In this document: piece by piece, positions 1-64,000 of the stretch
How positions within the stretch are numbered: the first letter of the stretch is position 1
Layout of the letters: the number at the start of each line of letters is the position of its first letter
Source of the DNA: an uncultured Planctomycetales bacterium
GTDB taxonomy: Bacteria > Omnitrophota > Gorgyraeia > Gygaellales > Profunditerraquicolaceae
Direction of reading: 5' to 3'
NCBI GenBank assembly: GCA_964542785.1
Contig: CAZIUK010000003.1
Location: 12,946-76,945, forward strand
Length of the DNA: 64,000 nt
Position numbers and translations under genes: made by a program
The notes under the pieces: generated by a model
Told to the model about the DNA's origin: nothing
Seen by the model: the letters and a program-made list of their open reading frames with translations, nothing else
Database searches by the model: none

Positions 1-6
1 ATTAGT

Positions 7-3000
7 ATGCGTTCTTTAGAAGATTTTAAGCTTAAAAAGAACCCACACGGGCAATACCGAGTAGATGATTTTTATTCTGTTTTAAAATATCTTAAATCTG
101 AATATCCCGAAGATATTTTATTTCTCTTTACCTCAACCGATTTAACTTCAAAATTTTATAGCCTAGTCCCTTATTACATCTTTGGCCGGGCGTGGATAGA
201 AGATAAAGTAATAGTTACCTCTATTTATCAATTCCATTCTTTTTCTGCTGAATTATTCAAAGAGCGTATTTATAAGCAGATTCTTCATGAATTAGGTCAT
301 ATATTAGGGCTTGATGATTGTCTTGATTCTAATTGTGCTATGCGTTTTTCTAGAAATATTATGGAATTGGATGAGAGAAAAAAAGAGTTTTGTAGCGGAT
401 GCAGGGGTTTTCTTAAGGTAGAATTAAGCAATTTCCGTGAGAATGACGGCGCTTATACCGCTAATAGTATTTATCTAATAGGGTCAGAAAAAGGCTTACA
501 GGGTGTTAGTTATTTTAGCCTTTATCTTTCGGGATCTGAGGATAAAGAAGGGTTTTTTGGCAATCTTACTAAGCAAGTGGTAGCTTACCATGGGTATAAA
601 GAGGTTGTAGAGTATGAATGTAGCCTGCAAGTTCATCAAAAAGCATTGCACGATATTTATGCAAAAGAGGTTAATTTTAAGACAGGATTAAGAAGGGATT
701 TAGAAACTTTAAAGAGACCTAGATTACCTAAAGAAACTAAAATAGAAAATGTATATCCTTTTAGGCTTTACAGCAAAGAGAGGATTGTAAGTAAGGCAGA
801 TATAGAAAACATAGAGTATTTAAAAGAAAGTCTAAAACGAAATATATACTACGTTAATGCTCCGTCGTTAAGAAAAGATCAGATTATTTTTAGGGTTAAG
901 GACCTTGTTAAAATAGTTTCGTTTATTAAAGCAGAAATAAACAAGCGTCTTCCCAAATTACAGATAATAAATATTTCTGTTTATGGGTCATATCTTTTTA
1001 GCGATGAGGAAGTTGTCCCAAGCGATATAGATATAATTGTTATTGTTGGCGGGAATTACTTTAGTACCGGCATTGAGATCCCGATTAGCCGTTTATGGAT
1101 ACCTTCTTTTGGCAATCTACGTTTGGCTAAGCAGTTTTCTATTTATGTTATGGGCGACGAAAATCTTAAGGACGGCATTTTGGATGAGACTGCAATTTTT
1201 AGCCCGCAGGAAAAAGTTAGATGGCTTGCAACGCAGAAGAGAGTTGTTGAGAATACCTCTTTTGTTTTATACAGAAGGAATGTTGTTTTAGACGGTTGTG
1301 ATTTTATAGCAAACGAAGAGATTTACCGCAGAAATATCTTAGCGCGTGTTTACGACCTTCTTTATAATGCCTACCGTAGGATGTATCTTCATCAACTTAA
1401 GACTAATGAAAAAGAGTTTGAAAGGTTTAAAATTGCTACTACTCGCTTATTAGACGCAGCATTATTTTTAAAAGACCATAAGCCTGTTAGTTTTGATTGC
1501 GAGGAGATATTTAACTTAAGAAAGAGGTTTGAAGAGACCTACGTGATAGACCGTAAGATGGCAAAGTTGGAAGTTCAAAGGGCATGGGTTCAATTATCAG
1601 AGGAATACTCTAGATTTTTAGGAGTTTCTAATTACCGCGATAATGGAGGCAGTTATAAAAATACAAAGCAGGGGTATAGTTGCCCTTTTTTTACAGTAGA
1701 TAGACATCAGGAGGCGTATACCCTAATTCAAGAGTATGTAAAGATAATTGATAAGCTACCTGTACTTATTAACTTTGATGCTCGTTTTGATATAGGGCAA
1801 ACAATTCCGCTTTTAATTGCAGGCCGTAATTGGATATCTTTCCTATTGGATAGTAAGCTAATCCGGAGTTGTTATTTTATTTCAAACAGGCCTAAGTATA
1901 GTAGCTTTATTTTGCATTATGACAATAAAGGAATGATTTTAAAGAGCAATAGTCTAAATTCTTTAGATTGCGCTGAAGAGAATGCTATTGTCAGCATTGA
2001 CTTAGACTATATTATTTCGAAAGATATTCCGGAAGAGATAGACGAAAGTAGGATAGCTTTAGTGGTTAATAGTATATTTAGAATTTTGCGGGAGAATAAT
2101 ATAAAGCCTTCTATGGTTATTGTATTGCGTTCTTCGGACTCCATTCTATCCGCTTTAGAGTGGAGAGCAAGGGCGAGGATTGAATCTTGTTTTCTAGAAT
2201 TTTTTGTGGAGATTAGAAGGAATACCGAATTAGAAAACGAGGCACAAGCTAGGCAGAAGGTTTTAAATAAGGCTACCCTTAAGAAGATAAAAGAGGAGGA
2301 TAATGCTAAGATAAGTATAGTCCTTGGTAATAAGTTAAGGACTTTTACTCTTTATAGATGGGTTAGGATATTTGATAGCATCCTTTTTTCTCTTGATAAA
2401 GAGAGTTCTTCCTTAAAGGGAATGGTTAAAGATATAGAAAGTTTCCGGTTTAGCAATAATTGCTTATCTAAAATACAGGGTTTTATGAATTTGGTAAAAG
2501 ACTCAAGGTTAGAGGAGAAAAAAGAGTCTTTCAGGAGGCTCCTTGTTGCTAAAGAGTTTATAGGGTTAGGAAGGGTTAATTTGGCGGTAGAATCAATGCA
2601 GGCGGTAGCTTTGTTAATAAGGTCGCGTATTGCTGATATTGAGTCTATGAGAGAGAGATTGTTTAAAGTTAGAAAAGAGCTTTTAACATTATCTAAAAAT
2701 AGATTGGAGAGGGTTCAAGGAGCTATTAGAGAAGTAACGGCAGGTTATTGCTATTCTAAAGATAGTAGTTATCTTAAGCAGTCTTTATTTCGGCTATTTA
2801 GATGGCCTTTTTTAGGGGAGCCGGATTTTATAGGGGTACGTAATCAGATTAAGCGCTTAGGAATAATCGTAAATAATCTGCAAAAGAATAAAGCTAGAGG
2901 GCTTCTTTTTGAAAGATTAAAGTTGATAGAGTCTATTTTATCTGAGGCGTTATTAGAGAATGAGTTTACAACAGATTATAGAAATAAGGTTAAATCTTTT

Positions 3001-3423
3001 AGCGGGAGGTTAGAAGAGTTTGATGTTTTATTTAAGGAGTGGGCCGTAAAAAATAGCCTTATTCGAGGCTCTCCGAGGTATTGGAGGGCGCGCCTCTTTA
3101 AGGCTCTCTTTATCTCGGAGAAATCCCCTTGTTTTGCTGCCTGCGATACTATGCTCTTAGTCATCAAGGTTACGAATTTTAGGTTGATTATTCATAGTTT
3201 AATTAAAAATAACCGCTCTAATCTTTTAGGGTTTATTCTTGGTTTTTTAAAATCAAACCCAGATATGCATTGCGCAAAAGATATTACCGGTAAAAATAGG
3301 AATCAATTCCTTATGGAGCTTATAGCAAATGCCTCTTCTGATTTTAATTTATTAGAAAAAGCCAAGGCAGAAGATATAGTAAACCTTTATAAGGCGTTTT
3401 TAATCAAGTTTCCTGGAAAATAG
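7..3423 (+). CDS. Large multidomain protein. It has an N-terminal archaemetzincin-like (M54-type) zinc-metalloprotease signature, a Pol-beta-type nucleotidyltransferase motif and a ~750-aa helical C-terminal region. The 5' end may lie upstream of the window.
   Basis: The ORF is 1138 aa, and its frame stays open back to nt 1 (ATT AGT ATG), so the true start may be upstream. HELGHILGLDDC-LDSNC-AM...EFCSGC matches the HExxHxxGxxxC / Cx4C / Met / CxxC archaemetzincin pattern. YGSYLFSDEEVVPSDIDIIVIVGG matches the GS-x(9-13)-DxD minimal NTase motif. No signal peptide is evident. Confidence 0.6.
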   Translation: MRSLEDFKLKKNPHGQYRVDDFYSVLKYLKSEYPEDILFLFTSTDLTSKFYSLVPYYIFGRAWIEDKVIVTSIYQFHSFSAELFKERIYKQILHELGHILGLDDCLDSNCAMRFSRNIMELDERKKEFCSGCRGFLKVELSNFRENDGAYTANSIYLIGSEKGLQGVSYFSLYLSGSEDKEGFFGNLTKQVVAYHGYKEVVEYECSLQVHQKALHDIYAKEVNFKTGLRRDLETLKRPRLPKETKIENVYPFRLYSKERIVSKADIENIEYLKESLKRNIYYVNAPSLRKDQIIFRVKDLVKIVSFIKAEINKRLPKLQIINISVYGSYLFSDEEVVPSDIDIIVIVGGNYFSTGIEIPISRLWIPSFGNLRLAKQFSIYVMGDENLKDGILDETAIFSPQEKVRWLATQKRVVENTSFVLYRRNVVLDGCDFIANEEIYRRNILARVYDLLYNAYRRMYLHQLKTNEKEFERFKIATTRLLDAALFLKDHKPVSFDCEEIFNLRKRFEETYVIDRKMAKLEVQRAWVQLSEEYSRFLGVSNYRDNGGSYKNTKQGYSCPFFTVDRHQEAYTLIQEYVKIIDKLPVLINFDARFDIGQTIPLLIAGRNWISFLLDSKLIRSCYFISNRPKYSSFILHYDNKGMILKSNSLNSLDCAEENAIVSIDLDYIISKDIPEEIDESRIALVVNSIFRILRENNIKPSMVIVLRSSDSILSALEWRARARIESCFLEFFVEIRRNTELENEAQARQKVLNKATLKKIKEEDNAKISIVLGNKLRTFTLYRWVRIFDSILFSLDKESSSLKGMVKDIESFRFSNNCLSKIQGFMNLVKDSRLEEKKESFRRLLVAKEFIGLGRVNLAVESMQAVALLIRSRIADIESMRERLFKVRKELLTLSKNRLERVQGAIREVTAGYCYSKDSSYLKQSLFRLFRWPFLGEPDFIGVRNQIKRLGIIVNNLQKNKARGLLFERLKLIESILSEALLENEFTTDYRNKVKSFSGRLEEFDVLFKEWAVKNSLIRGSPRYWRARLFKALFISEKSPCFAACDTMLLVIKVTNFRLIIHSLIKNNRSNLLGFILGFLKSNPDMHCAKDITGKNRNQFLMELIANASSDFNLLEKAKAEDIVNLYKAFLIKFPGK

Positions 3424-3588
3424 GGGGGTCTTTTTTGTAAGGGGGAAGGATTTGCAAGAAATTAAGAAGGGTTTTGTTTTTTATTTTAGAAGAGTAGTTG
3501 TTTGTTTCTGTTATATTGTATCGGAGTTTATGATATAATAATTTAGAGTTTAAGCAGGAAAAGCTACAGAGAGAAAGGATGTTAGAGT

Positions 3589-3945
3589 ATGGATGAGCGT
3601 AGAGCTTACCCTAGGATGAGAGTGGATAAAAATGCGGCTTGTACGATTGAAAACCGCTTTACTCCGCTTGCCTGTAATGTTGATGATATAAGTTTAAGTG
3701 GAGTAAGGATTACGATGTCAAAGAATCTTTTCCCGGAGGCTTTTTCTAATATAACCCTGGATATTCCGGAAACTTTATCTTTTAATGTCGGAACGCATGT
3801 CGCCTGGCATGATGAATACGAAGGAAAAAACACATATGGCCTTGCCTTCAATAGGTTAGATGATGGGGATAGAGATAAAATAGCCATTTTTATAAAAGAT
3901 AATTTGTTTAAGACTTTAAGTAAAGAATGGTGGAGGGGCTTATAA
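3589..3945 (+). CDS. PilZ-domain protein (c-di-GMP receptor), single domain
   Basis: The N-terminus carries an RxxxR motif (RRAYPRMR) followed by DISLSGV, which fits the D/NxSxxG PilZ signature. The ORF is 118 aa. Confidence 0.65.
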   Translation: MDERRAYPRMRVDKNAACTIENRFTPLACNVDDISLSGVRITMSKNLFPEAFSNITLDIPETLSFNVGTHVAWHDEYEGKNTYGLAFNRLDDGDRDKIAIFIKDNLFKTLSKEWWRGL

Positions 3946-3946
3946 T

Positions 3947-4633
3947 ATGTATGAACGCAGGAAGATATCCAGATGGCGCATTGATAAGCCGGCGAGGATT
4001 AAGTTTGAAGGATCCGTTTCTTTTATTGATTGCTTGGTCAAAGATATTAATTTTAAAGGCATGCAGATTGTAATGCCTTTAAGATTTAAGGCAGATACTT
4101 ATATAAAATTTAAGTTAAAATTGTCAGATCTTTTTTCTATAGAGAGTGAGGCATGGATAGCTTGGCATAAAAATAGCGATAGGCATAACATTTACGGCTT
4201 TTTATTTACAAGACTTACTGATGCAGATAAAGAAGTTATTTATAAATTTGTTTATCAGAGTGTCCCTGAAGCAATTTCGCATAATTTGTGGAAGGATGCT
4301 TTAAGGGAAGGAGGTGAAGATATGAATGACCGTAGGGTTTTCCAGAGGTTTAATATTCGTTTTTCTGTTAGGTTGTTTGATTTAAATAGCGGATATGAGT
4401 TTACCGGAGAGACAAGCGATATAAGCGCTAAAGGTCTAGGGGTATGGTTAAAAGACGATATACCTCCTAATACTCCTTTGGAGGCTTGGCTGAAGATCCC
4501 CGATAAAGGTGAACCTTTATACACAAGGGGGAGCGTGGCCTGGTCAAAGCCTGACCTTCAGGGTGAACACCGTTTAGGCATAAGCCTTGAACGGGCTGAC
4601 CTTATGGGTTTATCTAGGATATTGAGGATTTAG
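3947..4633 (+). CDS. Tandem (double) PilZ-domain protein
   Basis: Two RxxxR plus DxS/AxxG pairs are present: ERRKISRWR with DINFKGM, and DRRVFQRFNIRF with DISAKGLGV. The gene starts 2 bp after the previous PilZ gene. Confidence 0.6.
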   Translation: MYERRKISRWRIDKPARIKFEGSVSFIDCLVKDINFKGMQIVMPLRFKADTYIKFKLKLSDLFSIESEAWIAWHKNSDRHNIYGFLFTRLTDADKEVIYKFVYQSVPEAISHNLWKDALREGGEDMNDRRVFQRFNIRFSVRLFDLNSGYEFTGETSDISAKGLGVWLKDDIPPNTPLEAWLKIPDKGEPLYTRGSVAWSKPDLQGEHRLGISLERADLMGLSRILRI

Positions 4634-4670
4634 AAAAATATTTTAAAAATTTTAATCAGATTATAAAAAT

Positions 4671-5981
4671 ATGATAAGATCTAAGTTTTGCCTCTTTATT
4701 TTTGGTACTTTTTTTGCGTTTGCGATAGTATTATCAGGCTGTCTGCAAAAAAACAGGATAGATAAACCTACCCTTACTCTCTGGCATTGGATGACTGACC
4801 GAGAAACTCCCTTTAAAGAGTTAGCTAAAAAGTATGAAGCTAAGACAGGGATAAAGATAAACCTTGAGCTTTATGCGCCCTCAGAGGCTTATGCGCAAAA
4901 GGTGCGTGTTGCAGCACAAGGAGCAAACCTGCCTGATATCTTTGCCATCTTAGGGGAAAAGAGGGATCTTGCATCTTTTATTAAAGCCGGGCTTATCCTC
5001 GATCTTACCTCTTATATGCAAGAAGATTCCTTTAGGTGGGAGGGGCTTTTTTATCCTAAGGCGATAGCTGTAAATAGTTTTAGCAAGGATGACAGCTATG
5101 GAGTTAGTCCAGGGATTTATGGCGTGCCGATAGATATAATGACTATTCAAATGCTTTATAATAAGTCTTTATTTAAGAGCCTGGGGTTAAATCCGAATAA
5201 CCCCCCGAAAGATTTTACAGAAATTTTAAATATAGCAAAGAAGATTAAGGAAGAAGGTTTGCAAGGGTTTGTTTCCGGCTTTAGCGAGGTATGGTTGGTT
5301 TATTGCTTTGCCGAAAACTATGCCTTTAATATTATGGGTCCGGAAAAGATGTTAGCTACCATAAAAGGAGAGGTTCCTTATACTGATTCAGACTGGGTTA
5401 GAGTTTTAGAATTATTTAAGGATATGCAGGAATCCGGACTGTTGGCTAAGGGGATAGTTACTATGGTTAATAAGACCGCTGAACAGCTTTTTGCTAATGA
5501 GAAGGCGGTATTTGCTTTTAATGGCTCTTGGTCTGTAAATGTCTATAAAGCGATGAACCCAAAATTAAATTACGATGTTTTTTTTCCTCCTCGGGCAAGC
5601 TATAATTATCCTATGGTTATAAGGGGAGGGGCTGGTTCTTCATTTGTGGTTAATGCACGTTCGCCTAATAAAAAAGAGGCGGTAAATTTTTTACGTTGGC
5701 TTACTGAAGATGAGCAGCAGGTATATCTATCTGAAGCAACTAATAATCTTCCAGCGAATAAAAAGGCAACAGGTTCCCTAAGTGGAGTTTTAGCCGGTTT
5801 TGCCAAGGGTATAGATAGCGCCATACATCCTAATCTTTGGGAAGAAAGGGAATCGTCGTCGGTAATTGATGCTTTTGGCAGGGGGGTGCAGTCAATTATT
5901 ATAGGCAAGAAGACTCCTGAAGAGGCGGCTTTAGAGATCCAGAAGATAAAAGAGAAGGAGTTAATTAGAAAGCGCAAATAA
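4671..5981 (+). CDS. Sugar ABC transporter substrate-binding lipoprotein (family 1 SBP)
   Basis: It has a signal peptide with a lipobox (FAIVLSGC). At 436 aa its length and composition fit extracellular solute-binding proteins. Two permease genes follow. Confidence 0.75.
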   Translation: MIRSKFCLFIFGTFFAFAIVLSGCLQKNRIDKPTLTLWHWMTDRETPFKELAKKYEAKTGIKINLELYAPSEAYAQKVRVAAQGANLPDIFAILGEKRDLASFIKAGLILDLTSYMQEDSFRWEGLFYPKAIAVNSFSKDDSYGVSPGIYGVPIDIMTIQMLYNKSLFKSLGLNPNNPPKDFTEILNIAKKIKEEGLQGFVSGFSEVWLVYCFAENYAFNIMGPEKMLATIKGEVPYTDSDWVRVLELFKDMQESGLLAKGIVTMVNKTAEQLFANEKAVFAFNGSWSVNVYKAMNPKLNYDVFFPPRASYNYPMVIRGGAGSSFVVNARSPNKKEAVNFLRWLTEDEQQVYLSEATNNLPANKKATGSLSGVLAGFAKGIDSAIHPNLWEERESSSVIDAFGRGVQSIIIGKKTPEEAALEIQKIKEKELIRKRK

Positions 5982-5982
5982 G

Positions 5983-6864
5983 ATGAAGTTAGGGCCTAAT
6001 TTAGAAAATTATGCTTTGATTTTCCCGGCGTTATTGATCTTCTCTATATTTTATATCATTCCTTTTATATGGATTTTTCAGTTAAGTTTTTTTGATTGGG
6101 ACGGGATATTGCCCTATAAGTCTTTTTGCGCTCTGGCTAACTTCAAGGAGGTTCTTTTTGAGGATTTTAGTTTTTGGCAATCTATGCGTAACGCAGGGTA
6201 TATTACTCTTGTAGCGCTCTCTTTTCAGAATCTTTTAGCGTTCTTGTTAGCTTTGGCGTGTGACCGTCAGATACGTATGAAGAATTTTTATCAAGCGGTA
6301 TTTTTTATCCCCCCTATACTCTCTGAAATAGTTGTAGGTATAGTATGGCGTTTTATCATTAGCGATGTTGAAGGAGCTAATATAGTTAACCGTATCCTCT
6401 GCGGGATTGGGCTGCAAGAGCTTGCGCGCAACTGGTTGGCTGATCCTGATATTGCGCTTACCACTATATCTATAGTGCATAGCTGGAAGGGGTTTGGCTG
6501 GGGATTTTTAATCTTTCTTGCCGGGCTACAAACTATCCCTAAAGAGCTTTACGAGGCGGCGCGCATTGACGGGGCTAATGCTTGGGATTCCTTTAAAAAG
6601 ATTACCCTTCCTTCAATGGTGCCGGTAATAGTATTAGTATCAATATTAACAATTTTAGGGACGATGCAGGCATTTGCATTGATTATAGGGCTTGTAGGAG
6701 GGGAGTTTGCCGGGCATACCTCGGTTCCGGTTTTAAGGATATTAGCGGTTATGCGCGATTCATCGCGCTTTGGCTATGCCTGCGCACAAGGGTTGATCTT
6801 TGGGGCAGTTTTGGTAATAATCTCATTTATGCAATATAGGTTTTCTGGTAAATATCGTAAATAA
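5983..6864 (+). CDS. Sugar ABC transporter permease (MalF/UgpA-like)
   Basis: It is a multi-TM protein with the EAA loop motif (YEAARIDGANAWDSFKKITLP). Confidence 0.85.
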   Translation: MKLGPNLENYALIFPALLIFSIFYIIPFIWIFQLSFFDWDGILPYKSFCALANFKEVLFEDFSFWQSMRNAGYITLVALSFQNLLAFLLALACDRQIRMKNFYQAVFFIPPILSEIVVGIVWRFIISDVEGANIVNRILCGIGLQELARNWLADPDIALTTISIVHSWKGFGWGFLIFLAGLQTIPKELYEAARIDGANAWDSFKKITLPSMVPVIVLVSILTILGTMQAFALIIGLVGGEFAGHTSVPVLRILAVMRDSSRFGYACAQGLIFGAVLVIISFMQYRFSGKYRK

Positions 6865-7712
6865 TGGAAAGCGCTGTTTATTATAAAATAAAAAGATTTA
6901 TACAAGGTTTTTTTACGCACCTATTCCTTATCAGCGTGGCTTTAACCTGTCTGTATCCTTTACTATGGATATTCTTTGGTAGTTTTAAGACACAAGAGAG
7001 TATTTTTAATAGTATCTCGATTATCCCTGAAAAATTTCATTTTGAAAATTATTATTTTGCGTTAATTAAAAGTGATTTTAGCCGTTATTTTTTTAATAGC
7101 GTTTTCTATACTATTATCGTAGTAATTGCGGTAGTAATCATTTCTTCAATGGCAGGGTATGCCTTTAGCCGTTTGCGTTTCTTTGGGAGAAGGGCGGTAT
7201 TTTTAATATTTATAGCAGCGATGATGATTCCTTTACCCGGAAGTTTCGTAGCCCTATTTATCCTATTAAATAAATTGCATCTGCGCGATACTCCTTTAGG
7301 GTATATTTTATGTATGGTTAATGCCGGGCTGCCCGTAAGCATATTTTTGCTAAAGACATTTTTTGACACGATGCCTAAAGAGATTGAAGATGCCGCGCGC
7401 ATTGACGGTTGTTCTAAAATAGGTATTTGGCGGCATATAGCCTTGCCGCTTGCGCGGCCTGCCCTAGCGGTAGTAATTATTATTAACGTTTTAAATGTTT
7501 GGAATGAATATATCCTGGCTTTGGTAGTTTTTGACAACAAAAACTTTATGCCCCTTCAGCGGGCGTTAGTAGTTTTTCAGGGGGAGTTTTTAACTAACTA
7601 TCCGCTTTTAATGGCAGGACTTACCATAACAGTCATGCCCATAATTATTATCTATATCCTGATGCAAAAGCATATAGTCAAGGGGGTAACTTCCAAGGTC
7701 TTTTTTGGATAA
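6864..7712 (+). CDS. Sugar ABC transporter permease (MalG/UgpE-like)
   Basis: It carries the EAA loop (EDAARIDGCSKIGIWRHIALPLARPAL). Its start overlaps the stop of the upstream permease. Confidence 0.85.
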   Translation: MESAVYYKIKRFIQGFFTHLFLISVALTCLYPLLWIFFGSFKTQESIFNSISIIPEKFHFENYYFALIKSDFSRYFFNSVFYTIIVVIAVVIISSMAGYAFSRLRFFGRRAVFLIFIAAMMIPLPGSFVALFILLNKLHLRDTPLGYILCMVNAGLPVSIFLLKTFFDTMPKEIEDAARIDGCSKIGIWRHIALPLARPALAVVIIINVLNVWNEYILALVVFDNKNFMPLQRALVVFQGEFLTNYPLLMAGLTITVMPIIIIYILMQKHIVKGVTSKVFFG

Positions 7713-7824
7713 TAAATGTATTTACAAGCATAGTAAATCTGTTATAATATATTTCTTAATTTTTGCCTATTTTGGCTTTACCTAATATATTAACTGTAGT
7801 TATAAGAGAAAGGACAGGCAACTT

Positions 7825-9336
7825 ATGAGCCAGCTGGAGGGTCAAGTTAAGCACCATCTTACAGCGCCAGAAGACCGTATCTCTATTTTTCAGCAGTTTA
7901 TTTATAGCTTAGGCGGGTTTGCAAATACTGCGCAGGCTGCTTTTATCGGGCAGATGGTTATTGTCTTAAACTTAGGTTTAGGGGTAAACCCAGCCTTAGT
8001 TGGTTTGGTAGGAGCTATCCCGCGCATAGTGGATGCTATCTCAGACCCTATAACCGGGTATTTTTCCGATAATTTACGTACCCGTTGGGGGAGGCGTAAG
8101 CCAATGATATTTTTAGGGGCTATAACCGGAGGGATTTGTTTTGCCTTGATGTTTCAGCTTTACAAAGGGTACAGCGAGATGTTTTACTTCTGGTATTTTT
8201 TGATATTCCAAATCCTTTATTTTATAGGGTTTACCTGTTTTTCTATTCCTTGGATAGCTCTTGGTTATGAGATGACCCCTGATTACCATGAAAGGACGCG
8301 GCTGCAAGGCGCAAGTAATATCGCCGGGCAGTTACCTTGGCTTATTGCTCCTTGGTGTTGGGCTATTATGCATAATCAAGCATGGTTCCCAGATATAGTT
8401 TACGGGGGGAGGGTTCTCTCGGTTATTATTGGGACCATTATCGTTATTTTTGGTATTATGCCGGCAATCTTTAATAAGGAGCGTTTTTATGCCTTGCCAA
8501 AGCCTGATGTAAGGGGTGCTTTAAATGTAACAAAGAGCTTTTTTTCCGGAGCCCTCATTACCCTTAAATGTAAATCTTTTCTTAAGCTGTGTTTAGCTAC
8601 CCTGCTTATCTTTGGCGGGTTCATGTGTGCCTCAGCTTTTACGATTTACGTAGTCTTCTTTTATGTTTTTCAGAATGCTCCTATTCTTGATCAGGCCTAT
8701 GCGAAGGGGGGAATTTTACTTGGATTCTACGGGACCTTCAGCGCTATTTGTACGATGGGGGTAATTTTTGTGACTACGTGGCTTTCTAGAAAGCTCGGCA
8801 AGAGAAACGCATTTTTTGTTACTATACCTATTTCAATTATTGGTTATGCCTTAAAGTGGATAGGCTATAATCCACAGTATCCTTATTTGCTTTTTGTTGC
8901 TGCTCCTTTTATCGTTTTTGGATTAGGGTCTCTTTTTACTCTAATGAGCTCTATGGTAGCTGATGTCTGTGACCTAGATGAGCTTAATACGACTACCCGG
9001 CGTGAAGGCATGTTTAGTGCAGTTTATTGGTGGATGGTTAAGTTAGGGATTGCGCTCGCCTCGATTATTTCGGGGGTACTCATAAATGCAACCGGCTTTC
9101 GTCAAGAGCTTGGTTTATTCCAGTCTGTAGATACCTTGCTTTGGCTTAGGATTTATGATATAGGTATCCCTATAGTAACTTCCCTTATTGCTATTTTTAT
9201 TATTATGACTTTTGATATTTCTGAGTCTAGGGCGTGCGATATCCGCCAGCAGATAGAAAGACGCAGAGGAGAAAGGCGTGCAGAAGAAGAGAAACATATA
9301 GAAGAAGAAAGGCGTAAGGGAGAAAGAAGGAATTAA
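7825..9336 (+). CDS. GPH-family (glycoside-pentoside-hexuronide:cation symporter, MelB/YihO-like) MFS transporter with a charged RE-rich C-terminal tail
   Basis: It has 12 predicted TM segments and the GPH-type motif DAISDPITGYFSDNLRTRWGRRKP. The C-terminal tail is ERRRGERRAEEEKHIEEERRKGERRN. Confidence 0.7.
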   Translation: MSQLEGQVKHHLTAPEDRISIFQQFIYSLGGFANTAQAAFIGQMVIVLNLGLGVNPALVGLVGAIPRIVDAISDPITGYFSDNLRTRWGRRKPMIFLGAITGGICFALMFQLYKGYSEMFYFWYFLIFQILYFIGFTCFSIPWIALGYEMTPDYHERTRLQGASNIAGQLPWLIAPWCWAIMHNQAWFPDIVYGGRVLSVIIGTIIVIFGIMPAIFNKERFYALPKPDVRGALNVTKSFFSGALITLKCKSFLKLCLATLLIFGGFMCASAFTIYVVFFYVFQNAPILDQAYAKGGILLGFYGTFSAICTMGVIFVTTWLSRKLGKRNAFFVTIPISIIGYALKWIGYNPQYPYLLFVAAPFIVFGLGSLFTLMSSMVADVCDLDELNTTTRREGMFSAVYWWMVKLGIALASIISGVLINATGFRQELGLFQSVDTLLWLRIYDIGIPIVTSLIAIFIIMTFDISESRACDIRQQIERRRGERRAEEEKHIEEERRKGERRN

Positions 9337-9348
9337 GGTAATAGTACA

Positions 9349-11643
9349 ATGAAAAGATTAGAGAGTTTTTTAAGAATATTATTTATTTTCCCGCTGGCCT
9401 TGGCCCTTGTTAGTCTTTCTCAACCGGCGGTCAAAGTTTTAAAAGCCGGCGAAGAGCCTATTACAGCTTCCTCCGCAGAACTTATTAATAAGGCTTGGGC
9501 CGCGCATGGTAGGCGGAATATTGAGGCGACCTTTAAATACACCCAGCAGGTTATAGATCTTTATAAAGATAAGGCAGATAAAGACCAGGCGGGTTTAAGG
9601 TCGCTGCCTAAGAGCAAGGATGAGATAGAAGATGTAAGGGCTTTAAATGACGTAGCTACTGCTTATTTTATCCAGGCGGAGAGTTATCTGCGCCAAGATA
9701 AGCCTAAAGAGGCTAAGCAGTTGTTAGAATTGGTAGTTAGTAAGTATCCTTTTGCTCAAGCCTGGGACCAACGGGGATGGTTCTGGTCAATAAAAACAGC
9801 TGCGGAGCAAACGATTAAGAAGATAGAGACCGGTTCAATTGAGGTAGAAAAGAAAAAGAAGGTAAGCCAGTTAGTTACTGATATTAACCTTTATGATTCC
9901 GGGAAAGAGGATTTTTTAGATTATACCAAGTATGGGGAATTTAAGAATGTAGGGACAAAGGATTATAAGTATCATGTTACTGATCAGGCGGGTTTAATTG
10001 CCGCAGTAGGTGAAGGCATTTATCCTAACTCTACTTCTGTAAGGTGGGATCCTGCTTTTAAAAACGCATTAAAAGAAAAGAGACTTGAAGGGGAGCTTTG
10101 GGATTTTCTCCAATCCCCGGATTTAGAGGCTGCATTTTTTAAATGGGCCACAGCTTCAGAGCCGCAGGGGGTAAAATTATTCTATACGGCATTAATTTTA
10201 GAGAAGGCAGGTTTGATAAAACATGCGCTTAAATGTTATTATGCTATTGTTGTTCATTTTCCCGGGAGTTATGGGTGGACATACTTTAAGACCCCTTGGT
10301 ATGTAGGCCAAGCTGCTCTTTCTAAGATAAAATTTATTCTTAAGAATAATCCTCAGTTAGGGTATAAACTTGAGGGTGCAGATATAAAGATTGTTAATGG
10401 GTATGATAATAATGTTGCGAACGACATTGCAGTAGTAAGTCCGGGCAAGTTTGTTAAAGTCAAGAGAACTGAGGTATCTTCTAAAAATAGTATTAAGCCC
10501 TTGAAGATTAAAAGGCAGTCAGGGGCGGGCAAGGTTTATACAGTGCAGTATGAAAATGGAGACTGGCAACTTATGGTAGAAGGGAAACCTTATATAATAA
10601 AAGGGATTACCTATACTGCAACTAAGGTCGGGCAATCCCCAGATGAGGGGACATTGACCAGCTGGATGGAGGATGATTTTAATAACAATAAGAGGCCAGA
10701 CGGGCCGTACGATGCTTTTTTAGATACTAACCCTAATTTACCTATTGGGGATTTTAAATTAATGAAAGATATGGGGGTAAATACCATAAGGCTTTATCAT
10801 CATCCTGAGAAAGTAAATAAAGAGGTTTTAAGGGATATGTATAATACTTATGGTATCCGCGTAATTCTGGGGGATTTTTTAGGTAAATATGCTTTAGGCT
10901 CAGGTGCTGCGTGGGATCCGGGGACCGATTATAATAACGAGGAACATAAGAAGAATATGATTGAATCGGTTAAAAAGATGGTTTATGAACATAAGGATGA
11001 GCCGTATCTTTTATTTTGGGTTTTAGGAAATGAAAATGTCTACGGGTATGCGTGTAATGCTAATACTGATCCGGATGCTTTTTTTAAATTTGCCAATGAA
11101 GTGGCTAAGATCATTAAATCTATTGATTCTGACCATCCTGTGGCTATATGTAGTGGAGATATACTTTATCTAGATAGGTTTGGCAAGAGTTCTACGGATA
11201 TAGATATTTTTGGGGCTAATTCTTACCGCGGAGACTACGGCTTTGGCCGTTTCTGGAAGAGTGTTAAAGAGGAGGCAGGCATACCTGCCTTTATTACTGA
11301 GTATGGTTGTTCTGCATATGTAGAGGGGAAGTCTTTGCTTGAGGCAGAGGAGCTTCAGGCATCTTACCATAAAGGTTCTTGGGAAGATATAGCCTTTAAC
11401 ATGGCTTTTGGAGAAGGAGAAGGGAATGCTTTAGGCGGAGTAATATTTGAGTGGATGGATGAGTGGTGGAAGGGTTATGAGCCATTTATCCATGATACTA
11501 AAGGGCTTTGGGCAGGTCCATTCCCGGGAGGATATATGCTTGAAGAGTGGTTAGGCTTATGCGGGCAAGGGGATGGAAAAGAGAGCCCGTTTTTTAGGCA
11601 TCTGCGTAAAGCTTATTACACTTATCAAGAGATGTGGAGGTGA
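9349..11643 (+). CDS. Secreted glycoside-hydrolase-like protein with a clan GH-A (GH2/GH5-like) TIM-barrel catalytic region and a ~400-aa N-terminal extension
   Basis: It has a signal peptide. WVLGNENVYGY fits the NEx acid/base motif and ITEYGCSAY fits a TEYG-type nucleophile (cf. ITEYG of GH2 beta-glucuronidase). It is paralogous to 13022..14188. Confidence 0.55.
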   Translation: MKRLESFLRILFIFPLALALVSLSQPAVKVLKAGEEPITASSAELINKAWAAHGRRNIEATFKYTQQVIDLYKDKADKDQAGLRSLPKSKDEIEDVRALNDVATAYFIQAESYLRQDKPKEAKQLLELVVSKYPFAQAWDQRGWFWSIKTAAEQTIKKIETGSIEVEKKKKVSQLVTDINLYDSGKEDFLDYTKYGEFKNVGTKDYKYHVTDQAGLIAAVGEGIYPNSTSVRWDPAFKNALKEKRLEGELWDFLQSPDLEAAFFKWATASEPQGVKLFYTALILEKAGLIKHALKCYYAIVVHFPGSYGWTYFKTPWYVGQAALSKIKFILKNNPQLGYKLEGADIKIVNGYDNNVANDIAVVSPGKFVKVKRTEVSSKNSIKPLKIKRQSGAGKVYTVQYENGDWQLMVEGKPYIIKGITYTATKVGQSPDEGTLTSWMEDDFNNNKRPDGPYDAFLDTNPNLPIGDFKLMKDMGVNTIRLYHHPEKVNKEVLRDMYNTYGIRVILGDFLGKYALGSGAAWDPGTDYNNEEHKKNMIESVKKMVYEHKDEPYLLFWVLGNENVYGYACNANTDPDAFFKFANEVAKIIKSIDSDHPVAICSGDILYLDRFGKSSTDIDIFGANSYRGDYGFGRFWKSVKEEAGIPAFITEYGCSAYVEGKSLLEAEELQASYHKGSWEDIAFNMAFGEGEGNALGGVIFEWMDEWWKGYEPFIHDTKGLWAGPFPGGYMLEEWLGLCGQGDGKESPFFRHLRKAYYTYQEMWR

Positions 11644-11751
11644 AATCGGAGGAGAAAGGAGTGGAGAATAAACAGGTATATAAAAATAAAAAATATAAAT
11701 AATGGAGTAAGATATATATTAAGTTAAAAAGAAGGAAAGGAAGGTGCGGCA

Positions 11752-12888
11752 ATGAAAAAAATATTGGTAGTCTTGTTAATGTTAGGCTTGATTTTGCCTA
11801 TGGCTCATTCAGTTCAGGCACAGCCTAAGGAGTTTGTGGTTTATTTTGATAAGAACGCCAAGAATAATCATTATATCCCTGCCGGTTGGATGGGGGATAC
11901 AGGGGATATTACCCTTGATGATAATTCAGCAGATAATCCGTATTCAGGGACGACTTCTATGAAATTTGTTTATAGCGCCAAGAAATCCCAAAAACAAGGA
12001 TGGGCTGGAGTATATTGGCAGAGCTCTCCTAATAACTGGGGGAATAAGAAGAGTGGATTTGATCTCTCCGGTATGACCAAACTTACCTTTTGGGCGCGTG
12101 GGGCAAAGGGAGGAGAAGTAATACATAAGTTTGTAGTCGGAGGTTTAAAGGGTATTTACCCGGATTCAGCAACTATTGAGATGGGCCCTGTAGAACTAAC
12201 TAATTCTTGGAAGCAATATACTATTAACCTTGCCGGGAAAGACCTTACTTATATAAATGGCGGTTTTTCTTGGGTGACGAATGCGGATTTAAACCCCGAT
12301 GGTGCAACCTTCTACATTGACGATATTAAATTTGAAGCAGATTCTTCTATGAAACCGGAAGGAAAAAAAGAAGAAGCTATGCCTTTTTATGTTTTTTCTG
12401 ACAGGTCTTCTATGAACAATCATTTTATCCCTTCGGGTTGGATGGGTGATTTTGGCGATTTAAAGTATGATATATCTAAAGAAGATCCGTATTTAGGAGA
12501 TACCTGCATTAAATTATCTTATAGTGCTAAAAAGGCGCAGGGTGCTGGTTGGGCAGGTATATACTGGCAAAACCCGGCTCATAATTGGGGGACAGTTGAC
12601 GCAGGATACGATTTGTCTAAAGCTAAAAGCCTTACATTTTGGGCTAAAGGGGCTGAAGGAGAAGAGCGTATTGAGGAGTTTAAAGTCGGAGGAGTAATGG
12701 GAGAGTTCTCTGATTCTGATTCGGCAGTAATTGGCCCGGTTATTTTAAATAAGGAATGGACAAAATATACCATTGACTTAAAAGGCAAGGATATGTCCTA
12801 TATTATCAGCGGATTCTGCTTATCTGCTAACGCAGATAATAATCCTGAAGGCGCTGAGTTTTATTTGGATGAGATTAAATTCGAATAA
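11752..12888 (+). CDS. Secreted protein with two tandem paralogous beta-sandwich (CBM-like) domains
   Basis: It has a signal peptide. The internal duplication is HYIPAGWMGDTGD...YSAKKSQKQGWAGVYWQSSPNNWG versus HFIPSGWMGDFGD...YSAKKAQGAGWAGIYWQNPAHNWG. The GWxGxYW aromatic-rich motif suggests carbohydrate binding. Confidence 0.5.
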   Translation: MKKILVVLLMLGLILPMAHSVQAQPKEFVVYFDKNAKNNHYIPAGWMGDTGDITLDDNSADNPYSGTTSMKFVYSAKKSQKQGWAGVYWQSSPNNWGNKKSGFDLSGMTKLTFWARGAKGGEVIHKFVVGGLKGIYPDSATIEMGPVELTNSWKQYTINLAGKDLTYINGGFSWVTNADLNPDGATFYIDDIKFEADSSMKPEGKKEEAMPFYVFSDRSSMNNHFIPSGWMGDFGDLKYDISKEDPYLGDTCIKLSYSAKKAQGAGWAGIYWQNPAHNWGTVDAGYDLSKAKSLTFWAKGAEGEERIEEFKVGGVMGEFSDSDSAVIGPVILNKEWTKYTIDLKGKDMSYIISGFCLSANADNNPEGAEFYLDEIKFE

Positions 12889-12896
12889 AAAAATCA

Positions 12897-12965
12897 GGGA
12901 CGGCTCTTGTGCCGTTTTAAAAGTGTCCCCTTTTTGTCTTTGGGGACACTTCTGCTTTATTTTTA
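12897..12965 (+). terminator. Two consecutive rho-independent terminator hairpins after the CBM-like gene
   Basis: The first is ACGGC-tcttgt-GCCGT followed by TTTT. The second is AAGTGTCCCC-tttttgtcttt-GGGGACACTT (10-bp stem) followed by tctgcTTTaTTTTT. The second stem (GGGGACAC) resembles the dispersed GGGGACAGCGAC repeat. Confidence 0.65.
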
Positions 12966-13021
12966 GAGCCATCCCTATTTTTATTTTAGTTATTTTTAAT
13001 TTAGGCGCGGCTGTAAGGCCT

Positions 13022-14188
13022 ATGCCAAAAGCCTTTGTTAAAAAGTTAAAGAACAGCCATTACCAGCTCATCGTGGAAGGCAAGCCCTATGTTATAAAAG
13101 GTGTTTGTTATAATCCTATACCTATAGGCCAAAACCATGAATATAATTGGTGGGGTGATCCTAATAAGCCTTGGGAGATAGACGGCGAGCTTATGCAGAA
13201 GATGGGGGTTAATGCTATAAGGGTATATCAGGTGCAGGGCGAACCGGAAGAGGTAAAAAGAGTTATAAGGTATTTATATGAGAAGCACGGCATACGCACT
13301 ATATTAGGAGATTGGCTCGGTTTTTGGGAGTTTCCCTGTCCTTTTTATGGAGATAAAAGGTTTCAGAAGAAGATAAAAGAAGAGGTTTTAAATATGGTCA
13401 AAGAGTATAAGGACGAGCCCGGGGTCCTAATGTGGGTTTTAGGGAATGAGAATAATTATTCTTGTTTAGGGCATGTTAATCCTTGGGGTAATGAGGACAT
13501 TGACAAAGAGACCGACCCTCAGAAACAAAAGGCGATGCGCGCTAAGGTTTATTATTCTTTTGTAAATGAGATAGCGTTAGAGATAAAAAAGATTGATAAA
13601 GACCATCCGGTGGCGTTAGGGAACGGAGAGCTTGTGGGGTTAGAGTTTGCCAAAGAATATGCCCCGGATATAGACATAGTTGCTTGTATAATTTATCGCG
13701 GAAAAACCTTCGGCAACCTTTTTAACTCGCTTCGGCTTACCTTTGATAAGCCTATATTTTTATCTGAGTTCGGCGCGGATGCGTATGATGCGTATTTAAA
13801 AAAAGAAGACCAGAATATGCAGGCTTTTTTCTTAGAATCGCAGTGGCGGCAGGTTTATCAAAACTTAGCCGGCAATATAGATGGCGCGGGAAACTGCCTT
13901 GGTGGAGCAATGTTTGAATGGACGGATGAATGGTGGAAGCATGATGAACATAATCCGGATAGTTGGAGCGTGCATGATACCGGTTCAAATTGGTCTAATA
14001 GCAGTTATTATTTTGATATCAAGGCTGAAGGGAATAAGAATATGAATGAGGAGTGGTTCGGCTTGGTAGAGCTTTTAAAAGAAGAAGAGTGCGGGATAAA
14101 TAAAAGGCTGCCAAGGAAAGCGTATTATGTTGTAAGGGAATTTTGGAATGAGCCGGGCTTAAATAAAAATAAAAGGAATAAAAAATGA
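13022..14188 (+). CDS. Clan GH-A glycoside-hydrolase-like protein (paralog of 9349..11643 catalytic region), probably cytoplasmic
   Basis: WVLGNENNYS and LSEFGADAY motifs are present. GGAMFEWTDEWWKHDE parallels GGVIFEWMDEWWKGYE. The track ORF starts at 12869, but that 5' part spans the upstream terminator hairpins, so the start is more likely ATG 13022, which has the RBS-like taagg upstream. Confidence 0.55.
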   Translation: MPKAFVKKLKNSHYQLIVEGKPYVIKGVCYNPIPIGQNHEYNWWGDPNKPWEIDGELMQKMGVNAIRVYQVQGEPEEVKRVIRYLYEKHGIRTILGDWLGFWEFPCPFYGDKRFQKKIKEEVLNMVKEYKDEPGVLMWVLGNENNYSCLGHVNPWGNEDIDKETDPQKQKAMRAKVYYSFVNEIALEIKKIDKDHPVALGNGELVGLEFAKEYAPDIDIVACIIYRGKTFGNLFNSLRLTFDKPIFLSEFGADAYDAYLKKEDQNMQAFFLESQWRQVYQNLAGNIDGAGNCLGGAMFEWTDEWWKHDEHNPDSWSVHDTGSNWSNSSYYFDIKAEGNKNMNEEWFGLVELLKEEECGINKRLPRKAYYVVREFWNEPGLNKNKRNKK

Positions 14189-15780
14189 AAAAAATAACCT
14201 TATTTATTATACTTCTATTTTTTATTTTTTTTCCAAAGGTAAAAATTTTTGCCTTTGACTTAGATGAGTTAAAAAAATGCGCCTGCGAAGGAGTTTTGGA
14301 TAATAATCTTGTTAGAGGATGCCTTAATGAGGCTAAGAGCGGGTATCTAAAAGAGAATAGGTATTCGGAGTTTGTGGAGCTTCTAAAAAGCTTGTGCCCA
14401 AACAAAGAAGCAAATAGATTGTTAAATTACAATATAGCATTAGCGCGTTATGAGCAGTTAAAGTATTTAGAGGAGTCTAAGGGGTGGGATGAGTATTTTG
14501 CCATGGGGAATAATTACCGAAATGATATAGCAAGAGAAGCCGGTTTAGTTATTATCTCTTTACCTGAGGATAGCCGGGAGTCTCTTGAGGCGAGGCTCCT
14601 TCTTTATAGGTTCCATAAAGACCAGCAGGATTCTTTTGTTGAGGATGCGCTCTTAGACTTAATGGCCTCTGCACAAGGGTATGCAAAATTTGGCGATGAC
14701 CCAAGCCTTTTAAAAGAGGTTGCGGATACCCTTTTTTCTTACCAAGAGAGCTTCAGGTCTAAAGAGGCGTATAGGTTGTATGTTGCTTTACTTACAAGGT
14801 TAGATATAAAAGATGAAGAATTAAAAAAATTAGCGGTTCAATTTTATCAAGAAGGGAACTTAGAGTTAGCAGAGAATATTTATGATACCTATATGACAAG
14901 AATTAATGACTCTTTTCTGCAAGAGGATATTTTAAAAGAATTAAAGGAAGTAGCGAGGTTATTTTCTTATAAAGACTCAGGGCATTATGATTTAGATTAT
15001 GCTGAAAGTATTTTTCAGAAGATAGAGGACATAGACGGTATAGATGCTTTTGACGAAGATTTAATTTATATGCGTGGGTTTAACTTGGAGAAGAATAAAT
15101 CTTTTGAAAAGACAAAGAATATTTATTTAATGCTTTTAAAGGATTATCCTGAAAGCCGTTATGCTCAAGAGGTTATTTTTAAACTCGGCGTTATCTTTAC
15201 CTATGCCTTGAGGGACCCTAAAGAAGGGGAAGGGTATTTTAAGCTCCTTGCCGATAAGCAGGATTTAACTTCTTATTCTTTAAGTAGTTTATACCAGTTA
15301 GGATTAATAAAGCAGTGGGAGGCGGATACCGCTGCCGCTAAAAATTATTACAATAAATTAATTAGCAATTCTCAAATAAGTGAAGAAACGAACCTCGTTT
15401 TGGCGGCTAAGAAGAGATTAAAAGAGGTAGAGGATAAAGAGCCTATGGAGCATAACCTTAGATTTTTTATGGATGCTTCTCTTGGAAAAGAGTTTTCGGG
15501 TTTAGGCATGAGTAAGGTTGGTTTAAGGCCGAATATTTATATGCCTAAATTAACTGAAGACATAAATATAAGTTCTTACGTTTATCTTGCTGCAAGCGGT
15601 TGTTTTAATGTTGAGGTACAGTATCTCTGGTCAGGGGATTTAGGAGGGGCTGAACCCGGGGTAAAGGATCCCGGGTTTAACCTATCCTATAAAAATCCTG
15701 GGACAAAGATAGTAGGTCTGGTTTTAATCTCGCCAACAGGCATAACAGATTATGCCTTTGACTTTGTAGATGTCAGGTAA
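14185..15780 (+). CDS. Secreted helical-repeat (TPR-like) protein of unknown function
   Basis: It has the signal peptide MKKITLFIILLFFIFFPKVKIFA. It is helical-repeat rich, and its start overlaps the upstream stop (ATGA). Confidence 0.45.
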   Translation: MKKITLFIILLFFIFFPKVKIFAFDLDELKKCACEGVLDNNLVRGCLNEAKSGYLKENRYSEFVELLKSLCPNKEANRLLNYNIALARYEQLKYLEESKGWDEYFAMGNNYRNDIAREAGLVIISLPEDSRESLEARLLLYRFHKDQQDSFVEDALLDLMASAQGYAKFGDDPSLLKEVADTLFSYQESFRSKEAYRLYVALLTRLDIKDEELKKLAVQFYQEGNLELAENIYDTYMTRINDSFLQEDILKELKEVARLFSYKDSGHYDLDYAESIFQKIEDIDGIDAFDEDLIYMRGFNLEKNKSFEKTKNIYLMLLKDYPESRYAQEVIFKLGVIFTYALRDPKEGEGYFKLLADKQDLTSYSLSSLYQLGLIKQWEADTAAAKNYYNKLISNSQISEETNLVLAAKKRLKEVEDKEPMEHNLRFFMDASLGKEFSGLGMSKVGLRPNIYMPKLTEDINISSYVYLAASGCFNVEVQYLWSGDLGGAEPGVKDPGFNLSYKNPGTKIVGLVLISPTGITDYAFDFVDVR

Positions 15781-15892
15781 TCCTTACAACCTGGGCATTT
15801 CTCATTAATTCTTAATAATACTTGACTTATGTTTTATTTAGTAGTATAAATAATTCAGTATATTTTGCCACGGAGATAAAGGAAATGTTTTT

Positions 15893-17059
15893 ATGCGCAA
15901 TTTTGATTTCGATAAAGAGGTCTCTAGCGAAAAAGGAAAACGCAATATTGAAATTTTAGATATTTTAAGAAAACGCGGTCCGCTAAGTAGGCCGGAGATC
16001 TCTAAGGATATGGGTATCAATGTCGTTACCATATCTAATTATATAAATGATTTTATAAAAAACAATTTGGTCTTTGAAAAAGAGCTTGATATCTCTGAAG
16101 GGGGCAGAAGGCCTTTGCTTTTAGATTTAAACCCGCAAGCCGGATTTGTTATCGGCGTGGGTTTAAATCTTACCAATATGGTCGGAGTATTAGTGGACCT
16201 TAAGGGGAATATAATTACTAAGACTCAAACCGCAAGACCAAAAGTTTTGGCTAAAGAGATATCTGAGTGTGCTCTGGAGATTATACGTGAAATACTGAGG
16301 CGCTCTAAAGAATATTCTTCCGAGATTAAAGGGATTGGCATTGGGGTTGCAGGGTTAGTTAATAAAGATACCGGCTTAATACACTGGCCCCAAAAGGCGG
16401 ATCGCTATTATACCTATCTTTCTTTAGACCTGCCTCTTAAAGAACTTATAGAAAAAGAATTCGGGTTTCCTTGTCTAATTGAAAATGATGCTACCAGCGC
16501 ATGTTTTGGGGAGCAGTGGTTTGGCGCTGGGCAGGGGTATAAGAATATTATATATATGTTCTCCGGAGTTGGTTGTGGCATAATGATAAATGGAGATGTT
16601 TACCGTGGGGCAAAAGGGTATGCAGGAGAGTTAGCTATTTATAGCCATAAAGAAGAGGATATCTTTAACTGTGATTTAGGCCCTGAATGTTTTGTTAAGC
16701 CTTGGGAGACAGATCTTAAGATGCTTAAAGATACGGGGAAACCAGATTTAAGGACTCTATTTAATCTTATTTGGCAAGGTGATGAGCAGGCTTCAAAAGC
16801 TATTATAAGAGCGGCAAAGAGGTTAGGGGTTAAAATAGCTTTTTTAGTGAATCTTCTTAACCCTGAGATGGTTGTTATTGGGGGAGGGCTAGAAGATGCA
16901 GGAGATAGTTTTTTAAAAGAGGTAAATAGTACTGTAAATGATTGGGCTTTTAGCGAATCTACCAAAGGCTTAAGAATAGTTTTTTCTCAATTGCGGGAAA
17001 ACTCAGTTGCCTTAGGAGCAGCCAGTATAGTAATACAAAGGGTTTTTGCGCAAGCATAA
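15893..17059 (+). CDS. ROK-family transcriptional regulator (NagC/XylR-like)
   Basis: It has an N-terminal HTH (ILRKRGPLSRPEISKDMGINVVTISNYI) followed by a ROK sugar-kinase fold (GIGVAGLV, CGCGIMINGDVYRGAKGYAGELAI). Confidence 0.8.
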   Translation: MRNFDFDKEVSSEKGKRNIEILDILRKRGPLSRPEISKDMGINVVTISNYINDFIKNNLVFEKELDISEGGRRPLLLDLNPQAGFVIGVGLNLTNMVGVLVDLKGNIITKTQTARPKVLAKEISECALEIIREILRRSKEYSSEIKGIGIGVAGLVNKDTGLIHWPQKADRYYTYLSLDLPLKELIEKEFGFPCLIENDATSACFGEQWFGAGQGYKNIIYMFSGVGCGIMINGDVYRGAKGYAGELAIYSHKEEDIFNCDLGPECFVKPWETDLKMLKDTGKPDLRTLFNLIWQGDEQASKAIIRAAKRLGVKIAFLVNLLNPEMVVIGGGLEDAGDSFLKEVNSTVNDWAFSESTKGLRIVFSQLRENSVALGAASIVIQRVFAQA

Positions 17060-17073
17060 ATTAAGGAGGATAG

Positions 17074-18228
17074 ATGGAGCAGAAGGAAAAGTTTATTATT
17101 GTAGGCCTCATTGGGGTTGCGGTTGTCTGCGCTTTTCTTTTAATTCAGTCAGCTGGCGATAGACAGCAGTTGACGCACGAACGAGACGAGCTAAAGAAGG
17201 AGAATGTAAGTTTAACTTTAAAGATAGACAGGTTTACTGCTGATTTGCGCGCCTATCAGGATAAGATAAATTCTTTAAATGCTGATTTAGATAAGGCTTA
17301 TCAGGATAAGGCGGAGTTTGAAAAAAAATATATATTAGTAAATAAAGCTCGGGAAGAGTTGGTAGAAAAATTAAAATCTCAAGCGCGCCCTGCTTTGGCA
17401 GTCCAAGAGACTCAACAGTCTTCTGCCCCACAGGCAAATGATGTTTATTGGGCAGATATACTAAAAACAAAGACTGACCTTGAGCTTCAGCTGAATAATT
17501 TAAGAGGAGAGCTTAAAAAGTTGCAGATAGATAATGAGCAGTTGCAAAGAGAAAAGGGTTCTTTTGAGTTAGAGCTAAATAATTTAAAGCGGGAGAAGGA
17601 CGATTTAAGCAGGCAGTTAGACTATAATAAAAAATTATTGGATAGTTTGGCGCAGGAGTTAGTAAGGGAAAAGAACGATAAAACTCAAATTCAGGATAGC
17701 TATAAACTTATACGTAATGAGAACTCTGTTTTAACCAGGCAGATAAATAGGCTTAACTTGCGCAAGGTAGATTTGGAGAGAAAGCTTCAAGAGGCAAATG
17801 AAGAAAGATCTAACCTTGAGCATAGGGCCCAAGAGATGGAGGTTATGCTTACCGAAAGGTTAAATCAGATTAATAACCTTAAAGAGAGGATAGAGAGTGT
17901 AAGGTCAGGCGAACCTCTTAAGGGGCAGAAGCAGGAATCGGTAAATTTGCCTGCTATAGTAGTAAAACCTAAAGATCCGGCTTACTACCATCAGGATGAT
18001 ACAGGCTCTAGCCTTATAGGAAAAATTATGGCGGTGAATAAGGAGAATAATTTTGTAATTATTGATTTAGGGGAAGAGGCAGGCGTGAAGGTAGGTGATA
18101 CGCTTAGGGTTTATAGGAATGATAAGCCTATTGCGAATATTGAGGTTACGCAGGTACGACGGAACATCTCTGCCTGTGATATAAAGCAGCAAGGTTCTAC
18201 AATAAAAATCGGCGATACAGTAAGGTAA
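17074..18228 (+). CDS. Membrane-anchored coiled-coil protein with a small C-terminal beta domain
   Basis: It has an N-terminal TM segment (IIVGLIGVAVVCAFLLI) and about 250 aa of heptad-rich Q/E/K/L sequence. No enzyme motif is recognisable. Confidence 0.45.
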   Translation: MEQKEKFIIVGLIGVAVVCAFLLIQSAGDRQQLTHERDELKKENVSLTLKIDRFTADLRAYQDKINSLNADLDKAYQDKAEFEKKYILVNKAREELVEKLKSQARPALAVQETQQSSAPQANDVYWADILKTKTDLELQLNNLRGELKKLQIDNEQLQREKGSFELELNNLKREKDDLSRQLDYNKKLLDSLAQELVREKNDKTQIQDSYKLIRNENSVLTRQINRLNLRKVDLERKLQEANEERSNLEHRAQEMEVMLTERLNQINNLKERIESVRSGEPLKGQKQESVNLPAIVVKPKDPAYYHQDDTGSSLIGKIMAVNKENNFVIIDLGEEAGVKVGDTLRVYRNDKPIANIEVTQVRRNISACDIKQQGSTIKIGDTVR

Positions 18229-18235
18229 TTATTAA

Positions 18236-19261
18236 ATGGCACGCATTAAGAAGAATCCCACCGGAAGTATCTCTATAGAGGATGTTGCTAAAAGAGCAGG
18301 GGTTTCTATCACTACCGTCTCTAGAGTTATTAATAAGGTTGGGACGGTAAAGGAGAAAAACCGGCTTAAGGTTTTAAGCGCTATAAAAGAGTTAAAATTC
18401 CAACCTTCGGTTTTTGCCCAAAGGCTTGCTACGGGAAAAAGCAATGTGGTTGCTTTAATTATCCCTCGCTACGAAGGGGTATTTTATTCTTTTTATGCAT
18501 TAGAGTTAATTCGCGCTACGGGAAACCTCTGCGAAGTTTTTAATCTAGACCTTTTGCTTCATCTAACTGATAGCCATAAGAGAGCCCCGCTTAATTTAAA
18601 GGGCGTGGGGGGGGTTATGTTTTCGGATATTATCGGTACCCGTTTTCAGGTAGAAGAAGCAATAACTTCAGGCACACCAGCAGTTGTAATAAATAATTAT
18701 GTTAAAGACCTGCCGGTAAGTTGTGTGGCTATTGATAATGTAGGCGGCGCAGAAAACGCAGTTAATTATTTGGTAAGCCTAGGGCATAAAAAAATAGCGC
18801 ATATTACAGGAGACATAACAACGCAGGCAGCAGCCTTAAGGCTTGAGGGGTATATTCAGGCATTAAAAAAGAATAATATCCCGGTAAGAGAAGAGTATAT
18901 ATTAAAAACAGATTATTCTAGGGGGCAGGCTAGGTCTGCAGCAGAGACTTTATTTAAGCTTTCTAATATCCCTACGGCAGTTTTTGTGGCTTCAGATTCA
19001 ATGGCACTTGAGGTTATGACTTTAGCGCGCGAGATGGGCAAGAGTATCCCTACGGATTTATCTATTGTAGGATTTGATGATAACCCCTCAGGGCTTTACG
19101 GGCCCGTGGCATTGACTACAGTTAGACAGCCTTTAATTAAGATGGCGGAAGAGGGGGTAAAGGAATTAAATAGGTTGATGACCTTAAAAAAAGGAAGCCA
19201 AGTAAAAAAAGTTATTTTACCGACGGAACTAATCGTAAGGGAATCCTGCCGAAGCCTTTAA
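18236..19261 (+). CDS. LacI-family transcriptional regulator
   Basis: It has an N-terminal HTH (ISIEDVAKRAGVSITTVSRVIN) and a periplasmic-binding-protein-like sugar-binding core. Confidence 0.85.
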   Translation: MARIKKNPTGSISIEDVAKRAGVSITTVSRVINKVGTVKEKNRLKVLSAIKELKFQPSVFAQRLATGKSNVVALIIPRYEGVFYSFYALELIRATGNLCEVFNLDLLLHLTDSHKRAPLNLKGVGGVMFSDIIGTRFQVEEAITSGTPAVVINNYVKDLPVSCVAIDNVGGAENAVNYLVSLGHKKIAHITGDITTQAAALRLEGYIQALKKNNIPVREEYILKTDYSRGQARSAAETLFKLSNIPTAVFVASDSMALEVMTLAREMGKSIPTDLSIVGFDDNPSGLYGPVALTTVRQPLIKMAEEGVKELNRLMTLKKGSQVKKVILPTELIVRESCRSL

Positions 19262-19271
19262 TTTTTTTAAT

Positions 19272-19315
19272 ACAATCAGTTGTATATCTATCGTTCTTAA
19301 AGCACAATATATTGT
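19272..19315 (+). promoter_or_regulatory. Tandem NrdR-box-like palindromes upstream of nrdJ
   Basis: Box 1 is ACAATCAGTTGT (19272-19283) and box 2 is the perfect palindrome ACAATATATTGT (19304-19315). Their centres are about 32 bp apart, which is the typical NrdR box spacing. A TTGACA at 19325 and the AGGAG RBS at ~19393 follow. Confidence 0.45.
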
Positions 19316-19403
19316 AATTTTTTATTGACAAGTAAATGTCTCTTGTGTTATTATTGTCTATAAAAATAAAATGTCTTTTTAATTTTTCTAATAGGAGATT
19401 GTT

Positions 19404-22400
19404 ATGAAGCCAAAATTATCCGAAAATGCATTGAAAGTTTTAGAAAGAAGGTATTTGAAAAAAGATGAAGAGGGGAAAGTTGTAGAAACCCCGCAAGAGC
19501 TTTTTAGAAGAGTGGCCTCTGCAATTGCTTCGGCAGATAGGTTATACGGAAAAACAGAAAAAGAGATTAAGGTGTTAGAGGAAGAGTTTTACAATATGAT
19601 GGCTTCTTTGGAGTTTCTCCCTAATTCCCCTTGCCTTATGAACGCCGGTAAGGATTTAGGGCAACTATCTGCTTGTTTTGTCCTTCCGATAGAAGATTCC
19701 ATGGACTCTATATTTGAGAGTCTTAAAGCAACTGCTATGATCCATAAGTGCCTTGTCCCAGAAACTATTGTTATGGTTGATAGCGGTTTAAAGGAATTAA
19801 AAGATGTTTCTCCCGGAGAGAGGATACTTACCGAAGAGGGGTATTATAAGGTAAGCGAAATACATAAAAATGGAACCAAAGATATTTTTGAAGTAGTTAC
19901 TGAAAAAGGATATGCAATTAGAGGCACTGCTAAGCACCGCCTATTTATTATTGATGAAAATGGCAATTATGCATGGAAAAAGATAAAAGATTTAAGCCCG
20001 GATGATTGGGTGGTTTTAAAGCCCGCTAAGTGGCATGGTAGAGAAGTAGTAAAGCTTTCTAATTTTAAGTATGATTATCATCCGGTTAATAACGGGTCTT
20101 TTAACTTAAAGAGGGTAAAGATTCCAAGCTTCCTCTCTGTGCAATTGGCAGAATTATGGGGGATGTATATAGGCGATGGCTCTAACCATCGCGACGGAAT
20201 CAGGTTTAGCGTTGGAGAAGAGAGCCGGGAGCTTGTTGATTACATCTCTAAAATCTCCTTAGAACTATTTAACAAAAAACCAAGTGTGAGTAGATATGAA
20301 AAGAAGAGTTGTTATGAGGTAGCTCTTCTTAGCGTTGAACTTAAAGAATGGTTTGCGTCTTTAGGCATAACCAAAGCCTCAGCGCGTAGCGCAAGGATCC
20401 CTAAGATTCTTAAAAACGCGGGAGAAGATTATATATGTGGTTTTTTAAGAGGGCTTTTTTCTACGGATGGCTGTATAAGGAAGAGCGGGCATATTGCTTT
20501 AAGTACTACATCAAGCGCTTTGGCAGAAGAATTACAGGTCATTATGCTTTATTTAGGGATACCTACGCAAAAAACATACCGTCCGGATACAGATAGTTAT
20601 CAAGTCTCAGTTTGTAATAAGTCAGGATTTGCTATTTTTAGGGATAAGATAGGATTTTTAATCCGCGCTAAGCAAGAAAGGTTAAGTTCCGTTAATATTG
20701 AGGAGATTTTTACTAAAGGGCAGATAATCCCGAACCAGAAGAATCGTTTAAGTTCTTGGTATAATAGCTTGGAAGATATCTTAGAAAGAAGAAGGGCGGC
20801 AGATTTTATAGAAGGAATAATCCATAGGCCATCCGGCTTTCGCCAGTTAACCCGGCAGAAGGCATTGCTTATGCAAGAAGATGGCTTAGGCCCCGAATTC
20901 CTTAAGCAGTTTTTACAGGATAACTTATTCTATACGAAAATAAGCAGTATAAAACATTGCGGCAAGAGCGTAGTGTATGACTTAACTGTTCCTTATAAAC
21001 ATTCTTATGTGGCGAATGGTTTTGTTAGCCATAATTCTGGTGGAGGGACGGGTTTTTCCTTTTCGCGCCTTCGGTCGAAAAATGCGGTAGTTAAGACTAC
21101 TGGGGGTGTTGCCTCGGGGCCTATATCTTTTATGCGCGTTTATGATGCGGCGACCGAAGCGGTAAAACAAGGCGGGACAAGGCGTGGCGCTAACATGGGC
21201 ATATTAAGGGTAGACCACCCGGATGTCTTAGAGTTTATTACCTGTAAAGATAATAATAAGCAGATTAATAATTTCAATATCTCTATCGCCTTAACCGATG
21301 AATTTATGCGCAAGTTAGAAAAGAATGAGGATTATGATTTGATAGATCCCCATACTCAAAAGGTAGTAGAGAAGGTTAACTCTAAGGAGGTATTTGACTT
21401 AATAGTAAAGCAGGCGCATAAGAACGGAGAGCCTGGGGTGATCTTTATTGACAGGATGAATGAATTTAATCCTACCCCTAAATTAGGCAAGTATGAGTCT
21501 ACTAATCCTTGCGGGGAGCAGGTCTTACTTCCTTATGAGAGTTGTGATTTAGGTTCAATAAACCTTTCTTTGATTTGCAAGCAAAGAGACGGGCTTTATG
21601 AGATTGATTGGAATAGGTTAAAAGAGGTGACGCATTTAGCTGTGTATTTTTTAGATAATCTAATTGACGAGAATAAGTTTCCTCTTTTGCAAATTGAAAA
21701 GGCGACAAAAGCGACCCGCAAGGTTGGGTTAGGGGTTATGGGTTGGGCTTCTCTGCTTATACGTTTGAATATACCTTATAATAGCGACGAGGCGGTTGCC
21801 TTGGCTGAGAAGGTTATGTCTTTTATTTTAGATGAAGCGGTTAAAAAATCTTTAGAGTTAGGCAAGGCAAAGGGTGCCTTTCCTGCATTTAAAGGAAGTA
21901 TCTATGATAAGAAGAACGCAACGGCTAAGATGCGCAATGCCACTCTTACTACGATAGCTCCGACAGGGACAATTAGTATTATTGCCGGTCCGTGCTCTTC
22001 TGGGATTGAGCCGTTGTTTGCGATATCTTATTACCGTAATGTAATGGACAATGATAAGTTAGTAGAGGTTGATCCTTTATTTGAAGAGGTGGCGCGTTTG
22101 CGCGGTTTTTATAGCCGTGAATTGATGGAGAAGATTGCTAAGAGCGGTTCCCTTGCGCATATTGAAGAGGTGCCTGAGGATGTAAAAAAGATTTTTGTTA
22201 CTGCCCACGATATATCTCCTGAATGGCATGTGCGTATGCAGGCGGCATTTCAGAGGTTTGTACATAATGCTACTTCAAAGACAATAAACTTTCCAGAGGA
22301 GGCTTCTATCGAAGATGTCCGTGAGGCCTATCTTTTAGCTTATGATTTAGGGTGTAAGGGGATAACTGTTTATCGCGATAAGAGCCGAGAGGAACAGGTC

Positions 22401-23003
22401 TTAAATATTGGTAGCTCTAAAGAAGACAAGAGCATAAAGACAGATACCTTTAAGCAGGATTTTAAGAAAGAGATTGCGCCTAGGCCTCGACCGGAGGTAA
22501 TTTTTGGCACAACGACAAAGGTCCCAACCGGCTGCGGGAATCTTTACGTTACTATAAATGTTGACGAAAAAGGAGAGCCATTTGAATTGTTTACTCAAAT
22601 GGGTAAAGCCGGGGGGTGCGCTGCTTCCCAACTTGAAGCCATAGGCAGATTAGTCTCTTTAGGTTTTCGTACAGGAGTAGAGGTCAAATCTATTATTGAA
22701 CAGCTTAGGAATATCCGCTGTCCGTCTCCTTCTTGGGAGAAAGGGCAACGTATATTTTCTTGTGCTGATGCTATTGCCAGAGTAATAGAGAGAAGGTTGG
22801 TAAATACGCAAACCTCAAAAGAAGGGCTTGAAGTAGCTCCAATAGCGATGAAGCACTCTTCTGATGATGAGCAAGTAGTAACTGAGATTAATAATAGCAC
22901 TAGCCGCGGGGATATTGTTGGAGTATGCCCTGATTGCGGGGGAGCTCTTCGCCATGAAGAAGGGTGTATGAAGTGTTATGCCTGCGGGTTTTCTAAGTGT
23001 TGA
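19404..23003 (+). CDS. nrdJ: Class II (adenosylcobalamin-type) ribonucleotide reductase NrdJ, interrupted by an in-frame intein
   Basis: The N-extein ends ...LKATAMIHK and the C-extein begins SGGGTGFSFSRLR..., and the C-terminal region contains a zinc ribbon (CPDCGGALRHEEGCMKCYACG). The 1199-aa ORF is 770 aa once the intein is removed. Confidence 0.8.
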   Translation: MKPKLSENALKVLERRYLKKDEEGKVVETPQELFRRVASAIASADRLYGKTEKEIKVLEEEFYNMMASLEFLPNSPCLMNAGKDLGQLSACFVLPIEDSMDSIFESLKATAMIHKCLVPETIVMVDSGLKELKDVSPGERILTEEGYYKVSEIHKNGTKDIFEVVTEKGYAIRGTAKHRLFIIDENGNYAWKKIKDLSPDDWVVLKPAKWHGREVVKLSNFKYDYHPVNNGSFNLKRVKIPSFLSVQLAELWGMYIGDGSNHRDGIRFSVGEESRELVDYISKISLELFNKKPSVSRYEKKSCYEVALLSVELKEWFASLGITKASARSARIPKILKNAGEDYICGFLRGLFSTDGCIRKSGHIALSTTSSALAEELQVIMLYLGIPTQKTYRPDTDSYQVSVCNKSGFAIFRDKIGFLIRAKQERLSSVNIEEIFTKGQIIPNQKNRLSSWYNSLEDILERRRAADFIEGIIHRPSGFRQLTRQKALLMQEDGLGPEFLKQFLQDNLFYTKISSIKHCGKSVVYDLTVPYKHSYVANGFVSHNSGGGTGFSFSRLRSKNAVVKTTGGVASGPISFMRVYDAATEAVKQGGTRRGANMGILRVDHPDVLEFITCKDNNKQINNFNISIALTDEFMRKLEKNEDYDLIDPHTQKVVEKVNSKEVFDLIVKQAHKNGEPGVIFIDRMNEFNPTPKLGKYESTNPCGEQVLLPYESCDLGSINLSLICKQRDGLYEIDWNRLKEVTHLAVYFLDNLIDENKFPLLQIEKATKATRKVGLGVMGWASLLIRLNIPYNSDEAVALAEKVMSFILDEAVKKSLELGKAKGAFPAFKGSIYDKKNATAKMRNATLTTIAPTGTISIIAGPCSSGIEPLFAISYYRNVMDNDKLVEVDPLFEEVARLRGFYSRELMEKIAKSGSLAHIEEVPEDVKKIFVTAHDISPEWHVRMQAAFQRFVHNATSKTINFPEEASIEDVREAYLLAYDLGCKGITVYRDKSREEQVLNIGSSKEDKSIKTDTFKQDFKKEIAPRPRPEVIFGTTTKVPTGCGNLYVTINVDEKGEPFELFTQMGKAGGCAASQLEAIGRLVSLGFRTGVEVKSIIEQLRNIRCPSPSWEKGQRIFSCADAIARVIERRLVNTQTSKEGLEVAPIAMKHSSDDEQVVTEINNSTSRGDIVGVCPDCGGALRHEEGCMKCYACGFSKC
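19749..21035 (+). mobile_element. Intein (429 aa) with a LAGLIDADG homing-endonuclease domain inside nrdJ
   Basis: It begins with Cys (CLVPET...) and ends ...VSHN immediately before the +1 Ser of the extein. LAGLIDADG-type blocks are LAELWGMYIGDGS and LRGLFSTDGCI. Confidence 0.75.
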
Positions 23004-23058
23004 TTTAGTTATTCGATTATTTTGTTTATCAGTTTGATAGTTAAATAAGGGGATTAAG

Positions 23059-24342
23059 ATGAAAAAAATTCTTTATGTAGTGCTTGATGGTTTAGGGGAT
23101 TTGCCGATAAAAGAGTTGGGAGGAAAGACCCCGCTTGAAGCGGCAGTTACTCCTAATATGGATAGGTTAGCGCAGTCAGGCAGAACAGGGATAGTTTATC
23201 CCGTAGGAAAAGGTATTGCCCCGGAGTCGGATGTAGCGGTAATCAGCCTATTAGGGTATGACGCGCATAAGTATTATACCGGACGCGGGCCATTAGAGTC
23301 TTTTGCCGAAGGTTTGAATATAAATGATGGGGATGTTGCTTTTAGAGTTAATTTTGCTACGGTAGGCGATGACCTAAAGACTATAAAAGACCGCCGCGTG
23401 GGGAGAAACCTCTCTACAGAAGAAGCCGCTGCTTTAGCTAAGGAGATAAATGCAAAGGTTACTTTGTCTAGCGCTACATTTGAGTTTAAGAGTACTATTG
23501 GACACCGCGGGATATTAGTGATAAGAGGGATGCATCAGAAGTTATCAGGTTGGATTACTAATACAGACCCTGCTTATGGCCGTTACGGAGTATTTGGCGT
23601 AGCCTTAGATGAGTTTGAAAATAGGGTAGCGGTATCTGTACCTATACAAGGACATGAGGAGGACTTAAGCGCTAAAGAGTCTTCTAAGCTTTTAAATGAA
23701 TTTACTGAAAAATCTATAAAGGTATTAAATGAATCAGCAATAAACAAGAAGAGGATTAGTGAAGGAAAGTTGCCGGGAAATTTAATCCTCTCGCGTGACG
23801 CAGGGGATCGGTTGCCTAAATTTCCTTCTATTTTAAGCATATTTAATTTAAAGTTTGGTTCTTTTGTGCAGATGCCTGTTGAGAAGGGAATAGCACTTTT
23901 AACGGGGATAGATGTTATTGAAGTTCCTCAATCAAGCGGCCATTTAGATGTGGATTATCCTATTTGGGCAAAGATAGCGTTAGATTCTATGCAAAAGTAT
24001 GACGGAATTTATGTGCATTTAAAAGGCCCTGATGAGCCTGCGCACGATGGAGATTTCTTGAATAAAAAAGAGAGTATAGAGGCAATAGACAAACATTTCT
24101 TCTCAAGTCTCTTACCTAAATTGGATATCGCTAATACTATTGTTGCTATAACCGCAGATCACTCTACTGCCTGCGCAATCAAAGCGCATACTGCAGATCC
24201 TGTTCCGCTATTAATATGCGGGGGGAATATTAGGCCTGATGGCTCAATGAGTTTTTCAGAGCGGGCAGCAGCCTTAGGCTCAATCGGAGAACTTTTAGGT
24301 AATCAGATACTGCCGTATTTAGTGGATTTATCTAAAGAGTAA
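23059..24342 (+). CDS. apgM: Cofactor-independent phosphoglycerate mutase, archaeal type
   Basis: It has the N-terminal LYVVLDGLGD metal-binding motif. Its length and overall layout fit the ApgM family. Confidence 0.75.
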   Translation: MKKILYVVLDGLGDLPIKELGGKTPLEAAVTPNMDRLAQSGRTGIVYPVGKGIAPESDVAVISLLGYDAHKYYTGRGPLESFAEGLNINDGDVAFRVNFATVGDDLKTIKDRRVGRNLSTEEAAALAKEINAKVTLSSATFEFKSTIGHRGILVIRGMHQKLSGWITNTDPAYGRYGVFGVALDEFENRVAVSVPIQGHEEDLSAKESSKLLNEFTEKSIKVLNESAINKKRISEGKLPGNLILSRDAGDRLPKFPSILSIFNLKFGSFVQMPVEKGIALLTGIDVIEVPQSSGHLDVDYPIWAKIALDSMQKYDGIYVHLKGPDEPAHDGDFLNKKESIEAIDKHFFSSLLPKLDIANTIVAITADHSTACAIKAHTADPVPLLICGGNIRPDGSMSFSERAAALGSIGELLGNQILPYLVDLSKE

Positions 24343-24363
24343 GGCATTGGTTTTATCTCTTAT

Positions 24364-24394
24364 GGGGCCGGAGTTATATCCGGCCCCTTTATTT
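24364..24394 (+). terminator. Rho-independent terminator after apgM
   Basis: GGGGCCGGA-gttata-TCCGGCCCC (9-bp GC-rich stem) is followed by TTTATTT. Confidence 0.75.
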
Positions 24395-24426
24395 ATATAA
24401 TTATTTTAGGATTAGGTTTTTTAGCG

Positions 24427-26262
24427 ATGGAGAATTACGAGATTATAGTAATAGGTGCAGGGCATGCCGGGATAGAGGCTGGTTTGGCAGCTTCGCGGAT
24501 GGGGCGTAAGACAGCGATAGTTACCTTTAGAAAAGAGACCATTGGGCTTATGAGTTGTAATCCGGCGATTGGAGGAGTAGGCAAGGGGCAATTAGTCCGT
24601 GAAATAGATGCTTTAGGGGGAGAGATGGCTCATGCTATAGATTTTAGCGGGATACAGTTTCGCACTCTCAATGCTTCTAAAGGAGCGGCAGTTCATTCAT
24701 CCCGGGCTCAGGCAGACCGAAAGATTTATCAAAGATATATGCAAAAGAGGGTAACAAGTCAAAAAAATCTTACTCTTATAGAAAAGGAAACGACAGGTAT
24801 TATTAAGGAAGATAGGGCAGTTGGAGTTAGATGTGGTAAAGAGGTAATCCTCGCAAAAAAAATTATTCTTGCTGCGGGGACTTTTTTAAACGGAGTAATA
24901 CGTATTGGCTTAGATAAGTATAAAGGAGGCAGGGTTAATGAGCCTGTTAGTCAGAGATTGCCTTTAAGTTTAAAAAGTGCCGGGCTTAAAATGGGCCGGT
25001 TTAAGACTTGCACTACAATGTGCCTTGACAAAAGGACGATTGATTTTTCTAAGATGGCGCCCCAATTTGCAGATAGCAGGATAAGGCCTTTTTCTTCTGC
25101 TACCAAGAAGATAAATTTAAAACAAAAACCATGTTACTTAACTTATACTAATGATAAGACGCATAAGATAATCGCTTCCTCTTTAAAGGATAAAGAGTTT
25201 TTAGCTATCCTTAAAGAGGGGGTAAACCCGCGTTACTGTCCTTCTATAGAAGATAAGATCATGCGTTTTCCTGATAGAGAGAGGCACCAGGTATTCTTAG
25301 AGCCCGAAGGCATAGATACTGATGAGTATTATTGTAACGGGCTGTTTACTTTTCTGCCGAAAAATACACAAGAGGCTATAATCCGCTCTATTGTGGGGTT
25401 AGAAAAAGCCAAGATAACTAAGTTTGGTTATGGTATAGAGTATGATTACTTTGACCCGACTCAACTTTTTCCTACTTTAGAGGTAAAAAAAATTAGAAAC
25501 TTATATCTTGCTGGACAGATTAATGGCACAACCGGGTATGAGGAAGCTGGAGCGCAAGGGTTGATTGCCGGGATTAATGCGGCTTTAAGCATAAGCAAAA
25601 AAGAACCGTTAATACTTAACCGCGCTTTAAGTTATATCGGCGTCTTAATTGACGACCTTGTTACTAAGGGGGTTGAGGAGCCGTATCGTATGTTTACCTC
25701 GCGGGCAGAATACCGGCTTATATTAAGAGAGGATAATGCGGATATACGCTTAAGCAAAATAGGTTATGACTTAGGGTTAGTTAAAGATTGTCTTTATAAA
25801 AAGTCTTTAGTTAAGGCTGAAGAGATTAAAAAGGGGATACTTTTTTTAAGGGATACTCGGGTTAAATCTTTTAAAGCAGAGAGATTAAAAAAAGAGGCAA
25901 CGCTTGAAAGTTTATTAAAAAGGCCCGGTGTAGGGCTGGATGACTTTAAGGAGTATAACTATAAAGAGCTTAAAGGTGTAGAGGTTGATGTGTCTAAGGG
26001 CATAGAGATTGAGGTAAAGTATAGCGGGTTCATAAGCAGGCAGATAAAAGATGTTGAGAGGTTTATGCATCTTGAGAAGATAAAAATTCCTAATAGTATA
26101 GTTTATACTGATATTCCGGGGTTATCCAACGAGGCAAAGGAAAAATTAAGCAGGCTTAGACCTTTGACCCTTGGCCAGGCATCACGTATATCAGGGGTAA
26201 CTTTGGCGGCTATTTCAATATTGATGATCTATCTTAAGAAAGAGCGTTTAGGGGTAGTATAA
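24427..26262 (+). CDS. mnmG: tRNA uridine-5-carboxymethylaminomethyl modification enzyme MnmG (GidA)
   Basis: It has the FAD-binding N-terminus (YEIIVIGAGHAGIEAG) and the conserved GQINGTTGYEEAGAQGLIAGINA region. The ORF is 611 aa. Confidence 0.9.
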   Translation: MENYEIIVIGAGHAGIEAGLAASRMGRKTAIVTFRKETIGLMSCNPAIGGVGKGQLVREIDALGGEMAHAIDFSGIQFRTLNASKGAAVHSSRAQADRKIYQRYMQKRVTSQKNLTLIEKETTGIIKEDRAVGVRCGKEVILAKKIILAAGTFLNGVIRIGLDKYKGGRVNEPVSQRLPLSLKSAGLKMGRFKTCTTMCLDKRTIDFSKMAPQFADSRIRPFSSATKKINLKQKPCYLTYTNDKTHKIIASSLKDKEFLAILKEGVNPRYCPSIEDKIMRFPDRERHQVFLEPEGIDTDEYYCNGLFTFLPKNTQEAIIRSIVGLEKAKITKFGYGIEYDYFDPTQLFPTLEVKKIRNLYLAGQINGTTGYEEAGAQGLIAGINAALSISKKEPLILNRALSYIGVLIDDLVTKGVEEPYRMFTSRAEYRLILREDNADIRLSKIGYDLGLVKDCLYKKSLVKAEEIKKGILFLRDTRVKSFKAERLKKEATLESLLKRPGVGLDDFKEYNYKELKGVEVDVSKGIEIEVKYSGFISRQIKDVERFMHLEKIKIPNSIVYTDIPGLSNEAKEKLSRLRPLTLGQASRISGVTLAAISILMIYLKKERLGVV

Positions 26263-26281
26263 TTTAAAGCAGAATATCTCC

Positions 26282-26310
26282 TTGACCCGGGATTTCCCCT
26301 AGTATATAAT
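26282..26310 (+). promoter_or_regulatory. Sigma70-type promoter (TTGACC-17-TATAAT) immediately upstream of nadE, implying a leaderless or near-leaderless transcript
   Basis: The -35 TTGACC is at 26282-26287 and the -10 TATAAT at 26305-26310. The nadE ATG lies at 26319, only 8 nt after the -10. Confidence 0.5.
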
Positions 26311-26318
26311 TCATTTTA

Positions 26319-27035
26319 ATGAAGAAGAAGATTGTAACTTGGATAAAAAAAAAGGTTAAGTCTGCAAGGGCTAGGGGGATTGTTTTAGGGTTATCCGGAG
26401 GGTTAGATTCAGCAGTTGTTGCCGAATTGTCTTTACAAGCAGTTGGGAGAGAGAATGTATTAGCTTTAATCTTACCTTGCAATAGCATAAGAGAGGATTT
26501 AAAGGATGCTAAGTTAGTTGTAAAGGCGCTTAAACTAAAGGCAAAAAATATAGACCTAACTAAGGTTTATGAGCTTTTTATAAAGCTTTTACCTTCGGCA
26601 GGCATCCTTGCTAAGGCTAATCTTAAACCTAGGCTGCGCATGACTGCGCTTTATTACTTTGCCAATAAGTTTAATTACCTTGTTTGCGGTACAAGCAATA
26701 AATCAGAGGTATCTATAGGGTATTTTACTAAGTTTGGGGATGGCGGGGCAGATATACTTCCTTTGGCGGGGTTGTTAAAATCTCAAGTAAGAGATTTGGC
26801 AAGAGAGCTAAATATCCCAAAGAGGATAATTTCTAAAGCTCCTAGTGCCGGACTTTGGAGGGGCCAAACTGATGAAGCAGAGCTAGGACTTACATACAAT
26901 GAGCTTGATGATATATTGATGCGGCTCGAGAAGGGGTTAAAGCAGTTGTCGTCTTTAGATAAGGTAAGAAAGGTAAAGAGTTTGATTTTACACTCTGCGC
27001 ATAAAAGAGGTAATGCGGCTGTTTTCCGTATTTAA
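26319..27035 (+). CDS. nadE: NH3-dependent NAD+ synthetase
   Basis: It carries the PP-loop (GLSGGLDSAVVA). Its 238-aa length fits NadE. Confidence 0.85.
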   Translation: MKKKIVTWIKKKVKSARARGIVLGLSGGLDSAVVAELSLQAVGRENVLALILPCNSIREDLKDAKLVVKALKLKAKNIDLTKVYELFIKLLPSAGILAKANLKPRLRMTALYYFANKFNYLVCGTSNKSEVSIGYFTKFGDGGADILPLAGLLKSQVRDLARELNIPKRIISKAPSAGLWRGQTDEAELGLTYNELDDILMRLEKGLKQLSSLDKVRKVKSLILHSAHKRGNAAVFRI

Positions 27036-27050
27036 GCGAAAGGGGAAAAG

Positions 27051-27542
27051 ATGGATGAGATACTTAAGATATTAGAGAAAGATGCGCGCACAGCTCCTGA
27101 GGATATCGCTAAGATGCTTAAGAAAAAAAGGAGCCCTCAAGAGATAAGGGATAAGATTAAAAAGTATGAAAAAGACGGGGTGATTTTAAAATATAAGACA
27201 GTTTTGAATAAAGATTTAATTCGAAATAATGAATCATGTGTACGCGCTTTAATTGAGGTTAATGTCCTTCCGCAGAAAGATGTTGGTTTTGATAGGATAG
27301 CCGAGCGGATATATTCCTTTCCAGAGGTCTTAAGTTGTTATCTTATATCAGGCGCATACGACCTTCTTGTGATAGTGGAGGGTAAGAATATACATGCTGT
27401 ATCAAACTTTGTGGCAGAGAAACTTTCCTGCCTTGAGAATGTCCGCGAGACGACTACGCATTTTCTGCTTAAAAAATACAAAGAAGACGGAGTCGCCTTG
27501 AAGCGCAAAGAGGATAATAAAAGGATAGCTATCTCTTATTAA
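27051..27542 (+). CDS. Lrp/AsnC-family transcriptional regulator
   Basis: It has an N-terminal HTH and a C-terminal RAM/ACT-like domain. The ORF is 163 aa. Confidence 0.7.
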   Translation: MDEILKILEKDARTAPEDIAKMLKKKRSPQEIRDKIKKYEKDGVILKYKTVLNKDLIRNNESCVRALIEVNVLPQKDVGFDRIAERIYSFPEVLSCYLISGAYDLLVIVEGKNIHAVSNFVAEKLSCLENVRETTTHFLLKKYKEDGVALKRKEDNKRIAISY

Positions 27543-27628
27543 TAAAATATTTTTTAGCTGCTATTTTTTTAAAAGGATTTTTATGCGAAAAGATAAGTTT
27601 TAGCAAGAAGCAATAATAAAGTAAAACA

Positions 27629-28789
27629 ATGAGAAATATCGTATCTAATAAAGTAGAGCAGATACAGCCTTCAGGCATCAGGGCTTTTTTTGATTTAGTC
27701 TTGGGAATGAAGGATGTTATATCATTAGGCGTAGGCGAGCCTGATTTTGTTACCCCTTGGGCGATACGTGAATCTGGGATAACTGCGCTTGAAGAGGGCT
27801 TTACTTCATATACTTCTAATAAAGGTTTATACAAGCTGCGCTTGGGTATAAGCCGTTATCTAAGGAGTAGATTCGGCATGGAGTATTCTGCGGATGAGGA
27901 GATTCTGGTTACTGTCGGGGTAAGTGAAGCTATGGATTTAGCTTTGCGTACGATTGTAAACCCTAATGACAAGATCCTAATACCTTCTCCTAACTATGTC
28001 TCTTACGGTCCGCTTGCGGAGTTAGCCTCAGGCATCCCCGTATATATAGATACGCAGAAGGATGGGTTTAAATTAACCGCCAAAAATCTAGAGAGGCATA
28101 TAGATGATAAGGTAAAAGGGATAATTTTTAATTACCCGTGTAATCCCACCGGAGTTTCTTACAAGAGAAAAGAGTTAAGCAGGATAAATGAGATTCTCTT
28201 AAAGAATAAGATTATATGTATATCGGATGAGATATACGGGGATTTAACTTATGATTTTGAGCATGTAGCCTTCCCCTCGTTGCCTAAGGCTAAAAAGAAT
28301 ACGATTTATCTTAATGGTTTCTCTAAGTCATACGCGATGACCGGCTGGAGGGTAGGTTTTGCCTGTGGGCCTAAAGATATTATCGCAGGAATGACCAAGA
28401 TACATCAATATACTATCATGTGTGTCCCTACAGTCTCTCAGATGGCAGCATCTGAAGCGTTGTATTCTGGGGAAAGGGAAGTTAGGGAGATGAAACGCGA
28501 GTATGCAAGAAGAAGGGAATTTATTATTGAAGGGTTAAATAAGTTAGGGCTTCTTTGCCATAAGCCGCAAGGAGCTTTTTATGCTTTCCCTAATATCAAA
28601 AAAACAGGGTTGACTGCTCTTGATTTTGCCCAGAGGCTTTTAAAGAAGAAGAGAGTTGCAGTGGTCCCGGGGACTGCCTTTGGCAGGGAATACAAAGACT
28701 ACCTTCGTATATCCTATGCTTCAAGTTTAGATAATCTTAAAGAAGCTTTAAAAAGGATCGGCGATTTTTTAATTAGCGGGGGTATCTAA
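27629..28789 (+). CDS. Class I/II pyridoxal-phosphate aminotransferase (aspartate/aromatic aminotransferase-like)
   Basis: NGFSKSYAMTGWRVG carries the PLP-lysine motif. The ORF is 386 aa. Confidence 0.85.
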   Translation: MRNIVSNKVEQIQPSGIRAFFDLVLGMKDVISLGVGEPDFVTPWAIRESGITALEEGFTSYTSNKGLYKLRLGISRYLRSRFGMEYSADEEILVTVGVSEAMDLALRTIVNPNDKILIPSPNYVSYGPLAELASGIPVYIDTQKDGFKLTAKNLERHIDDKVKGIIFNYPCNPTGVSYKRKELSRINEILLKNKIICISDEIYGDLTYDFEHVAFPSLPKAKKNTIYLNGFSKSYAMTGWRVGFACGPKDIIAGMTKIHQYTIMCVPTVSQMAASEALYSGEREVREMKREYARRREFIIEGLNKLGLLCHKPQGAFYAFPNIKKTGLTALDFAQRLLKKKRVAVVPGTAFGREYKDYLRISYASSLDNLKEALKRIGDFLISGGI

Positions 28790-28822
28790 AAAAAGGTTTA
28801 CGGAATAGAAGAGGAGATAAAG

Positions 28823-29209
28823 ATGGTAAAAAGACGTATTTTTATTGCAGATGACGAGCCGGAGGTCCTCTTTTTGCTAAAAGATTTTCTTACTGCTAAT
28901 AATTTTGATGTTAAAGTTTGCAAGGTATCTAAAAATGTTGTGCGCTTAATTCGTTCTTTTAAGCCCCATTTAATTCTCTTAGATTTATTGATGCCTGATC
29001 TAGGCGGTTTTGAGGTGTGTGAAATTTTAAATCACGATTCTTGTACTTGCGGGATACCGATAATTATTATTTCCGGGTTAGGCGACCCAAAGGATATTAA
29101 AAAAGCCTATAAATTGGGCATAGTGGGTTATCTGGTTAAGCCATTTTCTTTAGAGAGTATGCTTAAAAAAATTAATCAGGCCATTGCTAATAAGGAGAAA
29201 GTCTTTTAG
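28823..29209 (+). CDS. Stand-alone response-regulator receiver (CheY-like)
   Basis: It has the acidic pocket (DDEPE), the phospho-acceptor context (LILLDLLMPDLGG) and a conserved Lys (VGYLVKPF). Confidence 0.8.
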   Translation: MVKRRIFIADDEPEVLFLLKDFLTANNFDVKVCKVSKNVVRLIRSFKPHLILLDLLMPDLGGFEVCEILNHDSCTCGIPIIIISGLGDPKDIKKAYKLGIVGYLVKPFSLESMLKKINQAIANKEKVF

Positions 29210-29259
29210 CCTTTTTTTCCTTCACGACGGTAGATTTAAATAAAAATTAAAAATACTTC

Positions 29260-29307
29260 TTGACAAAAACCCCATTCTTTTATATCATTTGATATAGAGT
29301 TATATCA
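29260..29307 (+). promoter_or_regulatory. Strong sigma70-like promoter (TTGACA-17-TATCAT) with an adjacent 7-4-7 palindromic operator upstream of the secretin operon
   Basis: TTGACA is at 29260-29265 and TATCAT at 29283-29288. The inverted repeat TGATATA-gagt-TATATCA lies at 29290-29307, around the expected +1. The first gene downstream encodes a MerR-like HTH protein. Confidence 0.5.
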
Positions 29308-29358
29308 AGTGCTATAACTTACCATATATCTATAATCCTTTTAACAGAGGAGACTCAA

Positions 29359-29586
29359 ATGGCCGAATCCTTAATTTCTCCCGCTGAAATAACTAAAATT
29401 CATAGCATATCTTATCAGACGGTTAACTACTATACTAACCTTGGGCTCTTAAAAGTCAAAAAGAGAGAGGCTAATAATCGTCTTTACAGCTCCAAGGAAG
29501 TCAGTTCTAGCTTAAAGAAGGTCTCTGAGCTTAAGAGCCGGGGGTATTCATTAAAGCTTATATGTGATTTATTAAGAAAGGGCTGA
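29359..29586 (+). CDS. Small MerR-superfamily HTH DNA-binding protein
   Basis: The N-terminal HTH is ITKIHSISYQTVNYYTNLGLL. The ORF is 75 aa and is the first gene of the operon. Confidence 0.5.
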   Translation: MAESLISPAEITKIHSISYQTVNYYTNLGLLKVKKREANNRLYSSKEVSSSLKKVSELKSRGYSLKLICDLLRKG

Positions 29587-29590
29587 TGGG

Positions 29591-30415
29591 ATGAGCTATT
29601 ATTCCGCGCTGGGGTTAAAAAAGGAACCTTTTTCTAATAGCCCTGACCCCGATTTTTTCTTTGAATCCAATGAACATAAAGCTGCCCTTACCAGGCTTTT
29701 GATTGAAATACGTCTGCGTAGAGGCTTAAGCGTTATTTTAGGTGATGTAGGAGTCGGCAAGACTACTCTTTCCCGTAAACTTTTTCAAATGCTAAAAGAG
29801 CGTTTGGATATACTCTTCTTTATGGTCTTGGATCCAACCGCTGAAAGCGCAGAGTTATTCTTAGAGTCGTTAGTGCGTACCTTTAACCTGCAGGATGATA
29901 TCGGTGATTCTCCGACAATACTTGATTATAAAGAGGTTATTAAAAAATTTCTCTTTCAGAAGGGGGTGGAGGAGAATAAAACTATAGTTTTAGTTGTTGA
30001 TGAAGCTCAAAAGCTTAACCCCTTGTCTTTAGAGATCTTACGCGTCTTATTAAATTATGAAACTAATGATTTTAAGCTTTTGCAGTTAGTCTTATTGGGG
30101 CAGTTGGAGCTCTTGTCTAGAATAAAAGAGATTAAGAATTTTTATGACCGTATAGTCCTTAAATATGTAATAAACCCTTTAGATGAATTAGCGACAAGGG
30201 ATTTAATTGATTTTCGTTTGAAGCATTCTGGTTTTGATTCTGAACTAAAACTTTTTACAGAGGAAGCAGTTAGCGAGGTTTACCGTTATAGCCAAGGTTA
30301 TCCGCGCAGGATTAATTTAATTTGCCATAATTCATTAAGAAATTTTTTGATGAGCAAAAAAACTTTAATTGATGCAGATATAATTAGAGAAGCAATAACT
30401 AAAAGCGCCTTATAG
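29591..30415 (+). CDS. ExeA/GspA-like AAA ATPase (secretin-assembly factor family)
   Basis: Walker A is GDVGVGKTT. The Walker B plus sensor region is LVVDEAQKLNPLSLEILRVLLNYETNDFKLLQLVLLGQLEL. Its length and motifs resemble the short GspA forms. Confidence 0.7.
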   Translation: MSYYSALGLKKEPFSNSPDPDFFFESNEHKAALTRLLIEIRLRRGLSVILGDVGVGKTTLSRKLFQMLKERLDILFFMVLDPTAESAELFLESLVRTFNLQDDIGDSPTILDYKEVIKKFLFQKGVEENKTIVLVVDEAQKLNPLSLEILRVLLNYETNDFKLLQLVLLGQLELLSRIKEIKNFYDRIVLKYVINPLDELATRDLIDFRLKHSGFDSELKLFTEEAVSEVYRYSQGYPRRINLICHNSLRNFLMSKKTLIDADIIREAITKSAL

Positions 30416-30417
30416 TT

Positions 30418-31077
30418 ATGGATAAACAGAGCTCTGACGAAAGACTCCTTAAGCTTATAGAAGGTCAATATAATACCACTACCTTAAAAGGACAGCAAAT
30501 CCCATTTCCCAAAGGACAGAAGCCCGCTATAGAGAAAATAGAGAGAAAATTTAACCTCAATAAATTATTATCTCAAATTAAGGAGCTAAAAATTGATTTA
30601 GTTTATATTAACAAAGGATTAATTTTAGCAGCTGTTTTTTTAGTTTTAGTTTTTTTATTTACTATCTTTACTCCTCCTGGGACTTCTCTTTTAAGCCTTG
30701 AGACTTTTAATAACGCTAGCTCTCGGCAGATAGAGCAGCTAATTAATATGGGGCAAAAGCAGGCGAGTTTGCGTAAATCTGCCTCCTTTAAGGATATAAA
30801 AAGGAATATATTTCTTCCTTTTAGCGCTCCTCAGGGTTTATTAAACCTACAGCAAGCTACAGAATTATCGGAAGAGATAAAAGCGTTAAAATTGGTGGGT
30901 ATTATTTGGTCGGCTGATCCTGAGGTTATGATTGAGAATGCAAAAGACACAAGGACTTATATACTTAAAAAAGGAGATACTTTTAATGAATCTTATAAGG
31001 TAAAAAATATAACACGCAATTCAGTAACCTTGCAGGTATCTACCCAAGATGGCCTAAAGGATTATGAGCTAAGATGA
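30418..31077 (+). CDS. Bitopic inner-membrane protein with a GspB/GspC-HR/PilP-like C-terminal domain (putative secretin-interacting partner of GspA)
   Basis: It has a single TM segment (GLILAAVFLVLVFLFTIF). The C-terminus LKLVGIIWSADPEVMIENAKDTRTYILKKGDTFNESYKVKNITRNSVTLQ resembles the HR/PilP fold. It sits directly between the GspA-like gene and the secretins. Confidence 0.45.
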   Translation: MDKQSSDERLLKLIEGQYNTTTLKGQQIPFPKGQKPAIEKIERKFNLNKLLSQIKELKIDLVYINKGLILAAVFLVLVFLFTIFTPPGTSLLSLETFNNASSRQIEQLINMGQKQASLRKSASFKDIKRNIFLPFSAPQGLLNLQQATELSEEIKALKLVGIIWSADPEVMIENAKDTRTYILKKGDTFNESYKVKNITRNSVTLQVSTQDGLKDYELR

Positions 31078-32609
31078 GGATTTTATTTTATTTTTTCTTA
31101 TATTTATCTTTATTTTTATTTTATCCCGGGTTAATTTTATCAGGAGAGGAAGGTACGCAGGTAAGCGCAGTTAAGGAGGTTAAGTTAGACGGGGTAAATG
31201 ATGATAGTCAAGAGAGTATTGATAAGATTTCTTTGGATCTGAAAGGGGTTGATATCAATGAGCTTTTTAAGATAATTTCTGCAAAATCCGGAATCACCAT
31301 AGTTACCTCTCCTGAAGTAAGGGGCCGGGTTTCGGTTTTTATTGATAATTTAAGTTTTGATGATGCGTTAGACGTAATCGTGACCTTACAGGATCTTGCT
31401 TACGAGAAGAAGGGGAACGTAGTAAAGGTGATGACTATGGTAGAGTATGAGCGGGCCTATGGGAAAAAATTCGGGGAGAGGAAAGAGACCCGTACTATAC
31501 GGCTTACTTATGCTAAGCCTTCTAATGTCGTCAATGCAATTACCTCCTTAAAGTCTGACCTTGGCAAGATTATTGCCGATGAATCTACCGGGACTATTAT
31601 TATAACCGATACTCCGCAATCTTTAAGTGTCATTTTAGAAGCTATTAAAGAATTAGACCGTCCTTTAGAAACTTTAGTAATTGATATTAATTATGCGCGT
31701 TTTGGGGATATAAAAAATTACCTGAATGAATTAATTACCCCCGGGGTAGGGCAGATTATCTCTGATGATAGAAGCGGTAAAGTGGTGGTTTATGATTTTC
31801 CTCAAAGGTTGGCGCGCATTAAAAACCTTTTGCAGGAATTAGACGAACAGTCCCGTCAGGTGCTTATTACTGGAGAGATTATTGAAGTAGAGATAGGCGA
31901 TAAATTTCAAAGCGGTATTGAGTGGGAAAAAATATTTAAGTCTGTGCATATGGATAATTTGGATTTAGTAGCGAAATTTCCAGTTACCCCGGCTTTGGCT
32001 AATTACGGTAAAATTAGCATAGGAACCTTGACACAGGACCATTATAATATAATAATTAATATGATTAATGAATATGGAAAGACTAAGATACTTAACCGCC
32101 CTAGGATTGTGGCGGTTAATAAAGAAGAGGCTAGGATTCTTGTCGGGACTCGCGAGGCCTATGTTACCTCTAGCCAAAGCCAAAGCGAAACTTCTGTAGT
32201 TACCGCAGAGAACATCAACTTTGTAGATGTCGGGCTTAAGCTGGTGGTTATTCCTACTATTGGCTCTGACGGTTTTATTACTATGAAAATAAAGCCTGAA
32301 ATCAGCACAGTAAAGGAGTATTTAGATACTGAGGCAGGTGGCCGTGTGCCGATAGTTAAAACTGCTGAATCGGAGACTGTGGTTAAGGTAAAAGACGGAA
32401 ATATGTTAGTTATAGCAGGGTTGATGATAGATAGTGATTTAAAAGAGGCTAAGGGGCTGCCTGATTTGTCTAAGTTGCCTATTTTAGGCCATTTATTTTC
32501 TACGAAGACAAAGGAAAAGACAAAATCAGAAATAGTTATTTTTATAACGCCAACAATTATAAGCGGCACTAGTGATTTTGGGCGCGAGGAGAGAAATGCA
32601 ATCAGGTAA
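31074..32609 (+). CDS. Secretin (GspD/PilQ family) outer-membrane channel protein, copy 1
   Basis: It has a signal peptide, secretin-N-type domains (TIRLTYAKPSNVVNAITSLKSDLGKII...TGTIIITDTPQSL) and a C-terminal secretin domain (YGKTKILNRPRIVAVNKEEARILVG ... VKDGNMLVIAGL ... LPILGHLFS). Confidence 0.8.
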   Translation: MRILFYFFLYLSLFLFYPGLILSGEEGTQVSAVKEVKLDGVNDDSQESIDKISLDLKGVDINELFKIISAKSGITIVTSPEVRGRVSVFIDNLSFDDALDVIVTLQDLAYEKKGNVVKVMTMVEYERAYGKKFGERKETRTIRLTYAKPSNVVNAITSLKSDLGKIIADESTGTIIITDTPQSLSVILEAIKELDRPLETLVIDINYARFGDIKNYLNELITPGVGQIISDDRSGKVVVYDFPQRLARIKNLLQELDEQSRQVLITGEIIEVEIGDKFQSGIEWEKIFKSVHMDNLDLVAKFPVTPALANYGKISIGTLTQDHYNIIINMINEYGKTKILNRPRIVAVNKEEARILVGTREAYVTSSQSQSETSVVTAENINFVDVGLKLVVIPTIGSDGFITMKIKPEISTVKEYLDTEAGGRVPIVKTAESETVVKVKDGNMLVIAGLMIDSDLKEAKGLPDLSKLPILGHLFSTKTKEKTKSEIVIFITPTIISGTSDFGREERNAIR

Positions 32610-32628
32610 TATTATAAATGGTATAAAA

Positions 32629-32665
32629 GGGGACAGCGACTTTTTTATCAAAAAGTCGCTGTCCC
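32629..32665. repeat. REP-like inverted pair (hairpin): GGGGACAGCGAC-ttttttatcaaaaa-GTCGCTGTCCC
   Basis: I read it directly from the sequence. It lies in the 20-bp gap between the secretin-1 stop and the likely secretin-2 start. Confidence 0.8.
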
Positions 32666-32670
32666 TATTT

Positions 32671-34611
32671 ATGAAATGGGGTATCTGCCTATTTTTATTA
32701 TTTTTGCTGATAGCGCCTTTAGGGGCTTTTATTTTTGCGCAAGGCGATATTGATTATGATGAACAGATAGATAAGATTTCTTTAGATTTAAAGAATGTTG
32801 AAATTGTAGAGCTTCTGCGCATACTTTCTCTTAAGACAAAAAAGACAATTGTCCCCAGCAAAGATATCTCAGGGCGCGTTACTATTTACCTTAATAACGT
32901 CTCTTTTAATGACGTTTTAGATATAGTCCTTTTAACTCAAGGCCTGGCTTTAAACAAAAAAGATAATATTTATTATGTTATGAGCGAAGCTGAATTTAAA
33001 AAAATTTTCGGCCGGGATTACATTGACAATAGAAAGGTAGAGACGGTAAAGCTTGCTTATGCTAAGCCCTCGGTAGTTTTTAATGCCTTAGGCCAGTTAA
33101 AATCAGATCTGGGGAAATTAGTCGTAGATGAATCAAGCGGGACGGTTATTCTTATAGATATTCCCGAAAAACTTTCTCTGATGAAAAAGATGATAAATGA
33201 AATGGACCAGCCATTGACAACCAAGGTCTACAACCTTAACTACATTAAAGCTGCTGATGCTAAAACTCAAATAACTGCCGCTATTACGCAAGGCACAGGA
33301 GAGGTTATAGTAGATGAAAGAAGCAGTAAAGCTATTGTTTCAGATTTATCTAAGAAAATGGATAAGATAGGTATGCTTGTACGCGAGATAGACGAAGAAT
33401 CGCGCCAGGTTTATGTGGAGGCTGATATTGTAGAGCTTAGTTTAAGCGATAAGTTTGAGCGCGGCATAGATTGGGAGAAGGTTTATACCTCTGCGGCTAT
33501 GGATGGATTAACCTTTGCCGGTTATTTCCCTGCTACATTAGCGCAGTTTCAAAAAATATCCGTTGGCACTTTAGCCGTGGATCACTACAAGGCCATATTA
33601 AATTTTCTTAACACTTACGGCAAGACGAATATCATCTCTCAGCCTAGGATAGCAGTTGTTAATAATGAAGAGGCAAATATTATGATTGGCGTGCGTGAGG
33701 CTTATATAACACAGACGCAGAGTCAGGCTACTTCCACTACGGTTACTTCGGAAACGGTAGAGTTTATTGATGTTGGCGTTAAGCTTAAAATATCCCCAAG
33801 GATAGGCTCTGATGGTTTTATCACTATGAAACTTAAACCTGAGGTAAGCTCTGTAAAGGAGACAGTAGAGACTTCTTTAGGCAGCCGTATTCCGATAGTC
33901 CAGACTTCTGAGTCAGAGACGACGGTAAAGGTTAAGGATGGGACGATGATTATGATTGCCGGGATGACTAAGATTGAAAATGTAGATGCGATTAAGGGTT
34001 GGCCAGTGCTTTCTAAAATTCCCTTTCTTGATATATTCTTTGGCAATCGTACCAGCGAGAAAAAGAGAACAGAGGTTATAGTCTTTTTGACTCCGAGAAT
34101 AATGCGCAGTGATGAAGGCTTAAGAGGATTAGAGATTGCTAAGATTCTCCCTAAGGAATATCTGCCTGAGAAGCTGCAGGTTAAGATAGACAGGGACCAG
34201 AAGATAGATGACGCTTTGTTTGAGACTGAGGAGAATCCGCAGGAATTACTTACGGCGCGCGATTATTATTTTAAGGGGTTAGAGTCGCAGGCATCTTTGG
34301 ATAATAAAGAGGCCATACGTTATTTTAAGAAGGCTATAGAGTTAGATAGTAAATATGCCGCGGCTTATAACAATTTAGGAATTGCTTATGAGAAGGAGTT
34401 TATGCCGGAAAAAGCAGAAGAGGCGTATCTTCAGGTTATATCTATGGACCCTTCTTTTGTCTCTGCTTATTCTAATTTAGCCTTACTTAATGAAGACCGG
34501 CTTGATTATGCCCGGGCGCTTATTTATTGGAGAAAACGAGTCCTTTACGGAGACCCTAATGATGAGTGGACTAAACAGGCTGTTCAAAGGGTTAAGGAGC
34601 TTAGCCGTTAA
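32671..34611 (+). CDS. Secretin (GspD/PilQ family), copy 2, with a C-terminal TPR-repeat extension
   Basis: It is paralogous to copy 1 (KISLDLKNVEIVELLRIL..., YGKTNIISQPRIAVVNNEEANIMIG, VKDGTMIMIAGM). C-terminal TPR repeats include AIRYFKKAIELDSKYAAAYNNLGIAYEK. The track start 32572 would translate the REP hairpin, so the more likely start is ATG 32671, which gives the signal peptide MKWGICLFLLFLLIAPLGAFIFAQG. Confidence 0.75.
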   Translation: MKWGICLFLLFLLIAPLGAFIFAQGDIDYDEQIDKISLDLKNVEIVELLRILSLKTKKTIVPSKDISGRVTIYLNNVSFNDVLDIVLLTQGLALNKKDNIYYVMSEAEFKKIFGRDYIDNRKVETVKLAYAKPSVVFNALGQLKSDLGKLVVDESSGTVILIDIPEKLSLMKKMINEMDQPLTTKVYNLNYIKAADAKTQITAAITQGTGEVIVDERSSKAIVSDLSKKMDKIGMLVREIDEESRQVYVEADIVELSLSDKFERGIDWEKVYTSAAMDGLTFAGYFPATLAQFQKISVGTLAVDHYKAILNFLNTYGKTNIISQPRIAVVNNEEANIMIGVREAYITQTQSQATSTTVTSETVEFIDVGVKLKISPRIGSDGFITMKLKPEVSSVKETVETSLGSRIPIVQTSESETTVKVKDGTMIMIAGMTKIENVDAIKGWPVLSKIPFLDIFFGNRTSEKKRTEVIVFLTPRIMRSDEGLRGLEIAKILPKEYLPEKLQVKIDRDQKIDDALFETEENPQELLTARDYYFKGLESQASLDNKEAIRYFKKAIELDSKYAAAYNNLGIAYEKEFMPEKAEEAYLQVISMDPSFVSAYSNLALLNEDRLDYARALIYWRKRVLYGDPNDEWTKQAVQRVKELSR

Positions 34612-35965
34612 CTTAAAACCAAAGAAGAGCTTTTTTCAGGAGAAACTCCTCCTCTTTTCTTTTTTCATCCTTATTTTTAGCACCTTTCTTATAGGATCTG
34701 TTGGTATATCCAAAATATATTGGTTTAATGCTAAAGTTAAAGATTTAGCCCAACATAACCTTAAATTAGAGTCCGCAGTTCTTGAGATGAGGATAAGGAA
34801 TGCTAATTTTGCGATGGGGGTGCGTAACTATGTTTTTTGGCGCGCTTCACGCTACTTGCAGTCTGTATCCATTGCCGGAGACTTAGATAAGATTTTTATT
34901 TCGGTAGAAGATTTTGAAGAGCATCTTAAAGCGTATCGCCAGAGTTCTTATCTAAAGGAGCAGAGGGATTGGGCAGATGAAGTAGCTTTAGCTTTTGATG
35001 GGGTTGTCCAGCAAGGCAAGAGGCTTGTTGAGCTGCTTGGAAAAGAAGAACCGGGAAAGATAAGCGAGCTTATAAACAGCCAGTTGATGAGCTTTGAGAA
35101 TAATGTTTACCGAATTGATGAATTTTTAGATAAGGCGATGGGCAAGTCTAATCTTGCTGAGGTAGAGCGCCAGATGCTTATTACAGCTCAGGATAAGGAG
35201 CAGGCTATTAGTTTTTTGAAGGTAAGCCTTATTGTATCTATTCTTATGGGGTTAGTTATTGCGTCTGTGGTATATCGCAGGATAGTCCGGGAAAAAGCTT
35301 ACCGCCAGAAACTCTTTGACCGGATTGTAAATCTTGAGGAGGACGAGCGTAAGAAGCTCTCTACCGCGGTTCATGATGAGATGGGCCAAGACTTAAGCGC
35401 CCTTAAGATTTATTTAGGGTTAATTTCTCAAGAGCTGCCGGATATAGCTGAAGATACTAAGAAAAAGCTTGATGAGTGCAAAAAGATCGCTTCCGGGCTT
35501 ATCGAGAAGAGCCATAATATTTCTTTTCTTCTCAGGCCCCCGGAGTTAGACGAGGTAGGGCTTTTAGAGAGCATAGAATCGCTTCTTCTTGAGGCTAAAC
35601 ATTTAACGGGGATAGAGTATTCATTTCAGAAGCCTAAGCTTTTGCTGGATTGTTCGGCAGAGAGGAGTCTTTTGCTTTACCGCGCCTCTCAGGAACTTTT
35701 AACCAATATGATAAAATATGCAAAGGCAAAAAATGTGGTTTTACGTTTAAATAGGATCGGTGATTCCGCTCAGCTTTTTTATTATGATGATGGTTGCGGG
35801 TTTGATCTTGCAAAGTTAAAGTATAAATTATTGCGCCGCAGAGAGGATAAGTTTGGCTTGGGGTTATTGGGCCTGAAAGAAAGGGTGGAGCTTTTAGGCG
35901 GGGATATAAAGATAAATTCGTCTTTGGGGGGAGGCACGACTATTATAGTCAATTTGCCGCTTTAA
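34559..35965 (+). CDS. Sensor histidine kinase (NarX/LiaS-type, HisKA_3 + HATPase)
   Basis: It has two N-terminal TM segments and the H-box LSTAVHDEMGQDLSALKIY. The ATPase G-boxes include DDGCGFD and GLGLLGLKERVELLGG. The start is probably ATG 34559/34562 rather than the track's 34490, because the 5' end overlaps the secretin stop. Confidence 0.75.
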   Translation: MMSGLNRLFKGLRSLAVNLKPKKSFFQEKLLLFSFFILIFSTFLIGSVGISKIYWFNAKVKDLAQHNLKLESAVLEMRIRNANFAMGVRNYVFWRASRYLQSVSIAGDLDKIFISVEDFEEHLKAYRQSSYLKEQRDWADEVALAFDGVVQQGKRLVELLGKEEPGKISELINSQLMSFENNVYRIDEFLDKAMGKSNLAEVERQMLITAQDKEQAISFLKVSLIVSILMGLVIASVVYRRIVREKAYRQKLFDRIVNLEEDERKKLSTAVHDEMGQDLSALKIYLGLISQELPDIAEDTKKKLDECKKIASGLIEKSHNISFLLRPPELDEVGLLESIESLLLEAKHLTGIEYSFQKPKLLLDCSAERSLLLYRASQELLTNMIKYAKAKNVVLRLNRIGDSAQLFYYDDGCGFDLAKLKYKLLRRREDKFGLGLLGLKERVELLGGDIKINSSLGGGTTIIVNLPL

Positions 35966-35967
35966 TC

Positions 35968-36609
35968 ATGCCTATAAGAGTCGCTATAGTCGATGACCAC
36001 GATATAATCCGTTTGGGGATAAAGAGTGTCTTAGAGAAAATCACAGATTATGAAATTTGCGCTGAAGGAGAGAATGGCGAAGAAGCCTTAAAGATCGCGC
36101 AAAGCTTATCTCCGGATATTATGTTGTTAGATATAACTATGCCTAAGCTTGGAGGGCTTGATATTATTTCCAGGATAAAACGTGCCAGTCCTAAAACCCG
36201 CATTGTGATTATTTCGGTGCATAAATTAGGGGCGTATGTTTTAAAGGCCTTAAGGCAAGGAGTAAGCGGGTATCTTAATAAGGAGAATGTTGCAGAAGAA
36301 CTACTTCTAGCACTTTCAAGCGTATCTAAGGGTAAGGTTTATTTTGGTCAAGAGATATCTCAGTATCTTGCAGAGACTGTTAAAAACCCGGACCAAAAAC
36401 CCTTGTCTCACAGCCTTCTGAGTGAAAAGGAATTGGATATTCTGCGTTTGGTAGTTGAAGGGAAGACAGCAAAAGAGATAGCAGAGGTTACTTTTCTAAG
36501 CCATCGGACAGTTGAAAATTATAAGAATAGTATTATGAAAAAGCTTAATTTACACAAGACAAGTGATTTGATTAAGTACTCATTAGAGAACAAAATACTT
36601 GATATTTGA
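35968..36609 (+). CDS. NarL/LuxR-family response regulator (REC + LuxR HTH)
   Basis: The receiver reads RVAIVDDHDIIR...IMLLDITMP. The C-terminal LuxR HTH reads LSEKELDILRLVVEGKTAKEIAEVTFLSHRTVENYKNSIMKKL. Confidence 0.85.
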   Translation: MPIRVAIVDDHDIIRLGIKSVLEKITDYEICAEGENGEEALKIAQSLSPDIMLLDITMPKLGGLDIISRIKRASPKTRIVIISVHKLGAYVLKALRQGVSGYLNKENVAEELLLALSSVSKGKVYFGQEISQYLAETVKNPDQKPLSHSLLSEKELDILRLVVEGKTAKEIAEVTFLSHRTVENYKNSIMKKLNLHKTSDLIKYSLENKILDI

Positions 36610-36614
36610 TCTTA

Positions 36615-36644
36615 TAAATGTCCAATCTAAAATGTCCATTCTAA
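36615..36644 (+). repeat. Tandem 15-bp direct repeat (AAATGTCCAATCTAA / AAATGTCCATTCTAA) just downstream of the response-regulator gene
   Basis: I read it directly from the sequence. It is a candidate regulator-binding site, with a single REP copy immediately after it. Confidence 0.5.
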
Positions 36645-36656
36645 GGAGAAGGGAAA

Positions 36657-36669
36657 GGGGGACAGCGAC
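36657..36669 (+). repeat. REP-like single copy GGGGACAGCGACT
   Basis: It is an exact copy of the 12-mer core. Confidence 0.7.
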
Positions 36670-36787
36670 TATTTATAAGAGTAATATTTATAATAAAATA
36701 GAGTAGTTTTACGATTGTTATTTTAGGATAAATATAATATACTTAAGGTACAGGTTAAAAATAAAAAATGGCAGGTATAATGAAAAT

Positions 36788-36817
36788 AATAAACAATAAC
36801 AATAACAATAACAACAA
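36788..36817 (+). repeat. Hexanucleotide microsatellite (AATAAC/AACAAT) with about 4.5 units
   Basis: The sequence is aataaacaataacaataacaataacaacaa. It would encode poly-Asn if the track start 36768 were real, but it is more likely noncoding 5' leader. Confidence 0.55.
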
Positions 36818-36818
36818 A

Positions 36819-36872
36819 GGGGACAGCGACTATTACTATTTTTGCGCTATGATAAAAAAAGTCGCTGTCCCC
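36819..36872. repeat. REP-like inverted pair with a 30-nt spacer (GGGGACAGCGAC ... GTCGCTGTCCCC)
   Basis: The spacer contains the likely ATG (36849) of the downstream gene. The second arm AAAAAAGTCGCTGTCCCC is translated as KKVAVP within the signal peptide. Confidence 0.8.
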
Positions 36873-39338
36873 ATTTTGGTTGCGTGTTTTTTTGTTGTCG
36901 CAGCGCAGGCAGAGGTCTTGGTAATTAAAGCTCCCTTAACTTGGGGGCTTGATAAATCCGCAGAATACCCTTTGCCAAAAGTATTAAACGGTATTTATAC
37001 AACTGACCAGTTTGTAGCTACTGAAGGACAAGTTAGCGCTATTACGATGAATTGGGAATCAAGGGGCGCTATATCAATGGAGGTAAGCGCTGATAATGGG
37101 CTGCATTATACTCCGGTAATAAATGGCGTTCCTTTAGAGAGCGGTTTTGTAAGTGGAGATAGGATTCGCTGGCGGGCACAAGCGCTAAATGAGGATGCGC
37201 AGTTAACAGCGGTGAATCTTTCTTATTCTGATACATCCGGAGTAATAGGGGATTTTGGCCAGCCACTTTTAAGCGGATTTATGTACCGTAAAGAATTTAT
37301 AGTGCGCAATGATTCTAGAGAAGATTTATACAATTATCAGATGAAGCTAAGAATAGGGGAAAGTGAATTAGCCAAGGATGCTGATATCTGCCTTTCTAAA
37401 AAAGCAAAAGAGGATTTTAGCGATATAAGAATTAGCGCATCTGATGGTAAGCGTATTTTATCCTATTATCTTGAAAGCATAGAAGGCGAGCTTCCAGGAA
37501 AGCGCAGTGCTGTAATTTGGGTTAATATTCCTCAACTGCCAAAAGAAAAAGATTTAAAGCTTTACCTATATTATGGGAATCCGCAGGCTTTAAGTTTATC
37601 AAGCGGCGAGCAGACGTTTGATTTTTTTGATGATTTTAAAGACCCTGCCAAGAGCAATGAGAAATGGATAACCTATACAGAAAAAAACGGTACCTTGCAA
37701 TTAAAAAATGGGGAAATTAAGCTTGATGCAGCCGAAGCCATTACAAAAGATTTTCTTTTTAAAGAAGGAATTGTTGAGTATCCCGTAGAGATTGAGAGCG
37801 GTTTTGAAAACAGTTTAAACTTGCGTGTCCAGAATGGTAACTCTTATGATATTCCGCTTTGGTCGGGTTATTCTTCTTTATACAAAGGTGCAGAGCATTG
37901 CATTGCTGTAGAGGGGACAGTAAGAAATAATGACACAACTGCTCTACCTTCTTTTGCCGGAAATAGGTATTACTACCGTTTTGAATATTTTAATGGTAAT
38001 ATAGTCTTTAGCCGTTTTGATGCTTTGACTAAAGAAAAGCAGGCAGAGGCAGTCTTTAAGTCTGATTCTTTGCAAAAAATAGGCTATCTGTCTTTGCGTT
38101 CCGGAGGTGACGGGAATGGCAAGAATGTTATTCGTTTTGGCGCTATACTTGTGCGTAAAGCTGCTTTAATCAAACCGTATTTTGTTTCAGCAGGAAAAGA
38201 AGAGCAACTCTCTTTGCCTATTTTTTCCGGTACAACTCTTTCTTCTTTTGGGAGCCTTACTTTGGCCAAAGGGGCAATGAGCGGGCATTATATTTCAAGT
38301 AATATCCGAAGCGAAGACCAGATAAGGATCATGATCCCTGACTGGGATATTGATTCTCTTGGAGGAGAGTTTATCTTACATCTTTCTGCTGATGCCGGCG
38401 GGTCATATAAGAAAGGCTGCGAAAAGGGGAAGTATTATTATGCTTCAAAAAAGGATTTTGTCCCCGGGAAAAACTTAAAGATACGCATTGACCTTTTAAA
38501 AGGGGCAGGCTCCGAAGTCGAAAAAGTCGCTGTCCCCTTTGTGAAGGTGGAGCATAGGGCAGGAAAGGTAAATATTATTTCACCTAATGGCAGAGAGGTC
38601 TGGGAGGTAGGAAGCAGTAAGAAGATTAGCTGGAGTGCCTTGGATTACGATGAAACTTATCTTTTTGATTTAGCTTACTCTGTCAATGGAGGAAAGGATT
38701 ATATTGAGATTATAGCCAATAAAGATAATGATGGAGTTTATACTTGGGTTGTCCCGGATAAAATTACTAAAATCGCAAAGATAAAGATATCTGATTCTTT
38801 GGATAAAGGTATTTATGATCTTTCCGATGCTTATTTTTCTATTGTAGCTAGAGAAGATTTAAGCATTCAGGAAGAGAAAAAAGAAGAAGCAGGGGTAGTA
38901 GTGCAGGCAGCGCTAAAAGATAAAGCCAGTAAAGAGAGCAAAGATAAGAAAGATAAAGTTACTAAAGAAAGCAAAAAGAAGAAAGATAAAGTTAGCAAAG
39001 AGAACAAAAAGTTGCCGGGGAAAAATCTTTATGATCTTTTAATTAAGATAGGCGATAGCAGGTCTTCCTACAGCGAGGGGGATATTGTTATCTTAAGGCC
39101 TTCAGGTTATATTTGGAGCGTTGAAGAGAGGGAGAAGTTTTTGATTGCGCAGGTATACCTAACTGAAAAGCAGGCTGAGGAATTAACCTCTCCTTTAAAA
39201 ACAAAGGATGGAGAGATATTAAGCCGCAGGAAATATAGGATTAACTTGCTTAAGCAGGGGCTTAAAGGTTTGACAGGGTCAATTAAAAGGCCAAAGGGCT
39301 CTTTTGAGGCAGGGGTTATTGAGGATAAGGCAAATTAG
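36849..39338 (+). CDS. Large secreted protein (~830 aa) of unknown function with a K/E-rich low-complexity segment
   Basis: The likely start at 36849 gives the signal peptide MIKKVAVPILVACFFVVAAQA. The track start 36768 lies within a TATAAT-like element and runs through the microsatellite and REP. The K/E-rich segment is KDKASKESKDKKDKVTKESKKKKDKVSKENKK. Confidence 0.5.
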   Translation: MIKKVAVPILVACFFVVAAQAEVLVIKAPLTWGLDKSAEYPLPKVLNGIYTTDQFVATEGQVSAITMNWESRGAISMEVSADNGLHYTPVINGVPLESGFVSGDRIRWRAQALNEDAQLTAVNLSYSDTSGVIGDFGQPLLSGFMYRKEFIVRNDSREDLYNYQMKLRIGESELAKDADICLSKKAKEDFSDIRISASDGKRILSYYLESIEGELPGKRSAVIWVNIPQLPKEKDLKLYLYYGNPQALSLSSGEQTFDFFDDFKDPAKSNEKWITYTEKNGTLQLKNGEIKLDAAEAITKDFLFKEGIVEYPVEIESGFENSLNLRVQNGNSYDIPLWSGYSSLYKGAEHCIAVEGTVRNNDTTALPSFAGNRYYYRFEYFNGNIVFSRFDALTKEKQAEAVFKSDSLQKIGYLSLRSGGDGNGKNVIRFGAILVRKAALIKPYFVSAGKEEQLSLPIFSGTTLSSFGSLTLAKGAMSGHYISSNIRSEDQIRIMIPDWDIDSLGGEFILHLSADAGGSYKKGCEKGKYYYASKKDFVPGKNLKIRIDLLKGAGSEVEKVAVPFVKVEHRAGKVNIISPNGREVWEVGSSKKISWSALDYDETYLFDLAYSVNGGKDYIEIIANKDNDGVYTWVVPDKITKIAKIKISDSLDKGIYDLSDAYFSIVAREDLSIQEEKKEEAGVVVQAALKDKASKESKDKKDKVTKESKKKKDKVSKENKKLPGKNLYDLLIKIGDSRSSYSEGDIVILRPSGYIWSVEEREKFLIAQVYLTEKQAEELTSPLKTKDGEILSRRKYRINLLKQGLKGLTGSIKRPKGSFEAGVIEDKAN
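38526..38537 (-). repeat. REP-like single copy (GTCGCTGTCCCC) embedded inside the coding sequence
   Basis: GAAGTCGAAAAAGTCGCTGTCCCCTTT is translated as EVEKVAVPF, the same KVAVP peptide as in the signal peptide. Confidence 0.6.
38931..39011 (+). repeat. 33-bp imperfect tandem repeat (about 2.4 units) encoding the KESKDKKDKVT / KESKKKKDKVS low-complexity segment
   Basis: The units are aaagagagcaaagataagaaagataaagttact and aaagaaagcaaaaagaagaaagataaagttagc. Confidence 0.6.
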
Positions 39339-39379
39339 GCAAAGGTATAACTTTTCTTCCTATTAAGGGGGTTTTTAAG

Positions 39380-40987
39380 ATGAGAAAGAAGTTATTAGTC
39401 TTCTGGGTTTTATTTTTTGCTTTAGTATTTTTAAAGAGTACCTTTGCCAATAATATAACTGTAAGCAACCTTTCGCTGGATAACCTGGATTCAGCTTCAG
39501 GCACAGTTGAGATAAAGTTTGATTTAGATTGGGAGAATAGTTTTTCCCCGGAACAAGACCCTGATGCTACAACATTTGACGCAGCGTGGGTATTTGTTAA
39601 GTTTTACAGCGGAGATCCTAAGAAGTGGCATCATGCGCGGCTAAGCGAAGGCGGGACCTTCCAGTTGTATAGCACGGAGACAAAATTAGGGATTACCGAG
39701 GATAGAGTAGGTGTTTTTTGCCGCCCGGGAAACAACCAAACCCTTATCTGGAACTATCGTGATGCAGGAGTCAGCTTGGAAGAGGAGGATATAAAGATTA
39801 AGGTCTTTGCCATTGAGATGGTATATATACCAGAGGGAGAGTTTTATATAGGTTCCGGTATGCTAGAAGCTTATTCGTTTTATGACGCCTCTGATCCTAC
39901 TCGGAGTCAGCCTATTAAAATTACTGCCTCTTCTCCCTGGCTCTCTGATAGGGCTAATGGCGCTGAAGGCACAGGAATACCAGGAGATATAGCGTTTAAT
40001 AAGACTACCAGTCCTGGCTATGGTAATCTGCCAGTAGTAAGAACCCAATTAAACCCTAACTATCCTACAGGATACAAGGGGTTTTATATCGCAAAGTATC
40101 CGATCTCTCAGGGTCAATACAGGGATTTTTTAAATACCCTGACTAGGGAAGAGCAGCATAGGCTGGTTGGGAAAACTATAAGTGACACTAACGCATCTTT
40201 CTCACTTCCTGACAATATCCCTCCAGGAACAACAGAGGTAACTAATGTATATGTAATGGAGAATTCTCCCGCCTTAACTAGGCGTGTTTCAATAAGATGC
40301 GATAGCCAGATAGATGCGTATGCTCCGGTAACTTTTTACTGCGACTTAAATGGAAACGGTATTCCTAATGAAGAAGATGATGGAGAGTGGCTCCCGATGA
40401 GTGACATCTGGTGGCACTTTAACGGAGCATTCTGTGATTGGGCAGGGTTGCGGCCTATAACTGAATTAGAATATGAAAAAGCCTGCCGCGGTCCAGTTTA
40501 TCCTGTCCCAGGGGAATTGGCTCATGGGCTTTCTAACGTTAATTATCTTTCGGTTTCCGCTGCCCAGGTAGGTAACCCCGGGCGAATTGATGAGTATGCA
40601 ACTAATAACGGGAACTTTCGTTGGATATATGGTACCTCGTGGATAATGCGGGTAGGTTTTGCCGCGACCCCTAATTCTACCAGGGAATCAGCAATTTCTT
40701 CTTATTATGGGGTAATGGATATGACATCCCAGGTTAGTACTCCTGTTGTAAGTGTAGTTGCTCTTACTTTTGACGGACAACATGGAGATGGAGAGTTAGA
40801 CGCGTCAGTAAACACAGTGCATAATGTGCCTAACTGGCCTACAGATCATGCAGGCTGGCGCTCCGGTGACAGGAATTATGTGAGTGCGGTTTCGTACCGT
40901 TATTCTGATAGCAATCTGGATCCTTTAGTATGGAAAAAGAATCGTACTGGAAATAGCAGTATACGTCCTTGCCGGACTGCTTATTAG
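39380..40987 (+). CDS. Secreted protein with an FGE-sulfatase (SUMF1/formylglycine-generating-enzyme-like) domain
   Basis: It has a signal peptide. KGFYIAKYPISQGQYRDFL and WWHFNGAFCDWAGLRPITELEYEKACRG resemble the conserved FGE-sulfatase domain blocks (...GKYEVTQ.QY..F / SW.DA.AFC.W...RLPTEAEWEYAARG). Confidence 0.55.
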   Translation: MRKKLLVFWVLFFALVFLKSTFANNITVSNLSLDNLDSASGTVEIKFDLDWENSFSPEQDPDATTFDAAWVFVKFYSGDPKKWHHARLSEGGTFQLYSTETKLGITEDRVGVFCRPGNNQTLIWNYRDAGVSLEEEDIKIKVFAIEMVYIPEGEFYIGSGMLEAYSFYDASDPTRSQPIKITASSPWLSDRANGAEGTGIPGDIAFNKTTSPGYGNLPVVRTQLNPNYPTGYKGFYIAKYPISQGQYRDFLNTLTREEQHRLVGKTISDTNASFSLPDNIPPGTTEVTNVYVMENSPALTRRVSIRCDSQIDAYAPVTFYCDLNGNGIPNEEDDGEWLPMSDIWWHFNGAFCDWAGLRPITELEYEKACRGPVYPVPGELAHGLSNVNYLSVSAAQVGNPGRIDEYATNNGNFRWIYGTSWIMRVGFAATPNSTRESAISSYYGVMDMTSQVSTPVVSVVALTFDGQHGDGELDASVNTVHNVPNWPTDHAGWRSGDRNYVSAVSYRYSDSNLDPLVWKKNRTGNSSIRPCRTAY

Positions 40988-41036
40988 GAAGTTAACAGGT
41001 TTTTGTAGGATTAAAGAGGATTTAAAAGAGGGAAAG

Positions 41037-43922
41037 ATGGAAAAGAAAGAGAGAATAAACATAATAATTTCAGTAATTCTTATTCTTACGGCAGCATCCC
41101 TGTTTTTTCCGCTTTCTTCTGCCTTTGCCGGCCAATTTACCGGAGGTATCGGCGACGGAGATGCTTGTGCAGAGGTCTCTCTCTCCTCTCTGGCTACGGT
41201 TCCAGAAGTAGTTTCAAAGATTATCCGGGCAGGGGAGGAGATATTATCTATCAGCCGCTTAAATAACAAAGTTACCGTTGTCTTGACTAACCCCTACCCT
41301 AATAATAACCTTAAACCCGGCCAGTATATTGTGATTTATACCGGGATCTCTGGGACTCCTTCTTTTAACGGCAGATTCTTAATTGATAGCGTCTTAAGCC
41401 AAAGCGAGTTTACCTATCAGCAGGGAGGCAGTAATGAGTCAGGGTCTATAGGAAGCTTTAGTTTTGCCGGAGGAGATTTTAGTACCCTTACTAGCTGGGA
41501 GGCTGATTTACCGTATGATTTAGCCAGTACAGGCACGCCGCATATCGCCGTATGTTATAATGATTGGGTATCAGGGCTTAAAGATAACCTTGTGGTTGAA
41601 GGACATACAACCACCCCTAAATATTATATAAAAATTACTCCTTTTAGGCTTGACCGAAATACTGGGAAACCAAAGTCAGGCTTTTTTATTGCTCCTTCAA
41701 GCGGAAATGCAATAATCCTCCAGGATAATGCTGATTTGGTGCTTGATAGTATTGAAGCTACTGCTCCGGTAGTGATCAATGCCGGAGTAGCCCGGGTTGA
41801 TGATCGTTCCATCTATTCAAAGTTAGAGGTAGGTAGCGGCGCGACCTTGGCTCTTAGCGGGGCGAATTTTGGTAATTTAAAAGAGATGGTTATAAACGCA
41901 GGTTCAACCCTTGAATATCTTGACGGTGATTCTTCTTCTTTAGACAACCCAATAGCCTTGCTTAACCAGGATCACCATCATCTTAAGCTTTCTAAGGGGT
42001 TTTTTAAGTTACCGGCAGATAATTTTACTATTATGGGTAATATTGATATCGGATCACAGGCAAGCTTGGATGCGACAGAAAATAATTATAATATCAAAGT
42101 TGCAGGAGATTGGTTCTGTTTGGGGAATTTTAATTCGCGCGTGGCAGGAGTGGAATTTAACGGAACTAACCAAAAGATATCCGGGTCAACTTCTTTCTTT
42201 AATTTTAGAAAAGATAACTCAGGCCCTGGTACCTTAATCTTGACCTTTGAAAGCGCATCTCTTCAGACTGTCAAAGGCAGGCTTGACTTAGGAAGAGGAA
42301 GCAGGGAAAATTTTTTAAAGTTGCGCAGCAGCCAGGAGGGGAGTCAGTGGGAGCTTGACCTTCAGGGAGATAGCTTAGCCGGGTTTGTAAATGTAAAGGA
42401 TTCTGATGCTTCCAGGGGAAATAAGGTTTATGCTACAGCTTCTTTGGATTCCGGGAATAATGATAATTGGGAGTTTAACAGCGCTGAAGGAGGGCCTATC
42501 CAGTCTGTGAGCGTTTCTCCTTCAAGCGGGTATCGAAAGATCGGAGAGAGTGTAGGGTTTACAATTAAAATCAAGCCGCAATATTCTAACAGCACTCTTT
42601 TGTATTATGAATCTTATTTTGGAAACCATTTAATTGAGCTAACCAGGGAAGAAGACGGTATAACTTTTAATGGTTCCTATATAGTTAAAGAGGGTGATCC
42701 TGATATAGCTGATCCTTCTTTGTCAGGCAGGCTTGAGATTATGCCTTTTGGGGGAGCTACATCTCTTTTTAGCGCGATTTTATCTAAAACCACTCTGTAT
42801 ATAGATGCTAATAAGCCGGTAGTAAGTAGTGGAAACATCTTAGTTACCACTAGTCCTGATAATGGTGAATTTTATCGCGCTGGCGAAGATATTACTCTTA
42901 CCTGGGATAATTCTGCTTCTGGAGACGGGAGCCATAATCCGGATATTGCCCTAGTTACCGCTGATTTTTCAGCTTTAGGCGGAAGTTCTGCTGTAGAGAT
43001 GTCAGAGAGCGAAGGTATTTATACCGCAAGCTATACAGTTTCTGCTGAGAGTATAAATGGTACCCATGATATCTTAGTTACTGTTACGGATAAGGCCGGC
43101 AACCAGACCTCTCTTGCCGCCCCTACAAAGGTAAGAGTTGTCTCTGGCTCTCTTACGCTTACCAGCCCCACTACCCCGGTAAGCTATGTTGCCGGAACAA
43201 CCCAGAAGATAACCTGGAATGCTTCTGGAGATATAAGTACGGTAAATTTAAAATATTCCATTGATTCAGGACAAAGTTATAAGACCATTAACACTGTAGG
43301 GTCTTTGACCGGGGGGAATACTTGTGACTGGGTAGTTCCTAGCGATATAACTTCTAAGGCCCGGGTTAAGGTTGAGGATACTGCCATTAAGCAGGTTTAT
43401 AGCGCCTCAAGCGTAGATTTTAGCATTGTTTATCCTTCTGTTACTATTACCAGTCCTAATGGAGGGGAGTCTTGGACAGCAGGCTCTAAACAGAATATTA
43501 CTTGGACAACGAATTCACCTTTAGTGACTCATCTTAAACTTGAATATTCTGTTGATGGAGGATCAAGCTGGAATTTAATTGCCGCAGCAGTTCCTAATAC
43601 AGGATCATATTTATGGAAACTGGATAACCTTTTTGCTGTAGATACTGTTAGGGTAAGGGCGACAGGCTTAGCCCGTAATCAAATGTTAACTTTAGGCGGA
43701 AGCGCTATGGACAAAGTTTCTTCTGGCGCTTGGCTGGAGGATAACTATAAGGTTTTAGCCATAGAGGTCTTAAGTGATTTTAACGCAGGAGACACTCTGC
43801 TGATATCTGGTCTAAAGTTCGGTAATTTTATTGTCTCTCCTGCGAATAACCTGAAGTTAAGCGCTGGAAGTAATTCTGTTATAGATGATAAGAAGATTAC
43901 AGTTATAGCGCCTTCTGTTTAG
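41037..43922 (+). CDS. Large secreted surface protein with repeated Ig-like/beta-sandwich modules
   Basis: It has a signal peptide or TM segment. Repeated modules include ITWNASGDISTVNLKYSIDSGQSYKTIN and ITWTTNSPLVTHLKLEYSVDGGSSWNLIA. Confidence 0.5.
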   Translation: MEKKERINIIISVILILTAASLFFPLSSAFAGQFTGGIGDGDACAEVSLSSLATVPEVVSKIIRAGEEILSISRLNNKVTVVLTNPYPNNNLKPGQYIVIYTGISGTPSFNGRFLIDSVLSQSEFTYQQGGSNESGSIGSFSFAGGDFSTLTSWEADLPYDLASTGTPHIAVCYNDWVSGLKDNLVVEGHTTTPKYYIKITPFRLDRNTGKPKSGFFIAPSSGNAIILQDNADLVLDSIEATAPVVINAGVARVDDRSIYSKLEVGSGATLALSGANFGNLKEMVINAGSTLEYLDGDSSSLDNPIALLNQDHHHLKLSKGFFKLPADNFTIMGNIDIGSQASLDATENNYNIKVAGDWFCLGNFNSRVAGVEFNGTNQKISGSTSFFNFRKDNSGPGTLILTFESASLQTVKGRLDLGRGSRENFLKLRSSQEGSQWELDLQGDSLAGFVNVKDSDASRGNKVYATASLDSGNNDNWEFNSAEGGPIQSVSVSPSSGYRKIGESVGFTIKIKPQYSNSTLLYYESYFGNHLIELTREEDGITFNGSYIVKEGDPDIADPSLSGRLEIMPFGGATSLFSAILSKTTLYIDANKPVVSSGNILVTTSPDNGEFYRAGEDITLTWDNSASGDGSHNPDIALVTADFSALGGSSAVEMSESEGIYTASYTVSAESINGTHDILVTVTDKAGNQTSLAAPTKVRVVSGSLTLTSPTTPVSYVAGTTQKITWNASGDISTVNLKYSIDSGQSYKTINTVGSLTGGNTCDWVVPSDITSKARVKVEDTAIKQVYSASSVDFSIVYPSVTITSPNGGESWTAGSKQNITWTTNSPLVTHLKLEYSVDGGSSWNLIAAAVPNTGSYLWKLDNLFAVDTVRVRATGLARNQMLTLGGSAMDKVSSGAWLEDNYKVLAIEVLSDFNAGDTLLISGLKFGNFIVSPANNLKLSAGSNSVIDDKKITVIAPSV

Positions 43923-44022
43923 CAAGGCGGATTTGGGGATAGTTTTGTTTAGGTAAGGGGATTATAGAGGTTTTAAGATAAGAGTAGTTAGAGATGGTTA
44001 GAAGATGTGGGGTGAATAGATT

Positions 44023-47000
44023 ATGAAGAAAATACTCAAGGTATTATTAATAGGCGGGTTAGCGCTCTGGGGTTATTTTGAATCCGCATCCTTGGCTTTA
44101 GGAGCTAATCTTTCTATCTCAAGCGCGTCTGATCAGACCTTTATCTCTGAGGAAGCGCCTAAGGATGCGCAGGCTATAACCATTACTGATGTATCTGGAT
44201 CCGGCATAATCGTTTCAAGCGGGTTGAGGATACTTATCCCGGATTCTTTCGGGATGCAGTGGCATGGGGCTATGCTTAGGGATGATAGCGTGACTGATAC
44301 CTCTAACGCTGATTTTAGTGTTATTGCCGCGCAGATAATCTCTGCCGGGGTAACCTTGGAAAGTTCAGATGCCGGAGCAACCGGGAGCGTGGAGGTTAAT
44401 TTTACCAGTATAAACTCTATACCTGCTGATGCAAAGATAGTGATTACATTCCCGGATAATTTTGTTTTTAATTCTAAAAGCCCAACTCTTGCTTCTTCTG
44501 CCACAATGAGCGGGGATTTTAGTGTTAGTATTACTGGGCAGGTTATAACAGTTACCCGCAACTCAACTTCGGCTTCTTCTGCTGGAAGCCACTTAATTAC
44601 CTTAACTAATATTAAGAATCCGATTAGGCCGGGAACAACTGGGGCATATTCATTGAAGATCCAGACTCTGGCGGGGTTTGATATTGATGTGAATAATGAT
44701 TTAGCCGCTTCCACGATTGTCCCTGCGGCAACTTCCCGTATAACTTTAAATTCTCCGGATGATATGACTGCAGGCGCAGCGCGCGCAGCCTACACCTTAA
44801 CCCGTTATGATGAGTACGGTAATTTAAGTACACAAGAGGAAGAAGTCTTTGACATTTCAACTACCTCTACCGGGGATAATGCTGTTTTCTACAATGATGC
44901 TACTGCAAGCGAAGCCGGGAATATCATTACCAGTATCACTATCCCCCAGGGTTCTTCTTCGGTTAACTTCTGGTATGACGATACCAAGATGGGGGCGTAT
45001 ACAATTGCGGCTATTAAATCAGATCAGCCTGAGATTACCGTTTCTGATGGTATAAATGTAAAGCATGCTGAACCGGATCATTTAAGGTTTGTTTCTGATA
45101 TACCTACTGCGGATGCCAAGCAGGTCTCTGTGCAGTTTAACCTGCCTCAGCTTGCTGCTGTTGACCGTTATGATAATATACTTACTAATGACTACGGAGC
45201 TGCTGCTTATTCCGGGAATAAGGCTATAACCTATTCCTTAAGCGGTCAAAGAGACGCTCCCGACGGAAATGGGACAGATCTTTTTTATTCCGACAATGTA
45301 GCTTCGGCGAAGGTAAATTTTACTAACGGCCTCTCAACAAATGCCCTTAGCGCTAAGTTATACCGGGCGCAGAATACGGTTATATCCCCGGCGGATAGTA
45401 ATCTTCCCAGCGAGAGTCTTCCTTCTAACGAGATTATTGTTAACCCGGCTACAGCGACAAAACTGGTCTTTAAACAGCAGCCTTCTGGCAGTGCGATAGT
45501 CAACTCTGCCTTTTTACAACAGCCGGTAGTAGCTATCCAGGATCATTACGGCAACCAGACTTTGGATATATTCCCGATAAAGCTCTATGATTCTATCCGT
45601 TCGGAATTTCCTTATGCCGATGCTCCTGGAATTTTAACTTCTGACCACGAGGATAATACATTAAATGCCGTTGCAGGCGAGGCGTCTTTTAGCGGGGTTG
45701 AATATAATGCCTCAGGTGTAATATACCTGTATGCCCAAGGATTAGGCGCAGGCAGCAATGTTAACCCTGTTTTTTCAAATGAGATAACCCTGGCTACTTC
45801 CGTCACAACCATGGTTAAGGCCGCGGATACTCCTGTAGCTGACTTTAACCTAACTCCTACCAACGATACATTGGAAAAGAAGTTTAAGGTTTTAAAGTTT
45901 AAGGTAACTGATGCCGGAGAAGATAAGACTCCTACATTGATCGATCAGATTAAAATAGCAGTATCCGGCACCGGGGGTCATGCTTCTACAGATATTGCCT
46001 GGGCAGGTTTATATGTAGGAGAAGAAAAGGTGGCGGATGCTGCTTCTATAACAGATGACTTTATTACTTTTGGGCAGGAGCCTAACAGCGATTCTACTGC
46101 AGGTATCTACAGCGTGCCTGATAGTAGCTCTGTTGAATTTACCGTGTATATCCATATGAAGCCGGATAAGTTATCCGCCCTTGACGGCCAGTCGTATATC
46201 TTTACTACTGATGAAGATAGGGTAGGGGTTGACAGAGGGGCTTCTTCGCAAATGACGGCAAGCTCAGGCAGTATAGCCGCTGTTACCGGAACTATTAAAG
46301 TTGATATGACGCATCTTGAGATTGTAACTGAAGAAGGAGCCTCAACATTAACTGTCTCTGCTGGGGTGCCGGTAGAGCTGTTGGTGCGCGCTACCGACGC
46401 TAATAAGAACATAGATAGCGATTATAATGGTAGCCATACCTTAGTCTTCTCAGGGTTAAATAGTGTTGGTACCCTTTACCCAAAGATAGAGAGTGTCCTT
46501 TTTGGCTATAATATAACTATTTCTTTTTCAGGAGGTATTTCTGCTTCTCAAGGAGTTACCCTTACTCCTTATAAGAGCGAGGAAGGTATAATCGTTGTCC
46601 AGGAATCAGGAAAGTCTTACAGTCAGCATGGATTAACTGCCACGATTGTCCCTGCGGCGACTTCCCGTATAACTTTAAATTCTCCGGATGATATGACTGC
46701 AGGCGCAGCGCGCGCAGCCTACACCTTAACCCGTTATGATGAGTACGGTAATTTAAGTACACAAGAGGAAGAAGTCTTTGACATTTCAACTACCTCTACC
46801 GGGGATAATGCTGTTTTCTACAATGATGCTACTGCAAGCGAAGCCGGGAATATCATTACCAGTATCACTATCCCCCAGGGTTCTTCTTCGGTTAACTTCT
46901 GGTATGACGATACCAAGATGGGGGCGTATACAATTGCGGCTATTAAATCAGATCAGCCTGAGATTACCGTTTCTGATGGTATAAATGTAAAGCATGCTGA

Positions 47001-50000
47001 ACCGGATCATTTAAGGTTTGTTTCTGATATACCTACTGCGGATGCCAAGCAGGTCTCTGTGCAGTTTAACCTGCCTCAGCTTGCTGCTGTTGACCGTTAT
47101 GATAATATACTTACTAATGACTACGGAGCTGCTGCTTATTCCGGGAATAAGGCTATAACCTATTCCTTAAGCGGTCAAAGAGACGCTCCCGACGGAAATG
47201 GGACAGATCTTTTTTATTCCGACAATGTAGCTTCGGCGAAGGTAAATTTTACTAACGGCCTCTCAACAAATGCCCTTAGCGCTAAGTTATACCGGGCGCA
47301 GAATACGGTTATATCCCCGGCGGATAGTAATCTTCCCAGCGAGAGTCTTCCTTCTAACGAGATTATTGTTAACCCGGCTACAGCGACAAAACTGGTCTTT
47401 AAACAGCAGCCTTCTGGCAGTGCGATAGTCAACTCTGCCTTTTTACAACAGCCGGTAGTAGCTATCCAGGATCATTACGGCAACCAGACTTTGGATATAT
47501 TCCCGATAAAGCTCTATGATTCTATCCGTTCGGAATTTCCTTATGCCGATGCTCCTGGAATTTTAACTTCTGACCACGAGGATAATACATTAAATGCCGT
47601 TGCAGGCGAGGCGTCTTTTAGCGGGGTTGAATATAATGCCTCAGGTGTAATATACCTGTATGCCCAAGGATTAGGCGCAGGCAGCAATGTTAACCCTGTT
47701 TTTTCAAATGAGATAACCCTGGCTACTTCCGTCACAACCATGGTTAAGGCCGCGGATACTCCTGTAGCTGACTTTAACCTAACTCCTACCAACGATACAT
47801 TGGAAAAGAAGTTTAAGGTTTTAAAGTTTAAGGTAACTGATGCCGGAGAAGATAAGACTCCTACATTGATCGATCAGATTAAAATAGCAGTATCCGGCAC
47901 CGGGGGTCATGCTTCTACAGATATTGCCTGGGCAGGTTTATATGTAGGAGAAGAAAAGGTGGCGGATGCTGCTTCTATAACAGATGACTTTATTACTTTT
48001 GGGCAGGAGCCTAACAGCGATTCTACTGCAGGTATCTACAGCGTGCCTGATAGTAGCTCTGTTGAATTTACCGTGTATATCCATATGAAGCCGGATAAGT
48101 TATCCGCCCTTGACGGCCAGTCGTATATCTTTACTACTGATGAAGATAGGGTAGGGGTTGACAGAGGGGCTTCTTCGCAAATGACGGCAAGCTCAGGCAG
48201 TATAGCCGCTGTTACCGGAACTATTAAAGTTGATATGACGCATCTTGAGATTGTAACTGAAGAAGGAGCCTCAACATTAACTGTCTCTGCTGGGGTGCCG
48301 GTAGAGCTGTTGGTGCGCGCTACCGACGCTAATAAGAACATAGATAGCGATTATAATGGTAGCCATACCTTAGTCTTCTCAGGGTTAAATAGTGTTGGTA
48401 CCCTTTACCCAAAGATAGAGAGTGTCCTTTTTGGCTATAATATAACTATTTCTTTTTCAGGAGGTATTTCTGCTTCTCAAGGAGTTACCCTTACTCCTTA
48501 TAAGAGCGAGGAAGGTATAATCGTTGTCCAGGAATCAGGAAAGTCTTACAGTCAGCATGGATTAACTGCCACGATTAATGCGGGTGCTGCCAGTAATATT
48601 GCCCTATTAAGCGGCAATAACCAATCTGGAAAGATAGCCGCGCCTCTACTCCAGGCTTTTGTGGTGGCAGTTACCGATGTTTATGGTAATGGTATTGGAT
48701 CTGGGACCGGGGTTGATTTTGCTATTCTTAGCCAGCCTGAAGGTGCAACAGGAGCTTTATTAAGCACTATTTCTGGTGTAACTGATGCTAATGGCCATGC
48801 CTTTACAACCCTGACTGTAGGTAGCCTTGCTGGTGATTATCAGGTGACTGCTTCTTCAGCGGGGTTATCTGGTTCACCGGTAACTTTTATCGCTACGGGT
48901 TTACTCCCTAGTGCAATTCAGCTTTTAAGCGGAGATAACCAGTCTAAACAGGTAGTTTCTGCATTAGATGACCCTCTGGTAGTTAAAATAGTTGATTCAA
49001 CAGGTATTCCTATTCCTCGTGAGAAAGTGGATTTTACTATATCTTCTTATCCTGAAGGCGCGGTTGGGCAAGCGCTCTTGTCAGGCTCAGTGGTAACTGA
49101 TGATAACGGCCAGGCACAGACCAGCTTTACTTTAGGAGATAAGGCAGGGGTTTACAAGGTAACTGTTAATTGCGGTTCGCTTACTGCGGTTGATTTTAAT
49201 TTTAATGCTACTGCCAGGGCTCCTTATCAGGTAGCCTTAAGAGGTCCGGTTTCAGTCAAGGCAGGGGAGGTCTCTACCAAATTTACCGTCTCCATAGAGG
49301 ATGAATACAATAATCCTTCTAATTTATCCCAGGCAACTGTATTTTCATTAACCAATAATCCTTCTCGGCCAAGCGGAATATTTTATTCAAATAGCGACGG
49401 GACGTTAGCAATTAATTCTCTGACTGTAGCTAAGGGTACGAATAGCGCCAGTTTTTACTATAAGGATACAATAACTGGCATGGCGAATATTACGGCAACC
49501 CGTACTAGCGGGCAGTCTTTAATCCAGGGAATATCAAGCCAGGAAGTTACGGTTATCCCTTCGGATGCCTATCGTTTTACTATTGTTGGCAATACTGATA
49601 CTATAGAGACAGGGGAAAGTAAAGTATTGACCATAACCGCTTATGATAATTTAGGCAATGTAAAGAGCGATTATACCGGGAATGTTAATGTTCTCTTCTC
49701 TGGGGCTAGTGCTTCCCCAGCTCCTTCATCAAAGAAAGCCACAGCTTCTAACCATCTAAGTCAGGATATTGAATTTGGAAAGACTACCAGCCTAAACTTT
49801 ATTAATGGTGTAGCTGTTTCAACCTTGAAGTTTTATAAAGTAGAGGATGTGAATATAAAGATAACCAGCGGTTCAATAGTTACTGCTGAAGAGGATAGTC
49901 TAAGCTTTACCGTCAGGCATGGTCAGGCAGATCACTTGAAATTCGGCGGGAATCTTCCTGCTTTGCAGGAGGCGGGGGTAGAGTTTGATTTTGAAACTAC

Positions 50001-53000
50001 GCTGCAAGCGGTTGACCTTTATGATAATATCTGCAACGGCCTTAATGGTTCTTCCGGATTCTCTGGTTCAAAGAAGGTTACCTGGAGTTTAAGCGGAGCT
50101 TCTGATGGACCTGAGGGGAATGTTATTGATGAGTTTGTCAGTCCTGTAGAGTTTAGCTTAGGGGTATCCACTACTACTTTAAGCGCAAAGCTCTACCGTG
50201 CACAGGATACCACCATTACCGCTGCTATTTCTGCTTTAATAGGGGTAAATGTTGCTTCGAATACAATTACAGTTGAGCCTGGGGCAGTAGCAAAGCTAAG
50301 GTTCTCTCAGGAGCCTGCGGCTTCTTCCATTACCAGTCAGGCTTTAGAGGTACAGCCTAAGGTTGCGGTAAGTGATCAGTATGGTAACCCTGTTTCTACT
50401 ACCTCGGCTAACGTAAGCATTGCTGCTTCAACTAGCAATGATTCATTTGTACCTGTGGTTAATGGAGTATTAAGCGCTATTGGAGGACTTACAGCATCTA
50501 CAGTTAACGGAGTAGCTTCTTTTAGCGGAGTAACCTATAATTATCCTGAGACTATTTACCTTCGCGCCACAGTCGCAGGGGTAAGCCTGGTGCCGGTATT
50601 CTCTTCAGGTATAACATTTAGTACCGCTCAGGAAACAGCTCTCTCTGTTACTACACCAGGGCCTACTGCTATTTCTTCTCTTGCCTATACTACTGCAGAC
50701 AGAGTTGGGGTGCTTAATTTTAGGGTTGTTGATGGGGGGACTGATGGTTTCTCCAGTAAGATACGCCAGGTGATTGTAAAGCGCAACACCTCTGATACTA
50801 CCGGCGGGTGGACAAATTACCTGCAGGGAGTCTATATTACCGATGGAGCAACGCAGGTGGTTGGGAGGATAGAGGATGATCAGATTATTTTTGGCTTGGG
50901 GGGAAATGATATTTATGATGTTACTAACGGCACGACTAAGAATTTTACTGTGAGCGTATTTTTGAAGAATCCGCTCCCCTTAGATTCAGATAATAAGGTT
51001 TTGGGTTTCAAGCTTGATCCGGCTACAGATATAGTATTTGGTTCACCTAGCTCTAGGCTTGTCTCTTCTTCTGTGATGAGTTCAACTCCAAAGATCTCGG
51101 TTGTGGCTACTGATTTTGCTATTTTTGGCTCTCCTACCATGAATGCCGGAGATACCCAGCCGATTACGCTTAAGGCCGTAGATATACTGGGCAATATTGA
51201 TAAGGATTATGTTGGAGAAAAAACTTTAGTTTTTAGCGGACCAAGTATAACGAGTAAAGGAAATGAGCCCATCGAGACGACCTCAAATATTCCTTTTGGT
51301 ACGGATACCCCGGTTTCTTTTACCAACGGCCAGAGCTCATCTACCGTCGGGATTAAACTCTTTAAAGCCGAAACTGCTTATGTTAAGGCAGCCGATATTT
51401 CTGCGGGGATAACTACTCCTAATCAGAAAGCCTTGATTGTTACGGTTTACGGCGGAGCTGCCACGGGTTTAAGTTGGCTTACCCAGCCGGTGGGCGTAGT
51501 TGTCGAAAATGCCCCGTGGAAAGAGTTTAGTATTTCAGTTACCGATGCTTATGGCAATACCTCATCCAGCAGTACTGAGGTAACCGTAGCTCCTTCTAAC
51601 GGCAGTATCTCTACAGGTTCGCAGGCAACAGTTACCGCTCAATCGGGAATAGCCACATTCTATAATTTTGCGGTAAATGGTCTTAATGATGAAGAGAAGA
51701 TCACTTTAAGCGCATCAGCAAGCGGGGTAGCCGGTACCGGTCCTTCCAATGAAGTGCAGGTATTTAAGGTTTATAAGGTAACGGTCTTTGTAAAAGATTA
51801 TACTAGCGCTAGTAATCTTACTGAATGCGCTTTGGATGCCACATCTAACGGAGTAGTCGTAGATGGTTTTCCAAAGACAGGCAACAGCCCGTTTACTTTT
51901 AACTTGCCCTACGGGACGTATACCTTCCGGGTCTCTAAGGAAAAATATGTTGATGAAAACACCGAAAAGACAGCTGGTGTTGCCGCGGATTACCTGGACG
52001 GAGTATATGATGCAAAGATTACCTGGTCTTTGACTGCTACAAGTTTAGTTGAGGCTACTGCTGATTATAAAGCACAGAGCGCTTTTGTTTATGATGAAAG
52101 TACTGACAAGCTTTCTATCCGCGTCTGGCTGGAGAAGCGCGGGAAGATGGTAGTTAATGATGATGTTAATATTTTAGGTAATGCGGTTGTAGATATCTAT
52201 AATGATTCTACCGGGGGATGGCTTAAGTCAATTACCTTAGAGCCTCCTGCTGCGTCTAATACTGTAAATGGAGTTTATTTTAAGGAGATACCTAATGTAG
52301 TTTCTGTTGACGATGATTTTAACCTTGTTGCAGGCAAGACCTATTTTGCCCGTGTTGTCATTAATTATGGTGGGCTTACTGGTACAGGCAGAAGTTATGA
52401 AGGAGGAGCGACCTTTAGTGTTACTATAAACGAGAATCTGCGCGCAGTTACTAATTCTATTCAGACGGTTGCTACTAATATCGCCGGGCAGACTGCGGCA
52501 ATTCAAAAGACGATAAAGGATGAGATAGAAGGCCAGATTACTAGTGTTGTTGTGCCTAAGATTACTGATGTAAAGACTGAGACATCTAAGATTCTTTCTG
52601 CCACAGGCACAGAGTCTTTGCAGGATAAGATTGCCGAGGTAAAAACACAGGTAGTCCAGGAGGTTCAGCCGCATATTAAATCCGGTATATTAAATGGAGA
52701 GACTGCGGTAAGAACTGGCTCTAAACTAGCTGTTCGTTATCGAACTGATTCTGGACTTTCTCCAACGATATCCGTATATAGCCCCAAGAACAATCTTCTT
52801 ATCTCCGACAGGGCTATGGCAGAGATAGGGATAACGGGAATCTATGAGTATAATGTAACATTTTTACCGGCTTGGGGGAGGGGATCCTTTACTATTGTTT
52901 GTTCAGAGCCGGTAAAAGGAACAGCTGATGCCTTTGTGCTTAAGGTAAGTGATTCGGATATAGAGGATATATCAAGTAGTGTCTCTGCTGTTTTAGGTAG

Positions 53001-53370
53001 CACCTCTGGCATTACCAACCTTAAGAAAGTAACCGAAACCTTAAACGCGCAGTTTAGTGATATGGATAAGGCTATTGCCCAAATCAGCAAGAATATTACT
53101 GGAAAGGTTGAAGAGGTAAAAGGGGCTGCCGTTGAACTTGCCGGCGTATTTAAGCAGCTTGAGGATATGAGTAATACCATTAAGAGCTTAGGAGGGACAG
53201 CCGGTATAAATATTGATAAGATTTACGAGGTATCTAAAGATAAGCAGGAGGATATTAGTTATATTAAGAATAAGAGCGAAGAGCTTAAGGCGGCGATGGA
53301 GCTTAACCAAAAGATGATAGAGAATGTTGCTAAGAAGCCAGTAGTTCAAACCTGGTTTGAATTCAAGTAA
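44023..53370 (+). CDS. Giant (3115-aa) secreted adhesin/S-layer-like protein built of repeated beta-sandwich modules, with a coiled-coil-like C-terminus
   Basis: It is a single uninterrupted ORF with a signal peptide (MKKILKVLLIGGLALWGYF). It contains diverged internal module repeats plus one near-identical 643-aa tandem duplication. Confidence 0.6.
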   Translation: MKKILKVLLIGGLALWGYFESASLALGANLSISSASDQTFISEEAPKDAQAITITDVSGSGIIVSSGLRILIPDSFGMQWHGAMLRDDSVTDTSNADFSVIAAQIISAGVTLESSDAGATGSVEVNFTSINSIPADAKIVITFPDNFVFNSKSPTLASSATMSGDFSVSITGQVITVTRNSTSASSAGSHLITLTNIKNPIRPGTTGAYSLKIQTLAGFDIDVNNDLAASTIVPAATSRITLNSPDDMTAGAARAAYTLTRYDEYGNLSTQEEEVFDISTTSTGDNAVFYNDATASEAGNIITSITIPQGSSSVNFWYDDTKMGAYTIAAIKSDQPEITVSDGINVKHAEPDHLRFVSDIPTADAKQVSVQFNLPQLAAVDRYDNILTNDYGAAAYSGNKAITYSLSGQRDAPDGNGTDLFYSDNVASAKVNFTNGLSTNALSAKLYRAQNTVISPADSNLPSESLPSNEIIVNPATATKLVFKQQPSGSAIVNSAFLQQPVVAIQDHYGNQTLDIFPIKLYDSIRSEFPYADAPGILTSDHEDNTLNAVAGEASFSGVEYNASGVIYLYAQGLGAGSNVNPVFSNEITLATSVTTMVKAADTPVADFNLTPTNDTLEKKFKVLKFKVTDAGEDKTPTLIDQIKIAVSGTGGHASTDIAWAGLYVGEEKVADAASITDDFITFGQEPNSDSTAGIYSVPDSSSVEFTVYIHMKPDKLSALDGQSYIFTTDEDRVGVDRGASSQMTASSGSIAAVTGTIKVDMTHLEIVTEEGASTLTVSAGVPVELLVRATDANKNIDSDYNGSHTLVFSGLNSVGTLYPKIESVLFGYNITISFSGGISASQGVTLTPYKSEEGIIVVQESGKSYSQHGLTATIVPAATSRITLNSPDDMTAGAARAAYTLTRYDEYGNLSTQEEEVFDISTTSTGDNAVFYNDATASEAGNIITSITIPQGSSSVNFWYDDTKMGAYTIAAIKSDQPEITVSDGINVKHAEPDHLRFVSDIPTADAKQVSVQFNLPQLAAVDRYDNILTNDYGAAAYSGNKAITYSLSGQRDAPDGNGTDLFYSDNVASAKVNFTNGLSTNALSAKLYRAQNTVISPADSNLPSESLPSNEIIVNPATATKLVFKQQPSGSAIVNSAFLQQPVVAIQDHYGNQTLDIFPIKLYDSIRSEFPYADAPGILTSDHEDNTLNAVAGEASFSGVEYNASGVIYLYAQGLGAGSNVNPVFSNEITLATSVTTMVKAADTPVADFNLTPTNDTLEKKFKVLKFKVTDAGEDKTPTLIDQIKIAVSGTGGHASTDIAWAGLYVGEEKVADAASITDDFITFGQEPNSDSTAGIYSVPDSSSVEFTVYIHMKPDKLSALDGQSYIFTTDEDRVGVDRGASSQMTASSGSIAAVTGTIKVDMTHLEIVTEEGASTLTVSAGVPVELLVRATDANKNIDSDYNGSHTLVFSGLNSVGTLYPKIESVLFGYNITISFSGGISASQGVTLTPYKSEEGIIVVQESGKSYSQHGLTATINAGAASNIALLSGNNQSGKIAAPLLQAFVVAVTDVYGNGIGSGTGVDFAILSQPEGATGALLSTISGVTDANGHAFTTLTVGSLAGDYQVTASSAGLSGSPVTFIATGLLPSAIQLLSGDNQSKQVVSALDDPLVVKIVDSTGIPIPREKVDFTISSYPEGAVGQALLSGSVVTDDNGQAQTSFTLGDKAGVYKVTVNCGSLTAVDFNFNATARAPYQVALRGPVSVKAGEVSTKFTVSIEDEYNNPSNLSQATVFSLTNNPSRPSGIFYSNSDGTLAINSLTVAKGTNSASFYYKDTITGMANITATRTSGQSLIQGISSQEVTVIPSDAYRFTIVGNTDTIETGESKVLTITAYDNLGNVKSDYTGNVNVLFSGASASPAPSSKKATASNHLSQDIEFGKTTSLNFINGVAVSTLKFYKVEDVNIKITSGSIVTAEEDSLSFTVRHGQADHLKFGGNLPALQEAGVEFDFETTLQAVDLYDNICNGLNGSSGFSGSKKVTWSLSGASDGPEGNVIDEFVSPVEFSLGVSTTTLSAKLYRAQDTTITAAISALIGVNVASNTITVEPGAVAKLRFSQEPAASSITSQALEVQPKVAVSDQYGNPVSTTSANVSIAASTSNDSFVPVVNGVLSAIGGLTASTVNGVASFSGVTYNYPETIYLRATVAGVSLVPVFSSGITFSTAQETALSVTTPGPTAISSLAYTTADRVGVLNFRVVDGGTDGFSSKIRQVIVKRNTSDTTGGWTNYLQGVYITDGATQVVGRIEDDQIIFGLGGNDIYDVTNGTTKNFTVSVFLKNPLPLDSDNKVLGFKLDPATDIVFGSPSSRLVSSSVMSSTPKISVVATDFAIFGSPTMNAGDTQPITLKAVDILGNIDKDYVGEKTLVFSGPSITSKGNEPIETTSNIPFGTDTPVSFTNGQSSSTVGIKLFKAETAYVKAADISAGITTPNQKALIVTVYGGAATGLSWLTQPVGVVVENAPWKEFSISVTDAYGNTSSSSTEVTVAPSNGSISTGSQATVTAQSGIATFYNFAVNGLNDEEKITLSASASGVAGTGPSNEVQVFKVYKVTVFVKDYTSASNLTECALDATSNGVVVDGFPKTGNSPFTFNLPYGTYTFRVSKEKYVDENTEKTAGVAADYLDGVYDAKITWSLTATSLVEATADYKAQSAFVYDESTDKLSIRVWLEKRGKMVVNDDVNILGNAVVDIYNDSTGGWLKSITLEPPAASNTVNGVYFKEIPNVVSVDDDFNLVAGKTYFARVVINYGGLTGTGRSYEGGATFSVTINENLRAVTNSIQTVATNIAGQTAAIQKTIKDEIEGQITSVVVPKITDVKTETSKILSATGTESLQDKIAEVKTQVVQEVQPHIKSGILNGETAVRTGSKLAVRYRTDSGLSPTISVYSPKNNLLISDRAMAEIGITGIYEYNVTFLPAWGRGSFTIVCSEPVKGTADAFVLKVSDSDIEDISSSVSAVLGSTSGITNLKKVTETLNAQFSDMDKAIAQISKNITGKVEEVKGAAVELAGVFKQLEDMSNTIKSLGGTAGINIDKIYEVSKDKQEDISYIKNKSEELKAAMELNQKMIENVAKKPVVQTWFEFK
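44711..48568 (+). repeat. Near-perfect tandem duplication, 2 x 1929 bp (643 codons, in frame), inside the giant gene
   Basis: Copy 1 is 44711-46639 and copy 2 is 46640-48568. The 8-bp junction homology ccacgatt repeats at 48569-48576. The only difference I noticed is a vs g at 44729/46658, which is synonymous. Shadow ORFs at 1929-bp offsets confirm the identity. Confidence 0.85.
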
Positions 53371-53390
53371 AAATAATGATAATGGATAAT

Positions 53391-53449
53391 GGGGACAGCG
53401 ACTTTTTTGATAAAAAGTCGCTGTCCCCCTAGAAAAAGTCGCTGTCCCC
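53391..53449. repeat. REP-like triplet: GGGGACAGCGAC-tttttgataaaaa-GTCGCTGTCCCC-ctagaaaaa-GTCGCTGTCCCC
   Basis: It starts 20 bp after the giant-gene stop. The first pair forms a hairpin and probably acts as a terminator or mRNA stabiliser. Confidence 0.8.
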
Positions 53450-53495
53450 TTTAAAAGGGTGACATATTTGAAAAATATGGTAAAATAAAATCAAG

Positions 53496-54200
53496 ATGAT
53501 AAAAATACTATTGAAGGGTAGGTTTAATTTTATTCTAATTATCTTTATTGCGTTATTTCTTTTTTTTGTTCCTGCGGAAGCTGGCATTACTATGCGCCTT
53601 ATGGCAGTAAACCCGGCTGATTCAGAGCAAACCGTTCCGATAAAGGTTTATCTTCCTGTAGAAGTCAAGCCCGAAGATATAATATATAAAGACGATTTAG
53701 ATGTAGCTTATGATACCCAGCAGGGAAGTTATTATGTTTTTGGAGAATTCCTCTTAGCCCCTAAAGAGGTATTAGAGAAAGAAATAGAGATAAAGGATAT
53801 CTGGGTTATAGATTTAAGCGAGGTTGAAATGTTACGCTTAGAGGCTAAGGATATGCTGAAGTCTTTTAAGAAGACAAAGTATTATGAACGCGCCCAGCTT
53901 ATTTATAATGGGATAGATAAAAAGCTTAAAGAGGTAGAAGAGGAGCAAGATTTGTCTTCTGCCAGCCCTGCTTATAAGATTTCAAATTATAGAAATTCTT
54001 TAAGTTTGATTGATTCTGTCAAGGCCGATCTTGTCTCAGCTAAAACCCTTTTATCTGAGGCTTTACCTAAAGGTATGGCTAAGCTTACTTGGGGAGTTAT
54101 TTTGTTTATTGTGCTTTTTTTAGGGGTTTTAGGGGGAGGATCTTTTTTTATTTGGCAACACCAGTCAAGGCTTGAATCTGAAGAGAAGACCAAGGAGTAA
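53496..54200 (+). CDS. Membrane protein of unknown function, with an N-terminal signal/TM segment and a C-terminal TM anchor
   Basis: The N-terminus reads FILIIFIALFLFFVPAEA and the C-terminus reads LTWGVILFIVLFLGVLGGGSFFIW. Confidence 0.4.
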   Translation: MIKILLKGRFNFILIIFIALFLFFVPAEAGITMRLMAVNPADSEQTVPIKVYLPVEVKPEDIIYKDDLDVAYDTQQGSYYVFGEFLLAPKEVLEKEIEIKDIWVIDLSEVEMLRLEAKDMLKSFKKTKYYERAQLIYNGIDKKLKEVEEEQDLSSASPAYKISNYRNSLSLIDSVKADLVSAKTLLSEALPKGMAKLTWGVILFIVLFLGVLGGGSFFIWQHQSRLESEEKTKE

Positions 54201-54266
54201 ATAAAATAAATACAAATATTATCAGGACAGATAGGGCAAGCCCTTTTAATACCTAAACGTTAATTA

Positions 54267-55046
54267 ATGAAAAGGGAATTTGTTATTTTATTAGTAATTT
54301 TATTTTTTTTTGTGCATAGTTTAGGCGCGCAGGCTTCAGAAGGGCTTTGGAATACTGAAAAGACTCAGCATTTTATAATATATTACCAGTCTGCCCAGGC
54401 AAGTTTTATTCGGGATTTGGCTTATGCCGCTGAAAGGTATTATAACAGCATTATTGATGAGCTTGGTTTTAGGCGTATGGATTTTTGGAGTTGGGATAAC
54501 CGGGCTAAAATCTATATATACAATGGATTTGAAGATTATAAAAAAGAGGCTGACCGTAAAGATTGGTCTGGTGCGGTTGTTTTTGTGGATACCCGTACTA
54601 TTAAAAGTTTTTTAGGGCAGTTTGATTTTTTTGATTCTATCCTTCCGCATGAGATGACCCATATAATATTCAGGGAATTTGTGGGTAGAGAAGCAATCCT
54701 TCCTTTGTGTATAGATGAAGGAGTTGCAAGCTCTCAGGAGAAAGGCCATTTGCATGAGAGGTTATCTTTGATAAAGAAACTTATTTTGCAGGGAAAATAT
54801 ATGCATTTTGATAAATTATTCAATATCTACCAGGCTAAGGGTATAAGCCCTCAGGAGTTTTATGCCCAGTCAGCCTCGCTCGTTGTTTTTTTAATAAAAC
54901 AATATGGAAGAGAACGTTTTGTTGATTTTAGCCGTAAATTAAGGGACGGAATGCTTTGGGATAAGGCTTTATTAAGCGTATATAAGTTTAAGAGCTTTGC
55001 AGATATGGAGAATGAGTGGAAAGATTTTATTTTGAGAAATTTCTGA
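54267..55046 (+). CDS. Secreted putative zinc-metallopeptidase-like protein (HExxH)
   Basis: It has a signal peptide. ILPHEMTHIIF is the only HExxH in the protein. Its length is 259 aa. Confidence 0.4.
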   Translation: MKREFVILLVILFFFVHSLGAQASEGLWNTEKTQHFIIYYQSAQASFIRDLAYAAERYYNSIIDELGFRRMDFWSWDNRAKIYIYNGFEDYKKEADRKDWSGAVVFVDTRTIKSFLGQFDFFDSILPHEMTHIIFREFVGREAILPLCIDEGVASSQEKGHLHERLSLIKKLILQGKYMHFDKLFNIYQAKGISPQEFYAQSASLVVFLIKQYGRERFVDFSRKLRDGMLWDKALLSVYKFKSFADMENEWKDFILRNF

Positions 55047-55075
55047 AATACTGCTATAATAAACAGTGATATAGT

Positions 55076-55087
55076 GGGGACAGCGAC
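55076..55087 (+). repeat. REP-like single copy GGGGACAGCGAC (left flank of the RayT remnant)
   Basis: It is an exact 12-mer in forward orientation. Its partner at 55700 is in reverse orientation. Confidence 0.75.
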
Positions 55088-55213
55088 TTTTTGACTTTTT
55101 ATTTTTAGCTCTTTGATAATTTTTACTTAAATTTTTAAGTTAGATTTCCTTCCTTGCCGCGTCTATTGATAGTGAAGGTGATAGATGATATAGGGCCTAA
55201 AAGGAAGGGGTGG

Positions 55214-55650
55214 TATGGGGAGAATAGCCAGAATAGTAGGAGTAGGGTTGCCGCACCATATTACACAGAGAAGGAATTACCAATAATGTTGCTCATATGC
55301 GTTATTCGCAGTATTTTAATAATAAATTAAACCAGCGAGGGCATCTTTGGCAGGGAAGATTTTATTCTTGTATTTTGTCGCAAGCGCACCTTATGCTTGC
55401 TGCTTGCTATATAGAGCGTAATCCTGTACGCGCGGGTTTAGTAGATCAGCCATGGCATTGGCAATGGTCAAGTGCTGCCAGCCATACAAACCGTAAGATT
55501 GATGAGTTGGTTAATTCTGATGAGTTGTTAAAGCTTGTAGGTATGTCAAGCTCTTCTTGGGAGAAATATATAGAAACAAAGGAAGAAGAGAGTTTTTTGC
55601 AGGATATAAGGAAACATACTTTTACCAGTCGTTCTTTTGGCGTGGTTTAG
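55214..55650 (+). pseudogene. Decayed RayT / IS200-IS605-family HUH Y1 tyrosine-transposase (REP-associated transposase) remnant
   Basis: ATG 55214 encodes MGRIARIVGVGLPHHITQRRNYQ*, which matches the conserved N-terminal ...HH(V/I)TQRGN block. A frame change follows, and ORF 55297-55650 encodes ...NQRGHLWQGRFYSCIL...YIERNPVRAGLV...WQWSSAASH, the conserved C-terminal GxLWQxRFxS / YIxxNPVxAGLV / WSS blocks. The central HuH (HVHLL) segment is missing. Confidence 0.65.
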
Positions 55651-55699
55651 GTTATTTTAAGGAGCAGGTCTAAGAAGGATAGGGTTGGGTTAAAAAAAA

Positions 55700-55711
55700 G
55701 TCGCTGTCCCC
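55700..55711 (-). repeat. REP-like single copy GTCGCTGTCCCC (right flank of the RayT remnant)
   Basis: It is an exact 12-mer in reverse orientation, preceded by A8. It lies 24 bp upstream of the GGDEF gene. Confidence 0.75.
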
Positions 55712-55735
55712 GTTTTAGTATGGAGGTTATTTAAG

Positions 55736-56614
55736 ATGCATAAAGATGTAGATATTTTAGTTATCAAAGGAGAAGAAAAAGCCACAGGGTTGATTGAATC
55801 TACGGTTCGTTCTGCAGGCTACAATGTTTGGTTGGCCAATGATCATAATGAAGGCTTGAAGCTTTTGCGTTCTAATACTTTCCCGATAGTAATTACAGAA
55901 GTACTTTCTGTAAAGATGGATGTTGCTCACTTTTGTAGAGAGGTCAACAAACTAAGCCCGTTGACTAACGTGATTGTTGTTGCCCTCTATTCTTTAATTA
56001 ATAACGCTATTAAGGCTATGGAGGCAGGGGCTTACGGGTATATTACTAAGCCACTAAATGTTTCTGAAATACGTATAGTCGTGGAGAGGGCAGTAGAGAG
56101 GTACTTTCTGTTTTCTGCCAGGGAAGATAAGGATTATTTTGTTGATTTAGCTGTAAGGGATGGGCTTACCGGACTTTTTAATCGGCGCTATTTTAATGAA
56201 TTAATAAAAATAGAGTTTAGCCGCATTAAGCGGTTACCGTCGTTTCTCTCTCTGCTAATTCTTGACATAGATAATTTTAAAAACTATAATGATACGCAAG
56301 GACATAGCGCAGGCGACATTTTATTAAAGAATGCCGCTAAAATTTTTAAGAGTTCTGTGCGTACCGTAGATATAGTTTTTCGCTATGGGGGAGAGGAGTT
56401 TGCAGTAATACTTCCTAGTACAGATAAAAAAGGGGCTCAGATTATTGCAGAGAGGATACGTATGCAGGTGAGCCTGTATCTACCTACTACTGTAAGTATA
56501 GGCATTTCTACTGCCCCAGAAGATGCCGAGGAGATAAGCCTATTGATAGAGAAGGCGGATAAGGCTTTGTATCAAGCGAAGAACAGTGGTAAAAATAAGT
56601 GGTGTGTTGCATGA
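55736..56614 (+). CDS. Response-regulator-like receiver (atypical) fused to a GGDEF diguanylate cyclase
   Basis: The receiver-like N-terminus reads IVITEVLSVKMD, with Glu where the phospho-acceptor Asp is expected. The GGDEF domain has an intact RYGGEEF active site and the upstream DGLTGLFNRRYF I-site region. Confidence 0.75.
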   Translation: MHKDVDILVIKGEEKATGLIESTVRSAGYNVWLANDHNEGLKLLRSNTFPIVITEVLSVKMDVAHFCREVNKLSPLTNVIVVALYSLINNAIKAMEAGAYGYITKPLNVSEIRIVVERAVERYFLFSAREDKDYFVDLAVRDGLTGLFNRRYFNELIKIEFSRIKRLPSFLSLLILDIDNFKNYNDTQGHSAGDILLKNAAKIFKSSVRTVDIVFRYGGEEFAVILPSTDKKGAQIIAERIRMQVSLYLPTTVSIGISTAPEDAEEISLLIEKADKALYQAKNSGKNKWCVA

Positions 56615-56835
56615 GGGTTCTTATACTAGAGCCTAAAGGGACTATTTGGGAGGGGATAGCAGAGCAAGTGACCCTTCCGGCTAAAGAAGGTCAAATGTGT
56701 GTGCTTGATTTTCATCAGCCTTTTGCAGTTAGGTTGATAAATGGCAGCATTGTTTTTAGCAATAAAAGAATAAAAATAAAAGACGGGGTTGCTTATATGC
56801 GGTCTAACAATTTGACGGCCTTTGTGCAAACTTAA
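56611..56835 (+). CDS. atpC: F-type ATP synthase epsilon subunit carrying only the N-terminal beta-sandwich domain (truncated)
   Basis: RVLILEPKGTIWEGIAEQVTLPAKEGQMCVLDFHQPFAVRLINGSI...DGVAYMRSNNLTAFV aligns with the epsilon N-domain pattern (IVSPE..F.G.V..V.LP...GE.GILP.H.PLLT.L.PG...VSGGFLEV....VTVLAD). It is only about 74 aa, with no C-terminal helical hairpin. ATG 56611 overlaps the GGDEF TGA stop (ATGA); the track's GTG 56599 is an alternative start. Confidence 0.5.
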   Translation: MRVLILEPKGTIWEGIAEQVTLPAKEGQMCVLDFHQPFAVRLINGSIVFSNKRIKIKDGVAYMRSNNLTAFVQT

Positions 56836-56840
56836 AAAAT

Positions 56841-57053
56841 ATGAGTAGTATAGGATTAATTATCGTTATGTTTTTAAGCACTGCCGGCCCGGCTGCAGTT
56901 ATAGCTTTTGTAGGATATGCTGCGGTTAAGGCGGTCGCGCGTAATCCTTCCGCGAGCCCAAAGATATTTACTGTTATGATTCTATCATTTATATTCGCAG
57001 AGGCGATAGCGATTTTAGCCCTTCTGATTATATATAATTTGTTTACCAAATAA
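56841..57053 (+). CDS. atpE: F-type ATP synthase c subunit
   Basis: The 70-aa two-helix hairpin has a GxGxGxG-like N-helix (AGPAAVIAFVGYAAV), an RNP loop (ARNPS) and the carboxylate helix FIFAEAIAILALLI. Confidence 0.8.
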   Translation: MSSIGLIIVMFLSTAGPAAVIAFVGYAAVKAVARNPSASPKIFTVMILSFIFAEAIAILALLIIYNLFTK

Positions 57054-57060
57054 GATAAAT

Positions 57061-57774
57061 ATGTTGATTAACCTTTTGATTTTGCAAATTATTACCTTTA
57101 TAGGGGTTGTCTTACTTTTACGTTTTATATTTACCCGCCACTTAAAATCCGCGTTATCCAGGCTTAATGCCTTGCATGGGGAAAATTTATCTAAAGAAGA
57201 AGAGCTTAAGGAGGAGATCAGGCGTGTTAAGGAGCAAAGCGAAGCCTTTATTAAACAAAGCAGGGAAGAAGCAGAATTAATCATTGCTGAGGCTAATAAG
57301 AATGCTCAGAGAATTAGGATGAATATTGAGGAGCAGGCTAGAAATCAGGCAGAGAAGATCATCAGTGATTCTCGCATAGATAGCGAGAAAATTCAAAAGG
57401 AAGCACTTAAGAATATACAGGGACAGAGTATAGAGTTAGCCTTAAGGATGATTTCAGAATTGCTTACTGAAACAGATAAGGTAGCTTTGCAGTATGAGTT
57501 AGCCAACGGTATTATTGAAGAGATCTCCCGATTGCCTAAAGAACAGTTTAGTGTTCCCGGGGGGGAAGTCAACATTACTTCCAGCTTTCCGCTGTTAGAA
57601 AGGCAATGCAATAAAATAAAGAGTATTCTTACAGATAAATCAGGTTCGCCTGTAAATTTAAATCAAAAGTTAGACCCGGAGATTATCGGCGGGCTTATAG
57701 TTGAAATGGGGGGCATGGTCATCGACGGGACATTAAGAAGCAGGCTACAGAGGGTTGCTGAGGGGTTTAAATAA
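57061..57774 (+). CDS. ATP synthase b subunit fused to a delta (OSCP) C-terminal domain; the delta N-domain is absent
   Basis: It has an N-terminal TM segment and a long charged coiled coil typical of b. The C-terminus ...VNITSSFPLLERQ...LNQKLDPEIIGGLIVEMGGMVIDGTLRSRLQRV matches the delta C-terminal-domain consensus (...VTSA.PL......DPSLIGG..I..GD.VIDGSVRGRL). Confidence 0.6.
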   Translation: MLINLLILQIITFIGVVLLLRFIFTRHLKSALSRLNALHGENLSKEEELKEEIRRVKEQSEAFIKQSREEAELIIAEANKNAQRIRMNIEEQARNQAEKIISDSRIDSEKIQKEALKNIQGQSIELALRMISELLTETDKVALQYELANGIIEEISRLPKEQFSVPGGEVNITSSFPLLERQCNKIKSILTDKSGSPVNLNQKLDPEIIGGLIVEMGGMVIDGTLRSRLQRVAEGFK

Positions 57775-59251
57775 GCTTATGGCTGTTGAGGCGTTAGATA
57801 TTAAAGAAGTAGGCAAGGTTGAGGAGCTTAAGCAGGGGATCGTTAAAATTAGTGGTTTGCCTAATTGCGCCTTTGGGGATGTTATAACTTTTGATAATTC
57901 ATCTTTTAGCATTGATAGTATGCTTAAGGGGATGATTATTGAGTTTGATTCTAAATACGCCTTTGGCATTGTTTTTGGGGATGAGCATAGCATAAAAGTA
58001 GGGGATATTGTTTCTAGCCGTAAACATTTATTAAGCGTACCGGTTGGAGATAGTTTTATAGGTAGGGTGGTAGATGCCTTAGGTAATCCTTTGGATGGTA
58101 AAGGTAAGATAGAGAAGGATGAAGATTATCCGGTTTTTCGGCAAGCTGCCGGGATAATGGAACGCGAACCCATTTCTCAGACTTTGCATACGGGTATTAA
58201 AATTATAGATATGTTGATTCCTTTAGGCAAGGGGCAACGTGAGCTTGTTGTTGGGGATAGGCAAATAGGCAAAACTTCTATTGCCTTGGATATGATAATA
58301 AATCAAAAAGGCAGAGATGTTATATGTATATATTGCTGGATTGGAGGCAGTATATCTGCCTTTAATAAGGTTATTCAGACTATAAAAGAGCACGGGTGCA
58401 TGGATTTTACTTTAGCTGTTTGTGCTTCTGCCGGGTCATCGGTTAGCGAACAGTATATTGCTCCTTATACTGCCGCGGCTTTAGGCGAGTATTTTATGTA
58501 TAAAGGCAAGGATGTGTTAGTAGTTTTTGATGATTTGACTAAGCATAGCTGGGTTTATAGGCAGATGTCTTTGTTACTGGAGCGTGCCCCTGGGAGAGAA
58601 GCTTACCCCGGAGATATATTCTTTCTTCACTCTCAATTAATGGAACGTGCTGGGAGGCTTAAAAAAGAATTTGGCGGAGGAACTATGACTTTTTTACCTT
58701 TGGCTGAAACACTGCAAGGAGATATTACAGGCTATATCTGTTCTAATATCGTTTCAATGACTGACGGGCAAATCTATTTAAATACTGGGTTATTCCAAGA
58801 AGGTTTTAAGCCAGCAATTGATTTAGAGTTATCTGTATCTCGTATTGGCAGTAAGGTACAGTCTCCGGCCATTAAGAAGTTAAGCGAAGGATTGCGTTAT
58901 GAATATGTACATTACCGTTCTTTGTTGAGATTGACGCGCCTGCGGACAAAATTAAGCCCCGAGGCTACGCAACAGATTCAGCGCGGTAGGGCGCTCTATG
59001 AATTGCTTATACAAGAAAATTTTTCTCCTGTTTCTCAAGCAGAAGAGATTGTTTCTTTTTACGCTTTTCAACAAAAAATCCTCGAGTCGATAAATTTGGA
59101 CGAGGTAAAATTGTTTAAGAAAAACTTTTTCCCTTATTTAAGTAAAAATAATCAAGATTTGGTGGATATTTTGAATGATAAAGGTGAACTTACAGAAGAA
59201 GTCAAGCAGCTTTTAGACAAGGCGATAAAAGGTTTTTTTGCGCTTTCATAA
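57755..59251 (+). CDS. atpA: F-type ATP synthase alpha subunit
   Basis: The P-loop is GDRQIGKTSIALDMIINQKG and there is extensive F1-alpha-like sequence. The start may be the downstream ATG (MAVEALD...) at 57779. Confidence 0.85.
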   Translation: MLRGLNKLMAVEALDIKEVGKVEELKQGIVKISGLPNCAFGDVITFDNSSFSIDSMLKGMIIEFDSKYAFGIVFGDEHSIKVGDIVSSRKHLLSVPVGDSFIGRVVDALGNPLDGKGKIEKDEDYPVFRQAAGIMEREPISQTLHTGIKIIDMLIPLGKGQRELVVGDRQIGKTSIALDMIINQKGRDVICIYCWIGGSISAFNKVIQTIKEHGCMDFTLAVCASAGSSVSEQYIAPYTAAALGEYFMYKGKDVLVVFDDLTKHSWVYRQMSLLLERAPGREAYPGDIFFLHSQLMERAGRLKKEFGGGTMTFLPLAETLQGDITGYICSNIVSMTDGQIYLNTGLFQEGFKPAIDLELSVSRIGSKVQSPAIKKLSEGLRYEYVHYRSLLRLTRLRTKLSPEATQQIQRGRALYELLIQENFSPVSQAEEIVSFYAFQQKILESINLDEVKLFKKNFFPYLSKNNQDLVDILNDKGELTEEVKQLLDKAIKGFFALS

Positions 59252-59280
59252 ATGGGATAAATGAAATGGGGGACGAAATG

Positions 59281-59340
59281 GGGGACAGCGACTTTTTTCT
59301 AAAAAAAGTCGCTGTCCTCCCATAAAGTCGCTGTCCCTCC
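59281..59340. repeat. REP-like triplet between atpA and atpG: GGGGACAGCGAC-ttttttctaaaaaaa-GTCGCTGTCCtCC-cataaa-GTCGCTGTCCCtCC
   Basis: It is an intercistronic, BIME-like arrangement with slightly degenerate arms. It is preceded by short GAAATGGGGGAC direct repeats at 59259-59283. Confidence 0.75.
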
Positions 59341-59349
59341 CATTAAAAG

Positions 59350-60192
59350 ATGATACCGGTTGGGAAGCTAAAAGTAAACCTGCAGTTTAATAAGAACCTC
59401 GGCAATTTAGTTGAGGTGATGAAGTTGGCGGCGACCTCGCAGTTTAATCAATTTCGTTTAAAGGGGGAGCCGTCTTCTGAGTATGTAAAGCTGCTTGGTG
59501 ATTTCTTTGGAACCCTTTTAAGTATTGGTATTGGCAATGATTTATTAAGGCCCAGGGAGGGCCTGCCGTCTCTTTTAGTCTTAGTAAGTTCCGATGAAGG
59601 TTTTTTAGGAGAGCTTAACTTTCTTTTAGTTAATAGTCTTCTTAATACTTTAAGGCGAAATGATATCATTGCTTGTTCAGGAACCTTAGGGGCCAACTAT
59701 TTAAAAGAGGTCCAAATTGACTTTTCTTATTTTGATTCTCCTGGAGAAAAGCTTGATACAAAAGCCCTATCTTCCTTAAGGGATTATATATTAAACCTTT
59801 ATTTAAAGAAGAAGGTTGGCAGGGTTTATATAATTTACTCTAAGTTTATAAACATCGGCGCTCAACAGATTGAGGTAGAGACTATATTGCCTTTGTTTCA
59901 AGATTACCAGATGCAAAGAGTCCCCATTCAAAATTTTTTAATTGAGCCTAACCTTAAGTCGGTAATAGAAGGATGGGTTAAAAGCTGGCTGGATTTTCGC
60001 CTTTATCAAATTTTTTGGTTAAGCAAGCTCTCAGAGTTTGCCGCTAGGATTATGCATTTAGAGGGTAGTGTCCAAGAGTTAAAAAGGATAAATGGCCGCT
60101 TGAATATAGAGTATTTTAAATATTTACATGCCTTATCTGATAAATCGATTAGGGAGATTACTGCGGCGCGTTTAATTAATAAATATAGGTAA
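59350..60192 (+). CDS. atpG: F-type ATP synthase gamma subunit (divergent)
   Basis: Its position lies between alpha and beta. The ~280-aa length and N- and C-terminal helices (MKLAATSQFNQFRL..., ...RLNIEYFKYLHALSDKSIREITAARLINKYR) fit the gamma architecture. Confidence 0.6.
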   Translation: MIPVGKLKVNLQFNKNLGNLVEVMKLAATSQFNQFRLKGEPSSEYVKLLGDFFGTLLSIGIGNDLLRPREGLPSLLVLVSSDEGFLGELNFLLVNSLLNTLRRNDIIACSGTLGANYLKEVQIDFSYFDSPGEKLDTKALSSLRDYILNLYLKKKVGRVYIIYSKFINIGAQQIEVETILPLFQDYQMQRVPIQNFLIEPNLKSVIEGWVKSWLDFRLYQIFWLSKLSEFAARIMHLEGSVQELKRINGRLNIEYFKYLHALSDKSIREITAARLINKYR

Positions 60193-61599
<1,407 letters not shown>

Positions 61600-61601
61600 A
61601 T

Positions 61602-63227
61602 ATGTCTAATAAATTATTAGGAGAGATGTTGTTGAGGAAGAAGTTTATCAGCGAGGAACAACTTTCTCAGGCATTAATGGCTTGTTCTCAGAATGAATCT
61701 ATGTTGGGGGCATACTTAGTGGAGAAAGGTCTTATCAGGGAAGAGGAGCTTTTAAGTGTCTTGTCCGAACAGTTTAATATTCCTTTTCTTTCTAATTTAA
61801 GAGAGGTTAAGGTTTCTACTGAAGCGATAAAAGCTATCCCGGCAAAATTAGTACAACACCACGGGTTTATCCCCATAAGTTTAGATGGCCAAGTTTTAAC
61901 GGTTGTGGTTTTTAATCCCATGGATTTATGGCTTGCGGAAAATATTAAACTTAATTTAGGCTTTCAAATTAAGAGGGTACTCTCTACGCGAAATGAAGTA
62001 GAGAAGGCAATACACAAGTATTATGGTGCTGTTGCCGGTACTGTGGATAAAATCATGGAAGGAAGATTTAGGCCCGGGATAAAGATTGAAAAAAGAGAGA
62101 CCATAGAGGATATTGAAAAAAACTCCGATGAGGCCTCAGTGATAAAGCTGGTGAATCAGATTATTTCAGAGGCAATAAAAATAAACGCGACTGATATTCA
62201 CATTGAGATTTATGAGAAGAAGATAGAGTTGCGTTACCGCATTGATGGAGTTTTACGTGAAATGAAGTTGCCCCAGGATGCTTATTATATCGGCCCGGCA
62301 ATTGTATCCAGGGTTAAAATTATGTGCCGTTTGGATGTTGTAGAACACCGCTTGCCTCAGGATGGCAGGGCAAGGGTGCGTTTAATTAGCGGGCAAGAGG
62401 TAGATTTAAGGGTTTCGGTTTTACCCAGTTATTTTGGAGAGAATGTTGTTATTCGCATACTTCCTTCGGGAGTTTTGCTTTGTTTGGATAAGATAGGTTT
62501 TTTCCCCGAAGATCTAAAGAAGATAAAAATGCTTTTGCAAAAACCGCACGGGATAATCCTTATTACAGGGCCTACCGGAAGCGGCAAGACTACCACGCTC
62601 TATGCTTCTTTAAGCCAATTAAACCGTAAAGAGGTAAAGATAATCAGTATAGAAGATCCGGTTGAATATGCAGTAGAGGGAATTACCCAAATCCATATTA
62701 ATCCTAAAATCGGGCTTACTTTTGCCAGCGCATTACGCAGTGTATTAAGGCATGATCCGGATGTTATGATGATAGGGGAGATCCGAGATCCTGAGACTGC
62801 GGATTTAGCGATACGTTCTGCATTAACCGGCCATTTGGTATTCTCTACGCTTCATACCAATGATTCAGCATCTGGGGTTGCCCGTCTTATAGATATGGGG
62901 ATCGAGCCGTATCTTTTAGCTTCCTCAATTGAGGTAATTATAGCGCAGAGGTTAGTGCGCTTGCTCTGTACTGCTTGTTCAGGAAAAGGTTGCGAGGCTT
63001 GCAGTGAAACAGGGTTTAAGGGGAGAAGGCCGGTTTATGAGATTATGATTATAGATGATGAAATTCGTAATATGATTATATCTCGTAAAAGTTCGCAAGA
63101 AATAAAGGCTAAGGCGCGGCAGAACGGGATGCTTACCCTTATGGATAACGGCATGCTTTTAGTTGAACAAGGTTTAACTAGTAAGGAAGAGATTTTACGC
63201 GTTGTGGAGTTAGAGCAGGAAGGTTAA
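61602..63227 (+). CDS. GspE/PilB-family secretion ATPase (type II secretion / type IV pilus assembly)
   Basis: It has an N-terminal GspE_N domain, Walker A GPTGSGKTTTLYASL, Asp and His boxes, and a tetracysteine motif (CTACSGKGCEACSETG). Confidence 0.9.
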   Translation: MSNKLLGEMLLRKKFISEEQLSQALMACSQNESMLGAYLVEKGLIREEELLSVLSEQFNIPFLSNLREVKVSTEAIKAIPAKLVQHHGFIPISLDGQVLTVVVFNPMDLWLAENIKLNLGFQIKRVLSTRNEVEKAIHKYYGAVAGTVDKIMEGRFRPGIKIEKRETIEDIEKNSDEASVIKLVNQIISEAIKINATDIHIEIYEKKIELRYRIDGVLREMKLPQDAYYIGPAIVSRVKIMCRLDVVEHRLPQDGRARVRLISGQEVDLRVSVLPSYFGENVVIRILPSGVLLCLDKIGFFPEDLKKIKMLLQKPHGIILITGPTGSGKTTTLYASLSQLNRKEVKIISIEDPVEYAVEGITQIHINPKIGLTFASALRSVLRHDPDVMMIGEIRDPETADLAIRSALTGHLVFSTLHTNDSASGVARLIDMGIEPYLLASSIEVIIAQRLVRLLCTACSGKGCEACSETGFKGRRPVYEIMIIDDEIRNMIISRKSSQEIKAKARQNGMLTLMDNGMLLVEQGLTSKEEILRVVELEQEG

Positions 63228-64000
63228 ATGATATTTAGATATAAAGCTAAAAAAAATCTTAACGAGGCAGTAGAAGGAGAAATCAAGAGTGAAAGTTTAG
63301 AAAAAGCCCTAGCTAGCCTTCAGTCTGAAGGTTTGGTCCCAGTTTATATTGAACCTGTTAGCCAGGATATTCCTATTGAGCAGTTAGAGGTTAACCCTAA
63401 GAAAAATTTTGGCAAGTGGCAACAGAAGCAGTTAATTTTATTTACACAGAAGCTTTATAATTTAGTTAATTCTAATGTAGAATTGTTAAGGGCATTAATG
63501 CTTTTAGAGGAGGATTGCCGCAATCTTACGGAAAAGGTATTAATTGGAGAAATTATAAGGAGTATTAAAGATGGGGCTACTTTCTCTGCTTCTTTAAGCT
63601 TGTACCCGCAATATTTCCCTGCTATTTATGTTAATATGCTGCGCGCAGGAGAATCAACCGGGAGGATTAAGGATGCACTTTTTCAGGTCTTAGGCTACCT
63701 CTGTAGGGTTGAAGACTTAAAAAGTAAGGTTAAGCAGGCTTTGGCTTATCCGCTATTTATGGTGATAGTAGGGACGGGGACTATATTTTTAATGCTTACC
63801 TTTGTTTTACCCCGTATTGCCGGGATGTTTGAAGATTTTCAGGCAGAACTTCCTTTCCCTACGCGCGTACTCTTATCTACCTCTGAATTTATTAAAACCC
63901 ACTGGTTTTTTTTGTTACTTTTTGCTTTTCTTTTAGTTTTTATTATCGGGAAAAAAGGCAAAAAAGGAATTTTTGCCAGTATTAAATACCGCCTCCCCAT
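63228..64000 (+). CDS. GspF/PilC-family inner-membrane platform protein (3' end beyond window)
   Basis: ATG 63228 overlaps the GspE stop (TAAATG), and the frame is open to the window end. The N-terminal region (MIFRYKAKKNLNEAVEGEIKSESLEKALASLQSEGLVPVYIEP) and the first T2SSF repeat (LALLL--GRSLIEEDCRNL..., YPLFMVIVGTGTIFLMLTFVLP) are present. Confidence 0.7.
   Translation, partial: MIFRYKAKKNLNEAVEGEIKSESLEKALASLQSEGLVPVYIEPVSQDIPIEQLEVNPKKNFGKWQQKQLILFTQKLYNLVNSNVELLRALMLLEEDCRNLTEKVLIGEIIRSIKDGATFSASLSLYPQYFPAIYVNMLRAGESTGRIKDALFQVLGYLCRVEDLKSKVKQALAYPLFMVIVGTGTIFLMLTFVLPRIAGMFEDFQAELPFPTRVLLSTSEFIKTHWFFLLLFAFLLVFIIGKKGKKGIFASIKYRLP

Follow-up and report, generated by a model that had tools for sequence, protein, structure and literature searches.

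An archaemetzincin-like module and recurrent junction peptides in the tail of a large multi-module gene, possibly encoding a polyprotein, from a probable Omnitrophota bacterium

Module composition of the locus and its upstream extension

The stretch of DNA analysed here, which we refer to as the window, comprises 64,000 nucleotides and opens inside the coding region of a long gene, probably carried by a bacterium of the Omnitrophota. The reading frame is open from the first base, the first codons being ATT AGT ATG, and the ORF at 7..3423 (+) translates into 1138 residues without a stop. The features that we identified are given below, with residues numbered in that translation.

Positions 1-3423, + strand: tail of the multi-module gene, being its last 1140 codons and a TAG stop at 3421-3423; frame open at base 1
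Positions 1-432, + strand: C-terminal two thirds of an M54 (archaemetzincin-like) module, by Pfam PF07998 and PDB 2x7m
Positions 286-402, + strand: zinc/Cys signature of the M54 module, with HELGHILGLDDC at residues 94-105, C105-x4-C110, Met112 and C129-xx-C132
Positions 433-456, + strand: junction peptide copy 2, FRENDGAY, residues 143-150, starting 10 residues past the last Cys of the M54 module
Positions 457-702, + strand: spacer X, residues 151-232
Positions 703-1632, + strand: module A, a two-domain nucleotidyltransferase (NTase)-like module with an alpha/beta Pol-beta-type core and a helical bundle, residues 233-542
Positions 703-705, + strand: codon 233, GAA (Glu) in the window and TAA (stop) in contig L002
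Positions 982-1047, + strand: NTase motif G327-S328...D340-I-D342 (YGSY-x9-SDIDIIVIV), placed by alignments
Positions 1633-1656, + strand: junction peptide copy 3, YRDNGGSY, residues 543-550, where stand-alone module-A proteins end
Positions 1657-2220, + strand: module B, residues 551-738, with relatives in P0038 and inside the 5866-aa protein P0070
Positions 2221-3420, + strand: module C, conserved and all-alpha, residues 739-1138

The ORF and the two motifs highlighted in the original prediction lie where that prediction placed them, with YGSY at residues 326-329 and SDIDIIVIV at residues 339-347. The protein is longer, however, than the ~1140-residue product that had been proposed: the frame is open at base 1, the M54 match begins only at position 65 of the 194 in the profile, and contig L002, from an independent JGI assembly, prolongs the frame by 549 codons upstream (L002 bases 2-1648) with the start still unreached. 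The window and L002 together give a known length of at least 1689 codons, and the gene is interrupted by contig ends in every assembly found. Bases 1649-5558 of L002 correspond to window positions 1-3910, with 3909 of the 3910 bases identical, and carry the same M54-spacer-NTase-B-C order. The proposed physical linkage of protease and NTase parts is thereby repeated in an independent assembly, and an assembly chimera is therefore ruled out. A caution had been raised about a break near residues 250-300, and one observation lends it partial support: L002 and the window disagree at a single base, position 703, where the G of the window is T in L002, and codon 233, which separates the M54 part from the NTase module, becomes a stop.

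The upstream part of L002 encodes PGM_PMM domains I-III (Pfam E=6e-14 to 4e-21; PMM/PGM structures in the PDB, E=2e-40) and runs from there into a complete M54 module. The known module order is PGM/PMM, M54, an 80-aa spacer with the NTase module, and module B with the helical module C. The cytoplasmic location originally proposed is tentative: Kyte-Doolittle hydropathy is at most 1.6 in all 19-residue windows of the 1689 known residues, but the N-terminus lies outside these.

An exhaustive HMMER search with residues 146-1138 returned three non-overlapping match sets, corresponding to modules A, B and C. The ~750-residue helical region that had been described downstream of the NTase motif is thus not one region, but consists of the helical half of the NTase module, the ~190-residue module B and the ~400-residue all-alpha module C, each with homologues of its own. 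For spacer X, phmmer found no match among all fetched proteins and Pfam likewise gave none, while Pfam and PDB searches with module B were without a match. Module C contains the conserved strings LYRW.RI.D, WPFL.EPDF and RYWRARLYK..FISE.S.CF and recurs inside proteins of 2,204-7,778 aa; its model (pLDDT 88, pTM 0.78) had no meaningful fold match in the PDB (best E=0.058, TM 0.15).

The archaemetzincin-like and nucleotidyltransferase-like modules

The M54 fold assignment is borne out by a match to Pfam PF07998 over residues 14-135 (E=5.2e-21, 76 bits against a cut-off of 24.4) and by matches to the solved archaemetzincins 2x7m, 4axq and 3zvs at E=8e-16 to 2e-14, that to 2x7m being E=8e-16. The complete module begins upstream of the window, measures ~239 aa between two junction motifs and aligns, as recovered from L002, with residues 70-190 of the 195 in 2x7m. 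The archaemetzincin consensus is HEXXHXXGXXH-C with CX4C, a CXM Met-turn and CXXC (PMC3427221). In our sequence, HELGHILGLDDC occupies residues 94-105 (positions 286-321), with CLDSNC at 105-110, CAM at 110-112 and CSGC at 129-132; H94-E95-L-G-H98-I-L-G101 corresponds to HEXXHXXG and retains the catalytic Glu together with the first and second His ligands, and C105, C110, M112, C129 and C132 are spaced as in 2x7m. The full archaemetzincin signature originally reported is accordingly present as far as the catalytic Glu, two His, four Cys and Met-turn are concerned, but its third zinc ligand is Asp104 (HELGHILGLDD), at the alignment position where 2x7m and 4axq have His. The closest relative, P0002, also has Asp at this position. 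An Asp as third ligand is known in snapalysin-type metzincins, so that the Asp104-bearing module may still be an active peptidase. AMZ-tk, an archaemetzincin, degrades casein and undergoes zinc-dependent self-cleavage (PMC4681839).

When compared to characterised archaemetzincins (AmzA of Methanopyrus and Archaeoglobus, AMZ-tk, and human AMZ1/AMZ2), the module has the same spacing of HExxHxxG, CX4C, CXM and CXXC. It differs in having Asp rather than His as third zinc ligand, in missing the threshold of the NCBIfam 'archmetzin' subfamily (79 bits against a cut-off of 145), in carrying a junction peptide on both flanks, and in forming part of a chain whose length is at least 1689 aa, whereas archaemetzincins are stand-alone proteins of 160-210 aa.

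The prediction of a two-domain NTase-like module at residues ~233-542 holds on the basis of a family profile and a confident model rather than of single-sequence Pfam searches, in which the matches are sub-threshold (Polbeta PF18765, E=0.016, 15.8 bits against 26.9; NTP_transf_2 PF01909, E=0.044, 14.6 against 21). A profile of 30 family sequences matched 9xbd, a solved structure annotated as a nucleotidyltransferase domain-containing protein, at E=2.3e-5, and MNT at E=0.014. The AlphaFold model of module A (pLDDT 85.8, pTM 0.85) retrieved from the PDB, through Foldseek, a top ~25 made up almost entirely of Pol-beta-type NTases or NTase-fold proteins (e.g. 3c18, HalB, ANT(4'), AAD(9), AadA, and cGAS), as weak matches with a best E of 5e-3 and TM of 0.23-0.37. 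Profile and fold searches in this way support the Pol-beta-type assignment first made from the motif. The G, the S and both Asp residues of that motif are invariant among the 63 family members aligned, and Glu385 (positions 1159-1161), the counterpart of a conserved Asp in the GxDNL string of the family, lies just past the strand at model residues 145-151 and is a candidate third catalytic carboxylate. Module A shares with known two-domain Pol-beta NTases (ANT(4')/KNTase, AadA/ANT(3'')(9), AAD(9), 3c18, and HalB) an N-terminal GS-x11-DxD core followed by a helical bundle, in ~300 aa. It differs from them in its low identity (at most 13%, at the TM values above), in its position outside Pfam families and in the conserved APH-like kinase partner of its stand-alone genes.

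Module A is an unnamed NTase-like family, found mostly as stand-alone proteins of ~277 aa and also within larger proteins; its four named members come from DPANN archaea (three) and a CPR bacterium (one). In the two neighbourhoods examined, the stand-alone genes overlap an upstream gene resembling APH/choline kinases (by weak Pfam matches), and methyltransferase/HAD, dCMP-deaminase, PHP and glycosyltransferase genes lie nearby. P0019 is a fusion of kinase, module A and deaminase. Because of the kinase partner conserved in the stand-alone relatives and the neighbouring modules here, the most likely substrate of the NTase-like unit is a small molecule or phosphorylated metabolite, which it would nucleotidylate, and a role in immunity is less likely.

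Module shuffling and recurrent junction peptides

Relatives of the modules occur as stand-alone proteins or in other fusions, including proteins of 4,500-7,800 aa. In P0003, module C precedes module A and is joined by a helicase, a GNAT domain and a sugar transferase. In P0002, which derives from a Candidatus Omnitrophota MAG and, as the only named close relative, is the basis of the probable Omnitrophota assignment, the M54 module and its downstream motif are 69% identical to ours and both flanks are unrelated. P0009 has a module-A tail (57% identical) with HRDNGGS, followed by hydrophobic segments in place of module B. On sequence comparison, the M54 and NTase parts do not form a specific pair but are neighbouring units of a longer series of cassettes, which also includes PGM/PMM. 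The same tiling of unrelated enzyme domains on one polypeptide is seen in the giant multi-enzyme proteins of Omnitrophota, and modules A, B and C recur in proteins of 2.2-7.8 kAA; at least 1689 aa are known here, whereas the papers on those proteins use 10 kAA or more. PGM/PMM is among the commonest domains in Omnitrophota giant proteins (2026 'complete-genome view' preprint).

Between the units we identified a junction peptide, [FY]R[DE]N[GD]Gx[YF], which occurs three times in the 1689 aa against an expectation of 1.2e-4 and three times in P0002 against an expectation of 0.006, and in no other frame of the 64-kb window. Its copies are placed ~20 aa past the end of the PGM fold, 4-5 aa past the end of 2x7m, and at the point corresponding to the C-termini of stand-alone module-A proteins; the border of spacer and module A has no copy, nor has that of modules B and C. 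Five of the six motif copies close with Gly-Gly, and the other reads N-D-G. The copies differ from one another by synonymous codons, which argues for selection on the peptide and not on the DNA.

Other recurrent peptides mark related proteins. P0017 contains [LM]DNGG six times (0.002 expected), with no M54 domain in its 1499-aa fragment, and [AGS]SSP[VLI] is found 14 times in P0020 (0.08 expected) and seven times in P0070. Module C of P0020 (aa 41-450) is flanked by SSSP-type copies at aa 19 and 456, and the HATPase_c domain of the same protein (1227-1340) ends shortly ahead of the one at 1351. Neither a recurrent motif nor an M54 domain is present in the giant proteins P0003-P0008 and P0015, although these carry module A or C, and the association of M54 with a junction motif is seen in two related lineages only.

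Possible self-processing and alternative readings

We hypothesize, tentatively and with somewhat less than even confidence, that positions 1-3423 are the tail of a large multi-module polyprotein-like gene, encoding an enzyme array in which the junctions would be processing sites cut by the embedded M54 module. The junction peptides would act as both recognition and cleavage sites, of which the M54 module would itself bear one on each flank, and cutting would free the enzymes as separate proteins in fixed proportion. An embedded protease and conserved sites at module borders, as in self-processing polyproteins, are both present. MARTX toxins, with their internal cysteine protease domain, and viral polyproteins, with proteases such as 3C/NS3, offer a comparison for self-processing modular proteins. 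The arrangement here is alike in having the protease among the cargo, short linker sites that include both protease flanks, and shuffled cargo; it is unlike them in that the protease is a metzincin, the cargo is metabolic-looking with no toxin or secretion features seen, and cleavage is a prediction. It may further be, although we regard this as rather doubtful, that some very large bacterial genes are true polyproteins with lineage-specific junction codes read by co-evolving embedded proteases, in this case an archaemetzincin. As part of that same doubtful reading, the proposed codes would be [FY]RDNGGx[YF] here, LDNGG in P0017, and SSSP[VLI] in P0020, P0070 and P0010.

To an uncleaved multi-enzyme scaffold we assign an appreciable but clearly minority likelihood. 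The junction would then be a hinge, turn or docking element, and the M54 module would have other substrates or serve only as a structural zinc/Cys domain. Asn-Gly-Gly favours tight turns, the helical module C is scaffold-like in having no enzyme-like fold match, and the absence of the motif from some module borders and of any motif from several related giant proteins is consistent with this reading, as is the view of such proteins as class 1 'multi-enzyme metabolic clusters' with scaffolding repeats (2026 preprint). The His-to-Asp change at the third ligand could likewise reflect lost protease activity, but the catalytic Glu, both His, the Met-turn and the four Cys of the M54 module are kept, with the 69% identity extending across lineages. 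Moreover, a hinge would not need the specificity of a motif of eight residues in which Arg, Asn, Gly and an aromatic are invariant, and variation of the motif from lineage to lineage would be expected if it co-evolved with an enzyme that recognises it. We consider it improbable that the junctions are cut by another protease, such as a C39-type double-glycine peptidase upstream or elsewhere, or spontaneously at Asn-Gly, with the M54 module as cargo. C39 peptidases cut after Gly-Gly, with which all but one of the six motif copies end, but that one has N-D-G in place of N-G-G. The DNGG motifs of P0017, found there without M54, would also suit another protease. Both C39 and S8 domains are reported to be frequent in the giant proteins of Omnitrophota and have been proposed as their processors (West-Roberts et al. 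2023 and 2026 preprints), but we found neither of them in P0002, P0017 or the 1689 aa.

Two further readings question whether the M54 and NTase parts belong to one such protein at all. If the TAA of L002 were true and the window ORF a variant or an error, these parts would not be one protein but two genes, or pieces of a decaying gene, which we regard as very unlikely. A single assembly difference does make a stop between them, and no third assembly spans that base. However, the first in-frame candidates for a start (ATG, GTG or TTG) after this stop are a TTG at codon 373 and an ATG at codon 382; as these lie beyond the GS...DxD catalytic motif, the NTase could not be made from a separate gene. 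Homology to the stand-alone proteins begins at codon ~233-250, without a start or ribosome-binding context, and the 905 further codons stay open and conserved; it is simpler to suppose that the nonsense variant is recent or that L002 contains an error. A dedicated protease-NTase fusion acting as a defence or signalling effector or sensor, as originally suggested, is in our view extremely unlikely. HalB, the Hailong defence NTase, is among the top Foldseek matches (E=0.011) with CD-NTases lower in the list, and PADLOC gave no significant match (range E=0.003-0.02); the best, PDC-S09 at E=0.003, spans 45 residues around the NTase motif, a generic GS..DxD stretch. The HalB and PADLOC matches are limited to the generic NTase core, for which aminoglycoside NTases score equally. 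Two PilZ (c-di-GMP receptor) genes do lie downstream, along with sugar ABC transporter, MFS transporter and glycosidase-like genes, but no known defence gene adjoins the ORF, and the ORF itself includes a housekeeping-type PGM/PMM module. Nor is the M54/NTase pair conserved: P0002 has M54 without the NTase, and hundreds of module-A proteins are without M54.

For the Omnitrophota, the lack of known cleavage points is a stated limitation of the West-Roberts et al. 2023 preprint, and recurrent junction peptides and M54 appear neither there nor in the 2026 preprint. The candidate sites and candidate enzyme described here bear on the open question of whether, and where, the giant products of these bacteria are cut. 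If processing by the embedded M54 module is true, functional units could be delimited computationally within giant proteins, and archaemetzincins would gain their first defined physiological role. More generally, polyprotein processing, which is typically viral, would be shown for cellular metabolism.

Extent and continuity of the reading frame

The frame at window 7-3423 (+) translates into 1138 open codons closed by a TAG, and window bases 1-6 (ATT AGT) continue it without a stop. The only identical database protein (P0001) is located on L002, a JGI contig whose bases 1649-5558 correspond to window 1-3910 with one mismatch in a base-by-base comparison. L002 bases 2-1648 add 549 codons in the same frame, still without a start, and therefore the protein has at least 1689 residues, rather than the ~1140 aa originally proposed for a frame that is open at the window edge. 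This upstream part encodes a phosphoglucomutase/phosphomannomutase (PGM/PMM) module with Pfam PGM_PMM domains I, II and III (PDB PMM/PGM, E=2e-40), followed by the N-terminal part of the archaemetzincin (M54) module that is absent from the window. The upstream extension proposed as a check thus supplied both of these elements, but did not reach the gene start. Scans for further upstream DNA returned only the 3961-bp contig of P0002, the closest relative, among genome contigs and one unrelated PGM among metagenome contigs. Six more short assemblies, 100% identical to the window, all start inside the ORF, and look-ups via the two downstream PilZ proteins gave short contigs only, all beginning within it. 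The source contig has a recorded length of 101,391 bp. Samples in which this population occurs are JGI 3300076591, 3300076261 and 3300076298, and SRR29782965, SRR29782968 and SRR12447094.

Since L002 is an independent assembly with an identical module order, an assembly chimera, the artefact named in the original prediction, is ruled out. The single difference between L002 and the window in 3910 bases, G703 to T, changes codon 233 from GAA (Glu) to TAA (window 703-705; L002 2351-2353), between the M54 part and the nucleotidyltransferase (NTase) module. This position is covered by two assemblies only, the window source and L002, and could be read as the division between two genes. However, the next in-frame start codons lie at 373 and 382, both past the NTase catalytic motif, so the downstream part cannot be an independent gene, and we consider such a split very unlikely. 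The TAA is most simply read as an error in L002 or as a nonsense variant that arose there recently.

The M54, NTase-like and C-terminal modules

A direct check located every sequence string quoted in the original prediction where it had been placed. Pfam assigns residues 14-135 to Peptidase_M54 (E=5.2e-21; 76 bits, cut-off 24.4), in an alignment that, within the window, picks up the profile at position 65 of 194. The same residues match the solved archaemetzincins 2x7m, 4axq and 3zvs (E=8e-16 to 2e-14); the narrower NCBIfam archaemetzincin model gives 79 bits, below its cut-off of 145. The catalytic Glu, two His, Gly, four Cys and Met-turn are retained. The archaemetzincin consensus, as given in PMC3427221, is HEXXHXXGXXH-C, and in the alignment to 2x7m its third zinc-binding His is occupied by Asp104, such that the signature described as full holds in all but this ligand.

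The NTase-like module A (aa 233-542) gives sub-threshold Pfam matches as a single sequence (Polbeta, E=0.016; NTP_transf_2, E=0.044). When aa 146-1138 served as query in an exhaustive HMMER search, 77 relatives were recovered. For most of them the match is confined to aa ~233-542, and among these are many stand-alone proteins of 270-310 aa. Searching again, with the family profile, gave 91 members, mostly ~277 aa long and in some cases (~577 aa) fused to methyltransferase domains; the few named members belong to Nanoarchaeota, Pacearchaeota and one Falkowbacteria bacterium. In a 30-sequence alignment, the two Asp of the DxD are kept without exception and the GS almost without exception; a 63-sequence set shows no variation in GS, DxD and several further Gly, Asn and Arg positions. 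Among solved structures, the profile matches 9xbd, annotated as a 'nucleotidyltransferase domain-containing protein' (E=2.3e-5), and the MNT antitoxin (0.014). An AlphaFold model built from the 63 sequences (pLDDT 85.8, pTM 0.85) places a helical bundle after an alpha/beta core, and nearly all of its top ~25 Foldseek matches in the PDB are Pol-beta-type NTases or NTase-fold proteins (3c18, HalB, ANT(4')-IIb, AAD(9), AadA, cGAS), each a weak match (E of 5e-3 or worse, TM 0.23-0.37). The NTase motif originally proposed is borne out by these comparisons, which support an NTase fold for module A but do not place it in a named family.

In two neighbourhoods (L004 3685-5864 and L007 3794-5828), the stand-alone module-A gene overlaps an upstream gene of 405-439 aa with weak APH/choline-kinase-like matches, and the two kinase-like partners are mutually homologous (E=1e-55). 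Genes nearby encode methyltransferase/HAD, sugar-phosphate-isomerase-like, dCMP-deaminase, PHP and glycosyltransferase proteins, and in P0019 a single polypeptide combines the kinase, module A and a cytidine/dCMP deaminase. The kinase partner, the metabolic neighbours and this fusion point to a role for module A in small-molecule or nucleotide metabolism rather than immunity.

Spacer X (aa 151-232) had no relatives in the homology search against fetched proteins or in Pfam. Module B (aa 551-738) has relatives in P0038 and within the 5866-aa P0070, and was without a match in Pfam and PDB searches; an ankyrin protein (P0065) was set aside as a probably spurious match. The relatives have INFDAHSDMG and VDLDYLISN; the His of the former is missing from the window copy, INFDARFDIG (window 1768-1797, 1993-2022). 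These strings are reminiscent of arginase/UPF0489-type motifs and of the metal-binding motifs of arginase-like folds, a tentative lead that neither Pfam nor the PDB supports. Module C (aa 739-1138) is strongly conserved, with the blocks LYRW.RILD, WPFL.EPDF and RYWRARLYK..FISE.S.CF, and is found within proteins of 2,204 to 7,778 aa. Its model is all-alpha (pLDDT 88) and had no meaningful match among PDB folds (best E=0.058, TM 0.15). The large proteins hosting these modules carry unrelated enzyme sets, such as the M50 peptidase, PAS, URO-D, ferredoxin and RACo domains of P0004, and in P0003 module C precedes module A (SF1 helicase, module C, GNAT, module A, sugar transferase). The modules are thus shuffled cassettes.

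A recurrent peptide at the module junctions

A short peptide, [FYV]R[DENR]N[GD]G.[YF], occurs three times in the 1689 aa, compared to 1.2e-4 copies expected from composition, and nowhere else in the 64-kb window when all six frames were scanned.

Junction peptides of the extended ORF
Copy 1, in L002, between PGM and M54: ERYRDNGGSYADA
Copy 2, window nt 433-456, after M54: SNFRENDGAYTAN
Copy 3, window nt 1633-1656, after the NTase module: SNYRDNGGSYKNT

Copy 1 is located about 20 aa past the end of the PGM fold, copy 2 lies 4-5 residues beyond the end of the 195-aa archaemetzincin 2x7m, and copy 3 coincides with the C-termini of stand-alone module-A proteins. P0002, a 1320-aa fragment spanning an entire Omnitrophota MAG contig, also has three copies (0.006 expected): directly after its M54 module, 200 aa further, and after a glutamate-dehydrogenase-like unit. 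Its M54 module and motif are 69% identical to those of this ORF, between flanks that are unrelated on both sides. In P0009, a module-A tail (57% identical) is followed by HRDNGGS and then by hydrophobic segments in place of module B. The codons of the six copies in the ORF and P0002 differ synonymously, which indicates that conservation acts on the peptide and not on the DNA, and a DNA-level recombination or RNA signal was rejected on the same grounds. Among viral contigs, DNA encoding YRDNGGSY was matched once, as often as expected by chance.

Analogous yet different motifs recur in other large proteins that share these modules, where they bracket modules. [AGS]SSP[VLI] is present in 14 copies in P0020 (7778 aa; 0.08 expected), 7 in P0070 (0.06 expected) and 2 in P0010, and [LM]DNGG in 6 copies in P0017 (1499 aa; 0.002 expected). 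Module C of P0020 (aa 41-450) has a copy on either side, at aa 19 and 456, its HATPase_c domain (1227-1340) stops just short of a copy at 1351, and module B of P0070 terminates at a copy at 4921. P0003-P0008 and P0015 yielded no recurrent junction motif in a crude reduced-alphabet search, and the junction pattern is thus not universal.

Surrounding genes and a possible polyprotein

The remaining window is an ordinary-looking chromosomal region with every long ORF on the + strand. Rfam and tRNA scans of the whole window found nothing.

Features of the remaining window
3589-4633 (+): tandem PilZ-domain genes of 118 aa and 228 aa (two PilZ matches in the latter), directly 3' of the large ORF
19404-23003 (+): ribonucleotide reductase large subunit with an in-frame intein (Pfam Intein_splicing and LAGLIDADG_3, aa 149-544)
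44023-53370 (+): secreted-type Ser/Thr/Ala-rich ORF of 3115 aa with a signal-peptide-like N-terminus
32630-32665, 36659-36871, 38523, 53392-53448, 55077, 55697, 59282-59337: copies of AAAGTCGCTGTCCC, mostly intergenic inverted pairs ~8 nt apart

The PilZ genes are followed by a sugar ABC transporter, and an MFS transporter, glycosidase-like proteins, MnmG and a histidine kinase are also encoded. The ribonucleotide reductase intein carries a LAGLIDADG endonuclease domain. The 3115-aa ORF differs in GC content (0.44-0.45 vs ~0.39 elsewhere), has a low GC skew, and lacks both the junction motif and any Pfam match at 1e-5; the neighbouring 961-aa ORF (41037-43922) is likewise without a Pfam match. 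The 14-nt element AAAGTCGCTGTCCC, with 14 copies at up to 2 mismatches (0.3 expected), looks like a REP-like or hairpin element. We also observed two adjacent secretin genes, the second with C-terminal TPR repeats, along with PilB/T2SSE ATPase, DUF2341 and FGE-sulfatase-like genes (31074-34611, 61602-63227). Together, these genes hint at a surface apparatus resembling a type IV pilus or a type II secretion system.

The ORF had been likened to effector or sensor fusions of defence and signalling systems. PADLOC gave no significant match, the context of module-A genes is metabolic, and the neighbours of the ORF are transport, PilZ and glycosidase-like genes, among which no known defence gene was seen; we regard this role as the least probable of the readings considered. 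As a kind of gene, the ORF resembles the giant multi-enzyme proteins of Omnitrophota, with many enzyme units in one polypeptide. PGM/PMM is among the commonest domains of these proteins (2026 'complete-genome view' preprint), and embedded C39 or S8 peptidases have been put forward as their processing enzymes, with cleavage points not known (West-Roberts et al. 2023 preprint). Both preprints leave M54 and the junction motifs unmentioned, and our literature search found no paper pairing 'Omnitrophota' with 'polyprotein'.

The recurrence of one peptide between units could reflect cutting by a double-glycine-type cysteine peptidase encoded elsewhere, which we consider rather unlikely, or it could mark a hinge motif in a scaffold that stays uncleaved, a real possibility. 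In this ORF the M54 module has a junction site on either side and is conserved together with the site, and endoprotease activity and zinc-dependent self-cleavage are documented for one archaemetzincin (PMC4681839). As a tentative best explanation, we hypothesize that the ORF forms the 3' end of a polyprotein-like multi-enzyme gene, in which the junction peptides between units would act as processing sites and the M54 module may be the processing enzyme that cuts at them in this lineage.

Follow-up and report, generated by a model that had tools for sequence, protein, structure and literature searches.

A tightly packed seven-gene operon in the window, a 64,000-nucleotide stretch of DNA from an uncultured member of the Omnitrophota, most probably (at roughly 70%) encodes one half, that of the outer membrane and periplasm, of a split type II secretion system (T2SS) conserved in Candidatus Omnitrophota. 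GspD-type secretin domains, a GspC-type HR fold, and GspE with GspF are all present, and the inner-membrane platform and pseudopilus (GspE with MshEN, GspF, GspL/M-like proteins, GspG and minor pseudopilins) would begin 25 kb downstream. The initial annotation had held that the operon could not be assigned to a described system from sequence alone; it can now be assigned, as the outer half of a split T2SS. The Omnitrophota are uncultured, ultra-small and probably predatory or parasitic bacteria with the largest predicted bacterial proteins, and the locus bears on the question of how such giants arrive at the cell surface.

Seven forward-strand open reading frames occupy 29359-36609, separated by 2-4 nt or overlapping, as tightly packed as first described. 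Pfam and NCBIfam searches bear out the first gene-by-gene assignments: a MerR-like protein, an AAA ATPase, an HR-like protein, two secretins, a HisKA_3 kinase and a LuxR regulator (Table 1). Synteny, which had been left as a check, is clear: the order MerR–AAA ATPase–HR protein–secretin 1–secretin 2::TPR–HisKA_3 kinase–LuxR regulator–DUF2341 is shared by ~30 related genomes, and its recurrence in ~30 species excludes chance as the cause of the arrangement. The gene for the MerR-type protein, which lacks an effector domain, opens the module in nearly all loci and is highly conserved in sequence. The sensor kinase has two TM segments on either side of a ~160-aa periplasmic loop, and its start is most likely the ATG at 34559/34562, not 34490, with orthologues of 447-477 aa; the positions of the kinase and the response regulator are both conserved in relatives. 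The operon had also been described as free of pilin and pseudopilin genes, and none were found in a six-frame search of the window or in flanks of 10 kb around ~30 related loci. A scan for type IV pilin motifs (G-F-T-L-I-E type) gave zero matches in the window and only two spurious antisense matches across the ~30 related loci, and Rfam and tRNA scans of the window gave no matches.

Table 1. Features of the operon, its regulatory DNA and the genes downstream, in window coordinates.
Feature	Position	Strand	Basis or remark
Sigma-70-type promoter, TTGACA-17-TATCAT	29260-29288	+	11/12 consensus positions match
Perfect 7-2-7 palindrome TATATCA-TT-TGATATA, operator-like	29281-29296		Overlaps -10 hexamer
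10-2-10 palindrome AGTTATATCA-AG-TGCTATAACT, operator-like	29298-29319		90% complementary
MerR-type HTH-only protein, 75 aa	29359-29586	+	Pfam MerR_1 3.7e-09
Soluble ExeA/MshM-type AAA+ ATPase (GspA-like, AAA domain only)	29591-30415	+	AAA_22 1.1e-17
Bitopic GspB/GspC-like protein, 219 aa	30418-31077	+	Motif, one TM segment, C-terminal HR (PilP/GspC-type) beta domain
Secretin 1	31074-32609	+	STN/N0, two Secretin_N, Secretin core; signal peptide
REP-like hairpin between secretin 1 and secretin 2	32629-32666		16-bp stem
Secretin 2 with C-terminal TPR	32671-34611 (alternative start 32596; ORF from 32572)	+	Pfam
HisKA_3 sensor kinase	34559-35965 (ORF from 34490)	+	HisKA_3 + HATPase_c
NarL/LuxR-type response regulator	35968-36609	+	REC + GerE
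Conserved regulatory region of DUF2341 gene	36616-36745	+	Tandem AAATGTCCAWT, GAGTA repeats, -10-like TATAAT
DUF2341 secreted protein	36849-39338 (longest ORF from 36768)	+	Pfam DUF2341 1.7e-22; signal peptide
Large proteins with signal peptides (three): FGE-sulfatase-like, 535 aa; Ig-like, 961 aa; without family match, 3115 aa	39380-53370	+	
Trio: 234-aa membrane protein, Peptidase_MA_2 protein, REC-GGDEF diguanylate cyclase	53496-56614	+	After giant gene
IS200-like remnant within trio	55297-55650		
F-type ATPase genes: epsilon, c, b/delta fusion, alpha, gamma, beta	56599-61599	+	Directly upstream of gspE
GspE/PilB-type ATPase with N-terminal MshEN (c-di-GMP-binding)	61602-63227	+	T2SSE 1.2e-129, MshEN 3e-14
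GspF, N-terminal part, running off window end	63228-64000	+	Translation

The best named NCBIfam model for the operon ATPase, TIGR03015, matches over the full length (1.3e-50) at 172 bits, under its cut-off of 324.5. The Walker A sequence GDVGVGKTT and the DEAQ motif are >90% conserved in 29 orthologues, and in all loci the gene adjoins that of the HR protein. The protein lacks a TM (hydrophobic) segment and has no Pfam match to the PF01471 peptidoglycan-binding domain; no homologue was found among solved structures, and BLAST against E. coli K-12 GspA returned only a 51-residue P-loop match (E = 0.001). Its neighbour, the 219-aa protein, has no family match of its own in Pfam or NCBIfam and follows the architecture of GspB/OutB, with a short cytoplasmic N-terminus, one TM segment (residues 57-94) and a periplasmic HR domain. 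An alignment of orthologues places an invariant motif, SDE[RK]LLK[LI]IEG, on the cytoplasmic side. The HR domain (residues 157-218) was modelled by AF2 with pLDDT >90, and its top Foldseek matches in the PDB are PilP 3jc8, GspC-HR 3oss_C, PilP 2y4y and LspC 7oio, with a TM-score, normalised to the target, of 0.70 for 3oss_C. Distant homologues match PF11356 (T2SSC). A PDZ domain, a coiled coil and a polyampholyte C-terminal extension are all absent from the 219-aa protein, and BLAST against E. coli K-12 GspC gave no match. The original view of this pair as GspA/GspB-like stands, with the C-terminal domain of the bitopic partner adopting the PilP/GspC-HR fold. AAA-only GspA paired with GspB is a known archetype, described for Alteromonas and Pseudoalteromonas, and GspB/OutB uses its HR domain to bind N0 of the secretin (PMC9239104). 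By analogy with GspA and GspB, the ATPase and the 219-aa protein may work together, engaging the secretins at their N0 domains and aiding their assembly.

Both secretins match the Pfam Secretin family (7e-43 and 9e-43), and neither reaches the cut-off of a named subfamily. Secretins 1 and 2 score 223 and 202 bits, respectively, against GspD (TIGR02517, equivalog cut-off 351), 227 and 208 bits against PilQ (TIGR02515, cut-off 284), and 173 and 164 bits against MshL (TIGR02519, cut-off 250), the last being lower than either PilQ or GspD. Since both fall under the TIGR02517 equivalog cut-off, they are regarded as divergent. PDB sequence matches of secretin 1 are to PilQ and GspD, Pfam matched no AMIN domain in the secretins, and the S domain is absent from secretin 1, as is a GspS-type pilotin from the system. 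The two proteins are 48% identical and collinear, and with PilQ and GspD scores about equal their initial description as paralogues is upheld. Each forms a clade of its own, the two being reciprocally monophyletic and alike in topology, with all domains equally conserved, and the pair stems from one ancient duplication. The pair is adjacent in every complete related genome examined, and in a genome that holds two copies of the module (L037, L039) both secretins are present in each copy. Only nine clade-specific fixed residues separate the secretins, scattered over the domains, a pattern that is uninformative on separate partners.

Secretin 2 also carries a conserved three-TPR module (~34252-34608) behind a variable linker. 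The module has Pfam TPR matches, and its weak best matches are to Tgl/PilW, at 29 bits against a cut-off of 225. A single-sequence AF2 model of the tail (pLDDT 57.5) was too poor for a fold search, and because of this the comparison with pilotins draws on the weak HMM matches only. Keyword searches of the open-access literature, which were not exhaustive, returned nothing relevant on tandem or heteromeric secretins or on Omnitrophota and secretin, and no report was found of a conserved secretin paralogue pair, one with a tethered TPR module, in other secretin systems.

GspE and GspF homologues had been placed ~25 kb from the operon, and the right end of the window indeed encodes GspE (at 61602), followed by part of GspF (from 63228); the separation of operon and gspE cluster was put at ~25 kb, or at 31 kb in the comparison with relatives. 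The only contig with an exact match to the window GspE is 5.3 kb long. GspE scores 559 bits against TIGR02533, under the cut-off of 630, and 53 bits against NF053729, above the cut-off of 38. GspF comes after GspE in orthologous loci, the L042 copy matching TIGR02120 at 6.8e-85. In four relatives, the orthologue of the window GspE heads a gspE-F-L-M-G-(H/I)-J-K-like cluster, in which the GspG of one relative reaches 122.7 bits against TIGR01710 (cut-off 88.85), with PilA and ComGC far lower; the GspL-, M-, I/V-, J- and K-like assignments are weak, with L, M, J and K under cut-off. Secretin and HR protein/GspC are absent from the gspE clusters of the four relatives, as is PilT, and operon and gspE cluster are complementary in content in relatives. 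No GspO prepilin peptidase was found in the window or the fetched flanks. Because the GspE orthologue of the four relatives heads such a cluster, the pseudopilins and assembly platform of the present genome are predicted, by synteny, to lie just past the right edge of the window. In another genome (L038, L043) a single contig carries both the operon and the gspE cluster, on the same strand and 36 kb apart, and in L047 they are divergently adjacent, ~430 bp apart. The initial annotation had regarded its reading as refutable by a standard split T2SS/T4P system, with pilins just outside the window and the secretins being a PilQ and a GspD of different systems. A split T2SS with pseudopilins just outside the window is what synteny indicates, and the original reading is largely refuted by it; the secretins are not a PilQ plus a GspD.

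The DUF2341 gene, the conserved eighth gene of the module, comes after the regulator gene in relatives. The FGE-like gene is conserved behind it in L044/L045, and a giant ORF of 3838-6162 aa occupies the equivalent place in relatives. N-terminal Sec-type signal sequences on the large proteins agree with the giant secreted proteins first noted downstream. These Sec-exported proteins between the clusters, the DUF2341 protein foremost, are plausible cargo and would be likely substrates or surface-displayed products of the machine; at 3000-6000 aa, such proteins are far larger than any T2SS substrate known to us. The trio that follows the giant gene recurs in L042, L043, L048 and L049, and the F-type ATPase genes adjoin gspE in relatives also. 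PilZ and GGDEF genes are found near the locus.

The regulatory DNA is conserved as well. The promoter TTGACA-17-TATCAT was confirmed, and an extended motif, CTTGACAAAA..TATA.TTT.TTATATCATTT, is retained across the promoter regions of related loci (24 sequences). What had been called a 7-4-7 palindrome is in fact a perfect 7-2-7 repeat, next to which lies a 10-2-10 repeat, the two operator-like elements being 20 bp apart (29281-29319), and a TTATAG..CTATAA-type element is retained at the operator position in relatives. The hairpin between the secretin genes belongs to a REP-like family that has 14 arms in the window, where chance would give 0.54. Ahead of the DUF2341 gene, the tandem AAATGTCCAWT at 36616-36640 is the sole such pair in the window, and the GAGTA repeats include AGAGTAGTTTTAC at 36700-36712. 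The arrangement AATGTCCA-N3-8-AATGTCCA was found in 17 fetched loci, always immediately upstream of the DUF2341 gene, and stays with this gene even where insertions or rearrangements part it from the regulator. Expression of the operon would be set by the phylum-conserved promoter with its tandem palindromic operators, and the second conserved direct-repeat region, ahead of the DUF2341 gene, may control expression there. The locus encodes two candidate binders of these elements, the MerR-like protein and the two-component regulator, with the pairing of protein and site being provisional. Specific operator sequences are now available for tests of how the system is activated.

In the proposed machine, for which we infer the protein contacts, the coupling of their genes would keep the two secretins at a constant ratio, and together they would form the outer-membrane conduit, the tethered TPR module of secretin 2 probably being a built-in pilotin or accessory factor. 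A bolder version is put forward tentatively, as rather unlikely: the co-inherited paralogues may form one obligate mixed channel, either a single ring in which the subunits alternate or a coupled pair of rings, in which the TPR arm serves as an internal pilotin, adapted to pass or display the fibre-like giant proteins of 3000-6000 aa whose genes lie between the two clusters. We know of no described hetero-oligomeric secretin. The twin secretins with their TPR module are a concrete target for structural and heterologous-expression work.

Several other identities were considered for the locus and rejected. A mobile-element or phage (pIV-type) origin is at odds with a chromosomal context conserved across many Omnitrophota genomes and with the absence of phage genes. 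An XrtA/PEP-CTERM exopolysaccharide system was dismissed on the sub-cut-off TIGR03015 score and only faint PrsK/PrsT matches, and no exosortase was found among the window proteins scanned. T4aP and MSHA readings of the locus were rejected on model cut-offs and context.

Seymour et al. class the gspE cluster as a type IVa pilus (T4aP) and tie it to attachment (PMC10066038), so the whole machine could build an adhesive pilus instead of secreting. It would then be an MSHA-like type IV pilus that does not retract, passing through the secretins, with the DUF2341 protein as a PilY1-like adhesin and the giant proteins exported otherwise. The accessory set fits this idea, in that an MshM-like ATPase without TM segment, an MshN-like TPR module and an MshEN-bearing ATPase are all present; the PilZ and GGDEF genes nearby also fit, and DUF2341 has been proposed as a PilY-like pilus-associated adhesin domain (PMC4858521). 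However, the major pilin-like protein of a relative passes the GspG equivalog cut-off, with the PilA and ComGC models far behind, a GspK-like minor pseudopilin is present, and the platform is of GspL/M type, not PilMNOP type. Together with the low MshL scores and the missing PilT, these features make such a pilus an unlikely account of the machine.

The operon may alternatively supply two machines, each secretin serving a different inner-membrane apparatus (for example, a T2SS and a second pilus or DNA-uptake system), with the genes co-located after duplication. The long separation of the paralogues and the restriction of the TPR tail to secretin 2 are compatible with this, and Omnitrophota genomes do carry Tad systems also, but these own an RcpA secretin (PMC10066038). 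Moreover, the secretin genes overlap or abut and have one promoter, one ATPase and one HR protein in common, duplication of the module copies both, PilQ and GspD models give the pair similar scores, and few clade-specific residues are fixed in any domain, N0 included; separate machines are thus quite improbable. Least credible of all is the apparatus first envisaged for this locus, a self-contained, pseudopilus-free secretin exporter, driven by the AAA+ ATPase, that moves the downstream giant proteins. It would account for the lack of pilin genes within 10 kb in ~30 loci, and for the DUF2341 and giant genes always coming after the module. Yet the ATPase is cytoplasmic, its sole membrane link is a single-pass protein without a channel, a complementary cluster devoid of secretin and GspC is consistently linked, and each part has a known T2SS counterpart.

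The split T2SS reading is closest to Gsp/Pul/Eps/Out systems that have GspA-GspB secretin-assembly factors, with which the operon shares secretins built of N0 and N domains and a core, and an HR bitopic protein beside an AAA+ ATPase; in relatives the likeness extends to GspE, F, L/M-like proteins, G, minor pseudopilins and a K-like protein. It differs in being laid out in two clusters, 25-36 kb apart, with cargo-like, c-di-GMP and F-type ATPase genes between them, and in having two paralogous secretins in place of one. Instead of an S domain and a GspS-type pilotin there is a TPR module fused to secretin 2, a separate PDZ-bearing GspC is absent, and the ATPase, unlike GspA, has neither TM segment nor PF01471 domain. 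The locus also has its own MerR-like regulator and two-component system.

The MSHA pilus (MshK-L-M-N-E-G-F) is similar in combining a secretin, a TM-less ExeA-like ATPase and a TPR component, and in the MshEN N-terminus of its secretion ATPase. In the Omnitrophota system, however, MshL is not the best secretin model, the TPR module is fused to a secretin whereas MshN is separate, the pilin in relatives is GspG-type, MshI/J-type genes are absent, and there are two secretins. PilQ-type T4aP differs in AMIN and PilT, both absent here, and relatives have an L/M-type platform and a GspG-type pilin, not PilMNOP and PilA. TPR lipoprotein pilotins (PilF/PilW, Tgl, TadD) likewise pair a secretin with a small TPR module; here the putative pilotin is fused covalently, via a variable linker, to the C-terminal end of secretin 2 and is not a lipoprotein.

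Within the phylum itself, West-Roberts et al. (2023 preprint) described a “T2SS-like locus” close to giant genes, and Seymour et al. (2023, PMC10066038) described “T4aP” clusters that adjoin a non-respiratory F-type ATPase. The present locus resembles both, with Gsp-type genes accompanied by giant ORFs and an F-type ATPase adjoining GspE (56599-63227), and differs from that of West-Roberts et al., which was described with rcpC and PPIase, both absent from this window. The tandem secretins, AAA/HR pair, TPR fusion, dedicated regulators and cis-elements are unmentioned in either study. Two observations made separately, Gsp genes near giants and an F-type ATPase beside a “pilus” cluster, are here joined in a single conserved supercluster, which spans 35-45 kb and in which an outer and an inner half can be defined, together with candidate cargo, c-di-GMP inputs and regulatory DNA.

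The secretin module and the gene group that opens with GspE, 31 kb away in the window, probably form one split T2SS-type machine (probability about 0.7), a reading that follows from their complementary gene content and physical linkage. The module consists of seven genes on a single strand, spaced by 2-4 nt or overlapping, and followed by a gene for a DUF2341 protein. Pfam and NCBIfam supported the gene-by-gene assignments of the initial annotation, its statement that pilin and pseudopilin genes are missing holds within the window, where no prepilin motif was found in any frame, and the hydropathy of the products agrees with the expected topologies. There is also no GspE-type ATPase, platform protein or pilin in the secretin module.

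Features of the window, with positions where assigned
Feature	Position	Strand	Length	Remarks
Secretin module	29260-36609	+	7 genes	
MerR_1 HTH protein		+	75 aa	Pfam/NCBIfam; soluble by hydropathy
AAA_22 ATPase		+	274 aa	Pfam; soluble by hydropathy
HR protein		+	219 aa	no family match in Pfam or NCBIfam; one TM segment
Secretin 1		+	511 aa	STN/N0, two Secretin_N, Secretin domain; signal peptide
Secretin 2	start 32596 or 32671	+		layout of secretin 1 plus C-terminal TPR; signal peptide
HisKA_3 kinase	start probably 34559	+		two TM segments flank a ~160-aa loop (hydropathy)
REC-GerE regulator		+		last of the seven genes; Pfam/NCBIfam
TTGACA-17-TATCAT promoter	29260-29288			
Perfect 7-2-7 palindrome	29281-29296			
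10-2-10 palindrome	29298-29319			
Tandem AAATGTCCAWT	36616-36640			only copies in the window; GAGTA repeats follow
DUF2341 gene	longest ORF from 36768; start probably ATG 36849			36768-36848: eight asparagine codons and REP-derived sequence
REP-like elements	32629-32666, 36658, 36819-36872, 38525, 53391-53449, 55076, 55699, 59281-59338			
Stand-alone receiver protein	28823-29209		128 aa	immediately 5' of the operon
ORF resembling the C-terminal part of a Y1 transposase	55297-55650		117 aa	no Pfam match
REC-GGDEF protein	55736			
F-type ATPase operon	56599-61599			epsilon, c, b/delta fusion, alpha, gamma, beta
GspE	61602			MshEN domain; start of GspF follows, cut by the window edge
Large Peptidase_M54 ORF	7-3423			may extend past the left edge
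PilZ genes	3589; 3947			
Ribonucleotide reductase gene	19404-23003			split by intein with LAGLIDADG homing endonuclease domain

What lies beyond the truncated GspF was approached through the neighbourhoods of four GspE orthologues (67-77% identity). All four contain, in order, a giant ORF (3838-6162 aa), a membrane protein of 200-234 aa, Peptidase_MA_2, REC-GGDEF, F-type ATPase genes and GspE, followed by GspF, a PilM/N-like GspL-type protein, a GspM-like protein, GspG, two to three prepilin-type proteins and one that resembles GspK. In one of these related loci (L042), GspG scored 122.7 bits, above its curated cut-off (88.85); the remaining assignments in the cluster are weaker. As these four clusters have neither a secretin nor an HR protein, and the module has no GspE, platform protein or pilin, the two gene groups are complementary. 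They are also linked beyond this window: in one relative (loci L038 and L043) they lie 36 kb apart on one strand of a single 1.19-Mb contig, and in a divergent lineage (L047; ENA ERZ27247100 k141_645942) they stand head to head, ~430 bp apart, the module divergently adjoining a reduced F-ATPase (b/delta and beta only), then GspE and GspF.

The initial annotation had suggested that this could be a non-canonical secretin apparatus, and had named a standard split T2SS/T4P system as the alternative that would refute this. The complementary, linked gspE clusters of the relatives largely bear out that alternative, and the module is better regarded as the outer half of a T2SS whose genes are split. 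The alternative had also envisaged the two secretins as a PilQ and a GspD from different systems; this they are not, since PilQ and GspD models score about equally against both. The two proteins are instead paralogues, as first proposed, with 48% identity and a collinear alignment containing two gaps.

A neighbour-joining tree of secretins from 23 genomes, calculated without bootstrap, resolved two reciprocally monophyletic clades with matching internal topologies, and mean identity fell from 0.62 and 0.66 inside the clades to 0.47 across them, which together point to a single old duplication followed by co-inheritance. In one fetched locus, L040, both secretins group together rather than one in each clade. 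Every domain is equally conserved in secretin 1 and secretin 2 and clade-specific fixed residues are few, and in the genome that has the module twice both were duplicated along with it. These findings speak for a single machine served by both, whether their rings are mixed or separate. Secretin 2 ends in a TPR module (~115 aa) that is strongly conserved and is attached through a linker rich in K, E and A. The linker differs widely in length, from ~50 aa in the window to well beyond 100 aa in some genomes. The best named NCBIfam matches of the TPR tail, both weak, were the pilotins Tgl and PilW, and single-sequence AF2 gave no usable model of it. Secretin 2 of L047 (613 aa) has no TPR family match.

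The ATPase and the 219-aa protein are, by architecture, a GspA/GspB-like pair, in agreement with the initial annotation. In alignment, the 219-aa protein has an invariant cytoplasmic N-terminal motif, SDE[RK]LLK[LI]IEG, then a TM segment, a variable linker and a conserved C-terminal beta domain, of which residues 157-218 were modelled by AF2 from the alignment with pLDDT >90. Of the best four Foldseek matches in the PDB, two were PilP, one was the HR domain of GspC in its GspD complex and one was LspC. The HR fold is also found in GspB/OutB, where it binds the secretin N0 domain, GspA is the usual partner of GspB, and AAA-only GspA proteins are known (PMC9239104); it is on this fold and gene pairing that the identification is based. 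In sequence, the ATPase resembles E. coli GspA in the P-loop only, and TIGR03015 matched it over its whole length (1.3e-50), yet under the curated cut-off.

The 219-aa protein has full-length homologues, almost all of them labelled Candidatus Omnitrophota. A scan of species-representative genomes yielded 31 loci; ORFs called in every fetched locus were matched to the window proteins. Synteny, which had been proposed as a check, is extensive: the order MerR–AAA–219-aa protein–secretin 1–secretin 2::TPR–kinase–regulator–DUF2341 recurs in essentially all loci of sufficient length. Conservation is highest in the ATPase, where the Walker A, DEAQ and SQGYPRrIN motifs are >90% conserved. One genome, MAG JBDRLC01, carries two complete copies from MerR through DUF2341 (L037, L039), whose secretin 1 genes are sisters, as are their secretin 2 genes. 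MAG ADurb.Bin205 appears to have two GspE paralogues. The outgroup contig L009 encodes MerR–AAA–T2SSC-like protein–one secretin–two separate TPR proteins, a layout that points to an ancestral TPR partner, with secretin duplication and fusion as later events. The receiver-domain protein preceding the operon keeps its position in close relatives; in distant ones its orthologue lies ~8 kb upstream on the opposite strand.

The promoter of the operon was confirmed as initially annotated; the 7-4-7 palindrome described with it was not, two other palindromes being found in its place. Conservation of this region far exceeds expectation from protein divergence, with CTTGACAAAA..TATA.TTT.TTATATCATTT and then a TTATAG..CTATAA-type element in 24 promoter-region sequences. 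Another conserved region lies in front of the DUF2341 gene: its tandem AAATGTCCAWT motif occurs in 17 fetched loci, invariably just 5' of that gene, and stays with it despite inserted genes or altered order. Two DNA-binding proteins, MerR-like and LuxR-type, are the candidate binders of these two motif types. Components of c-di-GMP signalling also surround the system, namely the REC-GGDEF protein, the MshEN domain and the PilZ genes.

The window further contains a REP-like palindromic element, GGGGACAGCGACT, with 14 arms against 0.54 expected by chance, nearly all intergenic. One hairpin separates the two secretin genes, flanked by the candidate starts of secretin 2, and another spans the likely DUF2341 start codon; several relatives have similar 'GDSD(F/H)F'-coding inserts at the secretin junction. 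By eye, the ORF at 55297 resembles the C-terminal part of an IS200/RAYT-type Y1 transposase and may be the partner of these elements; intact Y1_Tnp genes occur in the related loci L007, L009 and L043.

Between the module and the gspE cluster lie genes for the DUF2341 protein, an FGE-sulfatase-like, an Ig-like and a 3115-aa protein, all four starting with Sec-type signal sequences, which the DUF2341 product would acquire in normal form from its probable ATG. DUF2341 has been proposed as a PilY-like, pilus-associated adhesin domain (PMC4858521). By their position, these proteins may be substrates of the machine or displayed by it, as West-Roberts et al. also suggested. At the other end of the window (1-15780), the Peptidase_M54 ORF is followed by the two PilZ genes, a solute-binding protein, two ABC permeases, an MFS transporter and GH2-like proteins. 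West-Roberts et al. describe this pattern of genes 'downstream of a giant gene', and a second giant-gene region may therefore lie to the left.

T2SS-like loci close to Omnitrophota giant genes were described by West-Roberts et al., 'T4aP' clusters beside a non-respiratory F-type ATPase by Seymour et al., and a 2026 preprint again associates flanking secretion genes with giant genes. None of the three describes tandem secretins, the AAA/HR pair, the TPR fusion, dedicated regulators or cis-elements, and keyword searches for tandem or heteromeric secretins returned nothing relevant. The twin-secretin arrangement is real and, as far as could be found, an undescribed variant. The F-type ATPase operon directly 5' of gspE, an adjacency kept in relatives, has no subunit a gene in sight, and fits the 'symbiotic' type 2/3 F-ATPase beside pilus clusters of Seymour et al.

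Follow-up and report, generated by a model that had tools for sequence, protein, structure and literature searches.

A REP-like inverted repeat at the 5' end of a gene encoding a DUF2341-domain exported protein is most likely translated, as judged from orthologous sequences, its hairpin being read as GDSD…KKVAVP within the long n-region of a signal peptide that starts at ATG 36780. We found it in the window, which is the whole 64-kb stretch of DNA, from an uncultivated Omnitrophota bacterium, analysed here (coordinates refer to it, and features lie on the plus strand unless stated otherwise). In a tightly packed pilus/secretion gene cluster, a REP/REPIN-like element mobilised, now or formerly, by a RAYT-family tyrosine transposase would sit at the 5' ends of two exported-protein genes. 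Since the signal peptide would be cleaved off and the mature protein left untouched, the insertion would be tolerated as a passenger. We give this whole explanation, that the hairpin is a translated and tolerated passenger in the cleaved signal peptide of exported proteins, a probability of about 60%. It corresponds to what the original prediction had offered as its alternative, a REP insertion tolerated within the coding sequence of a signal peptide.

The repeat is a genuine REP/RAYT-type mobile element. Its core (GGGGACAGCGAC) is found in 14 copies in the 64-kb window at 0-1 mismatch and, when up to two mismatches are allowed, the arm motif gives 18 matches in the window against 1.5 ± 1.2 in 100 shuffles, none of which reached 18. 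The same arm core is present in 13 loci retrieved from other Omnitrophota. The arms measure 17-24 nt and have A/T-rich flanks around the core GGGACAGCGAC. They are arranged in the window as pairs (two), as (+,-,-) triplets (two) and as singles, and usually they are inverted pairs that form a 13-25-bp hairpin. As RNA the pairs fold at -28 to -38 kcal/mol (z between -4 and -12), and as single-stranded DNA at -18 to -23 kcal/mol; single arms fold at around 0 kcal/mol, not better than shuffles, and the palindrome exists only as an arm pair. At one end the arms read (A/T/G)GGGG or ATAGGG, and at the opposite end GAC(T/C)(A/T)TTT. Neither GTAG nor CGTC recurs there as a consistent tag, and a classification in the GTAG/CGTC superfamilies of Di Nocera et al. 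was rejected because the arm ends do not match. Of the 14 arms in the window, nine are clearly intergenic, three fall within the DUF2341 ORF and two within the secretin 2 ORF, provided that the latter starts at 32596. The triplets, to which no strand is assigned, are intergenic and were found after a gene for a 3115-aa protein (53391-53449) and between the ATP synthase alpha and gamma genes (59281-59338). The REP pairs, arms and lone arm of the original prediction are thus all present in the sequence. There is next to no chance that the matches come from coincidence, low-complexity sequence or faulty assembly: the leader of the DUF2341 gene is AT-rich and repeat-rich, which is all that speaks for it, while against it stand the shuffles, the syntenic copies in other genomes, and the identity of the leader sequence in four independent metagenome assemblies (L001, L003, L033 and L034), which argues against an assembly artefact.

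The repeat family is linked to a REP-associated tyrosine transposase (RAYT). An internally deleted and frameshifted RAYT gene lies at 55215-55650 and is recognised by NCBIfam NF047646 over its C-terminal third only (E = 1e-8); as the gene is truncated, its 35 bits fall below the curated cut-off of 80. Pfam gave no match on this remnant. Its recognisable pieces are MGRIARIVGVGLPHHITQR... and ...GHLWQGRFYSC...ERNPVRAGL..., and it shares 78% identity with an intact PF01797 protein of 205 aa encoded at the syntenic site in L029. REP arms flank the remnant on its left (55076-55087) and, in inverted orientation on the minus strand, on its right (55700-55711). The intact PF01797 RAYTs of L029, at the syntenic site, and of L031 are likewise flanked by the same inverted arms.

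The DUF2341 gene (Pfam DUF2341; 36780-39338, with 36768 as the start chosen by gene callers) encodes a protein with 81 homologues, all from Omnitrophota-type metagenome bins. A genome scan with the DUF2341 protein alignment yielded 18 loci, among which the window's own genome is absent, and a metagenome scan with the conserved promoter block added one locus, L035, a close relative of L028. The whole leader is conserved in six to seven orthologous loci, in the order tandem site, lone arm, promoter-like block, SD-like element and ATG 36780. Directly upstream of it lies the LuxR-type regulator gene of the original prediction, a NarL/LuxR-type response regulator with a GerE/LuxR helix-turn-helix domain (35968-36609; Pfam Response_reg and GerE), which is preceded by a HisKA_3 histidine kinase gene; this gene order recurs in L004, L006, L026, L027 and L028. 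The tandem direct repeat had been placed at 36615-36644 with a period of 15 bp; the repeat is there, and its period is 14 bp (AAATGTCCAWTSTA twice at 36616-36644 by Tandem Repeats Finder; unit AAATGTCCAATCTA, 2.1 copies). The core of this site is invariant in the six aligned loci and present also in the distant L009 and L010, and identity over the site is 84-94% although 4-fold sites have reached saturation (0.30-0.36); it does not occur elsewhere in the 64-kb window. It is probably a transcription-factor binding site, with the adjacent response regulator as the probable candidate binder, which would make the 14-bp tandem AATGTCCAWT a candidate two-component-regulator site controlling a pilus-associated DUF2341 surface protein.

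A lone REP arm (AAGGGGGACAGCGACTATTT, 36655-36674), reported before and with its core at 36658-36669, is located between the tandem site and the promoter-like block. It is found at the same place in L004, L006, L027, L028 and L035 and is degenerate in L026, while L010 carries a different repeat family in this slot. The promoter-like block (GAGTAGTTTTACGATTGTTATTTTAGGATAAATATAATATACT, 36701-36745), detected by a consensus scan, contains the candidate hexamers TTGTTA-17-TATACT at 36715-36743. It is nearly invariant in the six loci (76-94% identical despite saturated 4-fold sites), and its 5' part is conserved in L009 and L010 too. Transcription of the DUF2341 gene would start just downstream of this block, and some 30 nt downstream of it an SD-like GGCAGGT is followed by ATG 36780 (MKIIN...; 36770-36782). 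After this ATG comes the microsatellite described earlier as (AATAAC)n, whose correct form is (AACAAT)3.8 at 36792-36814; it is read in frame as poly-Asn in the signal-peptide n-region, is lineage-specific (L004 has AACAAAAACAAAGGAAATAAA at the same position) and is unchanged across independent samples. The leader other than the hairpin would be ordinary regulatory DNA, namely the tandem site, a lone arm in slack sequence and an in-frame microsatellite, and its dissection sets the mobile DNA apart from the conserved regulatory DNA.

The hairpin itself starts with arm 1 (AAAGGGGACAGCGACT, 36816-36831; core 36819-36830), which is in frame as K-G-D-S-D, and the same (G/R)DSD frame is used in L004, L006, L026 (as RESD) and L027. 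The loop (36832-36859) has 28 nt and contains ATG 36849-36851, so that the REP pair does straddle this ATG, as had been noticed. The length of the loop varies among orthologues and is always a multiple of 3; since the intergenic arm pairs of the window have loops of 14-15 nt, this property is not intrinsic to the element. Inverted arm 2 (AGTCGCTGTCCCC, 36860-36872; core 36861-36872) reads KKVAVP with the preceding A-run, as the original prediction had it, and in all seven orthologous leaders arm 2 is present and encodes K-(K/M)-V-A-(V/L)-P at the boundary between the n-region and the hydrophobic core. The hairpin folds at -27.9 kcal/mol (z = -6.2). The proposed signal peptide (MKIINNNNNNNNKGDSDYYYFCAMIKKVAVPILVACFFVVAAQA, 36780-36911) has 44 residues and, by inspection, an n-region of net charge +2, KK beside the core VAVPILVACFFVVA and then AQA|EV. 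Cleavage is predicted before EV; the AQA|EV site is conserved among DUF2341 homologues and its arrangement with the core, also conserved, has the features of a Sec-type cleavable signal peptide. The peptide is unusual in having two acidic residues and a hairpin of about -28 kcal/mol in codons 13-31. A protein-database search with a 40-residue REP-encoded N-terminus returned no candidates. On this reading translation would begin at ATG 36780 and the whole hairpin would be read in frame within the long n-region: arm 1 would give GDSD, the loop would be free to vary, and arm 2 with the A-run and the T-rich 3' flank would give KK-VAVP-IL, holding positive charges beside the hydrophobic core.

The comparison with orthologues favoured upstream starts, in essence the outcome that the original prediction had named as its refutation; these starts are probably 36780 and not 36768 for the DUF2341 gene, and 32596 and not GTG 32572 for secretin 2. 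ATG 36780 is most likely the start codon of the DUF2341 gene. It aligns with GAAGGTGGCC-ATG (L006), GGCAGGCATG-ATG (L004), GAAGGCGGCT-ATG (L026), GAGGGTGCC-ATG (L027) and GAAGGTGCCATA-ATG (L028), and the six aligned leaders share the ATG and, at a distance of 4-5 nt, the SD-like element (A/C)AGG upstream of it. Many genes in the window are preceded by SD-like elements; that of ATG 36780 is a weak one (GCAGG), separated from the ATG by just 4 nt. L010 has a good SD, AAGAGG, at 6 nt from an ATG located upstream of the repeats in that locus. The distances from the conserved ATG to arm 2 are 81, 75, 60, 72, 75 and 36 nt, all multiples of three, and the frame from this ATG through the hairpin is open in an AT-rich leader across at least five indels, all of them multiples of three, these events being not fully independent given that the orthologues are related. 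Homologues that lack a REP have similar MKK-rich n-regions at their start. The repeats are most likely read through in frame from starts that the orthologues support, and are probably not, as had been suggested, the cause of mis-called starts.

At the second site the REP pair lies at the junction of secretin 1 and secretin 2 (32626-32666), after the secretin 1 stop codon at 32609, with arms at 32629-32640 and 32655-32666 that agree with the original prediction. It folds at -31.7 kcal/mol, is syntenic in L004, L006, L027, L009 and L010, and is in frame with secretin 2 as GDSDFFIKKSLSL. The secretin 2 ORF is open through the pair in six lineages, and in L009 no in-frame ATG, GTG or TTG follows the repeat before the hydrophobic core begins. 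Secretin 2 is probably also translated through its repeat, and L009 provides the strongest indirect case for translation of repeat-encoded residues. A candidate coupled start is found in GAGGAG, 4 nt and ATG 32596 (32586-32598), overlapping the last codons of secretin 1; because this lies inside secretin 1 coding sequence, its conservation is confounded, and we set it aside as independent evidence for a start, as the same bases encode the conserved secretin 1 C-terminus. ATG 32671, just after the REP, is a real candidate for the secretin 2 start in this genome. In E. coli, intercistronic REP hairpins such as that of malE-malF are untranslated and lie between co-directional genes of one operon. 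The secretin hairpin resembles them in its location at the boundary of two co-directional operon genes and differs in that the downstream ORF appears to read through it; like them, it might stabilise the mRNA upstream or reduce expression of the gene downstream.

The model of the original prediction takes ATG 36849 as the most plausible start, so that arm 1 and the loop would belong to the untranslated leader and arm 2 alone would be coding; this model is in our estimation unlikely. It adds that the hairpin would present or hide the start codon and so regulate translation, and that the upstream extension of the ORF would be a gene-caller artefact of a stop-free repeat. Indeed, all six frames of the arms are free of stop codons, gene-caller protein sets favour long ORFs, and Di Nocera et al. 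(2013, PMC3733652) judged most REPs at ORF 5' ends to be non-coding. Besides, a start at 36849 gives a canonical 21-residue signal peptide (MIKKVAVPILVACFFVVAAQA), signal peptides of about this length are found in many homologues without a REP, and in the window and L004 the ATG is exposed in the loop. However, this ATG has no SD before it, and in L006, L026 and L027 its equivalent is hidden in a perfect stem of 24-25 bp (about -38 kcal/mol), where the signal peptide that it would start (MVAVPIF...) has no charged n-region. L028 and L035, in which arm 1 is missing and the gene intact, need the upstream ATG for a normal signal peptide, which from there has 28 residues (MKKQTILTFVKMVAVPIL...AQA). 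The frame and its openness across the indels, and the conservation of the SD-like element and ATG 36780 downstream of the promoter-like block, also oppose a start at 36849, which is probably not the main one; its use in this lineage, alone or by dual initiation, is possible. As the hairpin begins 36 nt after the conserved ATG, outside the initiation footprint, it should not block initiation, and the occlusion of the RBS that had been envisaged probably does not occur.

A decidedly improbable further alternative is that the hairpin is translated and also co-opted as a functional RNA or DNA element: a 5' mRNA stabiliser, an elongation pause aiding co-translational targeting, a switch that pairs with the lone upstream arm, or a protein-binding site shared with that arm. 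In its favour, lineages with saturated 4-fold sites retain the hairpin at two syntenic sites, and such persistence through saturated synonymous divergence could reflect selection rather than mere tolerance. The five orthologous hairpins have 92.9% of cells paired and four pairs changed on both sides, plus one G.U change that is neutral on the sense strand only; complementarity between the lone arm and arm 2 is 88%, the lone arm being conserved too, and L010 has one repeat family in both slots, upstream of the promoter and in the n-region. Yet the arm changes follow the REP consensus of each genome, the same variant being found at the RAYT flanks and the secretin junction, so that repeat-family evolution explains the covariation, and we rejected it as proof of selection at the RNA level. 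Being upstream of the promoter-like block, the lone arm is probably not part of the transcript; no other pairing partner was found within the transcript, no terminator-like site was found in 36400-37000, and an Rfam scan of the whole 64-kb window gave no matches. An attenuator formed by the lone arm at 36658 and arm 2 was rejected on account of the promoter-like block and the missing terminator. 

The favoured reading, tolerance of a passenger, is further supported by variation of the element. Arm 1 is lost (L028, L035) or either arm is duplicated (L004, L027) with the gene intact, and unrelated palindromic families replace the hairpin in the same slot in L009, L010 and L011. In six DUF2341 leaders, and likewise in six of secretin 2, the frame is kept and free of stop codons. 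We infer that the insertion is neutral. A more speculative and very improbable reading is that REP arms serve as building blocks or repair patches for Omnitrophota signal peptides, with the n-region as a preferred, perhaps selected, landing site and the hairpin tuning early elongation or mRNA stability. It rests on the fact that the A-run, arm and T-rich flank encode a ready-made n/h boundary (KK-VAVP-IL or K-(W)SLSL-L) and, if true, it would explain both the presence of at least four unrelated repeat families in the same few codons of orthologues and the survival of the hairpin beyond saturated synonymous divergence.

The element shares with the REP/BIME of E. coli and the REPINs of Pseudomonas (Bertels & Rainey 2011, PMC3116915; Nunvar et al.) that it is short, of high copy number and, as far as the 64-kb window indicates, probably located mostly at gene junctions. 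Further likenesses to REP/REPIN-RAYT systems are the inverted pairs that form hairpins, the Y1/HUH RAYT (NF047646/PF01797) between inverted copies, and the persistence of copies at syntenic sites in related genomes. Unlike in those systems, the single arm is not a palindrome and bears neither a GTAG nor a CGTC tag, single arms flank the transposase in the manner of terminal inverted repeats, the host belongs to the Omnitrophota, and several copies are in frame in coding sequence. Intragenic REPs are already described: Di Nocera et al. (2013, PMC3733652) reported REPs and REP dimers within ORFs, in which they code for 20-30 residues and are over-represented at N-termini, and tyrosine transposases flanked by inverted repeats and not by hairpin REPs. 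Here, in contrast to their verdict on most 5'-terminal cases, comparative evidence favours translation, in the n-region of a cleavable signal peptide, and several unrelated families fill this position in orthologues. In the literature searched, REPs were described neither in signal peptides nor in Omnitrophota. The system documented here thus belongs to a phylum for which that literature describes none of the REP/RAYT type. For annotation, starts should not be trimmed to drop such repeats in Omnitrophota and similar repeat-rich uncultivated lineages, as N-terminal peptides derived from repeats, such as GDSD…KVAVP, are probably real precursor sequence. More generally, this is a comparative example of selfish palindromes in compact operons, for which the cleaved n-region would be a safe harbour, used repeatedly by unrelated repeat families.

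Rickettsia palindromic elements (RPEs), as presented in PMC3733652 after Ogata et al. 2000, are similarly selfish palindromic DNA in frame in protein-coding genes that are still functional. They differ from the present repeat in their size (about 100-150 bp), in having no known RAYT and in their location in surface loops of mature proteins. Their closest parallel here is not the signal-peptide copy; it is the REP arm inside the mature DUF2341 protein (AAAAAGTCGCTGTCCCC, 38520-38537), which reads EKVAVP. Its core at 38526-38537 is in the same frame as the gene and gives KVAVP, exactly as the original prediction stated. This internal arm is lineage-specific, with a degenerate partner (GGGGCAGGC) just upstream, and at its site the orthologues have SSGLSAISLDYRPG where the window has EKVAVPFVKVEHRAG.

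The 5' end of the DUF2341 exported-protein gene downstream of the NarL/LuxR-type response-regulator gene (35968..36609, + strand) carries two inverted REP arms (arm 1, 36816-36831; arm 2, 36860-36872, read as KVAVP), which fold into a hairpin (-27.9 kcal/mol, z = -6.2) whose 28-nt loop contains ATG 36849. The encoded protein has 81 homologues, the best 55-59% identical; every named one belongs to a metagenome bin of Candidatus Omnitrophota. Zero differences were found at this place across four independent assemblies. The arms, the ATG in the loop, the KVAVP reading and a lone arm in the leader (36655-36674) are all present as described in the original prediction; the tandem repeat and microsatellite it reported also exist, but the period of the former (36616-36644) is 14 bp, not 15. 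The microsatellite, (AACAAT)3.8 at 36792-36814, is lineage-specific, encodes poly-Asn in the signal-peptide n-region, and has the same copy number in both independent assemblies spanning the region (L001 and L003). Since its unit is 6 nt, a change in copy number cannot shift the frame.

In the window (39.7% G+C), the core of the repeat, GGGGACAGCGAC, has 18 matches with at most two mismatches, 14 of them with none or one, against 1.5 ± 1.2 in shuffled sequences (0/100 shuffles reached 18). The whole arm is approximately GGGGACAGCGAC(T)5, with reverse complement (A)5GTCGCTGTCCCC. A single arm folds with about 0 kcal/mol and is not self-complementary, which means that it takes a pair to make the palindrome; pairs between genes in the window have loops of 14-15 nt. 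Arm triplets of the type (+,-,-) are frequent (53391-53449 and 59281-59338 in the window; 5771-5827 and 10038-10113 in locus L004 from another assembly), one of them separates the ATP synthase alpha gene from the gamma gene, and a (+,+,-) triplet is present in L027, which suggests local arm duplication, possibly via slippage or transposase action.

A decayed gene for a REP-associated tyrosine transposase (RAYT) lies between inverted arms at 55076(+) and 55700(-), the whole stretch spanning 55076-55711. It consists of an N-terminal piece of 23 codons (short ORF 55215-55286, beginning MGRIARIVGVGLPHHITQR...) and a C-terminal piece of 117 codons (ORF 55297-55650, beginning ...NQRGHLWQGRFYSC), with an internal deletion and a frameshift between them. 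The remnant matches NCBIfam NF047646 (E = 1e-8) at model positions 96-146 only, hence a score under the curated cut-off, and a Pfam search of it gave no match. At the syntenic position, L029 has an intact homologue of 205 residues (78% identical, PF01797), bracketed by arms AATAGGGACAGCGACCATTTT and ATGGTCGCTGTCCCTATT; as in the window, the response regulator-GGDEF gene and the ATP synthase genes come next. Another intact copy, with arms arranged likewise, is found in L031 in unrelated surroundings. The remnant and these intact homologues with inverted flanking arms show that the repeat is a REP/RAYT-type system. Unlike in classical systems, the single arm is not self-complementary and only the pair is palindromic, the transposase sits between single inverted arms resembling terminal inverted repeats, and the repeat has no GTAG or CGTC tag. 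In L029 the second flanking arm (ATGGTCGCTGTCCCTATT) encodes the last seven RAYT codons (793-813), EMVAVPI, followed by the stop; MVAVPI is the same peptide that opens the signal-peptide hydrophobic core elsewhere.

We compared the leader, between the stop codon of the response-regulator gene and the DUF2341 gene 5' end, with those of orthologous loci (L004, L006, L026, L027, L028 and later L035), using the 4-fold degenerate sites of the response-regulator gene as calibration. These sites are 57% identical to L004 and only 30-36% to the other four, where they are saturated. Since the tandem site is nevertheless 84-94% identical across leaders, and a promoter-like block including TTGTTA-17-TATACT (36715-36743) 76-94%, both are conserved regulatory DNA. 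The tandem AATGTCCAWT pair is also found in the distant L009 (5766-5789) and L010 (5634-5657), and a search across the window revealed no copies besides 36616-36644. This tandem site probably serves as operator for the neighbouring HisKA_3 kinase/NarL-type regulator pair and would be bound by the regulator.

At every aligned locus, an SD-like (A/C)AGG lies 3' of the promoter block, followed after 4-5 nt by an ATG aligning with 36780; in the L006 group there is no such conservation of 36768, the ATG chosen by gene callers. Arm 2 occurs in 7/7 leaders and is read as K(K/M)VA(V/L)P. The distance from the conserved ATG to arm 2 is 81, 75, 60, 72, 75 and 36 nt, which requires at least five indels, each a multiple of three, and this AT-rich stretch is free of stop codons in the aligned leaders. 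There is one copy of arm 1 in the window, L006 and L026, two in L027 and none in L028 and L035 (the arm duplicated in L004 is arm 2), and the frame of arm 1 is constant, (G/R)DSD. As shown by the 14-15 nt loops between genes, the element does not by itself dictate loop lengths divisible by three.

The original prediction, that the repeats probably cause mis-called starts at this gene and that the hairpin could occlude the RBS, placed the most plausible start at ATG 36849. This codon is exposed in the hairpin loop in the window and L004 and would yield a textbook 21-residue signal peptide, so that its use in the window lineage, alone or additionally, is possible. It is not preceded by an SD, however, while SD-like elements precede many genes of the window. 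In L006, L026 and L027 the sole downstream ATG is inside arm 2, in a perfect 24-25-bp stem (-38 kcal/mol), and the signal peptide starting there, MVAVP, has no charged n-region. In L028 and L035, which have no arm 1, the conserved ATG begins an ordinary MKKQTILTFVKMVAVPILFLLFST(A/V)AQA, and homologues without REP open with similar MKK-rich n-regions. Together with the preserved frame, these observations favour ATG 36780 as the putative start codon, leaving the proposed mis-called start and RBS occlusion mostly unsupported. From ATG 36780 a 44-residue signal peptide is predicted (MKIINNNNNNNNKGDSDYYYFCAMIKKVAVPILVACFFVVAAQA|EV), and the hairpin begins 36 nt past this codon, outside the initiation footprint.

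A second REP pair, at the junction of the adjacent secretin 1 and secretin 2 genes (32626-32666), is syntenic in L004, L006, L027, L009 and L010. The secretin 2 frame is open through the pair in 6/6 lineages, back to an ATG overlapping the secretin 1 end (in the window ATG 32596, 4 nt past GAGGAG; in L009 and L010 an ATGA start/stop overlap). Conservation of this upstream ATG and SD carries little weight, because the conserved C-terminus of secretin 1 is encoded there too. Between the repeat and the hydrophobic core of secretin 2 in L009, in-frame ATG, GTG and TTG are all absent, so that the repeat would have to be translated there. In L006 and L027 the hydrophobic core opens with arm 2, read as KWSLSL. 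MKWGICLF of the window (from ATG 32671; 32671-32700) aligns with the arm-encoded RKWSLSLL of L006 (3238-3262) and looks like an older, decayed arm, with the newer pair inserted just upstream. Both 32596 and 32671 are candidate starts of secretin 2; GTG 32572 is unlikely. Taken from its first ATG (34490), the histidine-kinase ORF overlaps the secretin 2 end by ~120 nt (34490-34611); since gene callers give orthologues 468 residues, versus 491 here, the true kinase start is probably further downstream.

Five orthologous DUF2341 hairpins have 92.9% of cells paired, with both sides changed at four pairs; the paired differences between genomes include G-C to A-T, T-A to C-G, and C-G to G-C in L026, and L004 has one G.U change. 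Because each genome has its own arm variant at the secretin junction and beside the RAYT as well, this covariation reflects how the repeat family evolved and need not mean selection at the locus. Co-option of the hairpin for mRNA stability or an elongation pause is possible, if unsupported. Arm 1 can apparently be lost without harm, and other lineages have palindromes of unrelated families in the slot between start codon and hydrophobic core: GTCATTGCGA…TCGCAATGAC in L009 (5900-6040), the GGAAACAGTTTCC family in L010 and CCCCTCCC…GGGAGGGG in L011 (120-360, an insert of ~85 codons). The DUF2341 ORF is open through all of these. In L010 (5664-5746 and 5892-5997) the GGAAACAGTTTCC family fills both this slot and the one between tandem site and promoter, which in the window is taken by the lone arm. 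The dispensable arm 1 and the shared slot support the alternative offered originally, that REP insertion is tolerated in signal-peptide coding sequence. On the simplest reading, the REP slots would be the few slack positions of a compact operon, and the cleaved n-region may tolerate nearly any stop-free insert that leaves lysines beside the hydrophobic core.

Single and dimeric REPs within genes, their excess at ORF N-termini (mostly judged non-coding), and tyrosine transposases between inverted repeats have been described already (Di Nocera et al. 2013, PMC3733652); the classic in-frame case, as cited there, is that of the Rickettsia palindromic elements. New here are the host phylum, comparative evidence pointing to translation of N-terminal REP copies, their position within the n-region of a cleavable signal peptide in two genes, and the repeated use of this slot by unrelated repeat families; we found no earlier report of such signal-peptide or Omnitrophota REPs in the literature searched.

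A further copy at 38526, also read as KVAVP, with a degenerate partner, GGGGCAGGC, directly upstream, is the closest of these cases to a Rickettsia palindromic element, being palindromic DNA in a permissive loop of the mature protein. The patch has been rewritten at equal length (SSGLSAISLDYRPG in orthologues, EKVAVPFVKVEHRAG in the window), and this variable loop contains in L006 a different perfect palindrome in frame, AGCGGACGTTTAAACGTCCGCT, containing CGTC (~9110-9140). Two identical 2-mismatch core matches, GGCTACAGCGAC (45447-45458 and 47376-47387, spaced 1929 bp), lie within a gene for a 3115-aa giant protein (44023-53370) and are probably not REP arms but part of a large repeat within that protein.
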